Part shown: positions 1 to 64,000 of the stretch, piece by piece | Layout of the letters: every line of letters begins with the position of its first letter | Numbering within the stretch: the first letter of the stretch is position 1 | Origin: Candidatus Krumholzibacteriota bacterium | GTDB lineage: Bacteria; Krumholzibacteriota; Krumholzibacteriia; Krumholzibacteriales; Krumholzibacteriaceae | Assembly (NCBI GenBank): GCA_016933255.1 | Contig: JAFGBF010000008.1 | Span: forward strand, 7,772 to 71,771 | DNA length: 64,000 nt | Direction: 5' to 3' | Translations under genes and position numbers: made by a program | Notes under the pieces: generated by a model | Databases searched by the model: none | Seen by the model: only the letters and a program-made list of their open reading frames with translations | What the model was told of the DNA's origin: nothing

Positions 1-1891
1 CGGCTGGCTCAATTCCGGAAGGATCTTCCGATTTTATCCGCGAACAGGAAGAGCGGGCAGTTCTTACCCGGGAGGTATGGAGAGGCATGCTCCGGCGCTT
101 ATGATAGAGGAGCTCGTCTGCAGTAGAGATACCCTTTGGATAGGAACTGAAGGGGGGCTGTTCGCCTACGGTACGCTGTCTGATTCCATTATGAAGGTCG
201 AAGGTCCTTTCTTTAACGGAATAAAAGCCCTTGCGGTGGATGATGAAGGATCCGTCTGGGCAGGAGGAGATCAGGGCATAAGCGTAAGACGGGGCGGGCG
301 GTGGTCTCACTACACCACGGATGACCTCTATTTTTTTGAACGGATAACAGGGATAATCAATGGTAATGGAAAGATGTGGGTGACCACTTTCGGGCACGGC
401 TGCGGGTATATATCAGGAGATTCCCTGACTGTTCTGACGCGGGCCGATTCTCTTCTCGACGACAGGGTCAATTGCCTGATCGAGAAAAATGACCACCAGG
501 TATGGTTTGGCACTGAAAGCGGTCTTTGCCTCGCCGACAGTTTCAGCTGGCAATCGCTCCGTTACGGCAACAGGATCCCGACAGGGTCGATTGAAGATAT
601 GATCCTTGATGAAGAGGGAAATATTTTTCTTGCGGTGAACGGCAACGGGGTAGTCCGGTATAATCTCGGCCGGGTCAACAGGTATGGTAAAAGGAATGGT
701 CTTCCCGGCGAGGAGATCAACGCATTCAGCCTCGATCCTTCGGGAAAGGTATGGGGAGCCGGAAGATCAGGAGTAAGCACCTATGACGGTTCAGGATGGA
801 TTCCGCTTCGAGTACAGGGAGTATCGCTTACGGAGTATAATTTCCTTTCGATATGTCACGATGTCGAAGGCACTGCTTATCTTGGAACCGACAGGGGCTC
901 TTTCCTTATTCAGTCGATAGATACTGTGAAGGAGATAGCTATCCCCCAGAGTTTTCCTGTTTCGATGATCTCGGAGATAAGGGAATACGATGACGTTCTC
1001 TGGCTGTCGTCAGGTTCCAGAATATTCCGCGTTGGAAAGGAAATGACAGAGATCAAGCTTCCGGATCCTTGGTTCGAAGGGGCATTGACCGGAGTAGCTG
1101 TCGACCGTTCGGGGATACTCTGGGTCTCAACACGGTTTGGAATACTTCAGTATAACAATGGAGCCTGGCAGATCTTCGATAAAAGGCTCGGTCTTCCTGC
1201 GGATCATTTCAGGTGGGTATCGAGGGGCGGCGGTGATGATCTGTGGTTTGGGACATTTGATGATGGTATCCTCAGGCTTTCAAAGAATGGATGGACCCAT
1301 TATACCGACAGCAACGGACTCCCATCGAATGCTATTACCGGGCTCATTACCGATTCCGGTCAAACGGTGTGGATACTGTCCGACTCAGGGAAGATCGCCA
1401 GATTTGCTTCAAAGAAATGGGAGGCTTTCGATCTTCCATACAGGGGGATAGGCAGGCCTTTGACAGGCGAACCCGAGTCAAAGAAGGAACTTGATCCAGC
1501 GATCCGTTTTCTTGGAGAGAGGAACGCTGATCCGGAGGAATGGATGACTGCCAGGGGACTGGCTCTCGGAATGGACGCTTCCGGCAGGATACTCTTCTGC
1601 CGTTCTGACGGAATATTCAGGTATTCCGAAAACGGGTGGCAGGCGATCGATATACCTGAAGCCGGCAAGAGGTCTGTCCCCTCGTCTATCCTTGGTACGG
1701 CGAGCGGAGAAATTTGGCTTGCTACCAGGGGGTCGGGACTCTTTATCCGTAAAAGCGGAGGATGGACCAATCTAAGGGTGGCTGACGGCCTTTCCGGCGA
1801 TGATATCCTTGCGATCTGCCGGGACAGGTCGGGACGCCTTTGGGCGGGTACCCGTGGCGGAGGCATAACTATAATAAACATAGGCGAATAG
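1..1891 (+). CDS. Two-component-regulator-propeller (Reg_prop) beta-propeller repeat protein, probably 5'-truncated by the window edge
   Basis: ORF track 77..1891. The frame is open from nt 2 and GGAGG ends 1 nt before ATG 77, which is too close for initiation. There is no signal peptide. The protein has repeated 'W.GT..GL..Y/F' propeller blades (LWIGTEGGLFAY, VWAGGDQGISV, VWFGTESGLCLA and others). Confidence 0.55.
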   Translation, partial: GWLNSGRIFRFYPRTGRAGSSYPGGMERHAPALMIEELVCSRDTLWIGTEGGLFAYGTLSDSIMKVEGPFFNGIKALAVDDEGSVWAGGDQGISVRRGGRWSHYTTDDLYFFERITGIINGNGKMWVTTFGHGCGYISGDSLTVLTRADSLLDDRVNCLIEKNDHQVWFGTESGLCLADSFSWQSLRYGNRIPTGSIEDMILDEEGNIFLAVNGNGVVRYNLGRVNRYGKRNGLPGEEINAFSLDPSGKVWGAGRSGVSTYDGSGWIPLRVQGVSLTEYNFLSICHDVEGTAYLGTDRGSFLIQSIDTVKEIAIPQSFPVSMISEIREYDDVLWLSSGSRIFRVGKEMTEIKLPDPWFEGALTGVAVDRSGILWVSTRFGILQYNNGAWQIFDKRLGLPADHFRWVSRGGGDDLWFGTFDDGILRLSKNGWTHYTDSNGLPSNAITGLITDSGQTVWILSDSGKIARFASKKWEAFDLPYRGIGRPLTGEPESKKELDPAIRFLGERNADPEEWMTARGLALGMDASGRILFCRSDGIFRYSENGWQAIDIPEAGKRSVPSSILGTASGEIWLATRGSGLFIRKSGGWTNLRVADGLSGDDILAICRDRSGRLWAGTRGGGITIINIGE

Positions 1892-2137
1892 AGTGTGGAT
1901 GGTCTATGCTGCCATTAAGAGGATTGACAGAAGGGCCAGAGAATAATATATTTGCAGAAGAAAAGGGGTTGTATAGAACAAACGCTACTGTTTTCTCGGT
2001 TTTCTAATTCGTGATGAAGCGAAAGGGTTGATGAAAGCAGATAGCGTATTTTTTTATACTCTGATCACCGATCGCTGAATTCATGTATGAATCAGGTGGC
2101 GGCCCATCGTCTTCATTCGTATACGGGGGAAGATTTA

Positions 2138-3376
2138 ATGGAAATCGTGTTCAAGCTCCTTATCGCCTCTATCCTTTCTTTTGTTCTCTACACCTATCTG
2201 GGATACCCGGTCATTCTTTTTCTTCTGGGGCTTTTTAGAAGATCTTCAGAACTTTCAGGTTCCGGCGAACTTCCCAGCGTGGCGCTGATAATATCAGCAC
2301 ATAACGAGGAACGCATCATCAGGGAAAAACTTGAAAACTCTCTCAAGATCGATTATCCGAGCCGCCTGTTGAAGATAATTGTCGCCAGTGACGGTTCGGT
2401 CGATAACACCGATAATATCGTTAGGGAATTCGAGGAGATGAATGTAGTCCTGAAATCGTTTGAGCGCAGAGAAGGAAAAAGTGCGACGCTGAACAAAGCT
2501 GTCCTTGGGGTAGAAGAAGAAATATTGGTCTTTTCGGACGCAAATGCGTTTTACGAAGAGGACTCGGTGCGAAAACTCGTCCGACACTTTTCAGACGATA
2601 GGACAGGGTGTGTCGTGGGGAGGCTGAGGTATATCGACAGCGCCTCATATGTCGGGCGCGGTGAAAGTCTTTACCAGAGGTACGAGGGGCTGCTGAACCG
2701 CCTTGAGAGCCGTTTGAAATCGGTCCTCATAGCTACAGGGACGATCTTTGCCATAAGAAGAGAACTCTTCAGGCCCGTCATGAAGGATGTCGCCAATGAT
2801 TTTCAGATCCCGGCAGAGATCGCTTCTCAGGGTTATGGAGTAGTCTACGAAAGTGATGCGGCAGCGCATGAACGCTCTACATTCTATTTTACCGAGGAAT
2901 TCAACAGGAAGTGCAGGATCGTAACAAGGGGATTGACGGGGTTCAGCCACCTTCGTTCGAATTTTGGGGGAGCGTTCAGGGTATATCAATTTATTTCCAG
3001 GAAGATGTTTCGGTGGTGGGTCGGAGTGCTTCTGCCTGTCTTATATATCGCCAATATATTCCTTATTCATGAGGCAGTGTACGGGCTCTTTTTTCTTCTT
3101 CAGAACATCTTCTATATCTTTGCTTTGACCGGAGCAATTTTAAGAAGAGGACATATCAGGACCCGGATATTCTTTATCCCGTTCTATTTTGTTATGGTCA
3201 ACGCGGCCGCGTTTACCGCCATCGTGACTTTTCTTGGAGGAAGGCGTTTTTCTTCCTGGGAAAAAGCGGAAACCTCGCGCGATGTAGAAGAAAATCAGTT
3301 TGAATCGCCTGCTCTCAGAGTAGTAGAAGGAAAGAAGATCTCAAAACGCGTTGAAGAACTGAACAAGGTCACCTGA
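2138..3376 (+). CDS. GT2 family membrane glycosyltransferase, processive synthase-like (N-terminal TM, GT-A domain, C-terminal TM bundle)
   Basis: ORF 2087..3376. I moved the start to ATG 2138 because a GGGGAAG SD lies 5 nt upstream. Motifs seen: ASDGS, FSDANA (DxD) and RKMFRWW (a Q/RxxRW-like motif). Several C-terminal TM helices follow. Confidence 0.7.
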   Translation: MEIVFKLLIASILSFVLYTYLGYPVILFLLGLFRRSSELSGSGELPSVALIISAHNEERIIREKLENSLKIDYPSRLLKIIVASDGSVDNTDNIVREFEEMNVVLKSFERREGKSATLNKAVLGVEEEILVFSDANAFYEEDSVRKLVRHFSDDRTGCVVGRLRYIDSASYVGRGESLYQRYEGLLNRLESRLKSVLIATGTIFAIRRELFRPVMKDVANDFQIPAEIASQGYGVVYESDAAAHERSTFYFTEEFNRKCRIVTRGLTGFSHLRSNFGGAFRVYQFISRKMFRWWVGVLLPVLYIANIFLIHEAVYGLFFLLQNIFYIFALTGAILRRGHIRTRIFFIPFYFVMVNAAAFTAIVTFLGGRRFSSWEKAETSRDVEENQFESPALRVVEGKKISKRVEELNKVT

Positions 3377-3389
3377 AATAGGATGCAGG

Positions 3390-4841
3390 GTGTTCTGTCA
3401 AATGTCGGGGTCGGTACCCGGTTCTGTCAATGATCCGGGATTCGGCCCTGTTTTGCAGACCGGACAATCAAAGCGGGAGATGCCGGTGTCGTTTATCAAG
3501 GATGCTTCATATACATTCGCGACAAAATTAACTTTACTCATAATCGGTATTTTCAGCAGTATCATTTCGGTAAGGATCCTTGGGGCGGAAGGGAAGGGGC
3601 TCTTCACTCTGGGCATTATCTCCGCGTCGGTCATCTTCAATCTTGCCAATCTGGGAGTAGGAACGGGAGCGGGGTATTATCTGGGGCGGAAAAAGGTCGA
3701 GCTGGAGGACCTTGCGGGAAACTGGCTGAGCCTCTCGGTAATGATAGGTGCGGTGGTGACTGTCCTCTCACTGGCCGTTATGCCGCTAATCGCCGGATCG
3801 ATCCTGCCGGCTGTCCCCCTGAAGCTGATAATCACGGGATTATTATCGATTCCCTTTATGATATTGACCTTTAATTTCCAGATGCTCAGCAAGGCGAATT
3901 CCGATTTTTTATCTTATAATATTGCTGAATTGATACAGCGGCTTTCTTTCGTTGTATTTTTCCCTCTTTTTATACTCCTTATTTCGTGCGACAGAGTCTT
4001 TCTGGCTGTGGTGATCTATATTGTCTCAACGATGATATCAGCTTTTTTTCTGCTGCTTAGATGGTCCAGGGTGGTGAGGCTGCGTTTCAGGCTGGACAGG
4101 GGACTCGCCGGTTCGGTCGTGCGGTTCGGGATTAAAGGTCATCTCTCGAATTTCCTGGGATTTCTGAATCTGCGGCTTGACATCCTCCTGATCAACTATT
4201 TTATAGGTCCGGCTGCAGTCGGGTTTTATTCCATATCTGTGATGATCGCAGAAAGAATGTGGTACCTGCCTGACGCGCTTGGAATAGCTCTTTACCCGAA
4301 AGTCGCCCATTACGATGACGACAGATCCAATAGAGCGACCGCTGCAGTATGCAGGCAGACTATGATCCTTATCCTATTATCCATAGTCGTTGTTCTTGTT
4401 GCCGGTAAAACCGTTATCAGGCTGTTTTACACCGATTCGTTCCTCGCTGCGCTCATCCCTCTTTTTCTGCTTCTTCCCGGAGTCCTTTCAGCGGGGATAA
4501 CAAGGGTCGTTTCCAGCGATCTGCTTGCGAGGGGGCACCCAGGGGTCAATATGGCAGCAGGAGGGGCAGCACTTGCCGTAAATATCATTTCAAACATAAT
4601 TTTGATACCGAGGATCGGGATCAGCGGAGCCGCAGTCTCGACATCCATTTCATATTTTGTGCAGGTTGTCGTCACTCTGATATCATTCAAAAAGATAACG
4701 AGGGTCGCGGCGGCATCGCTGCTGATTCCCAGATATGAGGATCTGAGACTTTTTGCGGGGGCTTTGAACCGCATCATCAGCTCATTCAGGCGAGGAAGCA
4801 GTACGCGTGAAGATGAAGGGGATACAGGCGGCGGCAAATGA
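3390..4841 (+). CDS. Wzx-like polysaccharide flippase (MOP superfamily)
   Basis: 483 aa, about 12 predicted TM segments. The N-terminal 'SVRILGAEGKGLF' motif is typical of Wzx/polysaccharide biosynthesis proteins. ATG 3481 (MPVSFIKD...) is an alternative start. Confidence 0.65.
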   Translation: MFCQMSGSVPGSVNDPGFGPVLQTGQSKREMPVSFIKDASYTFATKLTLLIIGIFSSIISVRILGAEGKGLFTLGIISASVIFNLANLGVGTGAGYYLGRKKVELEDLAGNWLSLSVMIGAVVTVLSLAVMPLIAGSILPAVPLKLIITGLLSIPFMILTFNFQMLSKANSDFLSYNIAELIQRLSFVVFFPLFILLISCDRVFLAVVIYIVSTMISAFFLLLRWSRVVRLRFRLDRGLAGSVVRFGIKGHLSNFLGFLNLRLDILLINYFIGPAAVGFYSISVMIAERMWYLPDALGIALYPKVAHYDDDRSNRATAAVCRQTMILILLSIVVVLVAGKTVIRLFYTDSFLAALIPLFLLLPGVLSAGITRVVSSDLLARGHPGVNMAAGGAALAVNIISNIILIPRIGISGAAVSTSISYFVQVVVTLISFKKITRVAAASLLIPRYEDLRLFAGALNRIISSFRRGSSTREDEGDTGGGK

Positions 4842-4878
4842 CAAGATCAATCTTACGAACGAATAAGAGGTAGCATCA

Positions 4879-6099
4879 ATGGAGCAGAAAAAGGTACTGT
4901 TCATAACAAGTTCTCTTGATGGAGGGGGAGCAGAAGAACATATACTTAACCTCTGCAAGTACCTTAAATCCATTTCAGTCGCCACCGATCTGATTACGAT
5001 CTCCCCGGAGAAAGGCAAACTGGAGAATAAATTCCATAAAGAGAAGGTGCCGGTCAGATATTTTCCCCTGTCGTCTCTGAAAGAACTTCTGCTGCCCTGG
5101 AGGTTGCTGGCGTTGAGAAAGCTGATAAGGGAGATCAAACCGGATATTATCCATGCCCATCTTTTTCACGGAGAGGTGGCTGGCGCAGCGGCTTCGTTTT
5201 TTACAGATGCGCCTTTCATCGCGACAAGGCACTGTTCAGGCGTAGAATTCGAAGGCTTTAGAATGACAATAATGAGGATGATGCGGAGGAGGATCGATTT
5301 TGTCATAGCAGTCAGCGAAGAAGCGGTAAATGAGTCGCTGAAGGGCGGGCATGCCATGGAAAAGATGTCAATGATACCGAGCGGGATCGATACAGATATC
5401 TTTGTTCCTCTTGGTGTTGAGGAAAAGAAAAAAGAAAAATCGATCTGGCTGAAAAAAATATTCAATGGAAACGCGAACGGGGATGAGATCGTGGTCGGGA
5501 CGCTTGCTGCTATGAGAAAGGTCAAGAACCAGAGCCTCTTTCTCAAGATTGCAAGGAGAGTCGCTGATAGCCCGGGGGACGGCCGGCACGTCAGATTCGT
5601 TATTTTCGGCGACGGGCCCGAGAGAAAAAATCTTGAATCCCTCCATGCCGGCCTTCATCTGGATGGAATCGTTTCGATGCCCGGTTTCACAAGGGAACCC
5701 TGGAAAACGCTTCCCCTGTTCGATATCTTCCTTCTCCCTTCCCTTATAGAAGGGACGCCTCTTGCACTTCTGGAAGCGATGTCCTGCGGTGTCCCCTGTA
5801 TAGCCAGTGATGTCGGAGATGTCGGCACTGCTCTTTCGGGGGCGGGCATTGTCCTCGAGAGTGAAGATGAAGAGGGTTTTTTCAAGCAGGTCCTGTCGCT
5901 GATAGATGATCCTCAAAAACGCCTTCTCCTGGGGAGACAGGCGAGAAGCAGGGTCGAGAAGGATTATGATATTGCCCCATGGGGGGAAAGGATCAAGGAG
6001 ATCTACGAAGCGGTTCTGGGGGAAAATCGGTCCGATAAACGGAGAACCTTGATGCTGAGATCAAAAAAAGATCAAATAACCGGGAATTTTCCGAAATAA
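4879..6099 (+). CDS. GT4 family glycosyltransferase (GT-B, RfaB-like)
   Basis: 406 aa. The N-terminus 'VLFITSSLDGGGAEEHILNL' and the C-terminal 'EGTPLALLEAMSCGVPCIASDVGD' resemble the GT4 E..E motif region. Confidence 0.75.
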   Translation: MEQKKVLFITSSLDGGGAEEHILNLCKYLKSISVATDLITISPEKGKLENKFHKEKVPVRYFPLSSLKELLLPWRLLALRKLIREIKPDIIHAHLFHGEVAGAAASFFTDAPFIATRHCSGVEFEGFRMTIMRMMRRRIDFVIAVSEEAVNESLKGGHAMEKMSMIPSGIDTDIFVPLGVEEKKKEKSIWLKKIFNGNANGDEIVVGTLAAMRKVKNQSLFLKIARRVADSPGDGRHVRFVIFGDGPERKNLESLHAGLHLDGIVSMPGFTREPWKTLPLFDIFLLPSLIEGTPLALLEAMSCGVPCIASDVGDVGTALSGAGIVLESEDEEGFFKQVLSLIDDPQKRLLLGRQARSRVEKDYDIAPWGERIKEIYEAVLGENRSDKRRTLMLRSKKDQITGNFPK

Positions 6100-6205
6100 A
6101 CTGAAACTTTTCCATCGGTCATGGATATATAACTCTGAAGAGAGCTTGTAGCCGTGATTTACAGACCCCTGAGGAGGTGGGGGCTGCCTGGAGGCAGCCG
6201 ATACT

Positions 6206-7324
6206 ATGAGAAGGAAAGTATTTCTATATGTTTTGTGCGTGGCGGTATCAGTACTGGCCATGACGACATTCGCTTCAGCCGAGGAAAAGGTTATCATCAA
6301 GAGTGGTGGTGATCCCAAAGAGATGAAAGTGGATGTTATCGAGAAAAAAGGCCCTTACATAGGCATCTTCATGGAAAACCTTGACAAGGAGTCGATCAGG
6401 GAACTCAACTATCCTAAATCTACCGGTGTCCTGATTATGGAAGTCATCGAGGACAGCCCCGCCGAAAAAGCGGGATTCGAGGACAATGATATCCTCTACG
6501 AGTTCGGCGGGACAAAATTAGAGGACCAGGAACACCTTCTCGAGCTCATTGCGGAAAAATCTGCCGGTGAGACAGTCGATGTCGTTCTCTATCGCGGCGG
6601 CAAAAAAAAGGAATACAAGCTTGAACTCGGAGAACAGGCCAAACAGTACTACACGATCAGTATAGATGACGAGTCCATAGATATCGGTGATGAGATAGGC
6701 AGGAGAGTCGCCAGGATGAAGCTCGACCTTTGCAGGGATAAAGCGGTGCTGGATAGAAAAATAGCCCGGGCAGGCCGCCCCGGATATAGAGACGACTATC
6801 TGTGGGTCAGTGGAGACAGGCTCTTTCTTGGAGTCCGCGTACAGGAACTCAACAAGGATCTGGCAGAATACTTCTCTCTCGAAGGTAAGGAAGGGGTCCT
6901 CGTCGTAGAGGTATTTAAGGATGCCGCCGCCGAAAAGAAAGGGATCAAAAGCGGGGATGTCATAGTCAAAGTGGAAGACGAGGATATCTCAGACCCGGAG
7001 GAGCTGATAGAGGCGTTGAGCGGTGTGGATGACAAAGTCGAAAAGATCTCGGTCACTGTCGTAAGAAAGGGAAAGAAAAAGATCTTCACTTTCGATACCG
7101 AGGAGATGAGATCGAATAATAAAGACCTGTTTTTTCATGGGGATATGAAAGATCTGAACGATTCATTCAAACATTTCAAGGTAAAGGTCTTTGACGAAGA
7201 TGAAGATGGCATCAGGGTATTGAGAAAAGAAGATATCCTCGAAAGTAAAGAGCTGGAAGATCTGAAGGCCGAACTCGATCTGTTGAAAGAACGCCTTAAG
7301 AAACTGGAAAAAGGGCAGGATTGA
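6206..7324 (+). CDS. Secreted tandem-PDZ domain protein with C-terminal coiled coil
   Basis: Signal peptide MRRKVFLYVLCVAVSVLAMTTFASA. Two PDZ-like segments (GVLIMEVIEDSPAEKAGFEDNDIL... and GVLVVEVFKDAAAEKKGIKSGDVIV...). No protease domain. The C-terminus is rich in K/E/L and looks like a coiled coil. Confidence 0.6.
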   Translation: MRRKVFLYVLCVAVSVLAMTTFASAEEKVIIKSGGDPKEMKVDVIEKKGPYIGIFMENLDKESIRELNYPKSTGVLIMEVIEDSPAEKAGFEDNDILYEFGGTKLEDQEHLLELIAEKSAGETVDVVLYRGGKKKEYKLELGEQAKQYYTISIDDESIDIGDEIGRRVARMKLDLCRDKAVLDRKIARAGRPGYRDDYLWVSGDRLFLGVRVQELNKDLAEYFSLEGKEGVLVVEVFKDAAAEKKGIKSGDVIVKVEDEDISDPEELIEALSGVDDKVEKISVTVVRKGKKKIFTFDTEEMRSNNKDLFFHGDMKDLNDSFKHFKVKVFDEDEDGIRVLRKEDILESKELEDLKAELDLLKERLKKLEKGQD

Positions 7325-7338
7325 TCGAGGCGAATACA

Positions 7339-7364
7339 GGCGGCCGGTTATCACGCCGGCCGCC
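7339..7364 (+). terminator. GC-rich stem-loop after the PDZ protein gene (no U-tract)
   Basis: Perfect 9-bp stem GGCGGCCGG / CCGGCCGCC with loop TTATCACG, 15 nt after the stop. Confidence 0.3.
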
Positions 7365-7477
7365 CCTGGTCTGTCATGCTGCTCCGGTAAAGATTTTTAA
7401 CTACTTCATTTTCAGCTATATCTTATCCACATATAGATATACAATATTCGCGGGGCTGTCAGCGGGTGTTAAATCCT

Positions 7478-7506
7478 TTGACAGTGGGCGTAAAGTTGTC
7501 TATGTT
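7478..7506 (+). promoter_or_regulatory. Sigma70-like promoter (TTGACA-17-TATGTT) for the Yip1-family gene
   Basis: Perfect -35 and 17-nt spacing. Lies inside the GTG-extended ORF, which argues for the ATG 7586 start. Confidence 0.4.
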
Positions 7507-7585
7507 GAAGCTTGTTCCTTTCTTTCGAAACGCGCTTGTTGGCACGGTGGTCAAGATTCATTTACAGGCTCAAAGGAGTAGGGAA

Positions 7586-8332
7586 ATGGATGAGAATGTT
7601 GGTAATGGAGTCGAGAAGAAGATAGTCGAGGTCGGATCCGATCCAAAACCGGCCGGAGGGCTCTTTGCTTCGCTGATTGATATATTCATCGAACCTTCGA
7701 AAGTGTTCAGGCGGATCGATGCGGGAATGCAGTGGTGGAAAGGGTTTATTCCGCTTTTGATCATAAATCTGGTGATAGCCTGGTTCTCGCTGCCTGTCCA
7801 GAGGGCTGCTGTGGCGATAAATGAACGCGGACTCAGCACGGAAGAGCTCGAGAGAACACTCGAGATGATGAAAAAGTTCGGTCCCCTGGGGCTGATTGTC
7901 GTCCCTATCGTTATAATAATCATACTGCTTATATCTGCCGGCCTGACGAATCTGCTTGTCAATATCATCAGTGCTAAATCTGATTTTAAAAAGTGCCTTT
8001 CGCTTGTGACATTCGCGGGGTTTATCGCGGTGCTCGAACAGCTTATCTCTCTGATCATCATAATGAGCAAAGATCTCAGCGCTGTCGAGTCTGTCGCGGA
8101 ACTCAAACCTCAGATAGGGTTTGGGGCTTTGTTTCCGGATCTGGAAGGGTTTGGGGCTGCCTTGATGCAGTCGCTGACCGTCTTTCAGATATGGTATTTT
8201 ATCGTCTTTGTTTTCGGGTTGGCGTCGATTTTCAAGATCACCAGGAAGAAGGCCGCTGTTCCTGCTGTCGTTATGTGGCTGGTCGGTCTTGTTTTTATAT
8301 TTATCAGTCAGAAATTCAGCAGTATGGGGTGA
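7586..8332 (+). CDS. Yip1-domain family integral membrane protein
   Basis: ORF track starts at GTG 7466, but a sigma70-like promoter lies inside that extension. ATG 7586 has an AAGGAG SD 7 nt upstream. The 'GLFASLIDIFIEPSKVFRRI' stretch plus 5 TM helices is typical of Yip1/DUF1282 proteins. Confidence 0.55.
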   Translation: MDENVGNGVEKKIVEVGSDPKPAGGLFASLIDIFIEPSKVFRRIDAGMQWWKGFIPLLIINLVIAWFSLPVQRAAVAINERGLSTEELERTLEMMKKFGPLGLIVVPIVIIIILLISAGLTNLLVNIISAKSDFKKCLSLVTFAGFIAVLEQLISLIIIMSKDLSAVESVAELKPQIGFGALFPDLEGFGAALMQSLTVFQIWYFIVFVFGLASIFKITRKKAAVPAVVMWLVGLVFIFISQKFSSMG

Positions 8333-8445
8333 TGTTTCCCGTCAGGCTCTCTGACCCGGTATAAACACGGTGATTCCCGATCGTTCGGGAATCGCTGTCT
8401 GAAAATCGAGAATGGCTTATAATAGAAAACCAGGAGGTAGTTCTT

Positions 8446-10521
8446 TTGAGAAAGTATGAAATCGACAACATACGAAACATTGTTTTCGTCGGTCATCAAT
8501 CATGTGGAAAGACGATGCTGTGTGAAGCTGTTCTTTATAATGCCGGGGTGACAAACAGGATAGGCAGGATCGAGGATGGGAATACCGTAATGGACGCCTC
8601 TCCCGACGAGATAGAAAGACAGATATCGATTAACGCGGGACTGGCATCCTGCGAGTTCAAGAAATGCAAATTAAACCTTCTGGATGCTCCCGGATACGAG
8701 GATTTTATTGGCGAAGTCATGTCCTGCCTCGAGGTGGCCGAAGCTGCCATGGTCGTCGTAAGCGCGGACAGCGGAGTAGAGGTCGGCACTGAAAAAGTAT
8801 GGCGGAATCTCGAACGTAGAAAATTTCCAAGGATGGTCTGCATTAACAGGATGGACAAGGAACATGCCGATTTTGAGAAGTGCCTTTCCGAGGTGCAGGA
8901 AAGCCTCAGTTCCAGGATCATGCCGGTAGTCCTTCCTGTGGGGCAGGGTGATTCGTTCAAAGGCCTGGTCGATCTTGTAAGAAAAAAAGCTTATATCTAT
9001 TCATCGGGCGGAAAATTCACAGAGGAAGAGGTCCCCTCCGATATGGCCGAAAAGGTCAATGAATGGCGGCAGAAGCTGATGGATTTTGCCGCCGAAGCAG
9101 ACGATTCCCTTCTTGAAAAGTTTCTTGAAGGCGGGGAACTTGACGACGCCGAACTTGCTCAGGGTCTGAGTGAAGGCTGTAAGGCAGGTACTCTGGTTCC
9201 TCTTATGGCAGTTTCCTCTGTTGAAAATGTAGGAGTGAAACAGTTGATGGATGCGATGACCACTATGTTTCCTTCTCCGGCCGGCAGGAAAGAGATTGAG
9301 GCAAGGACAGATTCCGGGGAGATAAAAAAGATCAAGATCAGCCCTTCGGAACCGACGCTGGCATTCATATTCAAGACGCTTTCGGAAAAGCATATTGGAG
9401 ATATAGCCTATCTGCGCACGTTCTCCGGTGATCTGGCAGTGGGAAGTGAGCTTTACGATTCCAGCGCGTCATCATCGGAACGGATCGGCCAGTTGTACGT
9501 GATCCAGGGCAAGGAACGTCTGGAAGTCGATTCGATCCCGGCTGGTGATATCGGCGGTGCCGTGAAACTTAAGAATGCCAAAGTCAACCATACTCTATGC
9601 AGGAAATCAGATAATATCGTACTGAAGGGGATCGATTTTCCGAAGCCCTCGCTGCGTACCGCGATAGAGGCTAAAGCGCTGGGCGATATGGACAAGGTGG
9701 GAGCCGGGCTCCATAAGCTTTCCGATGATGATCCCTCTTTTAAAATGGAGATAGATCCCGAACTGCGGCAGACGATCCTTTCAGGTCAGGGCGAACTACA
9801 TTTTGAGGTGATACTTGGAAGGCTCAAGAGAAAATATGGAGTCGAAGTCGAGATGATCCCGCCCGGAATACCTTATCGTGAGACGATTTCAGCTGTCGCT
9901 GAGGCACAGGGAAAACATAAGAAACAGAGCGGCGGCCGCGGGCAGTTCGGTGATGCATGGATCAAGCTCGAACCGATGGAGAGAGAAGGCGGCTTTGAAT
10001 TTGTAAACGCCATCGTCGGGGGAGTCATTCCTACGAAATTTATTCCGGCGGTGGAAAAAGGAATCATCGCGGCGATGAGTGAAGGGGTGCTCGCCGGTTT
10101 TCCAGTCCAGGATGTCAGGGCGACGCTGTATTTCGGATCGTACCATAATGTCGATTCATCTGACGCCGCGTTCAAGATGGCCGGGTCAAAGGGATTCAAG
10201 GCTGCTGTAAAACTGGCGAAACCGGTGATACTGGAACCGATATATGATGTCGAAGTGATTGTTCCGGAAGAGTATATGGGTGATGTTATGGGTGATATGT
10301 CGATGAGACGGGGCAAGATCCACGGTACAGAGCAGGAAGGCAAGATGCAGAGGATCAAGGCTCAGGTCCCTCTTTCCGAACTGTACAAATATGCGACATC
10401 ACTCCGATCGATGACGCAGGGCAGAGCTTCGCATACGCGGGAATTTTCCCACTACGATGTAGTTCCGCATGAGATCGCGCAGAAACTTATTGCAAAGGCT
10501 GAAGCAGAAAAAGAAGAATAA
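8446..10521 (+). CDS. Elongation factor G family GTPase (EF-G paralogue)
   Basis: 691 aa, TTG start with AGGAGG 7 nt upstream. G1 GHQSCGKT, G3 DAPGYEDF, G4 NRMD. The domain IV 'HNVDSSDAAFKMAG' and 'ERQISI' match EF-G. The N-terminus and G motifs are atypical, and the gene is not in an rpsL-rpsG-fusA operon. Confidence 0.8.
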   Translation: MRKYEIDNIRNIVFVGHQSCGKTMLCEAVLYNAGVTNRIGRIEDGNTVMDASPDEIERQISINAGLASCEFKKCKLNLLDAPGYEDFIGEVMSCLEVAEAAMVVVSADSGVEVGTEKVWRNLERRKFPRMVCINRMDKEHADFEKCLSEVQESLSSRIMPVVLPVGQGDSFKGLVDLVRKKAYIYSSGGKFTEEEVPSDMAEKVNEWRQKLMDFAAEADDSLLEKFLEGGELDDAELAQGLSEGCKAGTLVPLMAVSSVENVGVKQLMDAMTTMFPSPAGRKEIEARTDSGEIKKIKISPSEPTLAFIFKTLSEKHIGDIAYLRTFSGDLAVGSELYDSSASSSERIGQLYVIQGKERLEVDSIPAGDIGGAVKLKNAKVNHTLCRKSDNIVLKGIDFPKPSLRTAIEAKALGDMDKVGAGLHKLSDDDPSFKMEIDPELRQTILSGQGELHFEVILGRLKRKYGVEVEMIPPGIPYRETISAVAEAQGKHKKQSGGRGQFGDAWIKLEPMEREGGFEFVNAIVGGVIPTKFIPAVEKGIIAAMSEGVLAGFPVQDVRATLYFGSYHNVDSSDAAFKMAGSKGFKAAVKLAKPVILEPIYDVEVIVPEEYMGDVMGDMSMRRGKIHGTEQEGKMQRIKAQVPLSELYKYATSLRSMTQGRASHTREFSHYDVVPHEIAQKLIAKAEAEKEE

Positions 10522-10547
10522 ACAGTAGACTGCTGCAGGAGGCGTCT

Positions 10548-11303
10548 GTGTCAGGACATTCAAAGTGGAGCACGATAAAAAGAAAAAAAGGGAAGGCCGA
10601 TGCTGAACGCAGCAAGGTTTTCACTAAGCTTATCAAGGAGATCACTGTTTCAGCGAGAGAGGGCGGGGGTGACAAGGACTCCAACCCGAGACTCAGATCG
10701 GCGGTTCAAAGCGCCAAAGACGCTAATATGCCCGTTGCAAATATAGAAAAAGCGATCAAACGGGGAACAGGGGAACTTCCTGGTGTCATCTACGAATCGT
10801 GTACTTTCGAAGGGTACGCGACAGGCGGAGTCGCAGTCCTCGTAGAATCCCTCACCGATAACCGAAACAGGACGACTGCCGAGGTAAGACATATTTTTTC
10901 CAAATTCGGGGGACATCTCGGTGAACCCAATTCGGTCTCGTACCTTTTTGAGAGCAAAGGTGTCATCATCATCAGTGAAGATGATGACATTGAGGAGAAA
11001 GTATACGAGATAGCTCTTGAAAACGGGGCTGAAGACGTAAGGTCGGAAAGCGGCCAATACGAGATAATATCTCCGCCGGACACTTTTGAAAATCTCAGGG
11101 AGAAGATAACCGGAGCAGAACTTGTCTGCGAGCTGGCGGAGATATCTCTTCACCCGAAGACGGTCGTCAGCCTGGATCTCGATACCGCGAAATCTGTGAT
11201 AAAGCTGGTCAGCGCTCTTGAGGATAACGATGACGTTCAGAGGGTCAGCGCCAACTTCGATATACCGGATGATGTCATGATCGAGATCGAAAAAGAGTAC
11301 TAG
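10548..11303 (+). CDS. yebC: YebC/PmpR family DNA-binding transcriptional regulator
   Basis: GTG start after AGGAGG. The N-terminus MSGHSKWSTIKRKKG is the YebC signature. Confidence 0.9.
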   Translation: MSGHSKWSTIKRKKGKADAERSKVFTKLIKEITVSAREGGGDKDSNPRLRSAVQSAKDANMPVANIEKAIKRGTGELPGVIYESCTFEGYATGGVAVLVESLTDNRNRTTAEVRHIFSKFGGHLGEPNSVSYLFESKGVIIISEDDDIEEKVYEIALENGAEDVRSESGQYEIISPPDTFENLREKITGAELVCELAEISLHPKTVVSLDLDTAKSVIKLVSALEDNDDVQRVSANFDIPDDVMIEIEKEY

Positions 11304-11369
11304 CATCTCGATATTTTCAAGGGGCGAGTCTGACAGCCTGCCATATTTGTTGAGATAAACGATTATAAC

Positions 11370-11900
11370 GTGATATATCGGGGTGAGAAATTGTCTTTGA
11401 CGGTCGGTATTGATCCGGGCAGCCGGATAACAGGATTCGGTGTTGTGGAGAAAAAGGGAAGCAGCATCGTATATGTCGCCTCGGGGATAATAAGGGTCGA
11501 TACTAAGAAGCCCAAACATCTGAGGCTTATGGATATTAAGACCGGGCTTGATGATGTCATAACACGTCACGAACCATCCGCTATCGCGATAGAAGATATC
11601 TTTGTTGCAAGAAATCCCAAAAGTGCATTAACCTTGGGCGAGGCAAGGGGTGTAGCTCTTCTCGCTTCGGCCGAAGCCGGAGTGGATGTCTTTGAATATT
11701 CAGCGAGAGAGGTGAAGCGGAGCGTGGCGGGTTCCGGAGCTGCTCATAAAAGCCAGGTCGCCTTCATGATAGGAAAACTGCTGATGATGGATAAGGAACC
11801 TGCGACAGAAGACGAGACAGATGCTCTTGCTGTAGCTTTTTGCCATGTGCTCAGAACTTCCGGCATCGCCGGGAGGATTCGATGTATAATAGAGGACTGA
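11370..11900 (+). CDS. ruvC: Crossover junction endodeoxyribonuclease RuvC
   Basis: 'LTVGIDPGSRITGFGVV' matches the RuvC catalytic N-terminus. The true start may be the TTG a few codons downstream. Confidence 0.85.
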   Translation: MIYRGEKLSLTVGIDPGSRITGFGVVEKKGSSIVYVASGIIRVDTKKPKHLRLMDIKTGLDDVITRHEPSAIAIEDIFVARNPKSALTLGEARGVALLASAEAGVDVFEYSAREVKRSVAGSGAAHKSQVAFMIGKLLMMDKEPATEDETDALAVAFCHVLRTSGIAGRIRCIIED

Positions 11901-11961
11901 CCTGCGGTCTCCGTGTCGAAACGGACGCCGGTCCAGTTTCTGGGTATGCCTGGAGGTTGAT

Positions 11962-12567
11962 TTGATTGCGTCGATAGAGGGTCTTATCGCGGAAAAAAGA
12001 GATGCCGGCGTAGTGATCGAGACAGGAGGTTTCGGAATAGATCTCTTTGTCTCGGAGAAGACGCTGTCCGCGCTGGGAGAGGCCGGTGAAAGGGTCCGCC
12101 TTCTTACCTGGCTTTATGTACGTGAGGATCAGCTTTCACTGTTCGGTTTCAGATCTGAAGCTGAAAGAAAGATTTTTCTGTCTTTGATAGGAATATCGGG
12201 GATAGGGCCCAAGGTGGCTCTCGGGATGCTTTCCGTCTCAGACCCCTCGGAGATAGCTGAAGCGATACATCTCGAAGACAGTTCAAAACTGGTGGCGATG
12301 CCGGGTATAGGGAAAAAAACCGCGGACCGGATCATTCTGGAATTAAAAGACAAGATAGATGTCTCGCTTTACGAATTTTCTGAAAAAGGCGGAGGAGTGA
12401 TCTCCGGAAATCAATTGATCGATGAAGCGCTCGCTGCACTTGTGTCTATAGGGCTGAACCGGGCTGGCGCGAGAAAAGTACTGGATGATATCGAGCCGGA
12501 AGAACTCGGAGATTCGTACGGCGTGGAAGATATAGTCCGGATAGCATTGAAAAGGGTATCCACATAG
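11962..12567 (+). CDS. ruvA: Holliday junction DNA helicase RuvA
   Basis: TTG start after GGAGG. 'MIASIEGLIAEK' and the HhH motifs 'GIGPKVALGML' and 'MPGIGKKTADRIILEL'. Confidence 0.85.
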   Translation: MIASIEGLIAEKRDAGVVIETGGFGIDLFVSEKTLSALGEAGERVRLLTWLYVREDQLSLFGFRSEAERKIFLSLIGISGIGPKVALGMLSVSDPSEIAEAIHLEDSSKLVAMPGIGKKTADRIILELKDKIDVSLYEFSEKGGGVISGNQLIDEALAALVSIGLNRAGARKVLDDIEPEELGDSYGVEDIVRIALKRVST

Positions 12568-12588
12568 GATACCGGCAGGAGAGATCGG

Positions 12589-13629
12589 ATGTCTGACAAA
12601 ATGATCACAGATCCCGCTCCGGCGATAGAAGAAATGCAGTCAGAGGCAAGGCTGAGGCCGGTAACTATCGCTGAGTTTGTCGGACAGGAGAGGCTTAAGG
12701 CCAATCTCGAAGTCTTTATCCAGGCTGCGAGACAGAGGAATGAACAGCTCGACCACGTTCTTCTTTATGGGCCTCCCGGGTTAGGAAAGACCACCCTTGC
12801 TCATATTATCGCCAGAGAACTGAACGTCAATATCCGTACATCATCAGGGCCTGTCTTTCAATCCCCGGCAGAACTGCTTGGGATCCTGACGCAGCTTGAA
12901 GCGAAAGATGTCCTCTTTATCGACGAGATCCACAGGTTGGGAAGAGTGGTAGAGGAGCATATTTACCCGGCGATGGAAGAATTCCGTTGTGAATTGATAG
13001 TCGACAAGGGACCGAACGCGAGGCATTATTCTTTGCCGATCGAACCTTTTACCCTCGTAGGAGCGACTACCCGCGCGGGGATGATCACTCCTCCGATGAG
13101 AAGCAGGTTCGGTGTGGTATTCAGGCTCGATTTCTACTCTCCTGATGACCTTCTTAAGATAGTCAAACGTTCTGCGCGCCTTCTTGACATATCGATCGAA
13201 GAAGATGGCGCGGTCGAGATCTCGAAAAGATCCCGCGGAACACCGAGGATAGCAAACAGGCTTCTCAGGAGAGTGAGGGACTTTGCCCAGGTCAAGGGTA
13301 AAGGGTCTATAGACCTCGAAATGTCTGATTACGCTCTCGGCATGCTTGAGGTGGACAGGAGGGGTTTGAATGAAATGGACAGGAGGATCCTTTCTACGGT
13401 CATAGAAAAGTTTTCAGGCGGACCGGTAGGTATAAGTTCGCTTTCTGTCGCTGTCGCAGAGGAAGGCGAGACGATAGAGGATGTATACGAACCGTATCTG
13501 ATCCAGGAGGGGCTGCTTCAGAGGACATCGAGGGGAAGGATCGTGACTGATGCGGGGTATGAGCATATGGAAACGGTTCGCGGCGGTGGTCGGGATTCCC
13601 AGGGTGATTTCTTCAACAGTGACGATTGA
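12589..13629 (+). CDS. ruvB: Holliday junction DNA helicase RuvB
   Basis: Walker A 'GPPGLGKTTLA', 'VLFIDEIHRL' and 'TTRAG'. Follows ruvA. Confidence 0.95.
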   Translation: MSDKMITDPAPAIEEMQSEARLRPVTIAEFVGQERLKANLEVFIQAARQRNEQLDHVLLYGPPGLGKTTLAHIIARELNVNIRTSSGPVFQSPAELLGILTQLEAKDVLFIDEIHRLGRVVEEHIYPAMEEFRCELIVDKGPNARHYSLPIEPFTLVGATTRAGMITPPMRSRFGVVFRLDFYSPDDLLKIVKRSARLLDISIEEDGAVEISKRSRGTPRIANRLLRRVRDFAQVKGKGSIDLEMSDYALGMLEVDRRGLNEMDRRILSTVIEKFSGGPVGISSLSVAVAEEGETIEDVYEPYLIQEGLLQRTSRGRIVTDAGYEHMETVRGGGRDSQGDFFNSDD

Positions 13630-13650
13630 TCGGCAGATCGAAAAATCAAT

Positions 13651-15877
<2,227 letters not shown>

Positions 15878-15906
15878 ATAATTACAAGGATATTCAGTAA
15901 GGAGGA

Positions 15907-16230
15907 GTGATGTCAGGAATTATTTTTGCTCTAAGCGGTGCTCCGCAGTCAGGTGAGGGCAGCAACCCGTTTATGATGTTCGTGCCGATCATCCTTATAT
16001 TCGTCGTTTTCTATCTGATCCTTATAAGGCCTCAGCAGAAGAAGCAGAAAGAACATAAAAACCTGCTTTCTCAGCTGAGAAAAGGTGACAGGGTAGTCAC
16101 AAATGGAGGGATCTACGGGACTATTGTAGATGCCAAGGAACACGTCGCTGTAATCAAGATCGCAGAGAATGTAAAGATCGAGATCGTTAAAAGCGCCATA
16201 GCGACTATTATCGAAAAGAAGGATGAATAG
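15907..16230 (+). CDS. yajC: Preprotein translocase subunit YajC
   Basis: 107 aa with a single TM. 'RKGDRVVTNGGIYGTIVD' is the YajC motif. Follows tgt as in many bacteria. Confidence 0.85.
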   Translation: MMSGIIFALSGAPQSGEGSNPFMMFVPIILIFVVFYLILIRPQQKKQKEHKNLLSQLRKGDRVVTNGGIYGTIVDAKEHVAVIKIAENVKIEIVKSAIATIIEKKDE

Positions 16231-16774
16231 GGTATTCCGGGACTATGGAGATGTGCCAGTGTCTAGGATCAATTTGAAGATCGTCGGAGATAGTATTCTT
16301 CGAAAAAAAGCGGAGAAGGTAGAGGTTTTTGACGAATCATTGAGTAAACTGCTTGATGATATGGTCGAGACGATGATCTTCGAAGGGGGAGTAGGACTGG
16401 CAGCTCCCCAGGTCGGAGTCTCGAAGATGGTTGCTGTCGTAAATCCCGAACCTGAAAACAGCGAGACACTCCTGAGGCTCGTCAACCCGAAGATCACCGA
16501 GACCGGAGCGGAGACTGAGTGTATAGAAGAAGGTTGCCTCAGTGTTCCGGGTATCAGGGGCAACGTCATACGTCCGGTCGTCATCGTGCTGGAATATCAG
16601 GATGAAAAGGGAAATGCCGCCAAAATGCAGATAGATGGGATCGTATCGCGAATAGTCCAGCATGAGCTTGATCATCTTGCCGGTGTACTTTTCACCGACA
16701 GGCTCTCTTTTGCAAAGAAGATGATGATCAAAGGTAAACTGAAGGAACTTGCCCGAAGGACAAAACAGGAGTAG
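16223..16774 (+). CDS. def: Peptide deformylase
   Basis: Motifs 'GVGLAAPQVG', 'EGCLSVPG' and 'QHELDHLAG'. The real start may be GTG 16259 (MSRINLKIV...), which has a GGAGAT SD 6 nt upstream. Confidence 0.85.
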   Translation: MNRVFRDYGDVPVSRINLKIVGDSILRKKAEKVEVFDESLSKLLDDMVETMIFEGGVGLAAPQVGVSKMVAVVNPEPENSETLLRLVNPKITETGAETECIEEGCLSVPGIRGNVIRPVVIVLEYQDEKGNAAKMQIDGIVSRIVQHELDHLAGVLFTDRLSFAKKMMIKGKLKELARRTKQE

Positions 16775-16778
16775 CTTG

Positions 16779-17726
16779 ATGCCGAGAGTGATATTTTTCG
16801 GTTCTCCTGAATTCGCGCTTCCTTCTCTTGAGGCCCTGATACCGACTGAATTCTGCCCTGAATTCGTAGTTACTCAGCCTGACAGGCCCGCCGGGAGAGG
16901 CAGAAACAGCAAACCGACCGCTGTCCGCGCGCTGGCTGAGCAGAACGGTCTTGCCGTAAGGGTGATAAGCAGTTTCAAGGGTGAGGGTGCCGTCGAGACG
17001 CTTACTTCCTCCGGGGCCGATTTCTTCGTTGTAGTGGCATTCGGCCTTATATTTCCGGAAAAGATGCTCAGAATCCCGTCAAAAGAACCGGTAAACCTTC
17101 ACGCTTCTCTGCTTCCTGCCTACAGGGGAGCAAGTCCTGTCAATATGGCTATCAAGGACGGCATGGCATTTACGGGAGTCAGTACTATGAGGATGGTGAA
17201 AGAACTCGACGCCGGTCCCGTCTTTATGCAGGCGGTCGAGCCTGTCGATCCGATGGAAGATGCGGGATCGCTTTCATCAAGGCTGGCGCAAAAAGGCGCA
17301 GGACTCCTTTTAAAGACGCTGAGAGGGATAGAAGCGGGGATCTTGTCTCCTGTAGAACAGCCGCAAGAGGGGTCAAGTACGGTCGGTCTTCTGAAAAAAG
17401 AGGATGGATCGATCCCGTGGGAGAAGAATGCATTGGAAGTACACAATCATATCAGGGGAATGAACCCGTGGCCCGGCAGTCACACATCGTATCAGGGGGA
17501 GTATATAAAGATCCACGGGGCTGAACCTCTTGATCTTATTCCGCGGGGAGCCGATCCGGGGCAGATACTCTCTGCAGCCGGGAATTCGCTTGTCGTTGCC
17601 TGCGGCAGTGGAGCGGTCAGGGTGACGAGGGTTCAGGTTCGGGGTAAAAAGGCGATGGACGCGGAGGATTTTATGAGGGGATATCGGCTTGAAGAGGGCG
17701 GGATATTCGGTAAGGAGACGCGGTAA
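16779..17726 (+). CDS. fmt: Methionyl-tRNA formyltransferase
   Basis: ORF 16749..17726. I chose ATG 16779 (MPRVIFFGSPEFALPSL) because AGGAG lies 7 nt upstream and this start does not overlap def. The 'VVTQPDRPAGRG' and 'NLHASLLPAYRGASP' motifs are present. Confidence 0.85.
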   Translation: MPRVIFFGSPEFALPSLEALIPTEFCPEFVVTQPDRPAGRGRNSKPTAVRALAEQNGLAVRVISSFKGEGAVETLTSSGADFFVVVAFGLIFPEKMLRIPSKEPVNLHASLLPAYRGASPVNMAIKDGMAFTGVSTMRMVKELDAGPVFMQAVEPVDPMEDAGSLSSRLAQKGAGLLLKTLRGIEAGILSPVEQPQEGSSTVGLLKKEDGSIPWEKNALEVHNHIRGMNPWPGSHTSYQGEYIKIHGAEPLDLIPRGADPGQILSAAGNSLVVACGSGAVRVTRVQVRGKKAMDAEDFMRGYRLEEGGIFGKETR

Positions 17727-18472
17727 TGGAAGAAAAAAAGAAAAAGACTTACCATCCGATCCTGTTTTATCTCTCCATTGCGGTGGGGGCGTTCATTGTC
17801 GGTATCTTTATCTTCAACTATCTGATACTGCCGGCTCTCGTCGGCAGGAGAGATGTAGTAATAGTCCCCGATATTACAGGTATGCAGATCGAACCTGCCG
17901 AGAAAATCTGCGGGGAAAAAGGATTAAAGATGATGGTCTCCGGACGGAGGCATTCAGATGAATTTCCTGCAGGGACTGTCATCGAACAGATTCCAAGATA
18001 TGGAGAGAGCCTGAAAGGCAAGAGATCTGTCAGGGTATTTGTAAGTACCGGCAGGGAGCTCGAAGAAGTGCCTGATCTCGTGGGGGTTTCTCCGAGGCAG
18101 GCCGAGTTGACGCTTGAGAACGCCTGTTTTAAGAAAGGCCGGGTCGTAAGGATATTTTCGCATCAGGATGGTGAAAACAGGGTCATCTCTTCGAGTCCTT
18201 CCTCCGGCAGCCTTGCGCCCGTCGGGGCGGAAATAGATATTCTACTGATGATGACAGGGGAGCCGAAGGTTTACCTGATGCCGGATCTTTCCGGAAAAGA
18301 TCTTCTTTTTGTCAAGGAGAGGCTTGAAAGAGGCGGGTTCCACGTGACAAGGGTGGTCAGCAGAAGGGATAGAGACAAGTTTCCCGACACGATCCTGTCC
18401 CAGACTCCTCCTGCCGGGTACTCGATAAAGGAAGGGGGCACTGTTGAACTCGTTGTTTCGACAGTTGACTGA
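17726..18472 (+). CDS. Membrane-anchored PASTA-domain protein (3 PASTA repeats, no kinase or transpeptidase domain)
   Basis: The ATG overlaps the fmt stop (TAATG). One N-terminal TM is followed by three repeats of about 65 aa beginning 'PDITG', 'PDLVG' and 'PDLSG'. Confidence 0.7.
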   Translation: MEEKKKKTYHPILFYLSIAVGAFIVGIFIFNYLILPALVGRRDVVIVPDITGMQIEPAEKICGEKGLKMMVSGRRHSDEFPAGTVIEQIPRYGESLKGKRSVRVFVSTGRELEEVPDLVGVSPRQAELTLENACFKKGRVVRIFSHQDGENRVISSSPSSGSLAPVGAEIDILLMMTGEPKVYLMPDLSGKDLLFVKERLERGGFHVTRVVSRRDRDKFPDTILSQTPPAGYSIKEGGTVELVVSTVD

Positions 18473-19127
18473 TTCAGGCAAGGTTGCTGTAGCTCCTTCA
18501 GTGCTGGCGGCGGATTTTTCGATCCTTGGCAAAGAGATCTCGGATGTCGAGAAGGCAGGCGCCGATTTTCTTCATCTTGATGTAATGGACGGATCTTTTG
18601 TCCCGAACATCTCCTTCGGGCCTATGGTCGTCAAGACGATCTTTCGACAGGCAAAAGTCCCTCTGATAACACACCTTATGATCAATGACCCGCTCAAGTA
18701 CGCCGATATTTTTGTAGATTCAGGTTCTTCAGTTGTAAGCTTTCACCACGAAGCGGTAGATTCCGGTCATATTCAGATAATAGACAAGCTGCATGACAAG
18801 GGATGCGGAGCAGGGATAGCGATCAACCCCGATACACCTCTTTCATCTGTCGAGGATCTTCTCGAAAGGGTCGACCTCCTGCTTCTGATGACTGTCTTTC
18901 CCGGATTCGGGGGGCAGAAATTCATCAGAGACGTCCTTGCCAAGATCGAGGAAGCATCTCTGCTAAAGGAAAAACATCGGTACGGTTATCTGATAGAGGT
19001 CGACGGAGGGATCAACCTGGATACGGCCTCGTCGGTCAGAGATGCCGGCGGACAGATACTTGTAGCCGGTACGGCTGTTTTCGGGGCTGATGACTACTAT
19101 TCCGCGATCTCGGCTATCAGGGGCTGA
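18444..19127 (+). CDS. rpe: Ribulose-phosphate 3-epimerase
   Basis: TTG start with AAGGAAGGGGG 5 nt upstream. Motifs 'VAPSVLAADFSILG', 'LHLDVMDGSFVPN' and 'GAGIAINPDTP'. Confidence 0.85.
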   Translation: MNSLFRQLTDSGKVAVAPSVLAADFSILGKEISDVEKAGADFLHLDVMDGSFVPNISFGPMVVKTIFRQAKVPLITHLMINDPLKYADIFVDSGSSVVSFHHEAVDSGHIQIIDKLHDKGCGAGIAINPDTPLSSVEDLLERVDLLLLMTVFPGFGGQKFIRDVLAKIEEASLLKEKHRYGYLIEVDGGINLDTASSVRDAGGQILVAGTAVFGADDYYSAISAIRG

Positions 19128-19225
19128 TCAGGTTCCTTTTCCCGCCCTGGCATCAAACTGATTTCACTTGCCTGACTCTGGAAATCGTGTTACTTTATGG
19201 CTTTTACGACTGGAAGTGCTGACGG

Positions 19226-20548
19226 GTGTTTCAGGACCTGAGTGAGAAGTTTGCTCGTGTATTCAAGGAGCTGCGCGGCCACGGTAAGGTCCGTGAGGCT
19301 CACATTCATGGCGCGATGAAAGAAGTGCGCAGGGCGCTCCTTGAAGCAGACGTCAATTACAAGGTCGTTAAAGGTTTTATATCGAATGTAAGTGAAAGAG
19401 CTCTTGGTCAGAAAGTACTGGACAGCATTACTCCTGATCAACAGATTATAAAGATAGTACACGAGGAGCTTGTGAAGATCCTCGGCTCGGAACCGTCTGT
19501 TTTCAGGCTTTCCGGGTCGCCTTCAGGGGTGATGGTGTGCGGGCTTCAGGGTGCCGGCAAGACGAGTTTTACAGCTAAACTTGCTGTGCACCTGAAAAAA
19601 AAGGGAAGAAGTCCGCTGCTTGTCGCTGCCGACATATACCGTCCGGCAGCGGTAGAACAGCTTGAGGTCCTCGGAAGAGAGATCGATACTCCTGTCTTTG
19701 CCCCCGGAACAGGCCTTCCGGTCGCGGAGATAGTGAGGCGGGCTGCAGCAGAAGCGAAGAAGAGTTTTCGCGATACGATCATAGTGGATACAGCGGGCCG
19801 TCTTCATATAGACGGTGAGATGATGGCCGAGCTCAGCATTGTGAAGGATATTCTTCGGCCTGAAGAATCCCTTCTGGTTCTTGACAGTATGACAGGTCAA
19901 GAGGCTGTCAATGTTGCTCGGGAGTTTAAAAAAGAGATAGATTTCACCGGTGTAGTCCTTACCAAACTTGATGGGGATACACGGGGCGGTGCTGCGCTGT
20001 CGGTATCCTCAGTAGCGCAGGTGCCGATAAAATTTGTCTGTGTCGGGGAAAAAACGGGAGACCTGGAAGCGTTTTACCCTGACCGGATGGCTGGAAGGAT
20101 CCTGGGAATGGGAGATGTCCTCTCCCTTGTGGAGAAAGCCCAGGAGACTCTGGATGAAAAGATGGTCAAGGAGCTTGAAGGCAAGCTCCTCAAGGAGTCG
20201 TTCACCCTCGAAGACTTCCTTGACCAGCTCCAGCGGCTGAAAAAAATGGGGCCGGTTGATCAGATCCTCGGTATGTTGCCTGGCTTGAAGGCAAAGAATG
20301 CCCTTCCGTCCGGTGTGGGCGAGAAGGAAATGAAAAAGATCGAGGCTATCATCCAGTCGATGACTCCTCTGGAGCGGCGTTCCCCGCAGCTTATCGGAGG
20401 GTCCAGGAAACGCAGGATCGCAAATGGCAGCGGTTCAAGCGTTCAGGATGTGAACCGTCTGCTGAACCAGTTTCAGCAGATGAAGAAGATGATGAAGCGA
20501 TTTTCGAAAGTTGCGGGCAAGATGCCTGTCAGCTTTCCGTTCTCATGA
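19226..20548 (+). CDS. ffh: Signal recognition particle protein Ffh
   Basis: GTG start. 'MFQDLSEKFARVFKELRG', 'GLQGAGKTS', and the M-domain 'RRIANGSGSSVQDVNRLLNQFQQMKKMMK'. Confidence 0.95.
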   Translation: MFQDLSEKFARVFKELRGHGKVREAHIHGAMKEVRRALLEADVNYKVVKGFISNVSERALGQKVLDSITPDQQIIKIVHEELVKILGSEPSVFRLSGSPSGVMVCGLQGAGKTSFTAKLAVHLKKKGRSPLLVAADIYRPAAVEQLEVLGREIDTPVFAPGTGLPVAEIVRRAAAEAKKSFRDTIIVDTAGRLHIDGEMMAELSIVKDILRPEESLLVLDSMTGQEAVNVAREFKKEIDFTGVVLTKLDGDTRGGAALSVSSVAQVPIKFVCVGEKTGDLEAFYPDRMAGRILGMGDVLSLVEKAQETLDEKMVKELEGKLLKESFTLEDFLDQLQRLKKMGPVDQILGMLPGLKAKNALPSGVGEKEMKKIEAIIQSMTPLERRSPQLIGGSRKRRIANGSGSSVQDVNRLLNQFQQMKKMMKRFSKVAGKMPVSFPFS

Positions 20549-20582
20549 AACCATTATGTTGAGTAGTCAATGGAGGTAGGAA

Positions 20583-21179
20583 TTGGCAGTAAAAATCAGA
20601 TTGAAGAAGATGGGTGCAAAGAAACACCCCTTCTACCGCATAGTTGCCGCGGATGCGAGGGCTCCTCGTGACGGCCGATTTATTGAGATACTCGGGTTCT
20701 ATGATCCGATGACAGATCCGGCGAATATCAAGATCGATGAGGATAAACTGTATAAATGGCTTGATAACGGCGCTATCCCGACTGAAAATATGGCGAGTGT
20801 GTTGAAAAAAGAAGGGTTGCTCGAAAAATGGCAGCTTCTCAAGTCAGGGGTGAAGGTCTCGGAAATCGACTCTGTAATCGAGGCTAGAAGGGAAAAACAG
20901 CCCAAGGCAGAGGAGAAGAAGAGCACGAAGGTCTCGAAGAAGGCTCTTGCTGCTGCGGCAAAAGGGGCAGAGGAAAAATTAAAAGCTGAAGCTGCAGCAA
21001 AGGCCGAGAAAGAGGCGAAAGCTAAAGAAGAGGCGGCAAAGGAGCTGGAAACTGCGGCCGAAGAGACCGGATCTGAAATAGCGGCGTCAAAGGACGAAAA
21101 GGCATTGTCCGCCGGGAACGAGGATTCTTCTCCCGAAGTTGCGGGAGATGCTGAAGCAGAAGATACTCCGAAGGAGTAG
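20583..21179 (+). CDS. rpsP: 30S ribosomal protein S16 with a long Ala/Lys/Glu-rich C-terminal extension
   Basis: TTG start after GGAGG. '[24 protein letters not shown]' is S16. Residues about 85-198 are a low-complexity (A/K/E)n tail. Confidence 0.85.
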
Positions 21180-21280
21180 ATCGGAAAGCCGTATAACATT
21201 TCTAATATTATCGGGAGATAAATTGAAAAGGTGATCTTTCGATACGGGACCTTCCGGTCCTCGGAGGGAGTCAGGGATAG

Positions 21281-21526
21281 ATGAATATTGAACCTATAAA
21301 GACGATGGTACATAAGATATGCGAGATGCTTGTCGACAACCCTGAAGCTATAAGGATATTCGAGGAGACTCGAGATGATACTACTATAGTAGTACTGTCA
21401 GTCGATAAATCTGACGTGGGAAAAGTGATTGGCAGGAACGGTCAGACTGCCAAGGCTCTCCGCGCTCTGGTCAATGCGGCTGCCACCCGTATGGGTGACA
21501 GGGTGCTTCTCGAGATCAGGGAATGA
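21281..21526 (+). CDS. KH-domain RNA-binding protein (YlqC/UPF0109 family)
   Basis: 81 aa with 'VGKVIGRNGQTAKALRALV' (KH GxxG). Sits between rpsP and rimM as in Firmicutes. Confidence 0.8.
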   Translation: MNIEPIKTMVHKICEMLVDNPEAIRIFEETRDDTTIVVLSVDKSDVGKVIGRNGQTAKALRALVNAAATRMGDRVLLEIRE

Positions 21527-21533
21527 GCGTAAG

Positions 21534-22058
21534 ATGCAGCCGGCCAAAGTGTATCTTGGAGATATCGTAAATACTGTGGGACTTAAGGGAGAGGTGAAAC
21601 TTCTTCCAAGCCGTGATTTCTGGGCGGAGGTCCTTGATGCCGGTGGACTCGATCTTGTTTCACAGGCTGGAATCCGCAGGACCGTTCGTATCGAAAAATA
21701 CAGGGAAAAGAGGAATGTCTTTGTCCTGAAGTTTTTCGGTATCGAAGATATAGACCAGGCGCAGTCGATCGTGGGAAACACCCTTGAGGTCTTGCTTGAG
21801 TCTCTGGATGGTCAGTTGTTGCCCAAAGAACTCAGGCTTTTTCAGGTGGCGGGAGCTGAAGTATTTCAGAAAGACGGAACCTTTGCAGGCAAGGTCGTTG
21901 ACATACTTGACGGGACTCAGCAGGATTGTCTGGTCGTGGAAAAAGAGGGGGAACGATACCTGGTTCCGATTGTGCCGGAAGTCGTATGCTCGATAGACCT
22001 TGATAGATCCGTAATAGAGATCGATCCCCCTGAAGGATTGCTCGATCTGAGATGGTAG
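21534..22058 (+). CDS. rimM: Ribosome maturation factor RimM
   Basis: ORF track 21429..22058 overlaps the KH gene. The in-frame ATG 21534 lies just after the KH stop. 'KVYLGDIVNTVGLKGEVKLL' is the RimM N-terminus, and a PRC barrel follows. Confidence 0.8.
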   Translation: MQPAKVYLGDIVNTVGLKGEVKLLPSRDFWAEVLDAGGLDLVSQAGIRRTVRIEKYREKRNVFVLKFFGIEDIDQAQSIVGNTLEVLLESLDGQLLPKELRLFQVAGAEVFQKDGTFAGKVVDILDGTQQDCLVVEKEGERYLVPIVPEVVCSIDLDRSVIEIDPPEGLLDLRW

Positions 22059-22070
22059 AAGGGATAAGGG

Positions 22071-22766
22071 ATGGATTTCTATTTTATAACGATCTTTCCC
22101 GAGCTCTTTAGCGGTGTCCTGGAGACTGGTGTCCTGGGTATAGCCGCCAGGAAAGGAATTGCCAGGTATAATCTGGTGAATCTGAGAGATTTCGCGGTCG
22201 ACAGCCATAGATCTGTCGATGACTATCCGTACGGAGGCGGTCCGGGTATGGTAATGATGGCTCCTCCGATAGTTGAGGCCGTTGAATCGGTCAGAGGCGA
22301 GGATGAAAAAGGCAAGACTCCTGTCATCCTGCTTTCTCCCACAGGGAGGCGCTTTACCCAGTCTATGGCCAGCGAGCTGGCCTCGGAGGAGAAGATCGTC
22401 TTTATCTGCGGAAGATACAAAGGTGTCGACGAGAGAGTCAGGGAACTGGTCGTGACCGACACCGTATCGATCGGTGATTATGTGGTCAGCGGAGGAGAAT
22501 TGCCTTCTCTTGTAATTGCAGATTCGGTGGTAAGGCATTTCCCCGGTGTCCTTGGAGATGAACGGAGCAGGGATACTGATTCATTTGATATCGAGCGGGG
22601 AAAGTCGCTGGATTCGGCGTATTTTACAAGGCCGCCTGAATACAGGGGGATAAAGGTGCCCGAAGTGTTGATTTCCGGGGACCACGCCAGGATAGATGAA
22701 TGGAGAGAAAATTCGGCGCATGAGCGGACAAGGTCATTCAGGCCCGAACTTCTCGATGATGCCTGA
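22071..22766 (+). CDS. trmD: tRNA (guanine37-N1)-methyltransferase TrmD
   Basis: 'MDFYFITIFPELF', 'DDYPYGGGPGMVM' and 'ICGRYKGVDERV'. Confidence 0.9.
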   Translation: MDFYFITIFPELFSGVLETGVLGIAARKGIARYNLVNLRDFAVDSHRSVDDYPYGGGPGMVMMAPPIVEAVESVRGEDEKGKTPVILLSPTGRRFTQSMASELASEEKIVFICGRYKGVDERVRELVVTDTVSIGDYVVSGGELPSLVIADSVVRHFPGVLGDERSRDTDSFDIERGKSLDSAYFTRPPEYRGIKVPEVLISGDHARIDEWRENSAHERTRSFRPELLDDA

Positions 22767-22874
22767 AAAGGATGTTATTGTTGGGAAGCCGGCATATAAT
22801 TGCCGGCATGCCGGGCAGGACCCGGGCGTAAAATAGGAATTGAAGCAGATCTAAAAGAATGAAAGGCAGGAAAT

Positions 22875-23228
22875 ATGGATATTATCGATCAGATCTCGGC
22901 AAGGCAGATGAAAACCTCTGTCGCAGAGTTCAGCGTTGGTGATACTGTGCGTATCGATGTAAAGGTCGTAGAAGGAAAAAGAGAAAGAATACAGGCGTTC
23001 CAGGGAACGGTCATCCAGCGTAAAGGCAGGGGCATAGGAGAGACATTTACTGTGCGTAAGACCAGCCAGGGTGTCGGCGTGGAACGTGTATTCCCTCTGC
23101 ATTCACCAAACCTTGCCGGCATAAAGGTGCTGCGAAGGGGAAAAGTGCGGAGAGCAAAACTCTATTATCTTCGTGACCTGAAGGGAAAAGCAGCAAGGAT
23201 CACCGAGAAAAAAGACAGAGGAAGATAA
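22875..23228 (+). CDS. rplS: 50S ribosomal protein L19
   Basis: '[25 protein letters not shown]' is the L19 signature. Confidence 0.9.
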
Positions 23229-23854
23229 TGAACCGGTCGGCCCGTGCCTCTTTTGAGGATCTTGCGGTGTTCGATGAAAGAAAGAAAAAGCCTCCTGTCC
23301 GGTTTCTTGCAGGAGTCGATGAGGCCGGAAGGGGAGCGCTCGCGGGTCCCGTCGTCGCTGCGGCCGTTATTTGCGATCCATGCAGTGAACTTTCACTGGT
23401 GCGCGATAGCAAGTTACTATCGGAAAAGATCCGCGAGGAGCTCTTCGGGGTGATCATGTCGAAGAGTATCGGGGTCTCGGTCGGGATCATAGGGCCGGCC
23501 GTGATAGACCGCATCAACATCCTCCAGGCCACTCTGAAGGCTATGCGCAAGGCTGTTGAGGGTCTTCCAGTGACTCCGTGCCATGTGATAATAGATGGAT
23601 GCCAGATTCCGCGGATAAACTGCAGTGCTGAGGCGATTACCGGAGCTGATAACAAGAGTTTTTCTGTCGCGGCTGCTTCTATAGTTGCTAAAGTGACCAG
23701 AGACAGGATCTTACGGGAGAATGAATTTGAGTTTCCAGGGTATGGATTTACCAGGAACAAGGGGTATGGTACGCAGGAGCATCTCGGCGCAATAGCAGAG
23801 AGAGGAAGGACGGCGATACACAGGAGGAGTTTCAGGATTAAAACGGATCTGTGA
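23228..23854 (+). CDS. rnhB: Ribonuclease HII
   Basis: The start overlaps the rplS stop (TAATG). The 'GVDEAGRGALAGPVVAAAV' active-site motif is present. Confidence 0.9.
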   Translation: MNRSARASFEDLAVFDERKKKPPVRFLAGVDEAGRGALAGPVVAAAVICDPCSELSLVRDSKLLSEKIREELFGVIMSKSIGVSVGIIGPAVIDRINILQATLKAMRKAVEGLPVTPCHVIIDGCQIPRINCSAEAITGADNKSFSVAAASIVAKVTRDRILRENEFEFPGYGFTRNKGYGTQEHLGAIAERGRTAIHRRSFRIKTDL

Positions 23855-24234
23855 AGGGAGTGGTGGAAGTGAATGTGAACCAGGTCTGTGGGGCTTCCGG
23901 GGAGAGGATAGCGGGAGAGTATCTCAAACTTGTCGGCTACAGGCTCCTTGACAGGAATTACAGGACAGGGCATCTTGAGATCGATATAGTCGCTTCCGAC
24001 AGAGGCTGTCTGGTCTTTGTCGAAGTGAAGACCAGGAAAAGTGACAGATTCGGCGACGCTTTCGATGCTGTAAAGAGAGATAAAATATCAAATATCCGCA
24101 AAGCGGCTTACAGTTATCTGTCAAACAAGAGAGACAATGTTATTTTTAATGAGATCCGGATCGATCTGATCGCGATAGATATATCGGCTTGCAGAGGGGA
24201 GATGCTTCTAAGGCACTTGAAAGGGGTCTCGTAG
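23851..24234 (+). CDS. yraN: YraN family (UPF0102) predicted endonuclease
   Basis: 'GERIAGEYLKLVGYRLLDRNYR...EIDIVA..LVFVEVKTR' is the UPF0102 pattern. GTG 23869 is a possible alternative start. Confidence 0.8.
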   Translation: MKGVVEVNVNQVCGASGERIAGEYLKLVGYRLLDRNYRTGHLEIDIVASDRGCLVFVEVKTRKSDRFGDAFDAVKRDKISNIRKAAYSYLSNKRDNVIFNEIRIDLIAIDISACRGEMLLRHLKGVS

Positions 24235-24310
24235 AAAAACACTTGATTTGACCTGGGTTTAAATCTATTTTACTGATACGTTAGAATTTGGTTTCTAAGG
24301 AGGGTTAAGG

Positions 24311-24943
24311 GTGTCAGACACGAAAAGATACGTCTCTCTGGCTTTGCTGTTCGTCCTGGTCTTTGCCGGTTGTAAGGTGGTCGATACGCAGAAAAAGGAC
24401 CTTGCGCTGCAGGAAATGGATGCACTCGAAGAGAAGTATGTCGGGAAAAAAGCGTGGACAAGGTCCCTGCTTGTCAATATTGAGACAGATAAAAGAGTAG
24501 ATCAGCAATCGATAACGATCATAGACAGGGATGTCGAGGTAAAGGTCCTAGATCTTGATATGCACTGGAACGGTGCTGTCACAGTAAAGGGACCGGACAG
24601 AAAAGTCGTAAGACACGCCCTTAATGTTGAAAGGCCGATGACGATCGAGTCTTATGAGGAAGCCTTGAGCAGGGCTCTCTGGTTTAAGAAACCGGAATAC
24701 CGCTATAGGATGAATCTCAGGAAGTACGGGAAAAAGATGGCGAAGGCTATCGCAAATCATGAGTTGTTCAAGGGGATGGATATGGGGGCAGCTCTCGAGT
24801 CCTGGGGATACCCGAACGACAGGAACCAGAACGAGATCGGCGGTATTATGCAGGAACAGTGGATATATAAAGATCCCCGCGACAGGACGAAAAAACGTTT
24901 CATATACTTGAAGGATGGACTGGTGGACAGCTGGGACGAATAA
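24311..24943 (+). CDS. Lipoprotein with C-terminal SmpA/OmlA (BamE-like) domain
   Basis: GTG start after AAGGAGG. Lipobox LVFAGC. The C-terminus 'FKGMDMGAALESWGYPND...EQWIYKD...RFIYLKDGLVDSW' follows the BamE-fold consensus (GMT..V..LG.P...W.Y....F.F..G.L..W). Confidence 0.5.
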   Translation: MSDTKRYVSLALLFVLVFAGCKVVDTQKKDLALQEMDALEEKYVGKKAWTRSLLVNIETDKRVDQQSITIIDRDVEVKVLDLDMHWNGAVTVKGPDRKVVRHALNVERPMTIESYEEALSRALWFKKPEYRYRMNLRKYGKKMAKAIANHELFKGMDMGAALESWGYPNDRNQNEIGGIMQEQWIYKDPRDRTKKRFIYLKDGLVDSWDE

Positions 24944-24979
24944 CTGCGGGAGAAGACAGACTCCCCTTAAAAGAAAAAC

Positions 24980-25018
24980 GCCCTTCCCGGACCATGGTCA
25001 GGGGAGGGCTTTTTATTT
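24980..25018 (+). terminator. Rho-independent terminator after the BamE-like lipoprotein gene
   Basis: GC-rich stem of about 12 bp (GCCCTTCCCGGA / TCAGGGGAGGGC, one mismatch and one GU pair) followed by TTTTTATTT. Confidence 0.8.
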
Positions 25019-25289
25019 GAAAGAAAGCCCCCGTTGCAACCGTGGATGTGAACGCCTCTGGAGCAAACTCTGTAAGAGCCGAGCCCGCGGATTTTTTCCA
25101 AAAACATTCGCTTCACCAATCTAACAGGAGCTTTCCCTTTTATTATATACCTAATCACCATCCGTGTCAATGATATGAGTCAGATTATACCTGTATGATG
25201 ACGTATATATCTTATAACATTCATACTTAGACGTTCATATGATCCAGCGGCATCGGCTGGATTCAGCGCTCGACCGATTTTCTTATGAG

Positions 25290-26999
25290 CTAATTTCTTT
25301 TAAACAGCGAGTTTCTGAACCTCTTGTGATCCCTGGAAAAATATTCATCTGCAAGTTTCTTGACGACTCCTGATAGAACTGCGATCGCTATCAGGTTGGG
25401 AATAGCCATAAGGCCCAAAGCGGCATCTCCGAATCCCCAGACGATCTCGAGAGAGAAGACCGCCCCCACGAACTGCATGACGCAGAATACTATCCGGTAC
25501 GGCATTATCGCGGCAGGCCCGAACAGGTATTCGATACTTCTGTCGCCGTAGTACGACCAGGAGATAGCCGTCGAAAGGGCGAAAAGAAAGACCGCGATCG
25601 TAACAATATAGTTACCCCAGTTGCCGAGAGGCGAGAGGCCGCTTCCGAAGGCCCAGGCAGTCAGCGGTGAACCATTTTGAAGAAAGAATCCCTGGAGCTG
25701 CATATCCGGGGAAGAGACTGAAGCTCCGTAGCGGTCCCTGAAACTGACAGACCCTTCGTCATCGATTTGCAGTGTTCCGGTAAAAGGACCGTCTGAGTAC
25801 AGGAGAAGAGGAGAGTCGACGATACTGTGATTTCTGACAAAACGCAGCCCGGAGACCTCTCCTATAGAAACGGGAAAGTCTGCATCTGCAAGTTCTTCGC
25901 CGCTTATATCTCCGTTCTGTCCGACCTCATCTGCCGGACCGATGATATGGATCTCCGACTGTTTATCGAACGGGACAGATTCAAATCTTTTTTCCTTCCA
26001 TACGCCGACAGTAATGATTACAAGGCCTGTGAGAGTGCATATCAGAAGAGTGTCTATATAAGGGCCGACCATAGCCACAAGGCCTTCACGGACCGGTTCG
26101 TCGGTCCTGGCTGCCGCGTGCGCTATCGGGGCGCTGCCCTGGCCGGCTTCATTTGAAAATATTCCTCTTCTTACCCCCCACAGCAGCATGAACATGAATG
26201 AAGAACCGACAAACCCTCCGGCTCCAGCCCTGGCGGTGAAGGCATCGGCGAATATCGTCCCTATCGCCCCGGGAAGTTTTGGTGCATGTAAAAGAAGGAC
26301 TGTAATCGCGCCCAGGAAATATATTATGGACATTATCGGGACGAGCTTGCTTGTGACCTTCCCGATCCTCTTGATCCCTCCAATTATTACCATCGCGACC
26401 AGTGTGGCAAGGACGATCCCGGTGATCCAGGTAGGAATACTGAATTCGCTTTTAAAGGAATCGGCTACAGTGAAAGCCTGAACCGCGTTTCCGCTCCCAA
26501 AAGATGATATTACCGCACAGACGGCAAAGATGACGGCAAGGAATTTCCATCTGCTTCCCATCCCTTTTTCGATATAATACATCGGGCCGCCTGAGACCGA
26601 ATCATCTTCGTGGACGCGTCTGAAATGAGTACTGAGAGTACACTCGACAAACTTTGACGCAGTGCCGAGGATGGCAGTGACCCACATCCAGAACATCGCC
26701 CCGGGTCCTCCGTAATGGATCGCGATAGCCACACCTGAAATATTGCCTATCCCGATCGTCGCCGAGAGGGCGGAGGTAAGGGCCTGGAAGTGGCTGATTT
26801 CGCCGGTGTCTTTGGGGTCATCATAGTACCCGGCGATCACGGCAAGGCTGTGCGGTACTTTTCTCAGTTGAACAAACCGCATCCTTATCGTAAGGAATAT
26901 TCCGACTCCGAGAAGAAGAACGATGAAATAGGGCATTGCTGCGGGGAATTCCCAGATGTACTTTACTGCGGTATCGATTACAAGCTTCAATGACTCCAT
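25290..26999 (-). CDS. Sodium:alanine (amino acid) symporter, AgcS family, with a ~130-aa loop insertion
   Basis: 569 aa. 'IGNISGVAIAIHYGGPGAMFWMW' and 'GIFSNEAGQGSAPIAHAAA' are AGCS motifs. An extra soluble segment lies between TM helices at about aa 322-455. The SD is GGGAG. Confidence 0.8.
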   Translation of the reverse strand: MESLKLVIDTAVKYIWEFPAAMPYFIVLLLGVGIFLTIRMRFVQLRKVPHSLAVIAGYYDDPKDTGEISHFQALTSALSATIGIGNISGVAIAIHYGGPGAMFWMWVTAILGTASKFVECTLSTHFRRVHEDDSVSGGPMYYIEKGMGSRWKFLAVIFAVCAVISSFGSGNAVQAFTVADSFKSEFSIPTWITGIVLATLVAMVIIGGIKRIGKVTSKLVPIMSIIYFLGAITVLLLHAPKLPGAIGTIFADAFTARAGAGGFVGSSFMFMLLWGVRRGIFSNEAGQGSAPIAHAAARTDEPVREGLVAMVGPYIDTLLICTLTGLVIITVGVWKEKRFESVPFDKQSEIHIIGPADEVGQNGDISGEELADADFPVSIGEVSGLRFVRNHSIVDSPLLLYSDGPFTGTLQIDDEGSVSFRDRYGASVSSPDMQLQGFFLQNGSPLTAWAFGSGLSPLGNWGNYIVTIAVFLFALSTAISWSYYGDRSIEYLFGPAAIMPYRIVFCVMQFVGAVFSLEIVWGFGDAALGLMAIPNLIAIAVLSGVVKKLADEYFSRDHKRFRNSLFKRN

Positions 27000-27050
27000 T
27001 TGTTACTCCCGTTGATTGAGGAAGCTGCATTCAGGTAATAATCGATGCTT

Positions 27051-28397
27051 TCAAACTCCGGCTTTGAAAATAAAAAAGAGTACTATCAGTATAACTACCG
27101 GGCAGAAAAATCTGAGAAGAAAAAAGAGCACCGGTGCGATACGATCAAATCCTGGAAACCCCTCGCGAAGTTCCTTCGAGGAGATTTCTTTTTTCCATAC
27201 CCAGCCTGTAAAAATAGCGATGAAGACAGCCCCGATCCCCAGCATGATATTTCCGAACAGCCAGTCCATGAATCCGAGAAAACTGGTACCCAGTCCCGGC
27301 AGTTTTGCCAGCCAGGGGACCATTCCCTCCTGGGAGAGAGCGGCAGGCAGTCCCAGCAGGAAGGTCACGGCGGCTACGATCCAGACAGCTTTGCGCCTCA
27401 ACCAGTGTTTTTCGTCGACCAGATATGATGTGACTACTTCGAGCAGCGAGATAGTGGAAGTGAGGGCCGCGATCGATAGAAGAATAAAGAAAAATGCACC
27501 TACTATCCTTCCCCCTGGTATAAGTCCGAAGATCCTGGGAAGGACCTTAAAGACCAGTCCGGGGCCTTCGTCAGGACTCATATTCATGGCAAAGATAGCC
27601 GGAAAGATCAGGAGGCCTGCCATAACGGCTATGAGTGTATCAAAGAAAGCGACATAACATCCTGAGGCTACAAGATTATCATCTTTTGACAGATAGCTTC
27701 CGTACGTTATCATCGCTCCCATACCAAGGCTCAGGGAAAAGAAAGCCTGGCCGAGCGCGGCGAGGACAGTACTTCCGGTCACTTTGCTGAAATCGGGTTT
27801 GAAATAAAAGGCCAGCCCCTCGCCGGCGCCTTTAAGTGTAATCGATCTTATGATAAGGATCACCAGCAGGACCATGAGAGTAGGCATAAGTATCCTTGCC
27901 CATCTCTCTATCCCGTTCTTGACACCGCCCTGGACGACAAGGACCGTTATTACTATGAATGCCAGAAAAAGAGGTATTGATACAAGAGGGTTCGACGTGA
28001 ACGCCTCATAAGAGGTGCTGTTGCCTGCCAGGGATTTTCCTATATATCCGACTGTATATCCCGCGAGGACAGAATAATATGAAAGGATGCATATTCCGGT
28101 CGTTACACCCATATATCCTATAAGTTTCCACGGACTGCCGGGGCGTATGACTTCGAATGCCCCGACCGGATCCCTGCGGCTGTGCCTGCCTATAGCAAGT
28201 TCGGCGATCATTATCGGCAGCCCGAGCAGGATGATGCAGATAAGATAAAGGACTAGAAATGCGCCGCCGCCGTTTTGGCCGGTAGTGTATGGGAATCTCC
28301 AGATATTCCCGAGTCCGATAGCCGAACCCGCCGCGGCGAGGATAAAACCGAATTTAGAACTCCAAAGGCCACGCGCCTCGACATCTTTTTCCAGCAT
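27051..28397 (-). CDS. Neurotransmitter:sodium symporter (NSS/SNF) family transporter
   Basis: 'FGFILAAAGSAIGLGNIWRFPY..GQNGGGAFL' is the NSS signature. 448 aa, about 12 TM. It sits 51 nt upstream of the AgcS gene on the same strand. Confidence 0.85.
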   Translation of the reverse strand: MLEKDVEARGLWSSKFGFILAAAGSAIGLGNIWRFPYTTGQNGGGAFLVLYLICIILLGLPIMIAELAIGRHSRRDPVGAFEVIRPGSPWKLIGYMGVTTGICILSYYSVLAGYTVGYIGKSLAGNSTSYEAFTSNPLVSIPLFLAFIVITVLVVQGGVKNGIERWARILMPTLMVLLVILIIRSITLKGAGEGLAFYFKPDFSKVTGSTVLAALGQAFFSLSLGMGAMITYGSYLSKDDNLVASGCYVAFFDTLIAVMAGLLIFPAIFAMNMSPDEGPGLVFKVLPRIFGLIPGGRIVGAFFFILLSIAALTSTISLLEVVTSYLVDEKHWLRRKAVWIVAAVTFLLGLPAALSQEGMVPWLAKLPGLGTSFLGFMDWLFGNIMLGIGAVFIAIFTGWVWKKEISSKELREGFPGFDRIAPVLFFLLRFFCPVVILIVLFFIFKAGV

Positions 28398-28559
28398 CGA
28401 CCTCGATTCCCCCTGATTGTATATCCTGTCAGTGTATTTCCGGATAACCTCAATTTAAAGAACAAGCTACCCTAAACAGCATTCTGCTGGCAAGGATTTT
28501 CCCCCGATCGATCAGCCGTTCAGCACCGCCTGCAGGAGAGTGGACGCAATATTCTGCGG

Positions 28560-29516
28560 CTAGGAGGTGTTGACGATTCTTTGTTTCATCCTTATTTCAG
28601 ACTGCGACATATACAGGCCGGTCAAAAGTATGATGCTTCCGATTATAAAAAAGCCGGTTATCTCCTCACCGAAAAAGAGATAGCCGGAAAGGGCGGCAAA
28701 GGGAGGATTGAGATAGATGAATGATGATACGGATGTTGCGGGCATATGGATCAGGGCAAAGTTCCAGATCCAGAAACCTGCCATCGTGCAGAGAAGGGTG
28801 AGGTGGGCGAGCGCGATCCAGTGCGAAGGAGCCATCGAGTCGACCTTCCCGAGGAACCTTTGATTGAAAAGAATAAGAAACGGCAGGGTACCGGCTATTG
28901 TAGAGAGAGATGTGATCGTAAATGCCGATCTCTTTCCCGCAAGGCTCTTTCCGATTATCGTGTAGATCGACCAGCAGAGAGGAGCAAGAGCTGCTATCAA
29001 AGCGTAGCGCAGATCAGCTCGAACTACGCCTTTCACTATTCCCATACCTATCTTGCCGTGGTTGACAACTATGTAAAGCCCGCCGAAAGCGATCAGTATT
29101 CCTGCGACAGTCTTCAATCCCACCTTCTCTTTAAGAAATATCAAAGCCAGAAATAGAGTGATGAGCGGAGAAAGGGTCGTGATCAGAGCGGCAGCTCCGG
29201 GTTTGATCTCCGCCTGCGCGACATAGAGAAAGAAGTTATATCCTGCTATGCCGGTTATCCCCATCATGATGATCTTGAGAAGCGAATTTTTGATAAGATC
29301 GATCGATTCCATCCTCCTTTTCCTGCTGACCGATAGATAGATTATGCTGAAAACCATAAATGGAAGAAATCTGGCCAGGATCAATTCGTCAGGAGTGAAG
29401 ATCTCCCTGAGATGTTTTATCGCCGTAAAAGCATTTGACCATATGATGAAAAGCAGCACCAGCATAGCTCTCAGCGCCGGAAGCGGAATCGATTTTTTCG
29501 TTGGATCATAAGGCAC
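28560..29516 (-). CDS. DMT superfamily (EamA-like) transporter
   Basis: 318 aa, 10 TM, with two EamA-like halves. Confidence 0.75.
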   Translation of the reverse strand: MPYDPTKKSIPLPALRAMLVLLFIIWSNAFTAIKHLREIFTPDELILARFLPFMVFSIIYLSVSRKRRMESIDLIKNSLLKIIMMGITGIAGYNFFLYVAQAEIKPGAAALITTLSPLITLFLALIFLKEKVGLKTVAGILIAFGGLYIVVNHGKIGMGIVKGVVRADLRYALIAALAPLCWSIYTIIGKSLAGKRSAFTITSLSTIAGTLPFLILFNQRFLGKVDSMAPSHWIALAHLTLLCTMAGFWIWNFALIHMPATSVSSFIYLNPPFAALSGYLFFGEEITGFFIIGSIILLTGLYMSQSEIRMKQRIVNTS

Positions 29517-29559
29517 TGCGGGGAACCTTTCGGAAGAAATGGAAATAACAAGCAGATAC

Positions 29560-29589
29560 TTGTAATCATAAGGCAGTCTATGGTATAAT
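29560..29589 (+). promoter_or_regulatory. Promoter with extended -10 (TTGTAA-18-TGGTATAAT) for the small secreted protein gene
   Basis: Consensus TATAAT with an upstream TG dinucleotide. In the divergent region shared with the EamA gene. Confidence 0.5.
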
Positions 29590-29644
29590 ATACCTATTCA
29601 AGATCCAAGGACAACATCTTTTGGATATACAACATGAAAGGGTG

Positions 29645-29977
29645 ATGGCGATGGTTAAACGTTTGATCCTGGTCTTGGTTCTGGTTTCTTTTCTGGCAGC
29701 GGCGGCGGAGGCAGTTCCGGTTTATCGGGGAAAAAGGGGGCGCAGCTGTCTGCGGCATTGCCTCCTCAGTTCCAGGCTTACCTCCGATAAATTGGCTACA
29801 TACGAGACTTATGGATATCCTGTCCACCGTATCCGTGTCAACGGATACGGCAGGGTCCTCGAACACTGGACCTATTATGAGATAGGACGGGAATTCATAT
29901 TTGACGAAGATTCGAAGCTGGTCAAGGTGAATAAATTTTGGCCTGAGGACAAAAGAGAGCGTTTTAACAGGCGCTAG
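29645..29977 (+). CDS. Small secreted protein of unknown function (about 90-aa mature form, CxxxC)
   Basis: ORF 29621..29977 (TTG). ATG 29645 or 29651 gives the signal peptide MAMVKRLILVLVLVSFLAAAAEA. A strong promoter lies upstream and a terminator downstream. Confidence 0.45.
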   Translation: MAMVKRLILVLVLVSFLAAAAEAVPVYRGKRGRSCLRHCLLSSRLTSDKLATYETYGYPVHRIRVNGYGRVLEHWTYYEIGREFIFDEDSKLVKVNKFWPEDKRERFNRR

Positions 29978-30087
29978 TTCTGCGCTGACCGGTATTGCGG
30001 GGAGAGTGAAGTGGTTTGATCACCTCACATTGGGGAAGTGCGTGCGCGAGGATAAAGGTTCCTGTGTTCGCCTTTTCCTATTTTCCC

Positions 30088-30137
30088 TCCGGGTCGGACC
30101 CTGTACTGCAGCCGCAGGGGAAGGCCCGGATTTTTTT
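30088..30137 (+). terminator. Candidate intrinsic terminator after the small secreted protein gene
   Basis: TCCGGGTC...GGCCCGGA outer stem enclosing a CTGCagccGCAG sub-hairpin, followed by 7 T. Confidence 0.45.
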
Positions 30138-30283
30138 ATCTTCAGATTTCTGCTTTTTTGTTGCCGATTCCCGGCGAAACTGATTGAAAATATCAGGTAA
30201 AGTTGATATATTAAGCCGAGTTTTGTTCCGCTGTTATTGAGTGTTTTTTAATGTGTTGCAGTTATATAAATTAAGATTGCGAG

Positions 30284-31606
30284 GTGGCTATGAGCAGAGT
30301 GAAGATCGAAGCAGGAAAAGTACACGATTCTCTCAGCAGGAGTATGCTCGTCGATGGGTATCCTTTTGTTCTTGATCTCGAGAAGAGTCATGGTACGTGG
30401 CTGTATGACGCCGTGACCGGGAAAGAGTATCTCGATTTCTTTACATTTTTCGCATCCAGTGCCCTGGGGTACAACCATCCCGCGCTCACCAGCGATGAGT
30501 TTATTAGAAAACTTGGCGTTACAGCGGTAAACAAGGTCTCAAACTCCGATCTCTATACAAAAGAGATGGCTGAGTTCGTTGCCACTTTTCACCGGATAGC
30601 GGTTCCCGATTATCTTCCGAATCTTTTTTTTATAAGCGGTGGAGCTCTTGCCGTGGAGAATGGACTCAAAGCTGCTTTTGACTGGAAGGTCAGAAAGAAT
30701 TTTGAAAAAGGGATCAAGGAAGAAAAGGGCCACAAGGTCATTCATTTCCGCGAAGCGTTCCATGGGCGGACCGGATATACCATGTCATTGACCAACACAG
30801 ATCCGACAAAGGTCAATTATTTCCCAAAATTCGACTGGCCGAGGATCGAGAATCCGAAGGTGACGTTCCCGATAGAGGATCACCTTGAAGAGATCGAAGC
30901 AGCCGAGAAACGGGCGGTTGCATCGATCGAAAAAGCGATCGCCGACAACCCAGACGATATCGCAGCGATCATAATCGAGCCGATCCAGGGTGAGGGAGGG
31001 GATAACCATTTCCGAAAGGAATTTTTCCACGAACTCAGAAGGATCGCAGATCAGAATGAGATAATACTCATCTTCGATGAGGTCCAGACCGGCGCGGGAA
31101 TGACAGGGAAGATGTGGGCGCATCAGAATTATGATGTAAAACCCGATATCATCTGTTTCGGCAAGAAGACCCAGGTCTGCGGAATTGCCGCTAGCAACCG
31201 TCTGAATGAAGTCGACTCGGTATTCAAGGTGTCCAGCCGGATCAACTCGACCTGGGGCGGTAATCTCGTCGATATGCTGCGGGCTATGAAGATCTTCGAA
31301 GTTATAGAGGAAGAAGGCCTGGTCGAGAATGCCGCTAAGATGGGGAAGATCCTCCAGAAGCATCTTGGCAGGATGCAGGAGAAGTATCCTGAAAAGATAT
31401 CGAATGTAAGGGGACTCGGACTCTTCTGCGCCTTTGACTGTCCGGATGGTGAAAGCAGGAACAAGTTCGTAAACGATTGTATGGAGAAGGGTATGATCAT
31501 CCTTAAATGCGGAGTGAAGACGGTACGTTTCCGTCCTCCCCTGAATGTAAATGAAGAGGAACTGGCGAAGGCGGCCGAGATCCTCGATTTGACCCTCAAA
31601 GGGTGA
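30284..31606 (+). CDS. lat: L-lysine 6-(epsilon)-aminotransferase (class III PLP aminotransferase)
   Basis: Long collinear similarity to characterised Lat proteins: 'SMLVDGYPFVLDL..S.G..L.D..TG..YLD.FTF.ASSALG', 'GGALAVEN.LKAAFDWK', 'FDWPRI', 'EPIQGEGGD.HFR.EFF', 'FDEVQTG.G.TG', 'FGKKTQVCG', 'NSTWGGNL.DM' and 'TVRFRPPL'. Confidence 0.8.
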   Translation: MAMSRVKIEAGKVHDSLSRSMLVDGYPFVLDLEKSHGTWLYDAVTGKEYLDFFTFFASSALGYNHPALTSDEFIRKLGVTAVNKVSNSDLYTKEMAEFVATFHRIAVPDYLPNLFFISGGALAVENGLKAAFDWKVRKNFEKGIKEEKGHKVIHFREAFHGRTGYTMSLTNTDPTKVNYFPKFDWPRIENPKVTFPIEDHLEEIEAAEKRAVASIEKAIADNPDDIAAIIIEPIQGEGGDNHFRKEFFHELRRIADQNEIILIFDEVQTGAGMTGKMWAHQNYDVKPDIICFGKKTQVCGIAASNRLNEVDSVFKVSSRINSTWGGNLVDMLRAMKIFEVIEEEGLVENAAKMGKILQKHLGRMQEKYPEKISNVRGLGLFCAFDCPDGESRNKFVNDCMEKGMIILKCGVKTVRFRPPLNVNEEELAKAAEILDLTLKG

Positions 31607-31659
31607 TGTCGAACAGATACGGTCAAACTGGATGATCATCAGCCGGATGATAATATTAA

Positions 31660-31696
31660 AGCGGTCTTGCGTTTGATGCCAAGGCCGCTTTTTATT
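31660..31696. terminator. Bidirectional rho-independent terminator between convergent lat (+) and fmdB-like (-)
   Basis: 10-bp stem AGCGGTCTTG / CAAGGCCGCT (one GU pair), 10-nt loop, then TTTTTATTAT. An A-rich stretch on the 5' side gives a U-tract on the other strand. Confidence 0.75.
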
Positions 31697-31745
31697 ATAG
31701 GTGTCGATCGCGTTATCCTGCAGCAGCGGTGATGGGCCTCTATCA

Positions 31746-32024
31746 TCAGCTTTCTTTTGCTGCCTTTTTTCCCTTCTTCTCTTTCTTTTTTTCTACAGTC
31801 GGTGAATCCGATTTCTTTTCAGCCAGTTCTTTCTTTTTGTAATCCTCTTCCCTGTAATCAGTCTTGTAGAATCCCGAGCCTTTCAGAATATGACCGACCG
31901 GATATATGACCCTATAGACAGTTCCCCTGCATTTCGGGCATCGTTTTCGCGGCGGATCGGATATCTTCTGTTCCAGCTCGAATTCATGTTCGCATTTGTC
32001 ACACGCGTAGTGGTATGTCGGCAT
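31746..32024 (-). CDS. FmdB family zinc-ribbon protein
   Basis: 'MPTYHYACDKCEHEFE...CPKC' has the CxxC...CxxC arrangement with a 'KGSGFYKTDY' box. A K/E-rich tail follows. Confidence 0.7.
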   Translation of the reverse strand: MPTYHYACDKCEHEFELEQKISDPPRKRCPKCRGTVYRVIYPVGHILKGSGFYKTDYREEDYKKKELAEKKSDSPTVEKKKEKKGKKAAKES

Positions 32025-33522
32025 CTATCTGCTCCTTTTCCTTTTCAAGGATGATATTTTTGGTCGCGACTATTACTCCGAACAAAAGCCATACAAAATA
32101 GATATAGATATAGTTCCTGAGATATTCGATCTTGATCTGATCGAAAAGAAACATCACGAGCACGACATTCAGTACCTTGCTGAACGCGTCCGGAAAAGGG
32201 GATGACATTATTGAGGCTTTGAACCTTATCATCGATGCTTTCATCAGTCTGAACAGGAAGAAGAGAAAAGAGGACAGCCCGAGGATCCCCGTGATATTAA
32301 ATATAAAAAGATAAATGCTATGGGGATACAACGGGATATCCATTTCTTTTTTGTCGATATCCCAGAAAGGACCGTGTCCTATCAGGGGACTTTGCATACC
32401 TCTCTTGAAATATGTTGTCCAGGCGGGGGCCCGGTTTACCGGGATACCGCCTTCCAATCGTGTGGCAAAGACTCTTGTGAAGAGTGATCCTGACACGGTA
32501 TATCTCGACACGACCGACTCCAGGACTATGATCAGAGCTATGGCCGAAATGGTCAAAGAGACGAACTTTACGAAATTGAAATCTTTTCTGAAGATGAATG
32601 CCATATATGAATACCCGAAAAATAGGGTAAAGAAGGCTCCTCTCGTGATCGTAGTAAACATCATGGCAAGATCGAAAATAAGGATCGTTGTATATACTAT
32701 CTTCAAGGCCAGGCGTTTTTCTCTTATCAGCATGAAAAAGATAATCGGGATGTTGAGCGCAAAAAATTCGGCATTGAGTTCGAAATCATGAAAAACTCCC
32801 CCCATCCTCAGCCCTTTCATGACGAGGCGCGTCTTGTGGCTGGTATATAACCACATCGGTACAAGTGTACGTCCTGGGAAGAGCGTTTCGATCAATGTGA
32901 ATGTCATGGCCAGGGCCGCTGTAATTACCATCACCCTCGCCATGGTATGGAGTTTTTTTTCGCTATCGAGAAAGTTGATGACAAGATAGAAGAGGAGAAT
33001 AGCTCCTCCAATGTTAACCGTGTGGTAGGCTGCAGCCCTGTAAGCCTCGGCCGATGTTTCGAGGCCGTAAAAAGAGAGGAGATAAGATGCCATGATAAAG
33101 ATGATCGGCAGGTTGAAGGCCCTGTCGGAGCGAAAACGCTCGATCTTTGCCGAGACTCTGATCATAAATATCAGAAATATGATTACTGTCAGTACAAGAT
33201 TAGAGTTGCCGATGGCTATCCCGAAAGGGAATGGATACATGATCGCGATAAAGACAAGCGCGTTAAAGGCGGAGAAATTCCACAGTACATATACAAGGGC
33301 CATTCCCACGATAGCCTGGATCGTTCTTTTATTCGGTGCGAAAATCTGGCTCCCGGCAACGATCCCTATCACGATCATAAGAAACGCGTTCCTGACCGAA
33401 GGGAAAGACAAGGAGCTTGCCGCTCTTTTTACTTTCGATTCCTTTTTGCGCGAGATATCTTCAAATCTGTCCATAATAAGCGATCCAAGCAAGATTAATA
33501 CCCGGCGGGGACGTGCCCGCAC
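31999..33522 (-). CDS. O-antigen ligase / O-antigen polymerase-like membrane protein
   Basis: 507 aa, at least 10 TM, with a large periplasmic loop containing 'HSIYL..' (Wzy_C-like). The call is by topology and family resemblance only. Confidence 0.55.
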   Translation of the reverse strand: MRARPRRVLILLGSLIMDRFEDISRKKESKVKRAASSLSFPSVRNAFLMIVIGIVAGSQIFAPNKRTIQAIVGMALVYVLWNFSAFNALVFIAIMYPFPFGIAIGNSNLVLTVIIFLIFMIRVSAKIERFRSDRAFNLPIIFIMASYLLSFYGLETSAEAYRAAAYHTVNIGGAILLFYLVINFLDSEKKLHTMARVMVITAALAMTFTLIETLFPGRTLVPMWLYTSHKTRLVMKGLRMGGVFHDFELNAEFFALNIPIIFFMLIREKRLALKIVYTTILIFDLAMMFTTITRGAFFTLFFGYSYMAFIFRKDFNFVKFVSLTISAIALIIVLESVVSRYTVSGSLFTRVFATRLEGGIPVNRAPAWTTYFKRGMQSPLIGHGPFWDIDKKEMDIPLYPHSIYLFIFNITGILGLSSFLFFLFRLMKASMIRFKASIMSSPFPDAFSKVLNVVLVMFLFDQIKIEYLRNYIYIYFVWLLFGVIVATKNIILEKEKEQIDADIPLRV

Positions 33523-33545
33523 TATCAGAAAACTTCAATATCCCC

Positions 33546-34718
33546 CTATATCAATATTATCTCTTTTTGAGGATCTGAAAGAAACTGTCCGCCATCAGGG
33601 CGGACCACGATAATTTCTTCCATAGTCGCTACGCCATACCCCGGGATATTGATCCGGGGTTCTATCGTATATACCTGGTTTTCCTCGATTTTCAGGTACG
33701 GGAGGTTTCCGTATCGTTCCCATTCCGGGCAGAGAAGCCCCGCGCCATCGTGTGTAGCCTGTCCGACCTGGTGGCCGAGGGCGTGAGGAAATTCGTCGTA
33801 CCCTTTATCTGTAATATACTTTCTTGCGATAGTATCGACTTCTCGTCCCTCCATGCCAGGCCTTATCTTTGCTGCGGCAAGGGCGATCGAATCCCGTATC
33901 GTGTTGAAAGGTTCGATCACTTCTTCCGGAGCTTTGGTTTCTGAGTCCCGGAGAAAATACCAGGTTCGTTGAAGATCGGAACAGTACCTTTCACTCCTCG
34001 TCCCGAAATCAATATTGAGCACATGGCCTTTTTCGATCTTCCTGTCAGTAGGCCCGGCATGGGCACCGGCGGATTCAGGACCTGTGAATACAGACGGACA
34101 TTGTTCCTTTTCCCAAGAAGTCTCTACACCTTCTTTCGCGACCTGGTCGAGGATGAAGGCGGCGACTTCCTTCTCTGTCATACCCGGTTTCATGTATTCG
34201 GAGACCTTCGAGAAGATCATTTCAGTAAGATCGATGTTTTTTTTGATCCTGCGGATCTCTTCAGGACTTTTTCGGCCACGCAGTTTTGATATGATCCCCT
34301 CAGAACTGACAAGTCTGTCAGCATAGGGTGTTCCCTCGAGATATTTCATCAGGATCAGGTACATCCCATGGGTCAGCCCATCGGACATCAGATCGTTCTC
34401 AGAGTAATTTATCGCGATCCTTCCGGGAGAGAACCTGTCGAGCTGCCTGATGAGTGTCTCTCCGATACCCTGTTTATAACCGATGACCTCGTAGCCTTCA
34501 GTTTCCCTGATCCTGGTCTCGTCCAGACTTCCGACGATGGCGACTGTATCTTTCTCTGATGTAATGATGAAAGCCGATTGCCATGTGCAGTTTGCTCCCA
34601 GTATCAGATCGAGCACGGGATCGCGTATTACTTCGGTTTCCCTTGCGAATGTGAGCCAGAGGTCGATGTTTTCTTCCTTCATGATCGACGGAGCCTGGGA
34701 TATCTTTTCTCTTATCAT
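33546..34718 (-). CDS. M24 family Xaa-Pro aminopeptidase (creatinase N-domain plus pita-bread domain)
   Basis: 'HALGHQVGQATHDG' and 'GYGVATMEEIIVV' are M24 metal-site motifs. Confidence 0.8.
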   Translation of the reverse strand: MIREKISQAPSIMKEENIDLWLTFARETEVIRDPVLDLILGANCTWQSAFIITSEKDTVAIVGSLDETRIRETEGYEVIGYKQGIGETLIRQLDRFSPGRIAINYSENDLMSDGLTHGMYLILMKYLEGTPYADRLVSSEGIISKLRGRKSPEEIRRIKKNIDLTEMIFSKVSEYMKPGMTEKEVAAFILDQVAKEGVETSWEKEQCPSVFTGPESAGAHAGPTDRKIEKGHVLNIDFGTRSERYCSDLQRTWYFLRDSETKAPEEVIEPFNTIRDSIALAAAKIRPGMEGREVDTIARKYITDKGYDEFPHALGHQVGQATHDGAGLLCPEWERYGNLPYLKIEENQVYTIEPRINIPGYGVATMEEIIVVRPDGGQFLSDPQKEIILI

Positions 34719-34981
34719 CGGCTACTCCTTTTTTGTGCACAGGTTATTTTATCTTGACGCAATCATACTCTATGATTTCCAGCATTTCAATCGATTCTGC
34801 CGATAAGGTAAAAAAGCCTATGGAAATTAGCGATATAATGCGATAGAATGGCCCTCTGAGTCTCGAAAGAAGACAGAAAGTCTCTACGAAATGAAAAATA
34901 ATGTTCAATCTTGAACAAATCTTGCTACATTTCTTTCGAGTTCGTATCTGACAAATATATATAAAAGCGAAAGAGGGAAAA

Positions 34982-36241
34982 ATGGCGATCTTCGAGGTGG
35001 TTGGCGGAAAGAGGCTGAGCGGTGAGATCGAGCTCAGCGGGGCAAAGAATGCGGCTCTTCCGATATTGTTCGGTTCCCTGTTAAGCGATGGCGTGGTCGA
35101 TCTTCGAAATGTCCCTACCGGTATGGAAGACATCAAGGTAGCCATCCAGGTGATCCGGCGGCTCGGCGCAGATGTGAAGGTCAGCGGGAATTCGGTGACT
35201 ATCGACTCCTCTACGATCAAAGAACCGGTCATACCATACGAACTGGCTTCCAGGATCAGATACTCACTTCTTCTTCTTGGAGTTTTTCTCGCAAGGTTCG
35301 GGAAAGTTGAACTTCCATTTCCCGGAGGCTGCGATATCGGGACGCGAAAATTCGACCTGCATATCAAGGGCTTGAGAGATCTGGGGGCAGAAATCGAAGT
35401 CGGAAAAGATAGTATTACTGGAAGTGTCTCTTCTTTCAGGGGGGCTGATGTGGAATTTTATCTCCCGACGACTTCGGGCACGGAGAACGTGATGCTGGCC
35501 GCTTGCCTGGCGAGAGGCAAGACAAGTATCCGAAATGCCAATACACGCCCCGAGATCATGGACTTTGCTCATTTTCTGGAAGGTATGGGCGCCAGGATAA
35601 AGATGTCGAATCGACTGATAGAGATCAACGGTGTCAAGAATCTCAAAGGTACCAGCCACAGGATCATGAGCGGCGGTGACGAGGCGATGAGCTATATGCT
35701 GGCTGCGGGCATTACCGGGGGAGAGGTCATGATAAGGGACTATGACCTTTCATACCTTAGAGTAGATACGCAGTATCTGCGTGAAGCGGGACTCGAGGTG
35801 TTCGAATGGGGTGGATCAGTATATGTCTCAGGGCGAAAAGGCCTTCGTCCATTCCATATTTTTACGGCGCCGTACCCCGGGGTCAACTCCGACCTTCAGC
35901 CGCTGTTTGCGGCTCTTGCATTGGGGGCACCCGGAGAATCGACGATCACTGATCAGCGTTTTACGGACAGGTTCGACTATGTAGATCAGCTGAAGGCTTT
36001 TGGGGGGAATATTGACCATTATGGAAATTGCGCTGTCATCAGGGGCGGCAAAAAGCTTAAGGGAGCGAGCGTAAGGGCTACAGACCTCAGAGGCGGAGTC
36101 TCGGAGATACTTGCAGGGATGATTTCCGAGGGGAAGACGGTCATCGACAACATCTATCAGATCGACAGAGGTTATGAGAGGATCGAACGCAAGCTTTCGG
36201 CGCTCGGCGCGGATATCAAAAGGAAAAAACAGGCGAAATAG
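34982..36241 (+). CDS. murA: UDP-N-acetylglucosamine 1-carboxyvinyltransferase MurA
   Basis: 'GGKRLSGEIELSGAKNAALPIL' and the active-site Cys region 'PGGCDIGTRKFDLH'. Confidence 0.9.
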   Translation: MAIFEVVGGKRLSGEIELSGAKNAALPILFGSLLSDGVVDLRNVPTGMEDIKVAIQVIRRLGADVKVSGNSVTIDSSTIKEPVIPYELASRIRYSLLLLGVFLARFGKVELPFPGGCDIGTRKFDLHIKGLRDLGAEIEVGKDSITGSVSSFRGADVEFYLPTTSGTENVMLAACLARGKTSIRNANTRPEIMDFAHFLEGMGARIKMSNRLIEINGVKNLKGTSHRIMSGGDEAMSYMLAAGITGGEVMIRDYDLSYLRVDTQYLREAGLEVFEWGGSVYVSGRKGLRPFHIFTAPYPGVNSDLQPLFAALALGAPGESTITDQRFTDRFDYVDQLKAFGGNIDHYGNCAVIRGGKKLKGASVRATDLRGGVSEILAGMISEGKTVIDNIYQIDRGYERIERKLSALGADIKRKKQAK

Positions 36242-36297
36242 ACTGACAAGGAATCCGGGCAGGACCATGGACTTTTTTCATTCACTTTCCTGACAGT

Positions 36298-37278
36298 TCA
36301 GTCTCCGTGTTTCGGATCGTCGGTAAGCAGAAGTGAATCGATGACCGTGCTGGTCAACAACCTTCCTATTTTCATCTTTCCACACCAGACTTCGTTTATG
36401 ATCCGGTCTCCCGTAGCTATAGTAAAATGTATGGGGTCGTCGAAATTAGCCCGGTCGATCGTTATCTCGTTTACGAAATCGTAGTCGTAGACATTTACTC
36501 CGAGTTCGAAGAGATCTTTCCTGAAGCGGTTCATATCAGCGGTCAATCCGTAATCGGCTACACGGGCCTGCATCTCTATATGATGCGGTACGATAATAAA
36601 AGTGATTTCCGTTCCATTCTTTTTTGCATGTCTGACGACCCGTTTCATCTCGTCATAAAGGGTCTCGGGGTAACTGAATTTTCCGTAATGATCGTTTGCC
36701 TTGACCTGAATGTTCCAGTCCCAGAACTTTTCTCTGGTCATAGGGGGAGTTGTGGAGACAGCTGGCGAATTCTGAATATAAGCCTTGGTAACGAGCCAGC
36801 ATGTTTCAGCTACACTTCGATCAAATATATAGAATAGAGGGTTATTCAGGATTCCTTCGGCGCCTTTTACCCTGTCGGCATAGGCAAACTTGTTGAACAT
36901 ATTGAAATTCAGGATAAAAAACACCTTGTCCGGCTGTTTTATCCTGGAGGCGAACCAGTACAATTCAAAAGACTCGTTTAACTTGAGGGCATTCGAATTT
37001 AAGAGAAAATAGTCATCACCTGTGATTTTTTCTATTTGAGCAATCTTCAGATTGTAGCTTCTCGAATCACCAATGGTCAGATTGTCGCTGGGATCGTGCT
37101 TGTACTGGATCATATTGAACATCAATCGGTTGAGCGGCTTTGCATTTCTCAGCTTCACTCTGTCCGGAATCAGAGACGAGACGTTGAAGTAGTTGAAAGG
37201 GTCTATGACCATTACAATCCCTGCCCAGAGCAGGAAAGGGATCAAGAATATAGATGCTTTGATCAGAAATTTCTTCAT
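36298..37278 (-). CDS. Membrane-anchored SGNH-like acyltransferase partner (DltD/AlgJ/PatB-like)
   Basis: N-terminal TM anchor. A 'LTIGDSRSY' GDS(x) block I motif. It sits 10 nt downstream of the MBOAT gene on the same strand. Confidence 0.45.
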   Translation of the reverse strand: MKKFLIKASIFLIPFLLWAGIVMVIDPFNYFNVSSLIPDRVKLRNAKPLNRLMFNMIQYKHDPSDNLTIGDSRSYNLKIAQIEKITGDDYFLLNSNALKLNESFELYWFASRIKQPDKVFFILNFNMFNKFAYADRVKGAEGILNNPLFYIFDRSVAETCWLVTKAYIQNSPAVSTTPPMTREKFWDWNIQVKANDHYGKFSYPETLYDEMKRVVRHAKKNGTEITFIIVPHHIEMQARVADYGLTADMNRFRKDLFELGVNVYDYDFVNEITIDRANFDDPIHFTIATGDRIINEVWCGKMKIGRLLTSTVIDSLLLTDDPKHGD

Positions 37279-37287
37279 ATCGATCGC

Positions 37288-38757
37288 CTAGAACTGAAAA
37301 TAGATAAAGTTTTGTGCCTTGTTGTAAGGCGAAAAGAACAGGATTAATATTATTATCGCATAATAGATCGTCCATCTTACCAACAAAGGCCTTGCGTCCA
37401 CAAGTTTCCAGAAATCGTACCGTGTGTCGATTATATCGTATGCGAGAAGGACGCCTATGAAGACGAAACTCTGGACGAGGTCGACTGTTTTCAGACCCAT
37501 TCCTCTGAACGAGAGTCCTATCGCGCTGACATCGAGGTACTGTCCCGGGTCTGAGACCAGCGAGTTCATTAATATCCCTACGTCATGGAGTGAATTGGCC
37601 CGGAAAAGGACCCATGCAGCGCATACGAGGAAAAAGGTCCAGACCATAGCGATGCCCTTGAAAAAGGTCGCCCCGGTATTGATACTAAGCGCGCGGGCAA
37701 TCGAGCGCGCAGGCGGACCAAGTATGTTTTCGGTCACGAGAAAAAGGCCGTGAAGTGCTCCCCAGCATAGAAAAGTCCAGTTCGCGCCGTGCCACAATCC
37801 GCTCACGACGAAAGTAGCCATAAGGTTGTAATACCACTTTGGTCTTGATACCCTGTTTCCTCCGAGCGGGATGTAAAGGTAGTCCCTGAACCAGGTCGAA
37901 AGGGAGATATGCCACCTTTTCCAGAACTCCGATATTGATCTTGAGAAATAAGGCTGCCTGAAATTCTCCATCAACTCGAATCCCATGATCCGTGCCGAAC
38001 CGATGGCAATATCCGAATAACCTGAGAAATCACAGTAGATCTGGAATGCAAAGAAAAAAGTAGCGACAAGGACTGGGGTGCCGGGAAAGGCGGATGGTTC
38101 ATTATAGACGGAATTGACGAGGACGGCCAGACGGTCAGCGATGACGATTTTTTTAAAGAAGCCCCAGAGCATGAGTTTAAGTCCCGAAGTGGCCCTTGAA
38201 TAGCTGAACCCGTGTTTTTCGAAGAACTGCGGCAGGAGCCTGCCCGACCTTTCTATCGGTCCGGCCACGAGCTGAGGGAAAAAGGAGACGTAGACTGCGA
38301 AATATCCGAGATGTTTTTGTACGGGGGTTTCTCCCCTGTAGACGTCGATCGTGTAACTGAGTGTCTGAAAGGTATAGAAAGAGATCCCGACCGGCAGGAG
38401 TACGCGGAACGTTGGGACGGAATAGAGGATATTGAATCGGTCGAAAAGAATCCGGGCGTTATCGTTGAAAAAATTGAAATACTTGAAACCGAAGAGCAGA
38501 CCCAGGTTTACAAGGAGGCTGAGGACCAGATATGTCTTCCTGGTTTTTTCCTTTTCCGAACGGGACATTCCCATGGCAGTGAGATACGCAACGACTGTGG
38601 AGATCAGGATGAGAAAGATGTATTCCATCTTCCAGCACATGTAAAAATAATAGCTGGTGACAAGCAGCAGCGCCCATCTCCACCTGTGAGGAAGGAGGAA
38701 GTAGAGGCACACGACAACAGGAAAGAATACAAGAAAATGAATGGAATTAAAGAGCAT
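37288..38757 (-). CDS. MBOAT family membrane-bound O-acyltransferase (AlgI/DltB/PatA-like)
   Basis: 489 aa, polytopic. The conserved MBOAT His region 'VSGLWHGANWTF' and 'RWHISLSTWFRDYLYIPLGGNR' are present. Confidence 0.8.
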   Translation of the reverse strand: MLFNSIHFLVFFPVVVCLYFLLPHRWRWALLLVTSYYFYMCWKMEYIFLILISTVVAYLTAMGMSRSEKEKTRKTYLVLSLLVNLGLLFGFKYFNFFNDNARILFDRFNILYSVPTFRVLLPVGISFYTFQTLSYTIDVYRGETPVQKHLGYFAVYVSFFPQLVAGPIERSGRLLPQFFEKHGFSYSRATSGLKLMLWGFFKKIVIADRLAVLVNSVYNEPSAFPGTPVLVATFFFAFQIYCDFSGYSDIAIGSARIMGFELMENFRQPYFSRSISEFWKRWHISLSTWFRDYLYIPLGGNRVSRPKWYYNLMATFVVSGLWHGANWTFLCWGALHGLFLVTENILGPPARSIARALSINTGATFFKGIAMVWTFFLVCAAWVLFRANSLHDVGILMNSLVSDPGQYLDVSAIGLSFRGMGLKTVDLVQSFVFIGVLLAYDIIDTRYDFWKLVDARPLLVRWTIYYAIIILILFFSPYNKAQNFIYFQF

Positions 38758-38970
38758 ATAAGAATCCCAGCCTTAGAGCATATATTACACGATCCACCCT
38801 CTGGAGGGGGTGGACTACTAAAGATGATACCATATTGCGCCTGATCTGTCCAATAGTTGACATTACCACTTTTCCACAGATCCATATTCTTCCCTTGCAT
38901 TTATTCCCGATGGGTATAAATATGGGAAACGGTCAGGATAAGGAAATCCCGACTGAAAGCTGAAGGCGAT

Positions 38971-39891
38971 ATGGGCAAGAGAGTACCGAGGATAATCGAG
39001 AAGATCAAAGCTGCGACCGGTGCGTGCGTGATCCCCGGCTGTTCGCTGGCTGAATATACTACCTACAGGGTAGGGGGGGCTGCTGAGTATCTTGTAGATC
39101 CCGTCAATATGGAAGAAGCCTCCTGGATAATCCAGAATGCCTGGCGCGAAGGTATCCCCGTAACGATTCTGGGGGCCGGTTCGAATGTGATCGCTCCCGA
39201 CGAAGGGATAGAGGGGATAACATTGATCCTCAACGGCAGCAATGTTCCTCCCGTATTCTATGACAACGGTATATTACAGGTCGAAGCGGGGGTCAGCCTG
39301 ATCGAGCTGGCAAAGCTGGCCGCAATGGAGGGGTACTCGGGTTTTGAACCGATCGCCGGGATACCGGGAACGGTAGGCGGAGCGATCATGATGAATGCGG
39401 GGGGTAATGGAAATATTTCGGATATTCTTACAAAAGTCGAGGCGCTGACTTCTTCGGGGCGAAGGATCCAGCTGACTAACAGGGAGATGGCGTTCGGATA
39501 CCGGAAGAGTATTTTTCGAGGATCTGGATGGCTGATACTGAATGCGGAATTCAAGCTGGGCCGCGGAAAAAAAGAGCAGCTCATGAAAGATTTTGAAAGG
39601 ATAAATGAGGAGAGACGGATCCAATATCCGATGGACCTTCCAAGCGCGGGGAGCGTCTTCAAACGTCCGCCTGGCGACTATCCAGGGAGACTGATCGAGG
39701 AGGCTGGATGCAAGGGGATGAATGTGGGTGATGCGGTTGTAAGCAGCCGCCACGCGAATTTCATTCTTAACAGGGGCAGCGCTACTTCTGCGGATATTCT
39801 CGGCCTCGTCAGTGAAATAAGAAAGATGGTCTATAGCCGGTCCGGTGTTTACCTCGAACTTGAGCAGATACTACTCGCCAGCCGCCCCTGA
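38971..39891 (+). CDS. murB: UDP-N-acetylenolpyruvoylglucosamine reductase MurB
   Basis: FAD-binding 'TTYRVGGAAEYL', then 'ILGAGSNV' and 'AGGNGNISD'. Confidence 0.85.
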   Translation: MGKRVPRIIEKIKAATGACVIPGCSLAEYTTYRVGGAAEYLVDPVNMEEASWIIQNAWREGIPVTILGAGSNVIAPDEGIEGITLILNGSNVPPVFYDNGILQVEAGVSLIELAKLAAMEGYSGFEPIAGIPGTVGGAIMMNAGGNGNISDILTKVEALTSSGRRIQLTNREMAFGYRKSIFRGSGWLILNAEFKLGRGKKEQLMKDFERINEERRIQYPMDLPSAGSVFKRPPGDYPGRLIEEAGCKGMNVGDAVVSSRHANFILNRGSATSADILGLVSEIRKMVYSRSGVYLELEQILLASRP

Positions 39892-39899
39892 GCCGATAA

Positions 39900-41219
39900 T
39901 CACAGATCATCGCGGCGGCGAAGAATATATCTTTTCCACGCCTCTACTGCTCCATCGCGGTAACCGATGAATTCTTCCCGTTTAGGGATGAACAGGTCGC
40001 GTAGCGGCAGCTTCATTTCTCTTTTGAATATTATTACCAGAATGACCGAAAGGACTGTATATGAGAGGCTCGTCGATATACCGGCGCCGATTATGCCGTA
40101 GCGGGGGATCATATAGATATTGGCAGCAAGGTTTACAAATATCCCGAACAGAGATGCCGCGACACTCAGCCCCAGCCTGTTTTTTGAGGCAAAATCGACG
40201 GAAAGGAATTTATAGACGGGGAATATGACGATGCCCCAGAGGATCGAGAACAGGGCAGGTGAGACAGCATCATACTCTTTACCGTACATCAGGACGACCA
40301 GATACTTTGCGGTAAGCAATATCGCCACTCCAAGGACGATCATAATAAAGAAATTGTTCCTGCACACCTTTGCTGTAAATCTCGATGATCCTTTATCCAT
40401 AGCCATAAGCGTAGGGAAGAGCAGCGCAGCGATAGCGTTGGGGATATACCATAGTCTTTCTGAGATATTGACGGCGATCGAGTAGAAACCGACATCGCTG
40501 GCAGTGAGATAGTATTTAATAAGGAAGAGGTCGAGACGGTAATTTATAAAATTAAAGATAAGGAGCAGATATGCCCTTCCTCCCATACTGAACATCGGCC
40601 CGGCCATTGAGAAGTTTATCCGCCAGCCTTTTCTCATATCACCGGTAAAAAAGACAAAACTCAGGATACTTGCTATTATCGCAGAGAGGGTGAATGACAA
40701 GATCACTTCTTTCAGACCCCCGCCCCGAATCAAAAGCAGGATTACGACGAGGATGAGATAGCTCATGTTCATAAAGAGTTTTGCGATATTACTTTCTCTC
40801 ACCCTCAGCAGGGCGAAAAGGAAGCGAAGGAAATAGTTATGGAAGAGAATAAAGGGAGCGGCTATCAACCCCGTTATCATCAACGGTTTTGGTATTTCGG
40901 TCCAGATATTCGGGATATTCGGATATATGATGTATAACAGGATCGCAAAAGAGGAGCCGACAAAAAGCGATACAAGGGTGATAAAAGCGAGGATGTCAGA
41001 ATTCGCGTAGGTTCTCTTTCCCGTGAAATATGTAATGGCTGTCCCCAGCCCAAAATGCCCGAATGATGCGATCATAGAAGCGGCCATGACTACAAGGCCG
41101 TAATATCCGCGGATTTCCGGGCCCAGATGTCTTGCAACTATGATACTCGATATTACAGCCAGAAAAGTCGAGAAGACATTGGCCGCAAAGATCTCACTTG
41201 TCTTGCGGATAAAACTGAT
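39900..41219 (-). CDS. Wzx-like polysaccharide flippase. The conserved N-terminus extends upstream of the first canonical start (41087). ATC 41219 is proposed as the start, with AGGAGG 7 nt upstream
   Basis: ORF track 39900..41087 begins at 'MAASMIASFG'. The same frame stays open back to 41288, with no in-frame ATG/GTG/TTG in that stretch. It encodes '...ISFIRKTSEIFAANVFSTFLAVISSIIVARHLGPEIRGYYGLVV', which aligns to the N-terminus of the other flippase in this window (MPVSFIKDASYTF...ISVRILGAEGKGLFTL). Confidence 0.55.
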   Translation of the reverse strand: MSFIRKTSEIFAANVFSTFLAVISSIIVARHLGPEIRGYYGLVVMAASMIASFGHFGLGTAITYFTGKRTYANSDILAFITLVSLFVGSSFAILLYIIYPNIPNIWTEIPKPLMITGLIAAPFILFHNYFLRFLFALLRVRESNIAKLFMNMSYLILVVILLLIRGGGLKEVILSFTLSAIIASILSFVFFTGDMRKGWRINFSMAGPMFSMGGRAYLLLIFNFINYRLDLFLIKYYLTASDVGFYSIAVNISERLWYIPNAIAALLFPTLMAMDKGSSRFTAKVCRNNFFIMIVLGVAILLTAKYLVVLMYGKEYDAVSPALFSILWGIVIFPVYKFLSVDFASKNRLGLSVAASLFGIFVNLAANIYMIPRYGIIGAGISTSLSYTVLSVILVIIFKREMKLPLRDLFIPKREEFIGYRDGAVEAWKRYILRRRDDL

Positions 41220-41245
41220 TTCGAGACCTCCTGAGATATGAGAGC

Positions 41246-43825
41246 CTATTCTATCACAATAATTCCCATCTCGACACCCTGATAGATATCATCATCGGTG
41301 AAAAGATCGGAGAGGGTGTAATTAGGATACTGCGTTCTGTGCGACAGTCTGACAGCTACCTCGTATTTACCTGCTTTAATATCTTCCGGTATCGGGATCG
41401 CCACCTTTTCAGCGACTACCCTGCCGATAGGCCATTTGTCAGGAGGAAACAGTCCATTGAAGGGAATGAAACCGGACCTGAACCTGTACCGCTTATCATC
41501 TCTGGCTTCGAGGATCTTTCTGTAGATCTTTCCATATGACTTTCTGAAGAGGCGGCCTTTGTCGAACTGAGTGTTGAATCTTACATATGCATAGTATCCT
41601 TTTGGATCACAACCTGAAACAGCGATCCATTCTATCGTCAATTCAAGGATATCACCACGCTTGACGACCTGCCGGCAGATCACATCTTTTATATATATCC
41701 CTTCTTCACCCGATTCTTTTAGAAGAAGCGATTGATCGGCTGTTATCCTTGGCCACTCGGACTCTTCAGTGGCTGACCGCTCTTTTTCCCTGAAATCGCT
41801 GCCTAGTCTGTAGATAGAAAGTGATCTGTGCGAGTAAAGTTTCTCGAATCCGGACGCGCCTGACAGGAGCGAATCGGTACGCGTGAAAGACTCGATGTCC
41901 GGTTTCCAGAAAACTGGCTGGACCGAATCGGGAATGCGGCCGTTAATAACGATATATTCAGAACGATATTTTTCCATCAGGCCTGCGATATCTCCGGGCG
42001 TGCCTGCAAACTGGAATATTTCCCTGCTGTCGAGTATTCTTTCCAGCGCTGTCGAGTCGTTGGGGATCGAATGCTGATCGAGGGTGCAGATGACAAACTG
42101 ATCGGCAAAGGCGGGGATCGAATAGCTTGTTACCGGATCTGAAACGATAATGCTGCCCGGCGGGATCAGATTATTGAGGGCATCATACATATCATTCAGA
42201 TCATATGCGGTCTCCTCGCCGCGGTCTCTGTAAGTGAAGCTTGCCGGATAACTGTAAAATGTAGATCCGAGGACAGCTGTGATGAAGATCCACCCGGTGA
42301 TCAGGCCTGTTCTGGAGATATTGCCGCTTATCCCCCTGGTTCTGTTCCATAACGATACTAAAAGGACCGAAGCGATTATCGACGACGGTACCGCGAATTC
42401 CATGCGAAGAAGCAGGTATGAGATCTTCTTCATCAAAAAGGGAACCCAGAGAGGATTGAATACAAGTATAAGTGTTGCAATTACTCCGCAAAGGAGCAGT
42501 CTGAGCGACAGGTCTTCAGCAGATTTTTTCCAAAGGACGAATATCGCTGCAATCGAGATAATGAAGAGCGAACCGGCCGACTGATAAAAGACGACAGGAT
42601 TAAGTACCGCCAGCCGTTCTGTCAGGTGAAGAAGACCCTGTGTATGCGTGTGAAGGATATTTGCCGGGGCATAATCGCGGATATACCTCAGAAGCAGGTA
42701 GGGCAGGTTTATCCCTATAACTGCTGCTGCAGCGGCGGGGATATTTACCATCCATAGCCGAGACCTGTCTTTTATGGATCTCATGAAGGATGCGGATACT
42801 GCGAATATAAAGATCAGGAATCCTGATATCAGAAGATGCCCGATATGTGTTCCCGTACCGCAGAAAGAGGCTATCGCCAGCAATCCAAGATAGAATATGC
42901 TTCCAGTCTTAAGGTATAGAAGAAGTGCCGAGATAAAGATGACTGTGAATATCTTTCCGAACGGAAAACTGTAAGCGACCGTGATCAGCTGATGGCCGGT
43001 CAGCCCGCCGTGGTAAAAAAACAGAAAGATAAGAGATGACAGTAACCCTATAGCCTGGGATCGAAAGAGAAGAAGGCAGGAGCAATAAAGGGAAAGCAGG
43101 ATGAATATCGCACCGGTGATCGATATCAACGGCCATATCGGCAGCGTGTCGATCCTCCCTGTGAGAAGGTTGATCGTCCCCCACATCGCGTGATAAAGCC
43201 CTTTCCTGATATCGCGGGTCATCTCCCCGCCATTGCTGTAGAGAAACTCGGAGGGAAAGGCCTCATGTGACCTGGAGACCGTCCTGATATAGGCGATCCC
43301 ATCCTGAGAATCGCCGGTATAGAGGATCGGGTCTTCGTAATAGATCAGAAGAGCAGTTATCGATATGAATATTATCACCATCAGGATGGCGACCGAGACG
43401 GGGGTATATACATTAGGAGGTGTTTTATATTCAGAAGAACCTGTTTCCCCGCCGCCGATCGACTGACGAATCACCAGGACAAGAAACCCGGTCAGCGGAA
43501 TAAAGATCCCGATCCACTTTATATCCCACCTGAATATCGCAAAAATGATCAGATAGAGATAAAAGACAGCTGTTCCTGTCAGGAAAGAAAAGAGGATCCT
43601 GAAAAAGACCGATATTTTAGCGAAGAAGGCCCTGAATATGATATCTCCTGGAATCATCACCATTGTAAGGAAAAAGAAGATGAAAAGGATTCTGTGGAAA
43701 GGGAATGAAGGAGCGGTCCGGAGCGCGGCAAGGTGCAGGATTATGATCAGGCCGGTGATCATCGAACTGGCTGATATTCGGCCGAGGGGGGGGATTCTTT
43801 TGTCTGTACCCTGTGTTGCGTTCAT
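41246..43825 (-). CDS. Large polytopic membrane protein (~13 TM) with a ~350-aa C-terminal extracytoplasmic domain. Candidate GT-C-like glycosyltransferase or polymerase
   Basis: ORF 41246..43873. The second ATG (43825, MNATQG...) has a GGGAGA SD 6 nt upstream. No recognisable catalytic motif could be assigned by eye. Confidence 0.5.
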   Translation of the reverse strand: MNATQGTDKRIPPLGRISASSMITGLIIILHLAALRTAPSFPFHRILFIFFFLTMVMIPGDIIFRAFFAKISVFFRILFSFLTGTAVFYLYLIIFAIFRWDIKWIGIFIPLTGFLVLVIRQSIGGGETGSSEYKTPPNVYTPVSVAILMVIIFISITALLIYYEDPILYTGDSQDGIAYIRTVSRSHEAFPSEFLYSNGGEMTRDIRKGLYHAMWGTINLLTGRIDTLPIWPLISITGAIFILLSLYCSCLLLFRSQAIGLLSSLIFLFFYHGGLTGHQLITVAYSFPFGKIFTVIFISALLLYLKTGSIFYLGLLAIASFCGTGTHIGHLLISGFLIFIFAVSASFMRSIKDRSRLWMVNIPAAAAAVIGINLPYLLLRYIRDYAPANILHTHTQGLLHLTERLAVLNPVVFYQSAGSLFIISIAAIFVLWKKSAEDLSLRLLLCGVIATLILVFNPLWVPFLMKKISYLLLRMEFAVPSSIIASVLLVSLWNRTRGISGNISRTGLITGWIFITAVLGSTFYSYPASFTYRDRGEETAYDLNDMYDALNNLIPPGSIIVSDPVTSYSIPAFADQFVICTLDQHSIPNDSTALERILDSREIFQFAGTPGDIAGLMEKYRSEYIVINGRIPDSVQPVFWKPDIESFTRTDSLLSGASGFEKLYSHRSLSIYRLGSDFREKERSATEESEWPRITADQSLLLKESGEEGIYIKDVICRQVVKRGDILELTIEWIAVSGCDPKGYYAYVRFNTQFDKGRLFRKSYGKIYRKILEARDDKRYRFRSGFIPFNGLFPPDKWPIGRVVAEKVAIPIPEDIKAGKYEVAVRLSHRTQYPNYTLSDLFTDDDIYQGVEMGIIVIE

Positions 43826-44124
43826 TCTGGATCTCCCGTTGATACTCAATCTCCTGTAACATGCTGCAGGCATACCGGTTCAGCAGTCAGTTCCGGCAAG
43901 CATATAACTTGCCACAAGATCTTGCTATCATTAAATCGTACTTTGCCGGGGGTTTCTTAAAAACAGGTGATGCGGGATCCCGCGATTTTTATTGTCACTA
44001 CGGCGCATGAAGGTCGTTATTGACTCTGGAGATGATATAGTCTTAGTATATCCGGTGGTCCAGCGCCCCGACTGTCAATAGTCGAAGAATACCGTTTGAC
44101 AAAGCCAGTGAAAGGTTACGATCG

Positions 44125-45381
44125 ATGAGGATATTGATTTGCTATCCGTGGCTCAGTCTCGGCGGTGCTCCTAACACCGCCATCTCCAATGCCAAGGGAC
44201 TGAAGGAAATCGGGCATGAGGTCGTCTTTTTTACAAAGACGGGAGGGATGTATGAGGAAAAGCTGCGAAAGCTTGAGATACCTGTAGTCTCCGCTCCCCA
44301 TGATCCGTTTCTTCCCCACCTGCACCATCTCAACGGAAAAGCTTTCAGGATACTGGAAAAGGCGATCGATGAATATTCTATCGATATCATCCACTCCTAT
44401 CATCATAGTCCCTACTTCCTTGCCCAGTTTGCCGCGTTGAGAAAAAATATCCCCCTTGTATTTACCGCAGTCTGGTTTGTTGAAGGTCCGGTATTTCCCG
44501 CATATCCCGGAAGTCTGATTTTTGTAGCCAGAGAATTCCTTGACGACGTCAAAAAAAGAATAAAAGGAAACCCCGCGGAGATGGCTGTGATACCGAACAG
44601 GATCGATCTGAATGAATATCATCCCGGTATAGATTTTTCCCGGTTTCAAAAGGAGAAACAGCTTCCTGATGCCGGATGGAAGATCGCTTTTATGAGCAGG
44701 GTGGACAGGATAAAATTCGGTTCACTCCGCCATGCCGTTCAGGCTGTCGAACTGATGGCGACGAAGGGAAGGGATGTCACTCTGGCTATCGCCGGTGATG
44801 GGGGATGCTTTGAAGATTTAAAGCAGACCGTCGATGAGGTCAATATCAGGGCGGGGAGAGAAATCGTCATTCTGCTCGGGCAGATAATCGAAACCCCGCA
44901 GTTTCTTTCCTGGGCCGATATCGTTCTTGGAATAGGCCGGTGCACATGGGAAGGCATGGCCTGCGGAAAACCTGCGATAGTCGTCGGAGAGAACGGGATC
45001 GCCGGTATTGCCGAACCTGCAGAGACAGAGATGCTGCAGTACTACAATTTTGCCGGTAGAAATATCAAAGAACCGGTCGACCCGCAGGTTCTGGCAGATA
45101 CGATCGAAGAGCTGATGACCGACGAGACTCACTACAGGGAACTTTCCGAATATTCCAGAAAGTATGTTATCGATAATTACGATTACAAGGCAGGAGCTGT
45201 CCGTGTCGAAGAGATCTACCGGAAGGAACTCCTGTCCGATCCGCTCACCCGCATGCAGAAGATACGGGTCTTTTGCAACGCCCTGATCTTCGGGTACGGA
45301 TACCGTTTGTACATTGCATGGAGGATAAAGCTTCGAGGGCTGTTAGGGCGGGGAAAACCGGACGACAAAGTGGTGCGCTGA
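44125..45381 (+). CDS. GT4 family glycosyltransferase
   Basis: 'MRILICYPWLSLGGAPNTAISNAKGL' is a GT-B N-terminus. The C-terminal 'GIGRCTWEGMACGKPAIVVGENG' matches the GT4 EX7E region. Confidence 0.7.
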   Translation: MRILICYPWLSLGGAPNTAISNAKGLKEIGHEVVFFTKTGGMYEEKLRKLEIPVVSAPHDPFLPHLHHLNGKAFRILEKAIDEYSIDIIHSYHHSPYFLAQFAALRKNIPLVFTAVWFVEGPVFPAYPGSLIFVAREFLDDVKKRIKGNPAEMAVIPNRIDLNEYHPGIDFSRFQKEKQLPDAGWKIAFMSRVDRIKFGSLRHAVQAVELMATKGRDVTLAIAGDGGCFEDLKQTVDEVNIRAGREIVILLGQIIETPQFLSWADIVLGIGRCTWEGMACGKPAIVVGENGIAGIAEPAETEMLQYYNFAGRNIKEPVDPQVLADTIEELMTDETHYRELSEYSRKYVIDNYDYKAGAVRVEEIYRKELLSDPLTRMQKIRVFCNALIFGYGYRLYIAWRIKLRGLLGRGKPDDKVVR

Positions 45382-45526
45382 TATAGATCCTTTCCTGAAG
45401 CAGGCACCTGCATCTCCGGAAGGGGCAGAACAAAGTTGACAAAACATCCTTTCCCTGTGTTAAACTCCGCAAAATATTACGAATACAGTCGTTTCTTCAT
45501 CGGATCGTTTCCAGCAAGGAGGAGAG

Positions 45527-47503
45527 ATGGAGCAGAGCAAAGGGACAGGCAGGCTTCCGGAGAACGCCTACAAAGTCCTTAAACCGGGCGAGGAGTATAC
45601 TCCCTATATTCCGGCGGGCAGGGTCATCCCTGAAATAACCGTACGATCGGTAGTGACAGGACTTATTATGGCTGTCCTCTTTACCGGCGCGGCCGCATAC
45701 CTCGGGCTGAAGATAGGCCAGGTATTCGAGGCAGCTATTCCCATAGCGATCCTCGCTATCGGGATGGCCGGCTGGTTCAGCAGGCGGAGTACGATCCTGG
45801 AGAATGTGATCATCCAGTCGATCGGATCGGCATCGGGAGTCGTAGTGGCGGGGATGATATTTACATTGCCTGCGATATTCATTCTAGGCCTGGAGCTTAG
45901 ATTCTATCAGACTTTTGGGGCTGCGCTTCTCGGCGGTTTTCTAGGGATACTTTTTCTCATCCCCCTGAGGCGATATTTTGTAAAGGAACAGCACGGCTTC
46001 CTGCCTTTTCCTGAAGGCACGGCTATCACAGAAGTGCTTGTGACCGGCGAAAGCGGAGGCGATCAGGCGAAGGTCCTTGTGATAGCGGCGGTTATCGGCG
46101 GGCTCTATGATTTCTGCATCGCCACCTTCGGCCTGTGGAGCGAGGTCATATCTACGAGAGTGATAGGGCCCCTCTCGGTCGTTGCCGACAAGGCCAAGCT
46201 TGTGGTCAAGGTCAATGCCGGGGCGGCGGTCGTCGGGCTCGGGTATATCATAGGACTTAGATACGGAACGATAATCGCGGCCGGAAGTTTCCTTTCATGG
46301 CTCGTATTCATACCTGCAGTCTGGTTTTTCGGCCAGAACCTTGATGTTCCTGTCGGAAACGCCACGATGCTGATCTCCGATATGACAGCTGAAGAGATAT
46401 TCACAAACTATGTCCGCCATATCGGTATCGGCGGTATCGCCGTAGCCGGGATGATAGGAATCCTCAAATCCTCAAAGATCATCCTCTCTTCTTTCAGCGT
46501 AGGTTTCAGGGAGATGTTTTCCGGCAAGAGCAAGAGCGAGAGTGGGACTGAACGGACCGACAGGGATATCAATATGTCGATAGTGATCGGCGGGCTTATT
46601 ATAACCCTGCTGGTCGTTTTCCTTTTCTTCGGATTCCTGGTTGTAGATTCATGGAAGATAGCTACGATAGCACTGATCGTCGTGGCGGTCATCACCTTCC
46701 TCTTCACTACGGTTGCCGCGAGAGCGATAGCTATCGTCGGGATGAATCCGGTATCGGGAATGACGCTTATGACGCTTATACTTTCGAGCCTTGTACTGGT
46801 CAAGGCCGGTCTTTCCGGGCCGGCTGGGATGGTATCGGCCCTGATTATAGGCGGCGTAGTCTGTACTGCTCTTTCAACCGCCGGTGCGTTCATCAGCGAT
46901 CTGAAGGTTGGGTACTGGATCGGTTCGACCCCGAAGAAGCAGGAGATGTTCAAGTTTATCGGTATCGCAGCAGCGGCTGCCAGTGTGACCGGAGTGATCC
47001 TTCTTCTAAACAAGACTTATGGATTTTCAGGTGAGGGATCTCTGGCCGCGCCTCAGGCAAACGCGATGGCTGCAGTTATCCAGACTCTAATGTCCGATGC
47101 CGCCGCGCCCTGGGGGCTGTATATCGCCGGAGGATTCATGGCGATCATACTCGAGCTGCTCAAGATCTCCCCGCTGGCATTCGCTCTCGGCATGTACCTT
47201 CCTATACATCTGAATACGCCGATCCTTATCGGCGGGCTTGTCGCTCACTTTGTGCAGAAGAGCAGCAGGAACGAGGAAGTATCCTCTAAGAGGAAGGAAC
47301 GCGGGACGCTTATCGCCTCGGGGTTTATAGCGGGCGGAGCTTTGATGGGTATAGTGAGCGCGTTGATCGCCTGGCCCGAATGGGATCAGATCCTTAATAC
47401 CGGGTTCGGCGAGACTTATTTCGGCGAAGTATTGAGCGTCTTCATGTTCGCCGGCCTTTGCTTTTACCTCTATTTCGATTCGAAACGGGGTGCGGCAGAG
47501 TAA
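45527..47503 (+). CDS. OPT family oligopeptide transporter
   Basis: 658 aa, about 16 TM, after an AGGAGG SD. The N-terminus 'YKVLKPGEEYTPYIPAGRVIPEITVRSVVTG' is OPT-like. Confidence 0.75.
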   Translation: MEQSKGTGRLPENAYKVLKPGEEYTPYIPAGRVIPEITVRSVVTGLIMAVLFTGAAAYLGLKIGQVFEAAIPIAILAIGMAGWFSRRSTILENVIIQSIGSASGVVVAGMIFTLPAIFILGLELRFYQTFGAALLGGFLGILFLIPLRRYFVKEQHGFLPFPEGTAITEVLVTGESGGDQAKVLVIAAVIGGLYDFCIATFGLWSEVISTRVIGPLSVVADKAKLVVKVNAGAAVVGLGYIIGLRYGTIIAAGSFLSWLVFIPAVWFFGQNLDVPVGNATMLISDMTAEEIFTNYVRHIGIGGIAVAGMIGILKSSKIILSSFSVGFREMFSGKSKSESGTERTDRDINMSIVIGGLIITLLVVFLFFGFLVVDSWKIATIALIVVAVITFLFTTVAARAIAIVGMNPVSGMTLMTLILSSLVLVKAGLSGPAGMVSALIIGGVVCTALSTAGAFISDLKVGYWIGSTPKKQEMFKFIGIAAAAASVTGVILLLNKTYGFSGEGSLAAPQANAMAAVIQTLMSDAAAPWGLYIAGGFMAIILELLKISPLAFALGMYLPIHLNTPILIGGLVAHFVQKSSRNEEVSSKRKERGTLIASGFIAGGALMGIVSALIAWPEWDQILNTGFGETYFGEVLSVFMFAGLCFYLYFDSKRGAAE

Positions 47504-47514
47504 TTCTCTAATCT

Positions 47515-47560
47515 CCGGACGAAGGGGGGACGGTAGATGGGCACTCCCCCCTTCGTCGGG
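47515..47560 (+). other. Perfect 13-bp (extendable to about 16 bp) inverted repeat / stem-loop immediately after the OPT transporter stop
   Basis: GACGAAGGGGGGA-[14 nt]-TCCCCCCTTCGTC. No U-tract follows. It sits in a 300-nt intergenic region upstream of the lipoprotein gene. Confidence 0.5.
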
Positions 47561-47804
47561 ATGACTGGCCGAAGTCCCGATTCAGCGTCGAAGCCTTTTA
47601 TCTTATCGTCCTGCCGATGATCTCTTTTGGAACCGCCCCGGTAGTGATGTGTAACAGGATATGGCATCTGGGCCGGTATTCGTGTATATTGCCGGAGAAA
47701 CCGGAAAAGGAGCCCTCTGGAACTTTTGGCGCCTAATCATCTTGACGGGGCAGGGAAACTGATGTAGTTTCGTCTGACGTTCTGTTGAAGCAAAGGAATA
47801 ACGC

Positions 47805-49004
47805 TTGAGAAGGTACTTAATAATTACGGTTATTTTGGCGATGATTGCCATGGCTGCGGTCTTTTCCTGCTGCAGTTCCGATCCCGAGGGACCTGTGGCA
47901 TCTGTTTTCATAGAAGATGGATCGTACCCTTCGGATGCAGGCGAGACGGTGCGGTATGTCAATACGCTGAACAATGTTACAGCCGTCGATGTTCCGGTGG
48001 GGATAGGGAAGTCGTCCCTTTTGAGGCTCGGTGAGACAGAAGGAATACGGTTTGAATCGATCCTGATGAGATTTGATTTTGATTCGATAGGCAATTATGC
48101 GGATCTGACAGTCGATTCGGTCTATCTGGATCTTCCGGTTACCATTGTTCAGGACACTCTTTTTCACCTGAAGGTGACTTTCAACGAACTTCTTGAGGAT
48201 TTCAGTGATGAGGATACGATCACCGCTATCCCCTCTTTTGATCCTGATCCTGTTTTGGGAGCGAATGGAGAGACTGTAAGGGATATTAATATCGAAAGAG
48301 TCCGGTTCAGTATCGATGAGGCGATGGTCCAGGGATGGATCGATGGGGGGATCCCCTGGCAGTACGGCATAGCTGTAAACTGGGCGGAAGAACCTGATAG
48401 TTCGGGATTGATCGAGATGTATTCAGAAAATTATGGGTCCGATCCTCCTGTTCTGAAGGTGATCTTCACCGATGAGAGCTCCGCGGTCTTCCCGGTGGTG
48501 GAGGACTATGTCGTCACCTCCTTCAGTGGTGACGGACTCGATTGCGTAGGGGGAGTCGCTATGAGGCTGTTATTTGAATTCGGCCTTGAGGATCTTCCTG
48601 AAGACGCGATGATTCAATATTCAGCTCTTGTCCTGCATACAGACGGAGGAAAAGGGCTCGGGGCGACCGGTGGAGACATCCTTCTCGGGTTGACTTCCGA
48701 TTTTATATTTTATCTTTATACGCCGGATTCTCCTGATATTTATGATCCCGGATTCCTTGAGGGAACAGGTGTCGCAGCTAATCTGTTTCTCGCCACTATG
48801 TCGGCCGAGGTACGGATTCCTCTTGTTGGATTTACACTCGATCTTCATGCGGGAAAGAGAGAGAATACCGGGTTGGTCCTGCAGTCGAACCAGGAAAACT
48901 CCCGTTTTCAGAGGGCGAGTTTCTATGATATGGCTGCCGGGGATTCATTAAGACCCTATATAGAGGTAGTTTATACCCTTCCAGCGGATTTTTCCGGAGA
49001 GTAG
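47805..49004 (+). CDS. Acidic lipoprotein or secreted protein of unknown function
   Basis: TTG start. Signal or lipoprotein peptide 'MRRYLIITVILAMIAMAAVFSCCSS'. Rich in D/E. Its stop abuts the next gene's start (TAGATG). Confidence 0.5.
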   Translation: MRRYLIITVILAMIAMAAVFSCCSSDPEGPVASVFIEDGSYPSDAGETVRYVNTLNNVTAVDVPVGIGKSSLLRLGETEGIRFESILMRFDFDSIGNYADLTVDSVYLDLPVTIVQDTLFHLKVTFNELLEDFSDEDTITAIPSFDPDPVLGANGETVRDINIERVRFSIDEAMVQGWIDGGIPWQYGIAVNWAEEPDSSGLIEMYSENYGSDPPVLKVIFTDESSAVFPVVEDYVVTSFSGDGLDCVGGVAMRLLFEFGLEDLPEDAMIQYSALVLHTDGGKGLGATGGDILLGLTSDFIFYLYTPDSPDIYDPGFLEGTGVAANLFLATMSAEVRIPLVGFTLDLHAGKRENTGLVLQSNQENSRFQRASFYDMAAGDSLRPYIEVVYTLPADFSGE

Positions 49005-50219
49005 ATGCAAAGAAAAACTTTTATAATATTTTTTACCGTGGTCACAGTTTCGCTCGTCGTAAGCGGGACAGCCTGTTCTCAGTCGGTCTTCGGTATGAAT
49101 TTTATCGGAGAACACAGGTTCGGAGGTAATGCCAGAACCGCTGCTCTCGGGTATTCCGGGATCGCCCTGACTGATACCAGCAGTGCGATCACAATGAACC
49201 CCGCCTCCCTTTCGGACCTCAGCCGGGTCACATTCTCTCTTTTCGAACTTCTAAGTTTCAGCAGGATAGAGCGTACAGATATTCAGTCGAACCGGACCAG
49301 GTTTCAGATCCCGTCTGCTGCGGTCGCGGTGCCTCTGCACGACGGGCTTGTTTTCAGCCTCGGCTACAGGACGAGGTTTGCCGGTAAGGATGATTTTTCA
49401 ATTCAGAGCGAGATCGAGGATCTTCCCGCTGTGAATGAAAATTACAAGCTGAACAGTTCTCTCTTTTCCGTTCCGTTTATTCTCGCCTGGAAACCGGTCG
49501 ACTGGCTGAGGGTTTCGGGAGAGTTCCAGCTTGAACGCGGCTCGATCAAGGATCAGGTCTCTGTCTCTATCGAGGATCCTCTGTACAGCACTGCGACATC
49601 GTCGCGAACGAGAAGCTTTTCATCAGGGTCATGGGCTGTTTCGATGCTGATGAGGGTCCATCCAAGGCTTTGGGTTGGTGGATCATACGACGAAAGTATT
49701 GATTACACAGTCAGCGAGATCACTGAATATTCCCTCGAGTCGCTGAATGAATCATCGACCTGGGATTTTTCACTTCCGGCGGCCTTCAGCGCAGGTTTCG
49801 CGGCCGGGGTGACAGATAGATGGTGGCTGACCGGCTCTTACTGGGAGCGCCAGGCTCCCGAACCGGACGGTTTTCCGCAGTTTGAAGGCGCTCTTGGAGA
49901 CGAAAATCTCTTTGCGGTCGGCGTGGAAAGAAGATCTGCAGCTGAGGGAGGGGCTATCTCAAGGATCCCTCTGCGCATCGGGTTCTACCGGAATCGCTGG
50001 CACATGGAATTTCCGCAGGGAGAACCTGTTGTTTCCAGTTTCTTTACCGTTGGATCGGGTTTTTCTGTTCCTGGTGGACCGGGAGATCTCGATCTTACAC
50101 TGGAATTCGGGAAGATAGGTTCCGTAGAGAATAACAAGATAGATGAAAAGGTATTTCGCCTCGGTATAAGCATTAATTTTTCTGAAGTCTGGTCGAGGCG
50201 AAAGATCGTCAGGCATTGA
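49005..50219 (+). CDS. FadL/PorV-like outer-membrane beta-barrel protein
   Basis: Signal peptide. N-terminal 'NARTAALGYSGIALTDTSSAITMNPASL' (FadL-family NPA hatch motif). Alternating amphipathic strands and a C-terminal '...RLGISINF' aromatic terminus. Confidence 0.5.
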   Translation: MQRKTFIIFFTVVTVSLVVSGTACSQSVFGMNFIGEHRFGGNARTAALGYSGIALTDTSSAITMNPASLSDLSRVTFSLFELLSFSRIERTDIQSNRTRFQIPSAAVAVPLHDGLVFSLGYRTRFAGKDDFSIQSEIEDLPAVNENYKLNSSLFSVPFILAWKPVDWLRVSGEFQLERGSIKDQVSVSIEDPLYSTATSSRTRSFSSGSWAVSMLMRVHPRLWVGGSYDESIDYTVSEITEYSLESLNESSTWDFSLPAAFSAGFAAGVTDRWWLTGSYWERQAPEPDGFPQFEGALGDENLFAVGVERRSAAEGGAISRIPLRIGFYRNRWHMEFPQGEPVVSSFFTVGSGFSVPGGPGDLDLTLEFGKIGSVENNKIDEKVFRLGISINFSEVWSRRKIVRH

Positions 50220-50356
50220 TCTGTTCTGATCAATCTCAAATTATTCAGAATCTGATTGAAGAACGATGCCTGAGCTGATCTGAGATCGGGATGCACCGGC
50301 CGGACGGGATCTTTGCATAATCTTTGGCCAGGGCGTGAGGTCTTCAGGAGATAAGT

Positions 50357-51034
50357 ATGCGGCGTTATATGATTATTGCGGCTGTAGCGATCATGCTCGC
50401 GGCTGGCATCGCTCCAGGAATTGAAGGTGGGACAGATGAGACAGACATTCCTCTCGCGTTGCAGCTTGATGGGCTTCCGGCTGAGGGCCGCATCGCGTAT
50501 TTGAGGCACCTTATCAGTAAGGGAAGAGAAGATGCGGAGGTAAGTTTTCAACTTGCTGTCTCGTTTCATGAAAGCGGGCAGGCCGATTCGGCTATAACAT
50601 GGTACGCTATTACTGTCAAAAGGGATCCGGAAAACTTCAAGGCTTTTGTCAATCTTGGGGTCATTTATGATGATCGGGGCATGGCATCAGAGGCCGAAAG
50701 GAATTTTCAGGCAGCGGTAGATCTTGCTCCTGATAATCTTCTTGCCAACGCGCATCTTGCCTTTATGCTTTTCAGCAGAAGAGAGTATGAATCTGCGTGG
50801 GAATATCTTTCACATGCTCTTGAGATCGATCCCGATCACCCGCAGCCGCATTTTTACCTTGCCATCTTCTTCTGGGAAAGCAGGATGTACAGAGAGGCAC
50901 TTGAAGAGTGGGAGAAAGTAACTGCACTTGATCCTGACAGTTATCTCGGGAAAAAGGCGGAAGAGAATATTGTCATACTTCAGAAGGCTCTCAATGCCAC
51001 CACTATAGAAGGAAGATGGGATCCTGAAAGATGA
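50357..51034 (+). CDS. Secreted TPR-repeat protein
   Basis: Signal peptide, then 4-5 TPR units (W-LG-Y-A-F-A-P pattern). Confidence 0.65.
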   Translation: MRRYMIIAAVAIMLAAGIAPGIEGGTDETDIPLALQLDGLPAEGRIAYLRHLISKGREDAEVSFQLAVSFHESGQADSAITWYAITVKRDPENFKAFVNLGVIYDDRGMASEAERNFQAAVDLAPDNLLANAHLAFMLFSRREYESAWEYLSHALEIDPDHPQPHFYLAIFFWESRMYREALEEWEKVTALDPDSYLGKKAEENIVILQKALNATTIEGRWDPER

Positions 51035-51036
51035 AC

Positions 51037-51065
51037 TTGACACAGGAGCCGGTCTTACCTAGATT
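51037..51065 (+). promoter_or_regulatory. Sigma70-like promoter (TTGACA-17-TAGATT) for the TPR lipoprotein gene
   Basis: Overlaps the stop of the upstream TPR gene. Confidence 0.45.
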
Positions 51066-51124
51066 GTCTTGAGGCAGGGATAGTGTTAATCGTCTTTGAT
51101 CCCCATAAAAGAAAGGAATGAAAA

Positions 51125-52294
51125 ATGAGAAGAGTCCTCGTTTTAATGATGGGAATAGCGATAGTATTTATCGTTGGATGCAATTCCAGCACAGGTGAGA
51201 ATATAAATACCGATTATAGTCAGAGCAGTACTACTACGGTAAAAAGCAGTGATGGCTTCGATAAGCAGCTTCGTCCGGAGGAGATCGCATATCAGTCAGC
51301 CCAGCAGTTTCTCTCGTCAGGGAAACATTCTGAAGCGATCCGGAGCCTTGAAGAAGCTGTATCGATAAGACCTACTTATCTTGAGGCGTGGTCGCAGCTT
51401 GGTTCGACATATACCAAGATCCAGGAGTACGAAAAAGGGATAGCTGCCTATAAGAACGCTCTTGAACTTTCTCCCGGTGATGAGAGCCTCATAACCTCGA
51501 TAGGATACAATTATCTTAATCTGAAAAACTGGGATGAGGCTGAAGCTTATTACTTGATGCTGCTCGAAAAAGATCCCAATCATCACAGCGGCAATATCAA
51601 TCTCGCCTTCATCGCGCAGAGCCGCGACAGGATCGACGAAGCGATAACTTATTACAAAGCAGCGCTTGTCTCTAGCCCTAACGACGCAAGGACGATGGGT
51701 ACGATATCCGATCTCTACGGGAAACTGGATAACAAAGAGAAGAAATTTGAATATCTCAACAAGGCGATCGAAGCAGATCCCAAGAACCATGAGTTCAAAA
51801 AGAAGCTTGCCAAGGCTTATTTCACTGACAGGGATTACAAAAGTTCTATTCCGATCTATGAGGAGCTTACAAATATCTATCCCGACATAGCCGATTACCA
51901 TCAAAGGCTTGGATTTGCCTATTCACAGGCGAACCGGACCAGCGAAGCTCCAGCTGAACTGGAAAAAGCCGTCAGCCTTAGTGGTGGAGACCCGTTTACT
52001 TATGCGATAATGGCGAAGATATATAATGAGAACAATATGTATAACAAGGCGATCACTTCGGCGAAGGCCGGCATCAATATTGAGAATGGCGGCGACCAGG
52101 CTGCAATCCTCTACTATCAGTGGGGCGAAGCCCTTTCGAAGCTGGACAGCTATGAAGAGGCGATCGTAAAATTCGAGAAGGTAGTCTCCCTGAACGATCC
52201 AGTATGGTCGAAGTCTGCCGAGAAACAGTTGACAAGGCAGAATCAGCTGATAAAGATCAGGGAAGCCAAAAAAGAGCAGGAGTTGTACGAATAG
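51125..52294 (+). CDS. TPR-repeat lipoprotein
   Basis: Lipobox 'IVGC', then about 8 TPR repeats. A promoter lies upstream and a terminator downstream. Confidence 0.7.
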   Translation: MRRVLVLMMGIAIVFIVGCNSSTGENINTDYSQSSTTTVKSSDGFDKQLRPEEIAYQSAQQFLSSGKHSEAIRSLEEAVSIRPTYLEAWSQLGSTYTKIQEYEKGIAAYKNALELSPGDESLITSIGYNYLNLKNWDEAEAYYLMLLEKDPNHHSGNINLAFIAQSRDRIDEAITYYKAALVSSPNDARTMGTISDLYGKLDNKEKKFEYLNKAIEADPKNHEFKKKLAKAYFTDRDYKSSIPIYEELTNIYPDIADYHQRLGFAYSQANRTSEAPAELEKAVSLSGGDPFTYAIMAKIYNENNMYNKAITSAKAGINIENGGDQAAILYYQWGEALSKLDSYEEAIVKFEKVVSLNDPVWSKSAEKQLTRQNQLIKIREAKKEQELYE

Positions 52295-52338
52295 CAGCAT
52301 CAGGCGCTGCAGCAGACATTTGACGGCGATCTTATCGA

Positions 52339-52376
52339 CAGCCTCCCCTTCTGACGGGGAGGCTGTTTGACATTTT
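52339..52376 (+). terminator. Rho-independent terminator after the TPR lipoprotein gene
   Basis: Perfect 10-bp stem CAGCCTCCCC / GGGGAGGCTG, loop TTCTGAC, then TTTGACATTTT. Confidence 0.8.
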
Positions 52377-52395
52377 GGAGACTTGCGGATATGAT
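52367..52395 (+). promoter_or_regulatory. Sigma70-like promoter (TTGACA-17-TATGAT) for the cyclophilin gene
   Basis: The -35 overlaps the U-tract of the upstream terminator. Confidence 0.5.
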
Positions 52396-52419
52396 AGCGG
52401 TATACAAGGAGGTGTTGGA

Positions 52420-53010
52420 ATGAATGCTTTCATAAGATCGAGGGGTGCCCGTTTGCTCTCGGTCATTATCCCCGCCGCGGTAATTTCCCTTTCTCTTACA
52501 CTCTATACGGCTGGCGCTGCCGCGCAGGAAGCGGCCGATACTTCTGCTTCGGCTGCAGATTCGTCGTTTGCGGAGAAAGAAGCCGAGCCGTCCCTGAAAG
52601 CAAAAATAGTCCTTGAGAAAGGCGGAGTGATCCTGATCGAGCTGTTTCCTGAAGATGCACCGATAACGGTCGAACGATTCGTCGAACTTGTCAGGAATGG
52701 ATTCTACGATGATCTGGAGTTTCACCGGGTCGAAAACTTTGTAGTGCAGACCGGCAACAGGGATAATGATTATCCACCTATCATAGGTGAGATGTTCGGA
52801 CAGGACCTCAGGCACAAGGTCGGTTCTGTCGGGATGGCGCGAAAGCCGGACAGTTACGATTCAGCTACGACGCAGTTCTACATGGTCAAAGAGTGCAGGT
52901 CTGCTTTACAAAATGAATATACGGTTTTCGGCGAGGTGATAGAGGGGATGGATCTCGTTCACAAGATCAAGAAAAGAGACAAGATCAAAAGTATCGAGAT
53001 CATTGAATGA
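52420..53010 (+). CDS. Secreted cyclophilin-type peptidyl-prolyl cis-trans isomerase
   Basis: ORF 52375..53010. ATG 52420 has AAGGAGG 7 nt upstream. Signal peptide, then 'FHRVENFVVQTG' and 'GSVGMARKPDSYDSATTQFYMV' cyclophilin motifs. Confidence 0.8.
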   Translation: MNAFIRSRGARLLSVIIPAAVISLSLTLYTAGAAAQEAADTSASAADSSFAEKEAEPSLKAKIVLEKGGVILIELFPEDAPITVERFVELVRNGFYDDLEFHRVENFVVQTGNRDNDYPPIIGEMFGQDLRHKVGSVGMARKPDSYDSATTQFYMVKECRSALQNEYTVFGEVIEGMDLVHKIKKRDKIKSIEIIE

Positions 53011-53088
53011 CTCTCCTTTGGCGAGAGCAGGTACCGGACGGACGAATAAGATCGAAGGTGTACGGAAAGTACGTTCTTCCGATTACCC

Positions 53089-53117
53089 TTGACCGGCACG
53101 GTCGCGCTGAATATATA
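53089..53117 (+). promoter_or_regulatory. Sigma70-like promoter (TTGACC-17-TATATA) for iscS-mnmA
   Basis: 17-nt spacing, about 45 nt upstream of the iscS ATG. Confidence 0.45.
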
Positions 53118-53159
53118 TCAGCGTAGCTTTTAATTGAGGACTATTCTGTAAGGGCGGAA

Positions 53160-54338
53160 ATGGGAAAAGAATTGCAGGTATATTTCGATCATAACGCGAC
53201 TACATCTATGAGGCAGGAAGTCATCGATAAGATGAGCCCGTATTTCAGTCAGCATTTCGGAAATGCGAGCAGCCTGCATTTTTTTGGGATAAAGACGCGT
53301 GAAGCAATAGACATTGCACGGGAACAGGTGGCGTTATTGATCAATGCTGATCCGGATGAGATAATATTCACTTCCGGAGGAACCGAATCTGATAACCTCG
53401 CTATCAGGGGGGTTCTCTCTGCAAGACGTGGATCTGTCTCCCGCGCCCATATAATAACTTCTTCGATAGAACATCCCGCGGTGCTCGAGACCTGCGCTGC
53501 GCTTGAAAAAGAAGGAATCGATGTCACCTTTCTGCCATCTTCAGAATCGGGTACTGTCGATCCATCTGACCTTGAGGCTGCAATACGTCCGGATACGATC
53601 CTTGTATCTGTGATGCTGGCTAATAATGAGACGGGAGTGATCCAGCCTGTACGCGAGCTGTCACAGATAGCCGGAAATAAAGGTATTACTTTTCATGTCG
53701 ATGCCGTGCAGGGTGTCGGAAAGATCCCGGTGGATGTCGATGAACTCGGAATAGATCTTCTTACGATCTCGGCGCACAAATTTTACGGCCCAAAGGGGAT
53801 CGGCGCGCTCTATCGGCGCAAAGGAACGAAGATCGATGCTGTATATACCGGGGGGCACCACGAATACGGGTTGAGGCCGGGTACGGAGAATGTTCCTGCT
53901 ATAGTCGGATTCGGTGAGGCCTGCCGCATAAGCAAAGAAAATCTTTCGGCCGAGATGAAGCATATTGCGAGGCTGAGGGACAGGATCGAAATCGGGATCA
54001 CTGAGAGGATAGAAAAGATAAAGATAAACGGCGCCGGGAGCAGGAGAGTGCCGAATACCTGCAGTGTGACAGTGACACGCATCGAAGGCGAGGCTATGAC
54101 GATGTATCTGAGTATGCTCGGGTTTGGATTATCAAGCGGAAGCGCCTGCGCAACCGGCGATTCGGAGCCGAGCCATGTTCTTCTTGCGATGGGCCTGGAC
54201 CCGGTGGATGCGCAGGGAGCTCTTCGAATAAGTCTCGGGATAGAAAACACTGATGAGGATGTCGATGCGTTTCTCGATGCATTTCCTCCTGTCGTAGAAC
54301 GGCTGAGAGAGATGTCACCTGTCAGGGAGGAATCCTGA
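53160..54338 (+). CDS. iscS: Cysteine desulfurase (IscS/NifS family)
   Basis: 'YFDHNATT', 'FTSGGTESDN', 'SAHKFYGPKGIGALY' and 'SSGSACATG'. Confidence 0.9.
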   Translation: MGKELQVYFDHNATTSMRQEVIDKMSPYFSQHFGNASSLHFFGIKTREAIDIAREQVALLINADPDEIIFTSGGTESDNLAIRGVLSARRGSVSRAHIITSSIEHPAVLETCAALEKEGIDVTFLPSSESGTVDPSDLEAAIRPDTILVSVMLANNETGVIQPVRELSQIAGNKGITFHVDAVQGVGKIPVDVDELGIDLLTISAHKFYGPKGIGALYRRKGTKIDAVYTGGHHEYGLRPGTENVPAIVGFGEACRISKENLSAEMKHIARLRDRIEIGITERIEKIKINGAGSRRVPNTCSVTVTRIEGEAMTMYLSMLGFGLSSGSACATGDSEPSHVLLAMGLDPVDAQGALRISLGIENTDEDVDAFLDAFPPVVERLREMSPVREES

Positions 54339-54353
54339 TCGCCGGAGGGCCAG

Positions 54354-55451
54354 GTGAGATTCAAAGATATTTCCAGTTTTCATATCAGCAAACCGTCCGT
54401 ATCCGGTGAAAAGGTCGTTGTCGGGATGAGCGGTGGAGTCGACAGCTCCGTCGCCGCCGCGCTCCTTGCGGGATCGGGCTACGCCGTTACAGGCCTGACT
54501 CTGAAGTTCCTGTGTAATGGCTGCGGAAAGGGGGCAGGATCTGAAGATGATACTGTTTCCAGCGCCGAAGAGGTCTGCCGAAGCCTGGGCATCGAGCACC
54601 GCACGGTAGATGTCAGTCATGAATTCAGGAAAAAGGTCATAGATTATTTTACCGGTGAGTACAAGGCAGGACGTACTCCGAATCCATGCATCATCTGTAA
54701 TGAAAAGGTGAAATTTCCGGCGATAGCTGCCGCCGCCGATTCGCTCGGCGTGAGATCCATCGCGACGGGGCATTACGCCAGGCTTGCGAGAGACAGGGAA
54801 GGGAGGCTTCTTTTCGGCGAGGCGAAGGATCGTTTGAAGGATCAGGGGTATTTCCTTTACAGGGTTCCGGTAAAGATCCTGAAACGCATTGTTTTTCCCC
54901 TTGCAGGTCTTACAAAAGAGGAAGTCCGCTCACTTGCTGCCGGGATCGGCCTCCATACAAAAACCGGAAAAGAAAGCCAGGATATCTGTTTTCTTCCGGA
55001 CGGCGACCTTTCCGGGTTTCTGTCTGCAAATATTTCGACATCTGAAGGAGATGTGGTGGATAAGAATGGAAATCTGCTGGGAAGGCACCGAGGTACTTTT
55101 CAATATACGATAGGGCAGCGCAAGGGCCTCGGCATTGCATCGAGTGCTCCATTATATGTCAGCTCAATAGACCCCGGGCAGAAACGGATCGTCCTGTCCG
55201 ATAATGAAAGCCTTTTTACCGACAGGGTAATATGTTCCGGGCTGAGGATGCGTGTCAGGGATCCGCTTCTTCCTCTGAGCGCAAAGATCAGGTATAGACA
55301 CAGGCCGGCGAAAGTAAAGAGTGTAGAGAGAAGAAAAGACACCCTTGCGGTCTCATTTGAGAGACCTCAAAGGGCTGTCACAAGCGGCCAGTCGCTGGTC
55401 CTTTACAGCGGCGGCATGATCATCGGCGGTGGGATCATTACCGGATTTTAA
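54354..55451 (+). CDS. mnmA: tRNA-specific 2-thiouridylase MnmA
   Basis: 'KVVVGMSGGVDSSVAAALL' PP-loop, 'CNEKVKF', and 'ATGHYAR'. Immediately downstream of iscS. Confidence 0.85.
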   Translation: MRFKDISSFHISKPSVSGEKVVVGMSGGVDSSVAAALLAGSGYAVTGLTLKFLCNGCGKGAGSEDDTVSSAEEVCRSLGIEHRTVDVSHEFRKKVIDYFTGEYKAGRTPNPCIICNEKVKFPAIAAAADSLGVRSIATGHYARLARDREGRLLFGEAKDRLKDQGYFLYRVPVKILKRIVFPLAGLTKEEVRSLAAGIGLHTKTGKESQDICFLPDGDLSGFLSANISTSEGDVVDKNGNLLGRHRGTFQYTIGQRKGLGIASSAPLYVSSIDPGQKRIVLSDNESLFTDRVICSGLRMRVRDPLLPLSAKIRYRHRPAKVKSVERRKDTLAVSFERPQRAVTSGQSLVLYSGGMIIGGGIITGF

Positions 55452-55537
55452 GGACGAAAGATATTCTCCCGGGTTCTTGACCATCATGCCGTGCGGCCTG
55501 TATCTGCCAGTCTGGTATTCCGCAGAGAGAGAAACAG

Positions 55538-56467
55538 ATGATTTCCAGAGATTCATTCAAACGGTCCGGCACCTTTCCTGCCGTTCTCGCCGTTTTTATA
55601 ATGCTCACTCTTTTTTATGCGCCTGTTTCCGCCAGGCTCGGTTCTCATAAGATGACCTCGGAATGCGGGCCTTACGTCATTTATCATCAGAAAGAAAATG
55701 AGAAGCTGGCACTGAAGGTTGATGAGCTCTTGTGCGGATCAGCCTCGGAGATCGCCTCGGAGATCGGGCTCGAGAAGGTCGATACGGTATGGGTGTTTAT
55801 CGCCTCGGACCGGGAATCGTTCAGGATGCTCCATCTGAACAGGATTCCGGAATGGGGAGAGGCTTTCAGCGACCTGAGAAGGAACGTTATCGGTATAGAC
55901 GCCGAGGCGGTATTGAGGGCTCCAAGGCCTCTCGTAACCGTTGTCAGGCATGAACTGTCCCATATCTTCTTCTCCCAGAGAGTAGGGGGGGTGGTATGCC
56001 CGACATGGTTCCTCGAGGGGCTTGCGATGCGGCAGTCGAGGGAGTGGACCCTTGTCGACCAGTGGCACCTCGTCTCTTCGATATGGAAAAAAAACCTACC
56101 CGACCTTGAAGACCTTACAGGCCCCTTTCCCAGGCCGATGGAACCTGCATCGACTGCCTACAAGTTGAGTTATGCTGCTGTAGACAGGCTGTTAGACGGA
56201 GAGCCTGAGTATCTTGTTACCCTTACGTCTTTTATAAGGGATACAGGTGATTTTGACAGAGCGTTTCTTCTGACTTTCGGAGTATCGGTGGGTGATTTTT
56301 CTCAACAGTTCCACCTCGATCTTGAGAAAAAGTACAGGACGGCGGGGGCCCTGATGCAATCCACTCCTTTCTGGATATTTATGGTCTGCCTCTTTCTGCT
56401 CGCGTATATCGTAAAAAAATACCGCAGCGCGGTAAAATTGAGGGCCTGGGAAGAAGAGGAGCGGTAG
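55538..56467 (+). CDS. Membrane-anchored HExxH zinc metallopeptidase-like protein (peptidase_MA-like gluzincin)
   Basis: N-terminal signal or TM. 'VVRHELSHIFF' (HExxH) followed by 'WFLEGLAM' (third-ligand Glu in a WxxEGxA context). C-terminal TM 'FWIFMVCLFLLAYIV'. Confidence 0.5.
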   Translation: MISRDSFKRSGTFPAVLAVFIMLTLFYAPVSARLGSHKMTSECGPYVIYHQKENEKLALKVDELLCGSASEIASEIGLEKVDTVWVFIASDRESFRMLHLNRIPEWGEAFSDLRRNVIGIDAEAVLRAPRPLVTVVRHELSHIFFSQRVGGVVCPTWFLEGLAMRQSREWTLVDQWHLVSSIWKKNLPDLEDLTGPFPRPMEPASTAYKLSYAAVDRLLDGEPEYLVTLTSFIRDTGDFDRAFLLTFGVSVGDFSQQFHLDLEKKYRTAGALMQSTPFWIFMVCLFLLAYIVKKYRSAVKLRAWEEEER

Positions 56468-56564
56468 ATTCGAATAAGCCTGAGTGAGATACAGGCCCAT
56501 CTCAGATCCCCACCGCGATCGGTATCCCCCCCCAGGAATTGGGAAACTCCCCGTAACTTTGCTC

Positions 56565-56593
56565 TTGACTTGGCCAGGGCCGTTTGTTATTTA
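56565..56593 (+). promoter_or_regulatory. Sigma70-like promoter (TTGACT-17-TATTTA) for rplU-rpmA
   Basis: About 40 nt upstream of the rplU GTG. Confidence 0.45.
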
Positions 56594-56630
56594 TCTAACT
56601 CTGTCTTGGAATTACAGGAGGTCAGGAAAA

Positions 56631-56942
56631 GTGTACGCAGTCATAGATCTGGCTGGCAAACAGTTTACGGTCAAACCGGAAGATGAGATCAAAGTTCCTC
56701 TTCTTGATGTGGAAGTGGGAAGTACGATACAGTGTGACAATGTGCTTCTGTATTCGGATGGAAGCGATATTCGCGTCGGCAAGCCGAATCTGGGTGATAT
56801 AAAGGTGACTGCGGAAGTTATCCGTCACGCAAGAGCCAAAAAGATCATCGTATTCAAGATGAAACGCAGGAAAAATTACCGCAGGAGAAACGGTCACCGC
56901 CAGCACTTTACTCAATTGAGAATAAAGGATATTACTGTCTGA
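56631..56942 (+). CDS. rplU: 50S ribosomal protein L21
   Basis: ORF track 56484..56942. GTG 56631 follows GGAGGTCAGG. 'MYAVIDLAGKQFTV' is the L21 N-terminus. Confidence 0.85.
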   Translation: MYAVIDLAGKQFTVKPEDEIKVPLLDVEVGSTIQCDNVLLYSDGSDIRVGKPNLGDIKVTAEVIRHARAKKIIVFKMKRRKNYRRRNGHRQHFTQLRIKDITV

Positions 56943-56963
56943 GCGGTTGGGGGGCTGATATTA

Positions 56964-57218
56964 ATGGCACATAAAAAAGGTGTGGGAAGTTCCAGAAACG
57001 GTCGTGACAGCGCCGGAAGAAGGCTCGGCGCCAAACGTACGTCAGGGCAGGATGTGCTGGCTGGAACAATACTCGTGCGGCAGCGCGGAGCGAAGATCCA
57101 TCCCGGAACCAATGTAGGTATAGGAAGCGATGACACTCTCTTTGCCTTGATCGACGGCCGTGTTCAGTTCGAGCGTTTCGGCCGGTCAAAGAAGAAAGTG
57201 AGCGTCTACGCAAGCTAG
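56964..57218 (+). CDS. rpmA: 50S ribosomal protein L27
   Basis: '[21 protein letters not shown]' is the L27 signature. Confidence 0.9.
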
Positions 57219-57258
57219 TTACAGTGGTCGCAGTGAGTATTCTGAAGATAGGTCTACA

Positions 57259-57301
57259 GGAACCTGATGAGACGCAAGTTTACATCAGGTTCTCTTTTTT
57301 T
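57259..57301 (+). terminator. Rho-independent terminator after rpmA
   Basis: 10-11-bp stem GGAACCTGATG / CATCAGGTTC, 13-nt loop, then TCTTTTTTT. Confidence 0.85.
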
Positions 57302-57365
57302 GTCTGACAAATCGCAGAATAGACAGTTATCAGACCATCGCCGAAGAAAGTGAAGCTTATCTTTA

Positions 57366-58490
57366 ATGATGAAAAAGAGTCGGGATAAACAGATCGCCAT
57401 CCTCCTGGCTGCGACCCTGCTGGCGGTATATTTCTACGGTCAGATCGATCATTCAGATCCGCAATTTAAAGATTGGGATTCGCATTATTATCTTAAAATA
57501 GCCGATGCATTCCCCAATATCGACGACTCCGCCATAAGGCCCTTCTCCTTTCGTCTTGCCGGCCCATTCATCGCCGGCGCGCTGCCGCTGGATCCGGCTG
57601 TCAGCTTTATGCTGCTCACGGTAGCCGGGTTGATCGTTACGGTGATCGGGTTTTATTTATTTCTGGTCTATCTCGGTGTAGAGTCGAACCTCGCGTTATT
57701 CGCATCTCTGTTATACATACTGAATAAACATTTCTTCGGATTCGTCTCCTGGAATTATTTTCACGTCAACGACATAATTATGAATATCGTGCTTTTGTCG
57801 TGTTTCTGGGCGATCTACGAGAGAAGATGGCTTCTTTTTGCTGTCGCCCTGTTGATAGGCAGCGCTACACGGGAGACATTTATCATCATGATCCCGACGG
57901 GACTCGTCTATCTGCTATTTGATTCAAAAAACAGATCTGATATCTGGAGGCTGCTCGTATCATCGGCGCCTGCTATCCTTTTGTTTCTTCTGATCAGGAT
58001 GCTTATAACACCGGAAAATGGCAGGATGTTGATCGCTTCACTTTCTGATAACTATACCAAGTTATTCCGGGTGGGAGGGATATACCATCAATTGATCAAT
58101 CCTTTCGTACCCCTTACGATGATCCCTGTTATTTATTTCAAAGAGACTTACAGATTCTTCCGCGGCAGGCTGCACATGCTTGCCTATCTGCTGTTGATAT
58201 TTATTGCCTCGCTTTTTGGTGAAAACAATGAGAGATTGATCCATCCGGGGTTCATAGTCTTCTTTTATCTGCTTGCATCGATCATTGGCGCCCGTATTGA
58301 ATCAAGGCTGATGAGAGCGGTGATACTCGCCGCCGCTGTCCTCGGGAGCCTGCACTATCTTATCGCACGGTTCCCACTCCCTTCACGCGATTTTACGATC
58401 ATCACTTCGGGAGGAGGGGCGGTTCTGCTCACCTTGATCCTTCTATGGTACAAATATCGTATTGGAAAAGGCCGGGCCGAGAGCGCGTGA
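57366..58490 (+). CDS. Polytopic integral membrane protein of unknown function
   Basis: 374 aa, about 10 TM. No motif recognised. Confidence 0.45.
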   Translation: MMKKSRDKQIAILLAATLLAVYFYGQIDHSDPQFKDWDSHYYLKIADAFPNIDDSAIRPFSFRLAGPFIAGALPLDPAVSFMLLTVAGLIVTVIGFYLFLVYLGVESNLALFASLLYILNKHFFGFVSWNYFHVNDIIMNIVLLSCFWAIYERRWLLFAVALLIGSATRETFIIMIPTGLVYLLFDSKNRSDIWRLLVSSAPAILLFLLIRMLITPENGRMLIASLSDNYTKLFRVGGIYHQLINPFVPLTMIPVIYFKETYRFFRGRLHMLAYLLLIFIASLFGENNERLIHPGFIVFFYLLASIIGARIESRLMRAVILAAAVLGSLHYLIARFPLPSRDFTIITSGGGAVLLTLILLWYKYRIGKGRAESA

Positions 58491-58571
58491 ACCCGATATC
58501 GGCGGAAACGCCTTAAAACGTTATCTGAAAAAGCGTTTAGTTATAACAAATATCTATACATCCAATTTGCA

Positions 58572-58600
58572 TTGAATAATCTATCGATTTGTGGTACAAT
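58572..58600 (+). promoter_or_regulatory. Promoter with extended -10 (TTGAAT-17-TGGTACAAT) for the disrupted type-IX-secretion cargo gene
   Basis: TGnTACAAT extended -10, about 60 nt upstream of ATG 58662. Confidence 0.45.
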
Positions 58601-58661
58601 GGGTTAGTTGTAATAATAACAGATTCTAAGGTTTAACTACGCACAAAACAGGGAGAACGCC

Positions 58662-59350
58662 ATGAATAAGAGGTTTCTTTTTCATGCTGTTTGCATGTCT
58701 GCAGTAATTTCTTTCTGGTCACTGCAAACAGTGTTTTAGCGCTTGAGCCTCTATTTTATTCTTCCTTGACATACGGTGTTGGTAATACACCCTATTCAAT
58801 CTGCGCGGCTTATCTGGATGGAGACGATGATCTTGATCTAGCTGTGGCTAATAGTTACAGTCACAACGTATCAGTTTTCTTTAACAACGGAGACGGTACC
58901 TACGCCGCGGCTGTGAATTATGGTGTTGGTGAGCAACCCCATTCAGTCTGCGCGGGAGATCTGAACGGAGGCGATGATATTGATCTGGTCGTGGCGAATT
59001 ATTTCAGTGACAACGTCTCGATTCTGATGAATCTTACTAATGTCTGTACGGATGTCCTATATATTCCGCTTGTTCCCGTAAACTTAGCATCGAATTACCC
59101 TAATCCATTTAATCCGGTTACGACTCTTAAATTCAACGTTCCACGAACTGGGCATTTTACTATTGCCGTGTATGATGTGACGGGACGAAAGGTGAGGGTG
59201 CTTGTTGACAGGGTTTTTCAGATGGGCGCCTTCGAGACGACTTGGAACGGCAAAAACACCGCCGGCGAATCTGACGGATCGGGTGTTTAATTTGCCCGAA
59301 TGACAGCATACGGCCATTCCGATGTTATAAAGATGATTTTTCTGCGCTAG
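58662..59350 (+). pseudogene. Disrupted type-IX-secretion cargo gene: FG-GAP-like repeats plus Por_Secre_tail C-terminal domain, with a frame break in the signal peptide and an in-frame TAA inside the C-terminal domain
   Basis: ATG 58662 has a GGGAGA SD and encodes MNKRFLFHAVCMSAVISFWSL..., then stops after 25 codons. The ORF-track frame (TTG 58691..59290) has no SD and carries the rest. The ORF ends '...TWNGKNTAGESDGSGV' at TAA 59288-59290. Translation continues in frame as 'FARMTAYGHSDVIKMIFLR', matching the sorting-domain tail consensus 'SGVYFYRL.....RKM.LL.'. Confidence 0.5.
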
Positions 59351-59485
59351 TACGGGTGGAGAACCTAGGAAAATCCCGCAAATAACCACTCCAGCTGACA
59401 AGAGGTTTGCATCCCCGGGCAAGTCCTTCTGGATTTATTTTAAAAGAGTGTTACAATACAAAAAAGTAAATAGGTATTCAGGAGG

Positions 59486-60148
59486 TTGATGATGATCATC
59501 AGATATCTCGGACATTCGGCGTTTGAGCTTCGTCTTGACGATCAGAGAAAGATAGTATTCGATCCTTACGAGGCAGGTTCATATGACGGAGCGGTCGGAT
59601 TCGGTCCGATCATGGAGAAATACGATATAGCCGTTGTCAGCCACGATCATCCCGATCATGCTTCGGCTGATGTGATCGCTTCTGCCGAAAATGTGGTAGA
59701 TAAAGCTGGAGAGCGCGATATCGGCGGGGTCAGGATCAGGTCGTACGGCGTCTTTCATGACGAGACATCAGGGAGCGAGAGGGGAAAGAACCTCGTTTCT
59801 ATAGTCGAGGCTGAAGGGTTGAGGATCGCGCACCTTGGTGATCTCGGACATATCGTTGATCCCGGGGATCTGCCGGAGCTTGAAGGTGTCGATGTTATCC
59901 TGATCCCTGTGGGCGGGCATTTTACGATCGATGCAGCGACTGCCGCTTCTATCGTAAAGAGATTCAGGCCGAAGATCGCCATTCCGATGCATTTCAAGAC
60001 AGAAAAGCTCGGTTTTCCTATCGCCGCGGTTGACGATTTTACCGCATTGATGGATAATGTCGAAGTCGCGGGCGGGAGTGAACTGGAGATATCCGGCTCT
60101 GCTCTTTCCGGTGCGAGCAAGGTCGTCGTGCTGGACCCCGCGCTTTAG
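59486..60148 (+). CDS. MBL-fold metal-dependent hydrolase
   Basis: The 'VVSHDHPDHAS' HxHxDH motif. Confidence 0.7.
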   Translation: MMMIIRYLGHSAFELRLDDQRKIVFDPYEAGSYDGAVGFGPIMEKYDIAVVSHDHPDHASADVIASAENVVDKAGERDIGGVRIRSYGVFHDETSGSERGKNLVSIVEAEGLRIAHLGDLGHIVDPGDLPELEGVDVILIPVGGHFTIDAATAASIVKRFRPKIAIPMHFKTEKLGFPIAAVDDFTALMDNVEVAGGSELEISGSALSGASKVVVLDPAL

Positions 60149-60153
60149 AAAGT

Positions 60154-61014
60154 ATGGAATGGAGGGAACGGATGAAAGAGCTCGAAGCGGCAAAGATCAC
60201 GGAAGTGGTTGCCCTCCTCTGCAAGGAGGCTAATTTCGAACTCGAAGATGATGTTCAGGATGCGCTGGAGAAGGCATTTGAAAAAGAGGAATCTCCAGCC
60301 GGAAAAGAAGTCCTTCGTCAGATAGTCGAGAACTCACGGATCGCGAGAAGCGAACAGATCCCGATGTGCCAGGATACGGGACTGGCGGTAATATTCGCCG
60401 AACTCGGACAGGATCTTCACATAACGGGCGGGGATTTTGAGACGGCGATCAATGAAGGCGTTAAAAACGGATATACAGATGGATACCTTCGCAAATCGTC
60501 TCTTGCCGATCCGATCAGGGGGGGGAACACGGGAGATAACACGCCTGCGGTCATACACCTGACTCTGGTTCCCGGCGACAGGCTCAAGCTCTGGATCGTC
60601 CCGAAGGGGGGCGGAAGCGAGAATATGAGTCGTATCGCGATGATGAAACCTGCCGACGGAGTAGAAGGCATAAAAAAATTCGTAGTGGACAATATAAGGG
60701 CGGCTTCGGGCAATCCATGTCCGCCAGTCATCGTCGGAATAGGAATAGGCGGGACATTTGAGAGATGCGCCCAACTGGCGAAAAAGGCTCTTCTCAGAGA
60801 GATCGGCAGCAAACATTCCGATCCATTCTACGCCGACCTGGAAGAGGAGCTGCTCGGGCTCGTAAATGATCTTGGTGTCGGTCCGATGGGTTTCGGAGGG
60901 ATAACCACCGCGCTGGCGGTCCATATAGAAGTGGCTCCGAGGCATATAGCTTCTTTCCCAGTTTCGATGAATCTGAACTGTCACGCGGCGAGGCATAAAT
61001 ATATCGAGCTGTGA
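60154..61014 (+). CDS. Fe-S hydro-lyase, tartrate/fumarate subfamily, alpha subunit (class I fumarate hydratase alpha)
   Basis: 'PMCQDTGLAVIFAELGQD' and 'VIVGIGIGGTFE'. Followed by the beta-subunit gene. Confidence 0.8.
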   Translation: MEWRERMKELEAAKITEVVALLCKEANFELEDDVQDALEKAFEKEESPAGKEVLRQIVENSRIARSEQIPMCQDTGLAVIFAELGQDLHITGGDFETAINEGVKNGYTDGYLRKSSLADPIRGGNTGDNTPAVIHLTLVPGDRLKLWIVPKGGGSENMSRIAMMKPADGVEGIKKFVVDNIRAASGNPCPPVIVGIGIGGTFERCAQLAKKALLREIGSKHSDPFYADLEEELLGLVNDLGVGPMGFGGITTALAVHIEVAPRHIASFPVSMNLNCHAARHKYIEL

Positions 61015-61081
61015 CAAGGATATTCAAAGCCGCTGGAAACAGACCGGTGATCTCCGGCGGATGAAAATAGAAAGGTGAAAA

Positions 61082-61636
61082 ATGGCTGAATATTCACTGA
61101 AGACTCCGTTGAAAGATGAGGATATCAAAAAGCTGAAGGCGGGCGACAAGGTGTCTCTCACAGGTACGGTCTATACGGCAAGAGATGCGGCCCACGCGAG
61201 GCTCGTCGCACTTCTCGATGACGGGAAGGAACTTCCGATCCCTCTCGAAGGACAGGTCATCTACTATGTAGGCCCCTCTCCGACACCCCCGGGAAAGGCT
61301 ATCGGCTCGGCGGGCCCGACTACAAGTTACCGTATGGATCCGTACGCTCCGGCTCTGCTCGATAACGGATTGAAGGGCATGATCGGAAAGGGGGCGAGAA
61401 ACGACGCCGTCGTCGATTCTATGAAAAAAAATGTCGCGGTGTATTTTGCCGCCACTGGGGGCGCTGCGGCGCTTATTTCAAGAAGCATTACCTCTGCCGA
61501 AGTCGTTGCTTATGAAGATCTCGGGGCGGAGGCTGTCAGAAAACTGACCGTAAAGGATTTTCCCCTTATAGTAGCCCAGGACTGCCAGGGCGGGAATGTC
61601 TATGAAGAGGGCCAGAAGAAATACAGGAAAGAGTGA
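61082..61636 (+). CDS. Fe-S hydro-lyase, tartrate/fumarate subfamily, beta subunit (class I fumarate hydratase beta)
   Basis: 'LTGTVYTARDAAHARL' and 'YYVGPSPTPPGKAIGSAGPTTSYRMD'. Confidence 0.8.
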   Translation: MAEYSLKTPLKDEDIKKLKAGDKVSLTGTVYTARDAAHARLVALLDDGKELPIPLEGQVIYYVGPSPTPPGKAIGSAGPTTSYRMDPYAPALLDNGLKGMIGKGARNDAVVDSMKKNVAVYFAATGGAAALISRSITSAEVVAYEDLGAEAVRKLTVKDFPLIVAQDCQGGNVYEEGQKKYRKE

Positions 61637-61730
61637 TCGTCCGGTTTTCCAGCCCAGCAGACCCTGGTACGGCAGGTTATGTCAGTCGACAGTGATTCCG
61701 GGACAGGAATTGCTGTAAGGAGGGAGTTTT

Positions 61731-62453
61731 TTGAATTCGACCGGTGTTCTGATCGTTATTCCCGCCCGATACGGATCAACGCGATTCCCCGGCAAACCTC
61801 TCGCTCTGATAGATGGTACGGAGATGATAGTCCATGTCGCAAGGCGCGCGTCGAAGATAAAAGGCGCGGACAGGGTGATCGTCGCGACTGATGATAAAAG
61901 GATAAGGGATATAGTGACCGCGAGCGGTTTTGAATCGGTGATGACGGCGAAGTCTCATAAAAGCGGGACTTCAAGAGTCAGCGAGGCGGCATCGATGACC
62001 CGCCACGGTATCATAGTCAACATCCAGGGGGATGAGCCGGTCCTTCCGGTAAGCGGAGTCGAGCGGCTGATCGCCGCCATGAAAGAGGACAGAAGGATCG
62101 TGATGGCAACCCTTGCCGCCAGGTCGGATGACCGGGACGCATTCAATAGCCGCGATGTCGTGAAGGTTGTAGCATCGCTGGGCGGTGACGCCCTTTATTT
62201 CTCGAGGTCGCCTGTTCCGGTCGGGGCCGCCTCTTTTCTCCAGCATATCGGGATCTATGCCTTCAGGAGGAAATTTCTTCTTGAATATACGGAGCTGGGG
62301 AAGGGACCGCTGGAAAAAATTGAGGATCTTGAACAGCTCAGAGCCCTTGAGAATGGCTATAATATACGTGTTATCAGATGCCGGGAAAAAAGTTTGGGCG
62401 TAGACGCTCCCGAAGATATAAAAAGAGTTGAAAAAATAATCAAAAAAAGTTAG
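61731..62453 (+). CDS. kdsB: 3-deoxy-manno-octulosonate cytidylyltransferase (CMP-KDO synthetase)
   Basis: TTG start after AAGGAGG. '[16 protein letters not shown]', 'VNIQGDEP' and 'LEQLR.LENG' motifs. Confidence 0.85.
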
Positions 62454-62509
62454 GGTCTCTGAGACTTCATTCGATCTGTTTTATCCGATACCGATTGTTG
62501 AGGGGTAGA

Positions 62510-64000
62510 TTGGGCGAAAAGACAAAATATATCTTTGTCACAGGAGGGGTGGTTTCATCTCTTGGAAAAGGTATCGCGGCATCATCTCTTGGGCTTCTTC
62601 TCAAGCAGAGGGGCCTTAACGTAGTCCTCCAGAAATTCGATCCTTATCTGAACGTAGACCCTGGTACAATGAGTCCTTTCCAGCATGGTGAAGTCTTTGT
62701 GACTGATGACGGAGCGGAGACGGACCTTGATCTGGGACATTACGAGAGATTTATCGACCGCAGCCTCGGACAGAGGTCGAATGTCACGACAGGACAGGTA
62801 TACGAAGCGATCATCAACAGGGAAAGGGCGGGCGGATATCTTGGCAGGACGGTTCAGGTCGTCCCCCATGTGACCGATGAGATAAAGAGCCGTATCCTGA
62901 TGGCGGCAAAGAATGGAGAGGGTGTCGATGTCGTTATTACCGAGGTCGGCGGTACGACAGGCGATATCGAGGGGCTTCCATTTATCGAGGCTATCCGTCA
63001 GCTGCGTCTCGACCTCGGGCGCGAAAATGTCATCTATATCCATCTGACTCTGGTACCTTATATTAAAGCTGCCCAGGAGATAAAGACCAAACCGACCCAG
63101 CACAGCGTCAAGGGGCTGAGGGAGATCGGTATTCAGCCGGATATTCTTATCTGCAGGTCGGAAACCCCCCTTGATAAGGAAGTTCGCGCCAAGATCGCGC
63201 TTTTCTGCAGCGTCGAAGAGGAAGCAGTGATAGAGGCGATCGACGCAAAATCGATATATCATGTGCCTCTTCTCTTTCACGAACAGAACCTTGACGATAT
63301 CGTAGTTGAAAAGCTGGGTCTCGAGTGTCCTCCTCCCGATCTTTCCGAATGGGAGAGAATGGTCGAAAAGATCTTCACCGTAGAGGAGAATGTCAATATA
63401 GCGGTTGTCGGAAAATATATTCAGATAGTCGATGCCTACAAGAGTATCATAGAATCTTTTATACACGCCGGAGTCGCCAATGACGTAAAGGTCAGGATCA
63501 GATGGGTCGATGCTGAAAAGATAGAAGAAAAAGGTGCTGATGAATACCTTGAGGGAGTTGACGGCGTACTGGTCCCCGGAGGATTCGGCGACAGGGGAAT
63601 AAACGGGAAGATCGACGCTATCAGGTATGCCAGGGAAAATGGTATCCCCTTCCTCGGAATATGCCTGGGCCTTCAGTGTGCTGTCATAGAATTCGCGAGA
63701 AATGTCTGCGGGATTGAGGCTGGCAGCAGTGAATTCGAACCGGAATGCTCCGCTCCGGTGATAGATCTTATGCACGAGCAGAGAGGCCACTCGAAGATGG
63801 GCGGCACGATGAGGCTTGGCGCCTATCCCTGCCACCTTGAGAAAGATACTCTCGCCGAGAGGCTTTACGGGAGCAGTATCATCAGTGAACGCCACCGGCA
63901 CAGATGGGAAGTCAACAATGAATATCGTGATCTTCTCGAATCGAAGGGGCTCGTGATATCGGGACTTTCTCCTGACGGCCGCCTGGTCGAGATCGTCGAA
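62510..64000 (+). CDS. pyrG: CTP synthase (3'-partial, runs off the window end)
   Basis: Not in the ORF track because no stop falls inside the window. TTG 62510 gives '..[24 protein letters not shown]'. '[10 protein letters not shown]' and the GATase 'GICLGLQ' are present. The antisense ORF 62582..63901 is a shadow. Confidence 0.9.

Follow-up and report, generated by a model that had tools for sequence, protein, structure and literature searches.

Results

The flippase gene and its neighbours

On the minus strand of the window (the whole 64,000-nt stretch of Candidatus Krumholzibacteriota DNA analysed here), a gene for a flippase of the MOP/PST (Wzx-like) type runs from 41219 to 39900, with 439 codons followed by a TGA stop at 39902–39900; its extent is drawn from Pfam, AlphaFold2, Foldseek and the lengths of its orthologues. 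Upstream on the same strand (41246–43873) lies the gene of a polytopic membrane protein of ~860 residues, to which AlphaFold2 (pLDDT 86.6) and Foldseek give a GT-C glycosyltransferase fold. The top Foldseek matches are STT3, PglB, DPY19 and AftA (probability 1.0, E about 1e-7 to 1e-8), no Pfam or NCBIfam family matches this protein, and its 58 homologues are mostly from Krumholzibacteria. The TAG stop of this gene (41248–41246) is 26 nt before the ATC codon at which we place the flippase start. A GT-C homologue was detected 5′ of the flippase in 13 of 17 orthologous loci, and for the remaining four (L004, L006, L009 and L028) only 176–951 nt of upstream sequence are available. The GT-C gene is a conserved partner of the flippase gene, and the two probably belong to the same operon.

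On the other side, murB (38971–39891, plus strand; Pfam MurB_C and FAD_binding_4) is convergent with the flippase gene. It is found just 3′ of the flippase on the opposite strand in 15/17 orthologous loci, and was not detected in L008 and L029, both of which run out soon after the flippase. A murA gene of the EPSP_synthase family (34982–36241, plus strand) is also present, and in most orthologous loci murA is directly beside murB. In the window, an MBOAT gene and a 326-aa ORF separate the two.

Fold and family of the flippase

From the profile searches, the flippase matches the Polysacc_synt_3/Polysacc_synt pair, with 55.3 bits for PF13440 (cut-off 23) and 31 bits for PF01943 (cut-off 28.2). 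The AlphaFold2 model (pLDDT 89.5, pTM 0.85) has about 12 membrane helices by a rough count and a C-terminal helix, with residues 2–54 being helical within the MOP fold. Foldseek matched it to MurJ and WzxE with query-normalised TM-scores of 0.73–0.76 (0.76 for MurJ 7wax/6nc6) and, for WzxE 9g9p/9g9n, target-normalised TM-scores of 0.78–0.79, the alignments covering 415–454 columns for the 439-residue query. These results agree with the MOP transporter fold of two six-helix bundles, TM1 included. Sequence and model together indicate a MOP-superfamily flippase of 439 residues and roughly 12 helices, with its TM1 encoded 5′ of any canonical start codon.

An orthologue of the lipid II flippase MurJ was considered and rejected (TIGR01695, 14.7 bits vs a cut-off of 235.55), and the Pfam profile search reported no MurJ match. 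The HfsF equivalog was rejected as well (24.5 bits vs a cut-off of 700), and no named NCBIfam flippase equivalog fits the protein. Its length is closer to that of WzxE (409–418 residues solved) than to that of MurJ (466–522), the MurJ architecture having 14 helices with an extra TM13–14. Flipping of a lipid-linked glycan is the predicted function, in a context of the upstream GT-C-fold partner and the adjacent murB and murA.

A probable AUC start codon in the flippase frame

The flippase frame is closed upstream by a TGA at 41291–41289 and is open from 41288. None of its 24 codons from 41288 to 41219 is ATG, GTG or TTG, nor is any of those from 41216 to 41090, so that the ATG at 41087–41085 is the first canonical start in this frame and is the false start chosen by mechanical ORF finders. 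For the same gene, NCBI lists a protein (P0001, 391 aa, MIASFG...) that begins four codons further on, at the ATG 41075–41073. No Shine-Dalgarno sequence precedes 41087; a scan of the flippase ORF lists only the site of 41219 and a weak internal CTG at 40568. At the former, AGGAGG occupies 41232–41227, the anti-Shine-Dalgarno match extending to AGGAGGT (41226), and a 7-nt spacer (TCTCGAA) leads to an ATC at 41219–41217. This ATC is in frame, since 41219 and 41087 are 132 nt, or 44 codons, apart. An earlier note had described this open frame, its lack of canonical codons before 41087 and the exact 7-nt spacing, and every coordinate holds; the in-frame stop that it feared having miscounted between 41219 and 41087 is not there. 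When the rest of the window was scanned, no other gene needed an AUH start (H = U, C, A), meaning that this kind of start is specific to the flippase.

Conservation of the start among orthologous loci

The comparison covered 17 independent orthologous loci of 41–80% amino-acid identity, found in NCBI, ENA, JGI and Logan assemblies, the source organisms being uncultured MAGs. At the aligned start codon, the window and its 17 orthologues have ATC in 11 cases, ATA in four and ATT in three, and ATG, GTG or TTG in none of the 18. A GGAGG, GAGG or GGAG core lies 6–8 nt 5′ of the ATH in every locus, and positions −14 to −7 form the sole conserved upstream block (0.84 bits, vs 0.25 bits further upstream). 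The combination of Shine-Dalgarno sequence, ATH codon and peptide recurs in all 17 orthologous loci, which makes it more than a chance arrangement. The ATH-started orthologues are all 437–450 residues long.

The surrounding codons leave few other choices. In L001, L002, L004, L005 and L008 an in-frame stop lies just 2–6 codons 5′ of the ATH, so there is no room for another start, and in 15 of the 18 loci the stretch from the upstream stop to the ATH holds no canonical codon in frame; in the other three, such codons fall at the non-conserved positions −6, −17/−51 and −28. Downstream, the first canonical codon occurs at a differing place in each locus, between +9 and +44 codons, and hence cannot be a conserved start. 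The earlier note had allowed that orthologues might truly start at the position of 41087; none does, and the peptide upstream of their first canonical codon is conserved. The non-canonical start thus appears, by this comparison, to be a conserved trait of the whole orthologous clade, mostly Krumholzibacteriota, and the public annotations of the clade would all have a wrong N-terminus from which TM1 is left off.

Coding character of the first 44 codons

The 44 codons upstream of 41087 (41219–41088, minus strand) encode ISFIRKTSEIFAANVFSTFLAVISSIIVARHLGPEIRGYYGLVV, comprising TM1 and an R-x-L-G-P-E-x-R-G motif. Over codons 2–44 of the 18 loci, the first, second and third codon positions carry 1.16, 1.54 and 0.38 bits of information, respectively. 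Between the window and L026, the codon differences in this segment are 19 synonymous vs 6 amino-acid-changing, and of the 11 pairs compared, nine have at least as many synonymous differences as amino-acid changes. This periodicity and synonymous excess indicate that codons 2–44 are translated. The segment is helical in the AlphaFold2 model, with pLDDT of 72–94.

A second flippase in the window (3480–4841, plus strand) has a normal ATG start (MPVSFIKD...) and served as a comparison sequence. The two proteins are 31% identical overall (BLASTP, E = 6e-60), with residue 1 of the query meeting residue 3 of the paralogue and no gap in the N-terminal part, as the earlier note had proposed in aligning the two N-termini residue for residue.

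Ancestry and the third base

As an outgroup, we used 196 full-length, more distant flippases with the N-terminal R-x-L-G motif as an anchor. Their start residue falls exactly on the aligned position in 51 of them and within −2 to +3 of it in 98, with N-termini such as MSFIKKS, MSFVKDV and MSFLRKS (pattern MSF[ILV][KR]...). In a neighbour-joining tree, the members of the AUH clade cluster together as one group. Judged from these sequences, an ancestral ATG changed to ATH at the base of the clade, an ancient event that has been retained, and the codon then drifted among ATC, ATA and ATT, never going back to ATG, GTG or TTG. By parsimony, the third base has changed six or more times among C, A and T and never to G, while G makes up 26% of the third positions in codons 2–44. 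Once shared ancestry is allowed for (six switches; 0/18 vs 26%), the sequences give a modest statistical case for selection against G at the third base of the start. The third bases of the start (C 11, A 4, T 3) are distributed in a way similar to those of internal Ile codons in these genes (ATC 442, ATA 298, ATT 200), and for this reason their distribution alone cannot separate drift among equivalent weak starts from selection on an Ile codon.

Alternative explanations

The earlier note had offered three explanations, namely initiation at AUC, a recent ATG-to-ATC mutation and a base-call error, and chose none. An error of base calling or assembly, or a recent mutation in a decaying gene, would concern this genome only. 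It is true that the codon is a single base away from ATG and that one assembly is on record for the exact sequence (P0001, one contig); however, the same codon class occurs in the 17 independent loci, from different samples, assemblies and pipelines, which rules out a base-call error, and its presence at 41–80% identity likewise rules out a recent mutation. L026, the nearest relative at 80% identity, shares the ATC and has GGAGG 7 nt before it. The flippase gene is in other respects intact and evolves under purifying selection. We give this explanation almost no weight. It is also very unlikely that translation begins at the canonical ATG 41087 or 41075 and that the upstream frame is untranslated or a relic. 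Although the ATG at 41087 is in frame and the two ATGs are the ones chosen by mechanical ORF calling and by the NCBI annotation, respectively, such a start is at odds with the protein-like conservation of the upstream 44 codons, with the shifting place of the first canonical codon among orthologues and with the lack of a Shine-Dalgarno sequence before 41087. It would also delete TM1, as the earlier note had pointed out, together with the RxLGPExRG motif, from a fold that matches MurJ/WzxE over nearly its full length, whereas many outgroup flippases have their Met aligned at the AUH position.

Two further explanations involve the GT-C gene. By termination-reinitiation, ribosomes finishing the GT-C gene would reinitiate at the AUH, which would still be the start; flippase output would be tied to the translation of its partner, and the weak codon would be tolerated since initiation would rely on upstream translation instead of newly bound 30S subunits. 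Consistent with this, the GT-C stop and the start are 22–28 nt apart in the window and its close relatives L026, L027 and L001; in L003 there is a 13-nt overlap between the start and an inserted upstream ORF of 196 codons; a 53-aa ORF with a weak Hexapep match ends 2 nt before the start in L031; and the flippase is 3′ of the GT-C gene wherever the upstream flank suffices. However, L002, L033, L032, L031 and L030 have 56–204 nt between the GT-C stop and the AUH, the upstream neighbour varies (the GT-C gene, the inserted ORF of L031, or asparagine synthase), and all 18 loci keep the strong, correctly spaced Shine-Dalgarno sequence that fresh initiation needs; we therefore hold reinitiation to be improbable, although the flippase start may depend to some degree on translation of the gene before it. 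A programmed −1 frameshift or stop-codon read-through could instead fuse the GT-C protein to the flippase with no separate start, because the flippase frame, open to 41288, overlaps the last 14 GT-C codons and a −1 shift would enter it. Yet no slippery heptamer is visible in 41288–41246, no Rfam element was found within 38000–45000, and fusion is impossible in the five loci with an in-frame stop 2–6 codons before the ATH, as well as in others where the intergenic gap reaches 204 nt. The likelihood of such a fusion is negligible.

Taken together, the best explanation as a whole, and one that we consider highly probable from the sequence comparisons, is that the flippase gene begins at the AUC of 41219–41217, a Shine-Dalgarno-driven AUH start conserved across the clade. 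This is initiation at AUC as envisaged in the earlier note, now supported by 17 orthologous loci.

Discussion

In the proposed mechanism, the Shine-Dalgarno sequence would position the 30S subunit at the AUC, and the initiator fMet-tRNA would pair with it despite a third-position mismatch. The initiating Met would probably be removed afterwards, since the second residue is invariably a small one (S, A, G or T). A weak codon combined with a strong Shine-Dalgarno sequence would hold flippase synthesis low and responsive to IF3 proofreading, and thereby to growth state; by analogy with known cases, both effects are probable. Relative to AUG, AUH starts yield roughly 0.1–3% in E. coli reporters and about 10–30% in S. 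aureus contexts with an extended Shine-Dalgarno sequence, and conserved AUH starts that attenuate translation have precedents (10.1101/063800, PMC2830850, PMC4447247, PMC13009471, PMC5499595). A plausible purpose would be to keep the flippase scarce, possibly below its GT-C glycosyltransferase partner.

With such a start, the flippase joins the known AUH-start class of infC, pcnB, Deinococcus dnaA, ccpN and ebpA. The infC gene for IF3 (AUU/AUA/AUC) likewise shows a conserved AUH start in one gene family that annotation pipelines often misplace (PMC2830850, PMC5499595). Its weak start has a demonstrated purpose, autoregulation by its own product, whereas any IF3 dependence of the flippase would serve as an input signal, with no feedback loop involved; moreover, the infC start spans most bacteria, while that of the flippase is confined to one flippase clade. 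Also comparable are the ATC of Deinococcus dnaA and the CTG of Deinococcus-Thermus rpsL, lineage-specific conserved non-canonical starts of ordinary genes (PMC2830850). For Deinococcus dnaA, too, the public N-termini are heterogeneous and wrong, and re-annotation at the ATC restores a conserved N-terminus (PMC2830850); a small second residue followed by Met removal is a further likeness (PMC2830850). The Deinococcus case differs in gene family and phylum, and was proven by N-terminal proteomics, whereas the flippase start is known from comparative sequence alone.

A weak AUH codon with a strong or extended Shine-Dalgarno sequence, conserved among relatives, is also found in S. aureus ccpN (AUA) and cvfC1 (AUU), E. 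faecalis ebpA (ATT) and E. coli pcnB (AUU), all of them attenuated in expression relative to AUG (PMC4447247, PMC13009471). In ebpA the annotated ATG, 120 bp downstream, is wrong, much like the flippase annotation (PMC4447247, PMC13009471). These four are backed by reporter or mutational proof, the flippase by sequence comparison; on the other hand, they are conserved for the most part inside one genus or family, whereas the flippase AUH is kept, as all three AUH codons, in orthologues down to about 41% amino-acid identity. Among flippases, the protein shares with Wzx/WzxE and MurJ the Polysacc_synt_3 and Polysacc_synt matches, a superposable model and TM1 within the fold, and in the literature searched we found no report of a non-canonical start for wzx or murJ. 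Genes of Wzx/Wzy-type pathways are likewise reported to have initiation-region features that hold basal expression very low, the device being a rare-codon cluster at the 5′ end of wzy (PMC12004945); in the flippase gene the corresponding device would be a non-canonical start codon.

More tentatively, and with a likelihood that we put well below even, the AUH start may be the regulatory device of an undescribed two-gene periplasmic glycosylation module, an unannotated GT-C-fold transferase with a MOP flippase, conserved beside murB/murA in Krumholzibacteriota, with flippase synthesis made dependent on IF3 and growth state. If so, export of the lipid-linked glycan would be linked to translational capacity and kept low relative to the transferase, and the exported glycan might be MurNAc-containing or peptidoglycan-related. 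Reversion to AUG would then be deleterious, with depletion of the undecaprenyl-phosphate pool or membrane toxicity as possible causes.

A probable ATC start codon in a Wzx-like flippase gene

From a codon-by-codon listing of the translated minus strand (39800-41500), it is evident that the reading frame of the Wzx-like flippase gene (39900-41219, minus strand) is closed by a TGA at 41291-41289 and stays open from 41288. Between 41288 and 41090 there is no in-frame ATG, GTG or TTG, the ATG at 41087 being the earliest canonical start. A Shine-Dalgarno sequence, AGGAGG, occupies 41232-41227 (with 41226, AGGAGGT), and 7 nt separate it from an in-frame ATC at 41219-41217. The stop codon of the upstream gene (TAG, 41248-41246) lies on the same strand in another frame. 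The sequence, its translation and the codon listing thus bear out everything that the earlier note had said about the frame, the start codons and the Shine-Dalgarno sequence. When counted from the ATC, the flippase has 439 residues with Pfam matches to Polysacc_synt_3 and Polysacc_synt, and its residue 1 aligns to residue 3 of the paralogous flippase in the window (3480-4841, plus strand, MPVSFIKD..., 31% identity, E 6e-60), which uses ATG. For this paralogue, a mechanical open reading frame begins at GTG 3390 (3390-4841, plus strand), and the family-typical N-terminus begins at ATG 3480, which is probably its true start.

The window was also scanned for Shine-Dalgarno sequences followed by ATH (H being T, C or A) or CTG in frame with open reading frames of 150 codons or more. 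The flippase gene alone was found to combine a strong Shine-Dalgarno sequence and an ATH codon with the lack of any canonical codon upstream or for 44 codons downstream. A genome-wide habit of AUH initiation was therefore rejected, since the other candidates in the window all have a canonical start, either 1-6 codons away or at a better site. As for local RNA signals, the mean unpaired probability from -15 to +6 was 0.47 for the AUH loci vs 0.44 for a set of 18 window genes with canonical starts, no hairpin common to the AUH loci was seen around the start, and an Rfam search of 38000-45000 returned nothing at gathering thresholds.

Conservation of the start codon and alternative explanations

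Orthologous loci were drawn from a genome collection, a metagenome collection and exact-protein look-ups, giving 17 independent loci in which the start region is present. Two others were left out of the count, namely L007, which starts at query residue 12 at a contig edge, and L010, whose start-region sequence is identical to that of L001; the flanking DNA examined in L035 and L036, two contigs with homologues of the upstream gene, held no flippase. With the window included, the codon aligned to 41219 is ATC in 11 loci, ATA in 4 and ATT in 3, and is never ATG, GTG or TTG. A Shine-Dalgarno core (GGAGG, GAGG or GGAG) lies 6-8 nt 5′ of the ATH codon in 18/18 loci, and the protein counted from this codon is 437-450 residues long in every one of them. 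The first canonical codon downstream occurs anywhere from +9 to +44, its position varying by locus, and an in-frame stop is found 2-6 codons 5′ of the ATH in L001, L002, L004, L005 and L008. In L026, the closest relative at 80% identity, the ATC likewise follows a GGAGG after a spacer of 7 nt. Residue 2 is Ser, Ala, Gly or Thr in all 18 loci, so the initiating methionine is probably removed.

The earlier note had offered initiation at AUC, a recent ATG-to-ATC mutation or a base-call error to account for the missing start codon. A base-call error is refuted by the presence of ATC, ATA or ATT at the aligned codon in 17 independent orthologous loci, and a recent mutation is incompatible with an ATH codon kept across a clade of 18 loci. 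Initiation at AUC is instead supported by the DNA of the orthologues (ATH in 18/18 loci, window included) and by the Shine-Dalgarno spacing, and on these comparative grounds we consider the ATC to be very probably the initiation site, and its conservation to be established.

Translation might also depend on the upstream gene. A frameshift or read-through fusion with it was rejected because of the stop codons and the long gaps in the orthologous loci. Tight reinitiation after the upstream gene is possible in some genomes, since its stop codon lies only 22-28 nt before the ATH codon in four loci and an inserted open reading frame in L003 overlaps the start; however, the corresponding gaps of 56-204 nt in five other loci rule it out as the general mechanism, and also weaken strict translational coupling as a general need.

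The public annotations examined misplace the N-terminus

A homologue search placed the flippase gene of the window in a Candidatus Krumholzibacteriota metagenome-assembled genome. Its own NCBI entry (P0001) has 391 rather than 439 residues and begins with MIASFG, corresponding to the ATG at 41075. When the 22 closest homologues (41-100% identity) were aligned, nearly every annotated start was found to differ, falling inside the first transmembrane helix, TM1 (for example, MARQLGPE, MLGPE, MTGIIIAR and MILGVVSG). Only P0004 and P0008 include the conserved ISF[IV]KR peptide, which they reach through non-homologous, spurious upstream GTG or ATG codons. All examined public entries (P0001-P0022) hence carry a wrong N-terminus, most of them being 9-48 residues short within TM1, so that this helix is partly or wholly missing. 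Such scatter is typical of gene callers whose codon list omits the true start codon, and structure predictions, topology calls and family models based on these clade entries carry the same N-terminal error.

The upstream stretch is coding and probably belongs to the flippase fold

In the start-anchored alignment, codons 2-44 exhibit the periodicity of coding DNA, the information content being 1.16 bits at the first codon position, 1.54 at the second and 0.38 at the third. In the region 5′ of the start it is 0.25 bits, and only the Shine-Dalgarno block from -14 to -7 stands out, at 0.84 bits. Between close pairs, synonymous codon differences outnumber amino-acid-changing ones by 19 vs 6 (window and L026) and 19 vs 9 (L008 and L033). 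The peptides encoded within 41219-41088 include SFIR and KTSEIFAANVFSTFLAVISSIIVAR, the predicted N-terminus being (M)SFIRK. Judged by these alignments, the stretch upstream of the first canonical ATG is translated.

The AlphaFold2 model of the flippase (alignment A1) has a pLDDT of 89.5 and a pTM of 0.85, with residues 2-54 predicted to be helical. In Foldseek, the 439-residue model was matched to solved structures of two MOP flippases, MurJ and WzxE, over 415-454 aligned columns (query-normalised TM-scores of 0.73-0.76). Since the model aligns to them at near full length, TM1 appears to be part of the flippase fold, and the protein is, by sequence and by predicted fold, a MOP/PST flippase. 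The NCBIfam named flippase equivalogs MurJ (14.7 bits vs a cut-off of 235.55), HfsF, TuaB and SpoVB were rejected, with scores far under the cut-offs. An 865-residue protein in the representative library (P0230) matches the flippase at full length through residues 434-850, meaning that a flippase domain is fused there to an N-terminal half.

Origin and retention of the ATH codon

A scan of 1.84 billion representative proteins returned thousands of more distant flippases, for which the R-x-L-G motif served as an anchor. Among 196 full-length, motif-bearing sequences, 51 start exactly at the ATH position and 98 in the interval from -2 to +3 residues around it. Many of these N-termini are MSFIKKS, MSFVKDV, MSFLRKS or MNFIKKS, corresponding to the peptide of the window with Met replacing the ATC. 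The ATH-start sequences group together in a neighbour-joining tree as a single, long-stemmed clade, apart from the outgroups (~25-31% identity). These sequences are most simply explained if ATG changed to ATH once, in the ancestor of the clade, and ATH was kept from then on.

By parsimony, the third base of the start codon must have switched between C, A and T at least six times on this tree, without any switch to G. In codons 2-44, G accounts for 26% of third positions, and its absence from the start codon (0/18) has p ~0.004 only if the loci are independent. Because shared ancestry weakens this value, selection against G at the start codon is likely, not proven.

A putative GT-C partner and its neighbourhood

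Where the flanking DNA suffices, the flippase gene sits 3′ of a same-strand gene for a polytopic membrane protein of ~860 residues (41246-43873, minus strand, in the window). Neither Pfam nor NCBIfam matches this protein, and its 58 homologues, mostly from Krumholzibacteria, are all labelled hypothetical. Its AlphaFold2 model (pLDDT 86.6) was matched by Foldseek to the oligosaccharyltransferases STT3 and PglB and to DPY19 and AftA, with probability 1.0, E ~1e-7 to 1e-8 and TM-scores of 0.4-0.5 against the GT-C structures. Near the first loop, D172 and S173 are invariant and D175 is nearly so. From the model, the partner and its mainly krumholzibacterial homologues appear to form a hitherto undescribed GT-C family. 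Because GT-C enzymes use their lipid-linked sugars on the membrane's outer face, it would make functional sense for a GT-C gene to have its own flippase gene next to it.

The flippase gene converges on murB, and mostly also on murA, and this arrangement of GT-C gene, flippase, murB and murA is conserved (34982-43873 in the window; loci L001-L034), with an identity of 64-73% for murA between loci. Two minus-strand open reading frames, an MBOAT gene (37288-38757) and a 326-codon frame with no family match (36298-37278), separate murB from murA in the window.

One sub-lineage (L003, L006, L029 and L031) has an extra open reading frame inserted between these GT-C and flippase genes, which in L031 is called as a 53-residue gene with a weak Hexapep match. 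In L003 (~3413-4013), a 196-codon open frame ending in GIPAKVISRGGSSSHS and a stop contains the flippase Shine-Dalgarno sequence and overlaps the ATC by 13 nt; the nucleotides TTTCGCGGGGAGGCT around this overlap are conserved among L003, L006 and L029. Beyond the GT-C gene, on the side away from the flippase gene, the window carries a GT4 glycosyltransferase gene (44125-45381) and an OPT-family oligopeptide transporter gene (45527-47503), both on the plus strand (44125-47503). This pair is also near the GT-C homologue in L036 (1-2638), and a GT4 gene adjoins the GT-C homologue in L026 and L027. The gene at 31999-33522 (minus strand) encodes 507 residues that include a Wzy_C (O-antigen ligase/polymerase) domain, and the window is rich in such envelope-glycan genes, among them both flippases and several glycosyltransferases such as the GT2 at 2087-3376.

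Precedents, possible mechanism and significance

In E. coli reporters, AUA, AUC and AUU support ~0.1-3% of the expression from AUG, and the product begins with Met (10.1101/063800). The AUA of ccpN and the AUU of cvfC1 in S. aureus are conserved, are preceded by extended Shine-Dalgarno sequences and reach ~10-30% of AUG in a medium-dependent manner (PMC13009471). IF3 autoregulation rests on the AUU of infC (PMC5499595), and the ATT start of E. faecalis ebpA, 120 bp 5′ of the annotated ATG, attenuates expression (PMC4447247). A conserved ATC start in Deinococcus dnaA has been proven by N-terminal proteomics (PMC2830850), and expression-limiting 5′-end signals have been reported for wzy genes of related pathways (PMC12004945). 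By analogy, the Shine-Dalgarno sequence would place the 30S subunit and the initiator tRNA would read AUH through a wobble mismatch; IF3 would discriminate against such initiation complexes, and flippase output may be low and dependent on the growth state.

The flippase start displays 4/4 of the sequence-level features of conserved AUH-start genes, and on this evidence the gene belongs to that known class. Searches on wzx or flippase with start codon, and on Krumholzibacteriota with flippase, returned no earlier report, making this, within the literature searched, the first such start found for a lipid-linked-glycan flippase. The short list of families with a conserved start other than AUG, GUG or UUG gains a well-supported natural example, and the presence of AUC, AUA and AUU over a deep radiation makes it useful for studying the reasons for which weak starts are retained. 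Discordant annotated N-termini, a conserved upstream peptide, a stop just 5′ of the codon and a correctly spaced Shine-Dalgarno sequence can serve as markers of non-canonical starts without experiments. The flippase gene also draws attention to an uncharacterised, conserved pair of putative GT-C transferase and flippase that adjoins murA and murB in an uncultured phylum. The finding matters for annotation.

Follow-up and report, generated by a model that had tools for sequence, protein, structure and literature searches.

What kind of gene lies at 58662-59350 on the forward strand of the DNA analysed here (a stretch of 64,000 nucleotides, called the window)? The source record gives Candidatus Krumholzibacteriota as the organism, and the sequence is part of a metagenome-assembled genome (MAG). 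At this locus the deposited annotation recognises only a 148-aa fragment with a GTG start, MBN2184298.1 (P0003), named 'VCBS repeat-containing protein'. [quoted passage not shown] Exactly these two lesions were found when the locus was compared with an orthologue (P0002, encoded on contig L002). We consider it very likely that this small surface-protein gene is an ordinary young pseudogene with two independent inactivating mutations. Of the two options in the earlier note, decay is favoured by a second assembly, by clean neighbouring genes and by the nature of the first lesion, which is the loss of a 4-nt repeat unit.

P0002 is an intact protein of 230 aa from an ENA contig of 807 bp (L002) and is 78% identical to the window gene over the full length. 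P0001 is the 199-aa open reading frame (ORF) of the locus itself, found on a 186-kb NCBI contig and on a Logan contig. A protein search revealed about 450 more distant proteins in which a signal peptide is followed by FG-GAP repeats (2 to about 8) and a sorting domain; the sources that are named are Krumholzibacteria, Zixibacteria, Ignavibacteria and similar MAGs. These FCB-type metagenomic FG-GAP/VCBS proteins with a type A sorting domain (P0002, P0004, P0016, P0024, P0028, P0054, P0078 and the approximately 450 others) have the same architecture as the window gene. They also share with it the signal peptide junction A-(F/L)EPLF, which recurs in many family members, and the tail YFARM...KMVLLR. 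Identity to the FG-GAP sorting-domain relatives other than P0002 is 40-50%. With two repeats the window gene is among the shortest members, and it is the only one seen here that carries a frameshift and a nonsense codon. Scans of genome and metagenome contigs with the restored protein found no second orthologue and returned distant relatives sharing the sorting domain only (Acidobacteriota, Ignavibacteriae and Rhodothermaceae MAGs and one JGI contig). The ancestral state described below was deduced from the single close orthologue (P0002/L002) together with the wider family. Comparison with orthologues had been suggested in the earlier note, and it pinpointed both lesions: the gene on L002 runs in a single frame, has TAC in place of the premature TAA and ends at the same stop.

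Judged from these relatives, the ancestor would have been an exported protein of about 230 residues with a Sec signal peptide, two FG-GAP/VCBS repeats (β-propeller blades), a short linker and a type A sorting domain of 88 residues. The start of such a gene is still recognisable. A Shine-Dalgarno sequence (GGGAGA, 58651-58656) is located five bases 5' of ATG 58662, and its counterpart on L002 is GGGGGA at the same position. The frame opened by this ATG reads MNKRFLFHAVCMSAVISFWSLQTVF and is then closed by TAG 58737-58739. This 5' remnant ORF of 25 codons (58662-58739) comprises the n-region and most of the h-region of a signal peptide (MNKRFLFHAVCMSAVISF), seven out-of-frame codons and the TAG, and its first 18 residues match P0002 (MNKRFLFHAVCLSAVISF). 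The ribosome-binding site, the start of the signal peptide and the stop after 25 codons had all been recognised in the earlier note, and the sequence bears them out. The 'strong promoter' proposed in the same place fared less well. A sigma-70-like match is indeed present at 58572-58600 on the forward strand (TTGAAT, a spacer of 17 nt and a TG-extended TACAAT), but its strength finds no statistical support: it agrees with the consensus at 9 of 12 positions, and the 1.3-kb region contained three such sites against 2.0 ± 1.1 in shuffled sequences. The match is a plausible promoter and not a significant one. Contig L002 begins downstream of this promoter-like site.

The remainder of the protein is encoded in the -1 frame, and the cause of the split is found at 58708-58715. 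Here the window has (TTTC)2 where the intact orthologue has (TTTC)3, a 4-nt deletion that shifts the reading frame by -1. In the alignment the window reads GCAGTAA----TTTCTTTCTGG and L002 reads GCAGTCATTTCTTTCTTTCTGA; in a longer view of the same junction (ATTTCTTTCTG in the window, ATTTCTTTCTTTCTG in L002) one TTTC unit is absent from the window. The earlier note had implied a change of a single nucleotide in a run of T residues, which the alignment with L002 corrects to four nucleotides, one complete TTTC unit. Reinsertion of TTTC gave a coding sequence of 693 nt, colinear with L002 across 230 codons with zero gaps and with the stop in the same position. The restored signal peptide, MNKRFLFHAVCMSAVISFFLVTANSVLA followed by LEPLF, has a charged n-region, a hydrophobic core of 17 residues and a V-L-A cleavage motif, and is probably cut before LEPLF, to judge from its n, h and c regions and from the conserved A-(F/L)EPLF junction. 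A joined N-terminal Sec signal peptide is thus continuous in the restored sequence and in P0002, and absent from the window copy owing to the 4-nt deletion. In the first lesion a (TTTC)3 tract at 58708-58715 has been shortened by one TTTC unit, presumably in a slipped-strand event. The body of the gene is thereby cut off from its ribosome-binding site, from the ATG and from the 18 initial residues of the signal peptide.

The -1 frame is open from 58670, and its first start codon is TTG 58691, which has no purine-rich stretch upstream. The body of the gene is therefore reachable only from a TTG without Shine-Dalgarno sequence, as had been stated before, and after the first lesion it would be translated, if at all, without a proper signal peptide. 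The residual ORF of 199 codons (58691-59290, forward strand) runs from this TTG to the premature TAA (...GESDGSGV); it is identical to P0001. It codes for the last part of the signal peptide, for the FG-GAP repeats and for a sorting domain cut short by the stop. The two FG-GAP/VCBS-type repeats, corresponding to two β-propeller blade units, occupy 58814-58993. They match PF13517 (FG-GAP_3) with 38.4 bits (cut-off 26.9) in two stretches covering residues 42-101 of the 199-aa ORF. Some leftover expression of this ORF from TTG 58691 may occur. Downstream of the original stop a weak terminator-like hairpin with a T-rich run is present (59415-59442; a 5-bp stem with three G-C pairs, then ATTTATTTTA), and such matches are near chance level, with two found and 1.2 expected.

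The second lesion lies in the sorting domain. TIGR04183 and PF18962 both match from residue 136 of the 199-aa ORF, and the part of the type A domain that is still translated (59096-59287) comprises β-strands 1 to 5 and two residues of strand 6. It is followed by the premature stop TAA (59288-59290), which stands in the SGVYF motif in place of the invariant Tyr. The earlier note had placed this codon exactly at the Tyr of the conserved SGVYFYRL tail, and this was confirmed by the family alignment, where all 55 of the 55 aligned members have Tyr in that column. Its proposal of a single change from TAY to TAA likewise agrees with L002, which has TAC. Beyond the TAA the frame stays open for 19 more codons (FARMTAYGHSDVIKMIFLR) and ends with TAG 59348-59350. 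This untranslated remnant and the original stop (59291-59350) correspond to strands 6 and 7, and the remnant aligns without gaps to YFARMETCGHKAVRKMVLLR and the stop of P0002. The homologous tail thus ends at the stop position of the orthologue, with the domain at the extreme C-terminus.

For profile searches a read-through construct was made in which the TAA was replaced by Tyr and the 19 downstream codons were added. With TIGR04183 (cut-off 23) the score rose from 20.2 bits for the whole protein as encoded to 30.2 bits with read-through; the isolated domain scored 23.0 bits as encoded and 33.4 bits with read-through. The matched part of the profile grew from positions 2-33 to 2-70 of 72. With PF18962 (cut-off 27) the corresponding values were 21.8 and 26.6 bits for the whole protein and 24.4 and 29.9 bits for the isolated domain. 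As encoded, the whole protein scored below the cut-off with both profiles and covered only profile positions 2-33 or 2-34. Since read-through raised both scores and coverage, the downstream codons represent the real end of the domain. The search of the read-through C-terminus proposed in the earlier note gave a clear TIGR04183 match (30.2-33.4 bits), and the extension to profile position 70 is in line with its view that the tail continues the consensus. A custom HMM built from the 55 family domains scored 80.7 bits for this domain and detected no second sorting domain or cargo gene in a six-frame translation of the 64-kb window.

An AlphaFold2 model was made of the intact orthologue (mean pLDDT 85; 85-97 in the sorting domain). 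The modelled strands of the sorting domain are 143-145, 155-161, 165-172, 178-187, 190-196, 209-217 and 220-228. Tyr211 of the orthologue sits in the sixth of these, and on this model the TAA would delete the last two of seven β-strands. The seven strands form an Ig-like β-sandwich resembling solved sorting domains. Foldseek matched the model to PorU (6za2, E 2.4e-5), to PorZ (5m11, 9.5e-5) and to the sorting domain that RemA contributes as the bound partner in a type IX complex (8gl6_D, target TM-score 0.62). It also matched the model to Ig-like domains of FlgD, and the FG-GAP part to the propellers of integrin alpha and the BBSome. By sequence, solved structures gave only marginal matches to FlgD and HBP35 with E above 0.1. 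The FlgD Ig-like domain (PF13860) has the same β-sandwich fold and was weakly matched with 20.9-24.3 bits, under the Pfam cut-off of 27. Unlike FlgD, the gene has no flagellar context in the window, and the match reflects the known kinship of the folds, not function.

What the lost strands mean for targeting can be judged from experiments on known cargo proteins. Secretion by the T9SS needs the last 13 residues and the lysines of motif E, and in HBP35 the last 22 residues are sufficient (PMC10202324). RgpB lacking only two C-terminal residues is stuck in the periplasm (PMC11285876). In the translated product of the window gene motifs D (the Gly-x-Tyr strand) and E (the terminal K-M/L-x-L-L-K/R strand) are both missing, because the TAA takes the place of the invariant Tyr and the last 20 residues are gone. 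The second lesion is a C-to-A change in the invariant Tyr codon at 59288-59290, converting TAC to TAA and stripping off these 20 residues, which form β-strands 6 and 7 of the seven-stranded sandwich, the region to which published work assigns the targeting signal. Each lesion by itself would probably be enough to block delivery to the cell surface, and the function of the gene has presumably been lost.

Comparison with L002 also indicated when the gene decayed. The ratio dN/dS was 0.17 in the signal peptide (amino-acid differences at 5 of 28 positions), 0.41 in the FG-GAP repeats and linker (35 of 114), 0.05 in the sorting domain before the TAA (3 of 68) and 0.47 in the 19 codons after it (8 of 19), and dS was about 0.4-0.6 in every segment. 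The low dN/dS and the even dS imply purifying selection during most of the time since the lineages split. The value of 0.47, which comes from 19 codons only, is a weak sign of relaxed selection and could equally stem from a more variable stretch of the domain. In a leave-one-out log-odds profile of the family the untranslated tail scored 30.2 bits against 31.3 bits for that of the intact orthologue, and only two of its residues are unusual and specific to the window (Ile in a column with Lys or Arg in 47 of 55 members, and Phe in one with Leu in 50 of 55). Since the tail scores like that of the intact orthologue, the inactivation is probably recent; an old pseudogene was considered and rejected on the same leave-one-out scores, by which the tail is no worse than the orthologue's. 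Gene conversion was considered for a 90-nt stretch of the sorting domain with 97-98% identity to the orthologue and was also rejected, the dS of the domain (0.43) being like that of the rest. Purifying selection and chance would be enough to produce such a stretch.

A tail as well kept as that of the intact orthologue is also what would be expected if the gene were intact in the organism and both lesions were sequencing or assembly artefacts. It might be argued further that the source is a MAG and that the indel falls within a short repeat, a type of sequence somewhat more prone to error. Nevertheless we regard this explanation as unlikely. A separate Logan assembly (run SRR13394437) contains a contig of 3,622 bp (L001) that is 100% identical to positions 56633-60254 of the window, both lesions included. 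The two assemblies were made separately and may share the same reads, and both might then contain the same systematic error of the reads or conceal an intact allele of low frequency. Typical long-read errors are homopolymer errors, which a 4-nt deletion and a C-to-A substitution do not resemble, and consensus at normal short-read depth clears random errors. The surroundings of the gene also speak against a high error rate. Under the standard code 51 long ORFs cover 87% of the window, and most of the 50 others show full-length matches to housekeeping Pfam families, including EF-G, RuvABC, QueA, Tgt, Ffh, TrmD, MurA, MurB, MnmA and the fumarase subunits. The immediate gene order is L21, L27, a membrane protein, the window gene discussed here, an MBL-fold hydrolase and fumarase. 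No other broken or split gene was found among these 50, which argues for a very low general error rate. If two lesions were scattered at random over the coding DNA of about 56 kb, the second would strike the same 0.69-kb gene with a probability of about 1%, whereas clustering in one gene is as predicted by the decay of a single dispensable gene. Rfam and tRNA scans of the window were empty.

Could the lesions be real and the locus nevertheless work? The TTTC tract might serve as a phase-variable switch, or a truncated FG-GAP product of 199 or 148 aa might have taken on a new intracellular or periplasmic role. The frameshift does lie in a tetranucleotide repeat, the two lineages differ in the copy number of this repeat, the 199-codon ORF is still open and the deposited annotation counts part of it as a gene. 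Yet known contingency loci have far longer repeat tracts than the two TTTC units here or the three in the orthologue, and Tandem Repeats Finder reported no tandem array in 58400-59500. Restoration of the frame would, moreover, leave the TAA, which removes the targeting signal. For a truncated product the difficulty is its expression and folding: TTG 58691 has no Shine-Dalgarno sequence of its own and is situated within the upstream ORF of 25 codons, which is translated from a good ribosome-binding site, and a two-blade FG-GAP fragment joined to five sevenths of an Ig-like sandwich would be unlikely to fold. A working locus of either kind therefore appears quite improbable. Fainter still is the prospect that loss of the gene was adaptive or switchable, with the TTTC tract toggling an exposed FG-GAP adhesin and the nonsense allele being a fixed escape from a phage or predator that used it as receptor. 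If true, this would imply a working T9SS in a phylum where none has been described.

Full expression by recoding, that is, a programmed -1 frameshift combined with read-through of the TAA or its reassignment to Tyr, was also considered, and its probability is close to nil. What invites the idea is that the TAA stands exactly at the Tyr position with an open and homologous frame downstream, and that the shift is -1 and occurs within a T-rich stretch. The orthologue, however, is encoded in a single frame with TAC, which shows that recoding at this site is not conserved. A slippery heptamer of the type X XXY YYZ is absent from the zero frame at 58700-58720, and the TAA is followed by T, a strong stop context in bacteria. 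TAA terminates six other long ORFs of the window, from which it follows that the code is standard, and no other gene with an in-frame TAA was found among the window's long ORFs. We know of no bacterial genetic code in which TAA specifies Tyr.

The preferred reading is thus that of a recently inactivated pseudogene, and it conforms to a familiar pattern. Bacterial pseudogenes that arise by a slipped-strand indel and a nonsense mutation look like the window gene in every respect: a short repeat unit is deleted and a nonsense codon has arisen by substitution of one base, while the gene is otherwise conserved and has an intact orthologue.

The remaining question is what the gene was before it decayed. 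The case that the restored gene encodes a type-IX-secretion-type cargo is supported by a predicted Sec signal peptide at its N-terminus, by FG-GAP/VCBS repeats and, at the C-terminus, by a sorting domain of type A. Like the known type A cargo proteins (RgpB, HBP35, PorZ and PorU of P. gingivalis, RemA of F. johnsoniae), it has an N-terminal Sec signal peptide and, at the extreme C-terminus, a domain of about 85 residues with the pattern NYPNPFN...SGVYF...KMxLL(K/R). Unlike them, the window copy can no longer produce the signal peptide or strands 6 and 7. In sequence, position and fold the restored gene conforms to a type A cargo, and the encoded product does not, because it is without motifs D and E and without a joined signal peptide. 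A further difference is the host: the window gene belongs to Krumholzibacteriota and not to Bacteroidota.

The earlier note had guessed at an FCB-like lineage, which agrees with the source record, since Krumholzibacteriota have been placed in the FCB superphylum (PMC10936416). They are absent, though, from the FCB phyla that have been listed as possible carriers of type IX systems (PMC11285876). Proteins of Krumholzibacteriota already bear the name 'T9SS type A sorting domain-containing' in NCBI. The statement that the organism encodes T9SS cargo holds insofar as a cargo-type gene is present, but it does not extend to a working T9SS: among the 51 long ORFs of the 64-kb window there was no match to the machinery components SprA/Sov, PorV, PorU, GldK/L/M/N or PorK/L/M/N. 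The ancestral protein was presumably exported as genuine cargo by a T9SS in this organism.

Beyond annotation the finding is of little importance, and its practical value is a corrected entry: the locus would be better described as a pseudogene of a 230-aa protein with a T9SS type A sorting domain. Whether the T9SS works in Krumholzibacteriota is not something that one cargo gene in decay can show. The gene does strengthen the case for type A sorting domains in this phylum, and it would justify a check for the secretion machinery across Krumholzibacteriota genomes.

The deposited annotation records the broken type-IX-secretion cargo gene only in part. MBN2184298.1, named 'VCBS repeat-containing protein', covers window positions 58844-59290 and is a fragment of only 148 aa with a GTG start; neither a pseudogene nor a sorting domain is flagged in the record.

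Within the sorting domain of this gene, 90 nt (59168-59257) are 97-98% identical to L002, the ENA contig carrying the intact orthologue, and this identity extends to the synonymous sites. Outside this tract the identity of the cargo gene to L002 is about 78%. Because the sorting domain as a whole has a normal dS of 0.43 in the same comparison, the tract may be explained either by chance or by a short recombination event.

The gene immediately upstream of the cargo gene (57366-58490, + strand) encodes a protein of 374 aa for which no Pfam match was found and whose sequence, judged by eye, is strongly hydrophobic. It is likewise present on L001, the Logan contig identical to this part of the window. 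Other open reading frames also lacked a Pfam match. Three of them, at 24311-24943 (+ strand, 210 aa), 36298-37278 (- strand, 326 aa) and 62582-63901 (- strand, 439 aa), had none at E <= 0.001, and the same was true of an ORF of 875 aa (41246-43873, - strand) whose neighbours are cell-envelope and polysaccharide genes (Polysacc_synt_3, MurB, MBOAT and glycosyltransferases). On the + strand, two ORFs that directly adjoin one another (47805-49004 and 49005-50219), each encoding about 400 aa, were also without a match; two TPR-repeat proteins are encoded just downstream, and the arrangement may represent an uncharacterised operon.

A stretch of 767 nt without a long ORF (29517-30283) separates the divergently oriented genes for an EamA transporter (- strand) and a class III aminotransferase (+ strand). 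An Rfam search of this stretch gave no match, and no Pfam match was found for an ORF of 118 aa within it (29621-29977). Across the entire window (1-64000) no tRNA genes and no Rfam families at the gathering threshold were found, despite the many translation and housekeeping genes encoded in these 64 kb (EF-G, Ffh, S16, L19, L21, L27, TrmD, RimM, Tgt, QueA and MnmA).

A sorting domain 46% identical to that of the cargo gene is located at positions 4001-4267 of contig JBLMZA010000054.1. The source MAG is labelled Acidobacteriota, which does not belong to the FCB group; the contig may have been binned wrongly, or the sorting domain may genuinely occur outside FCB.
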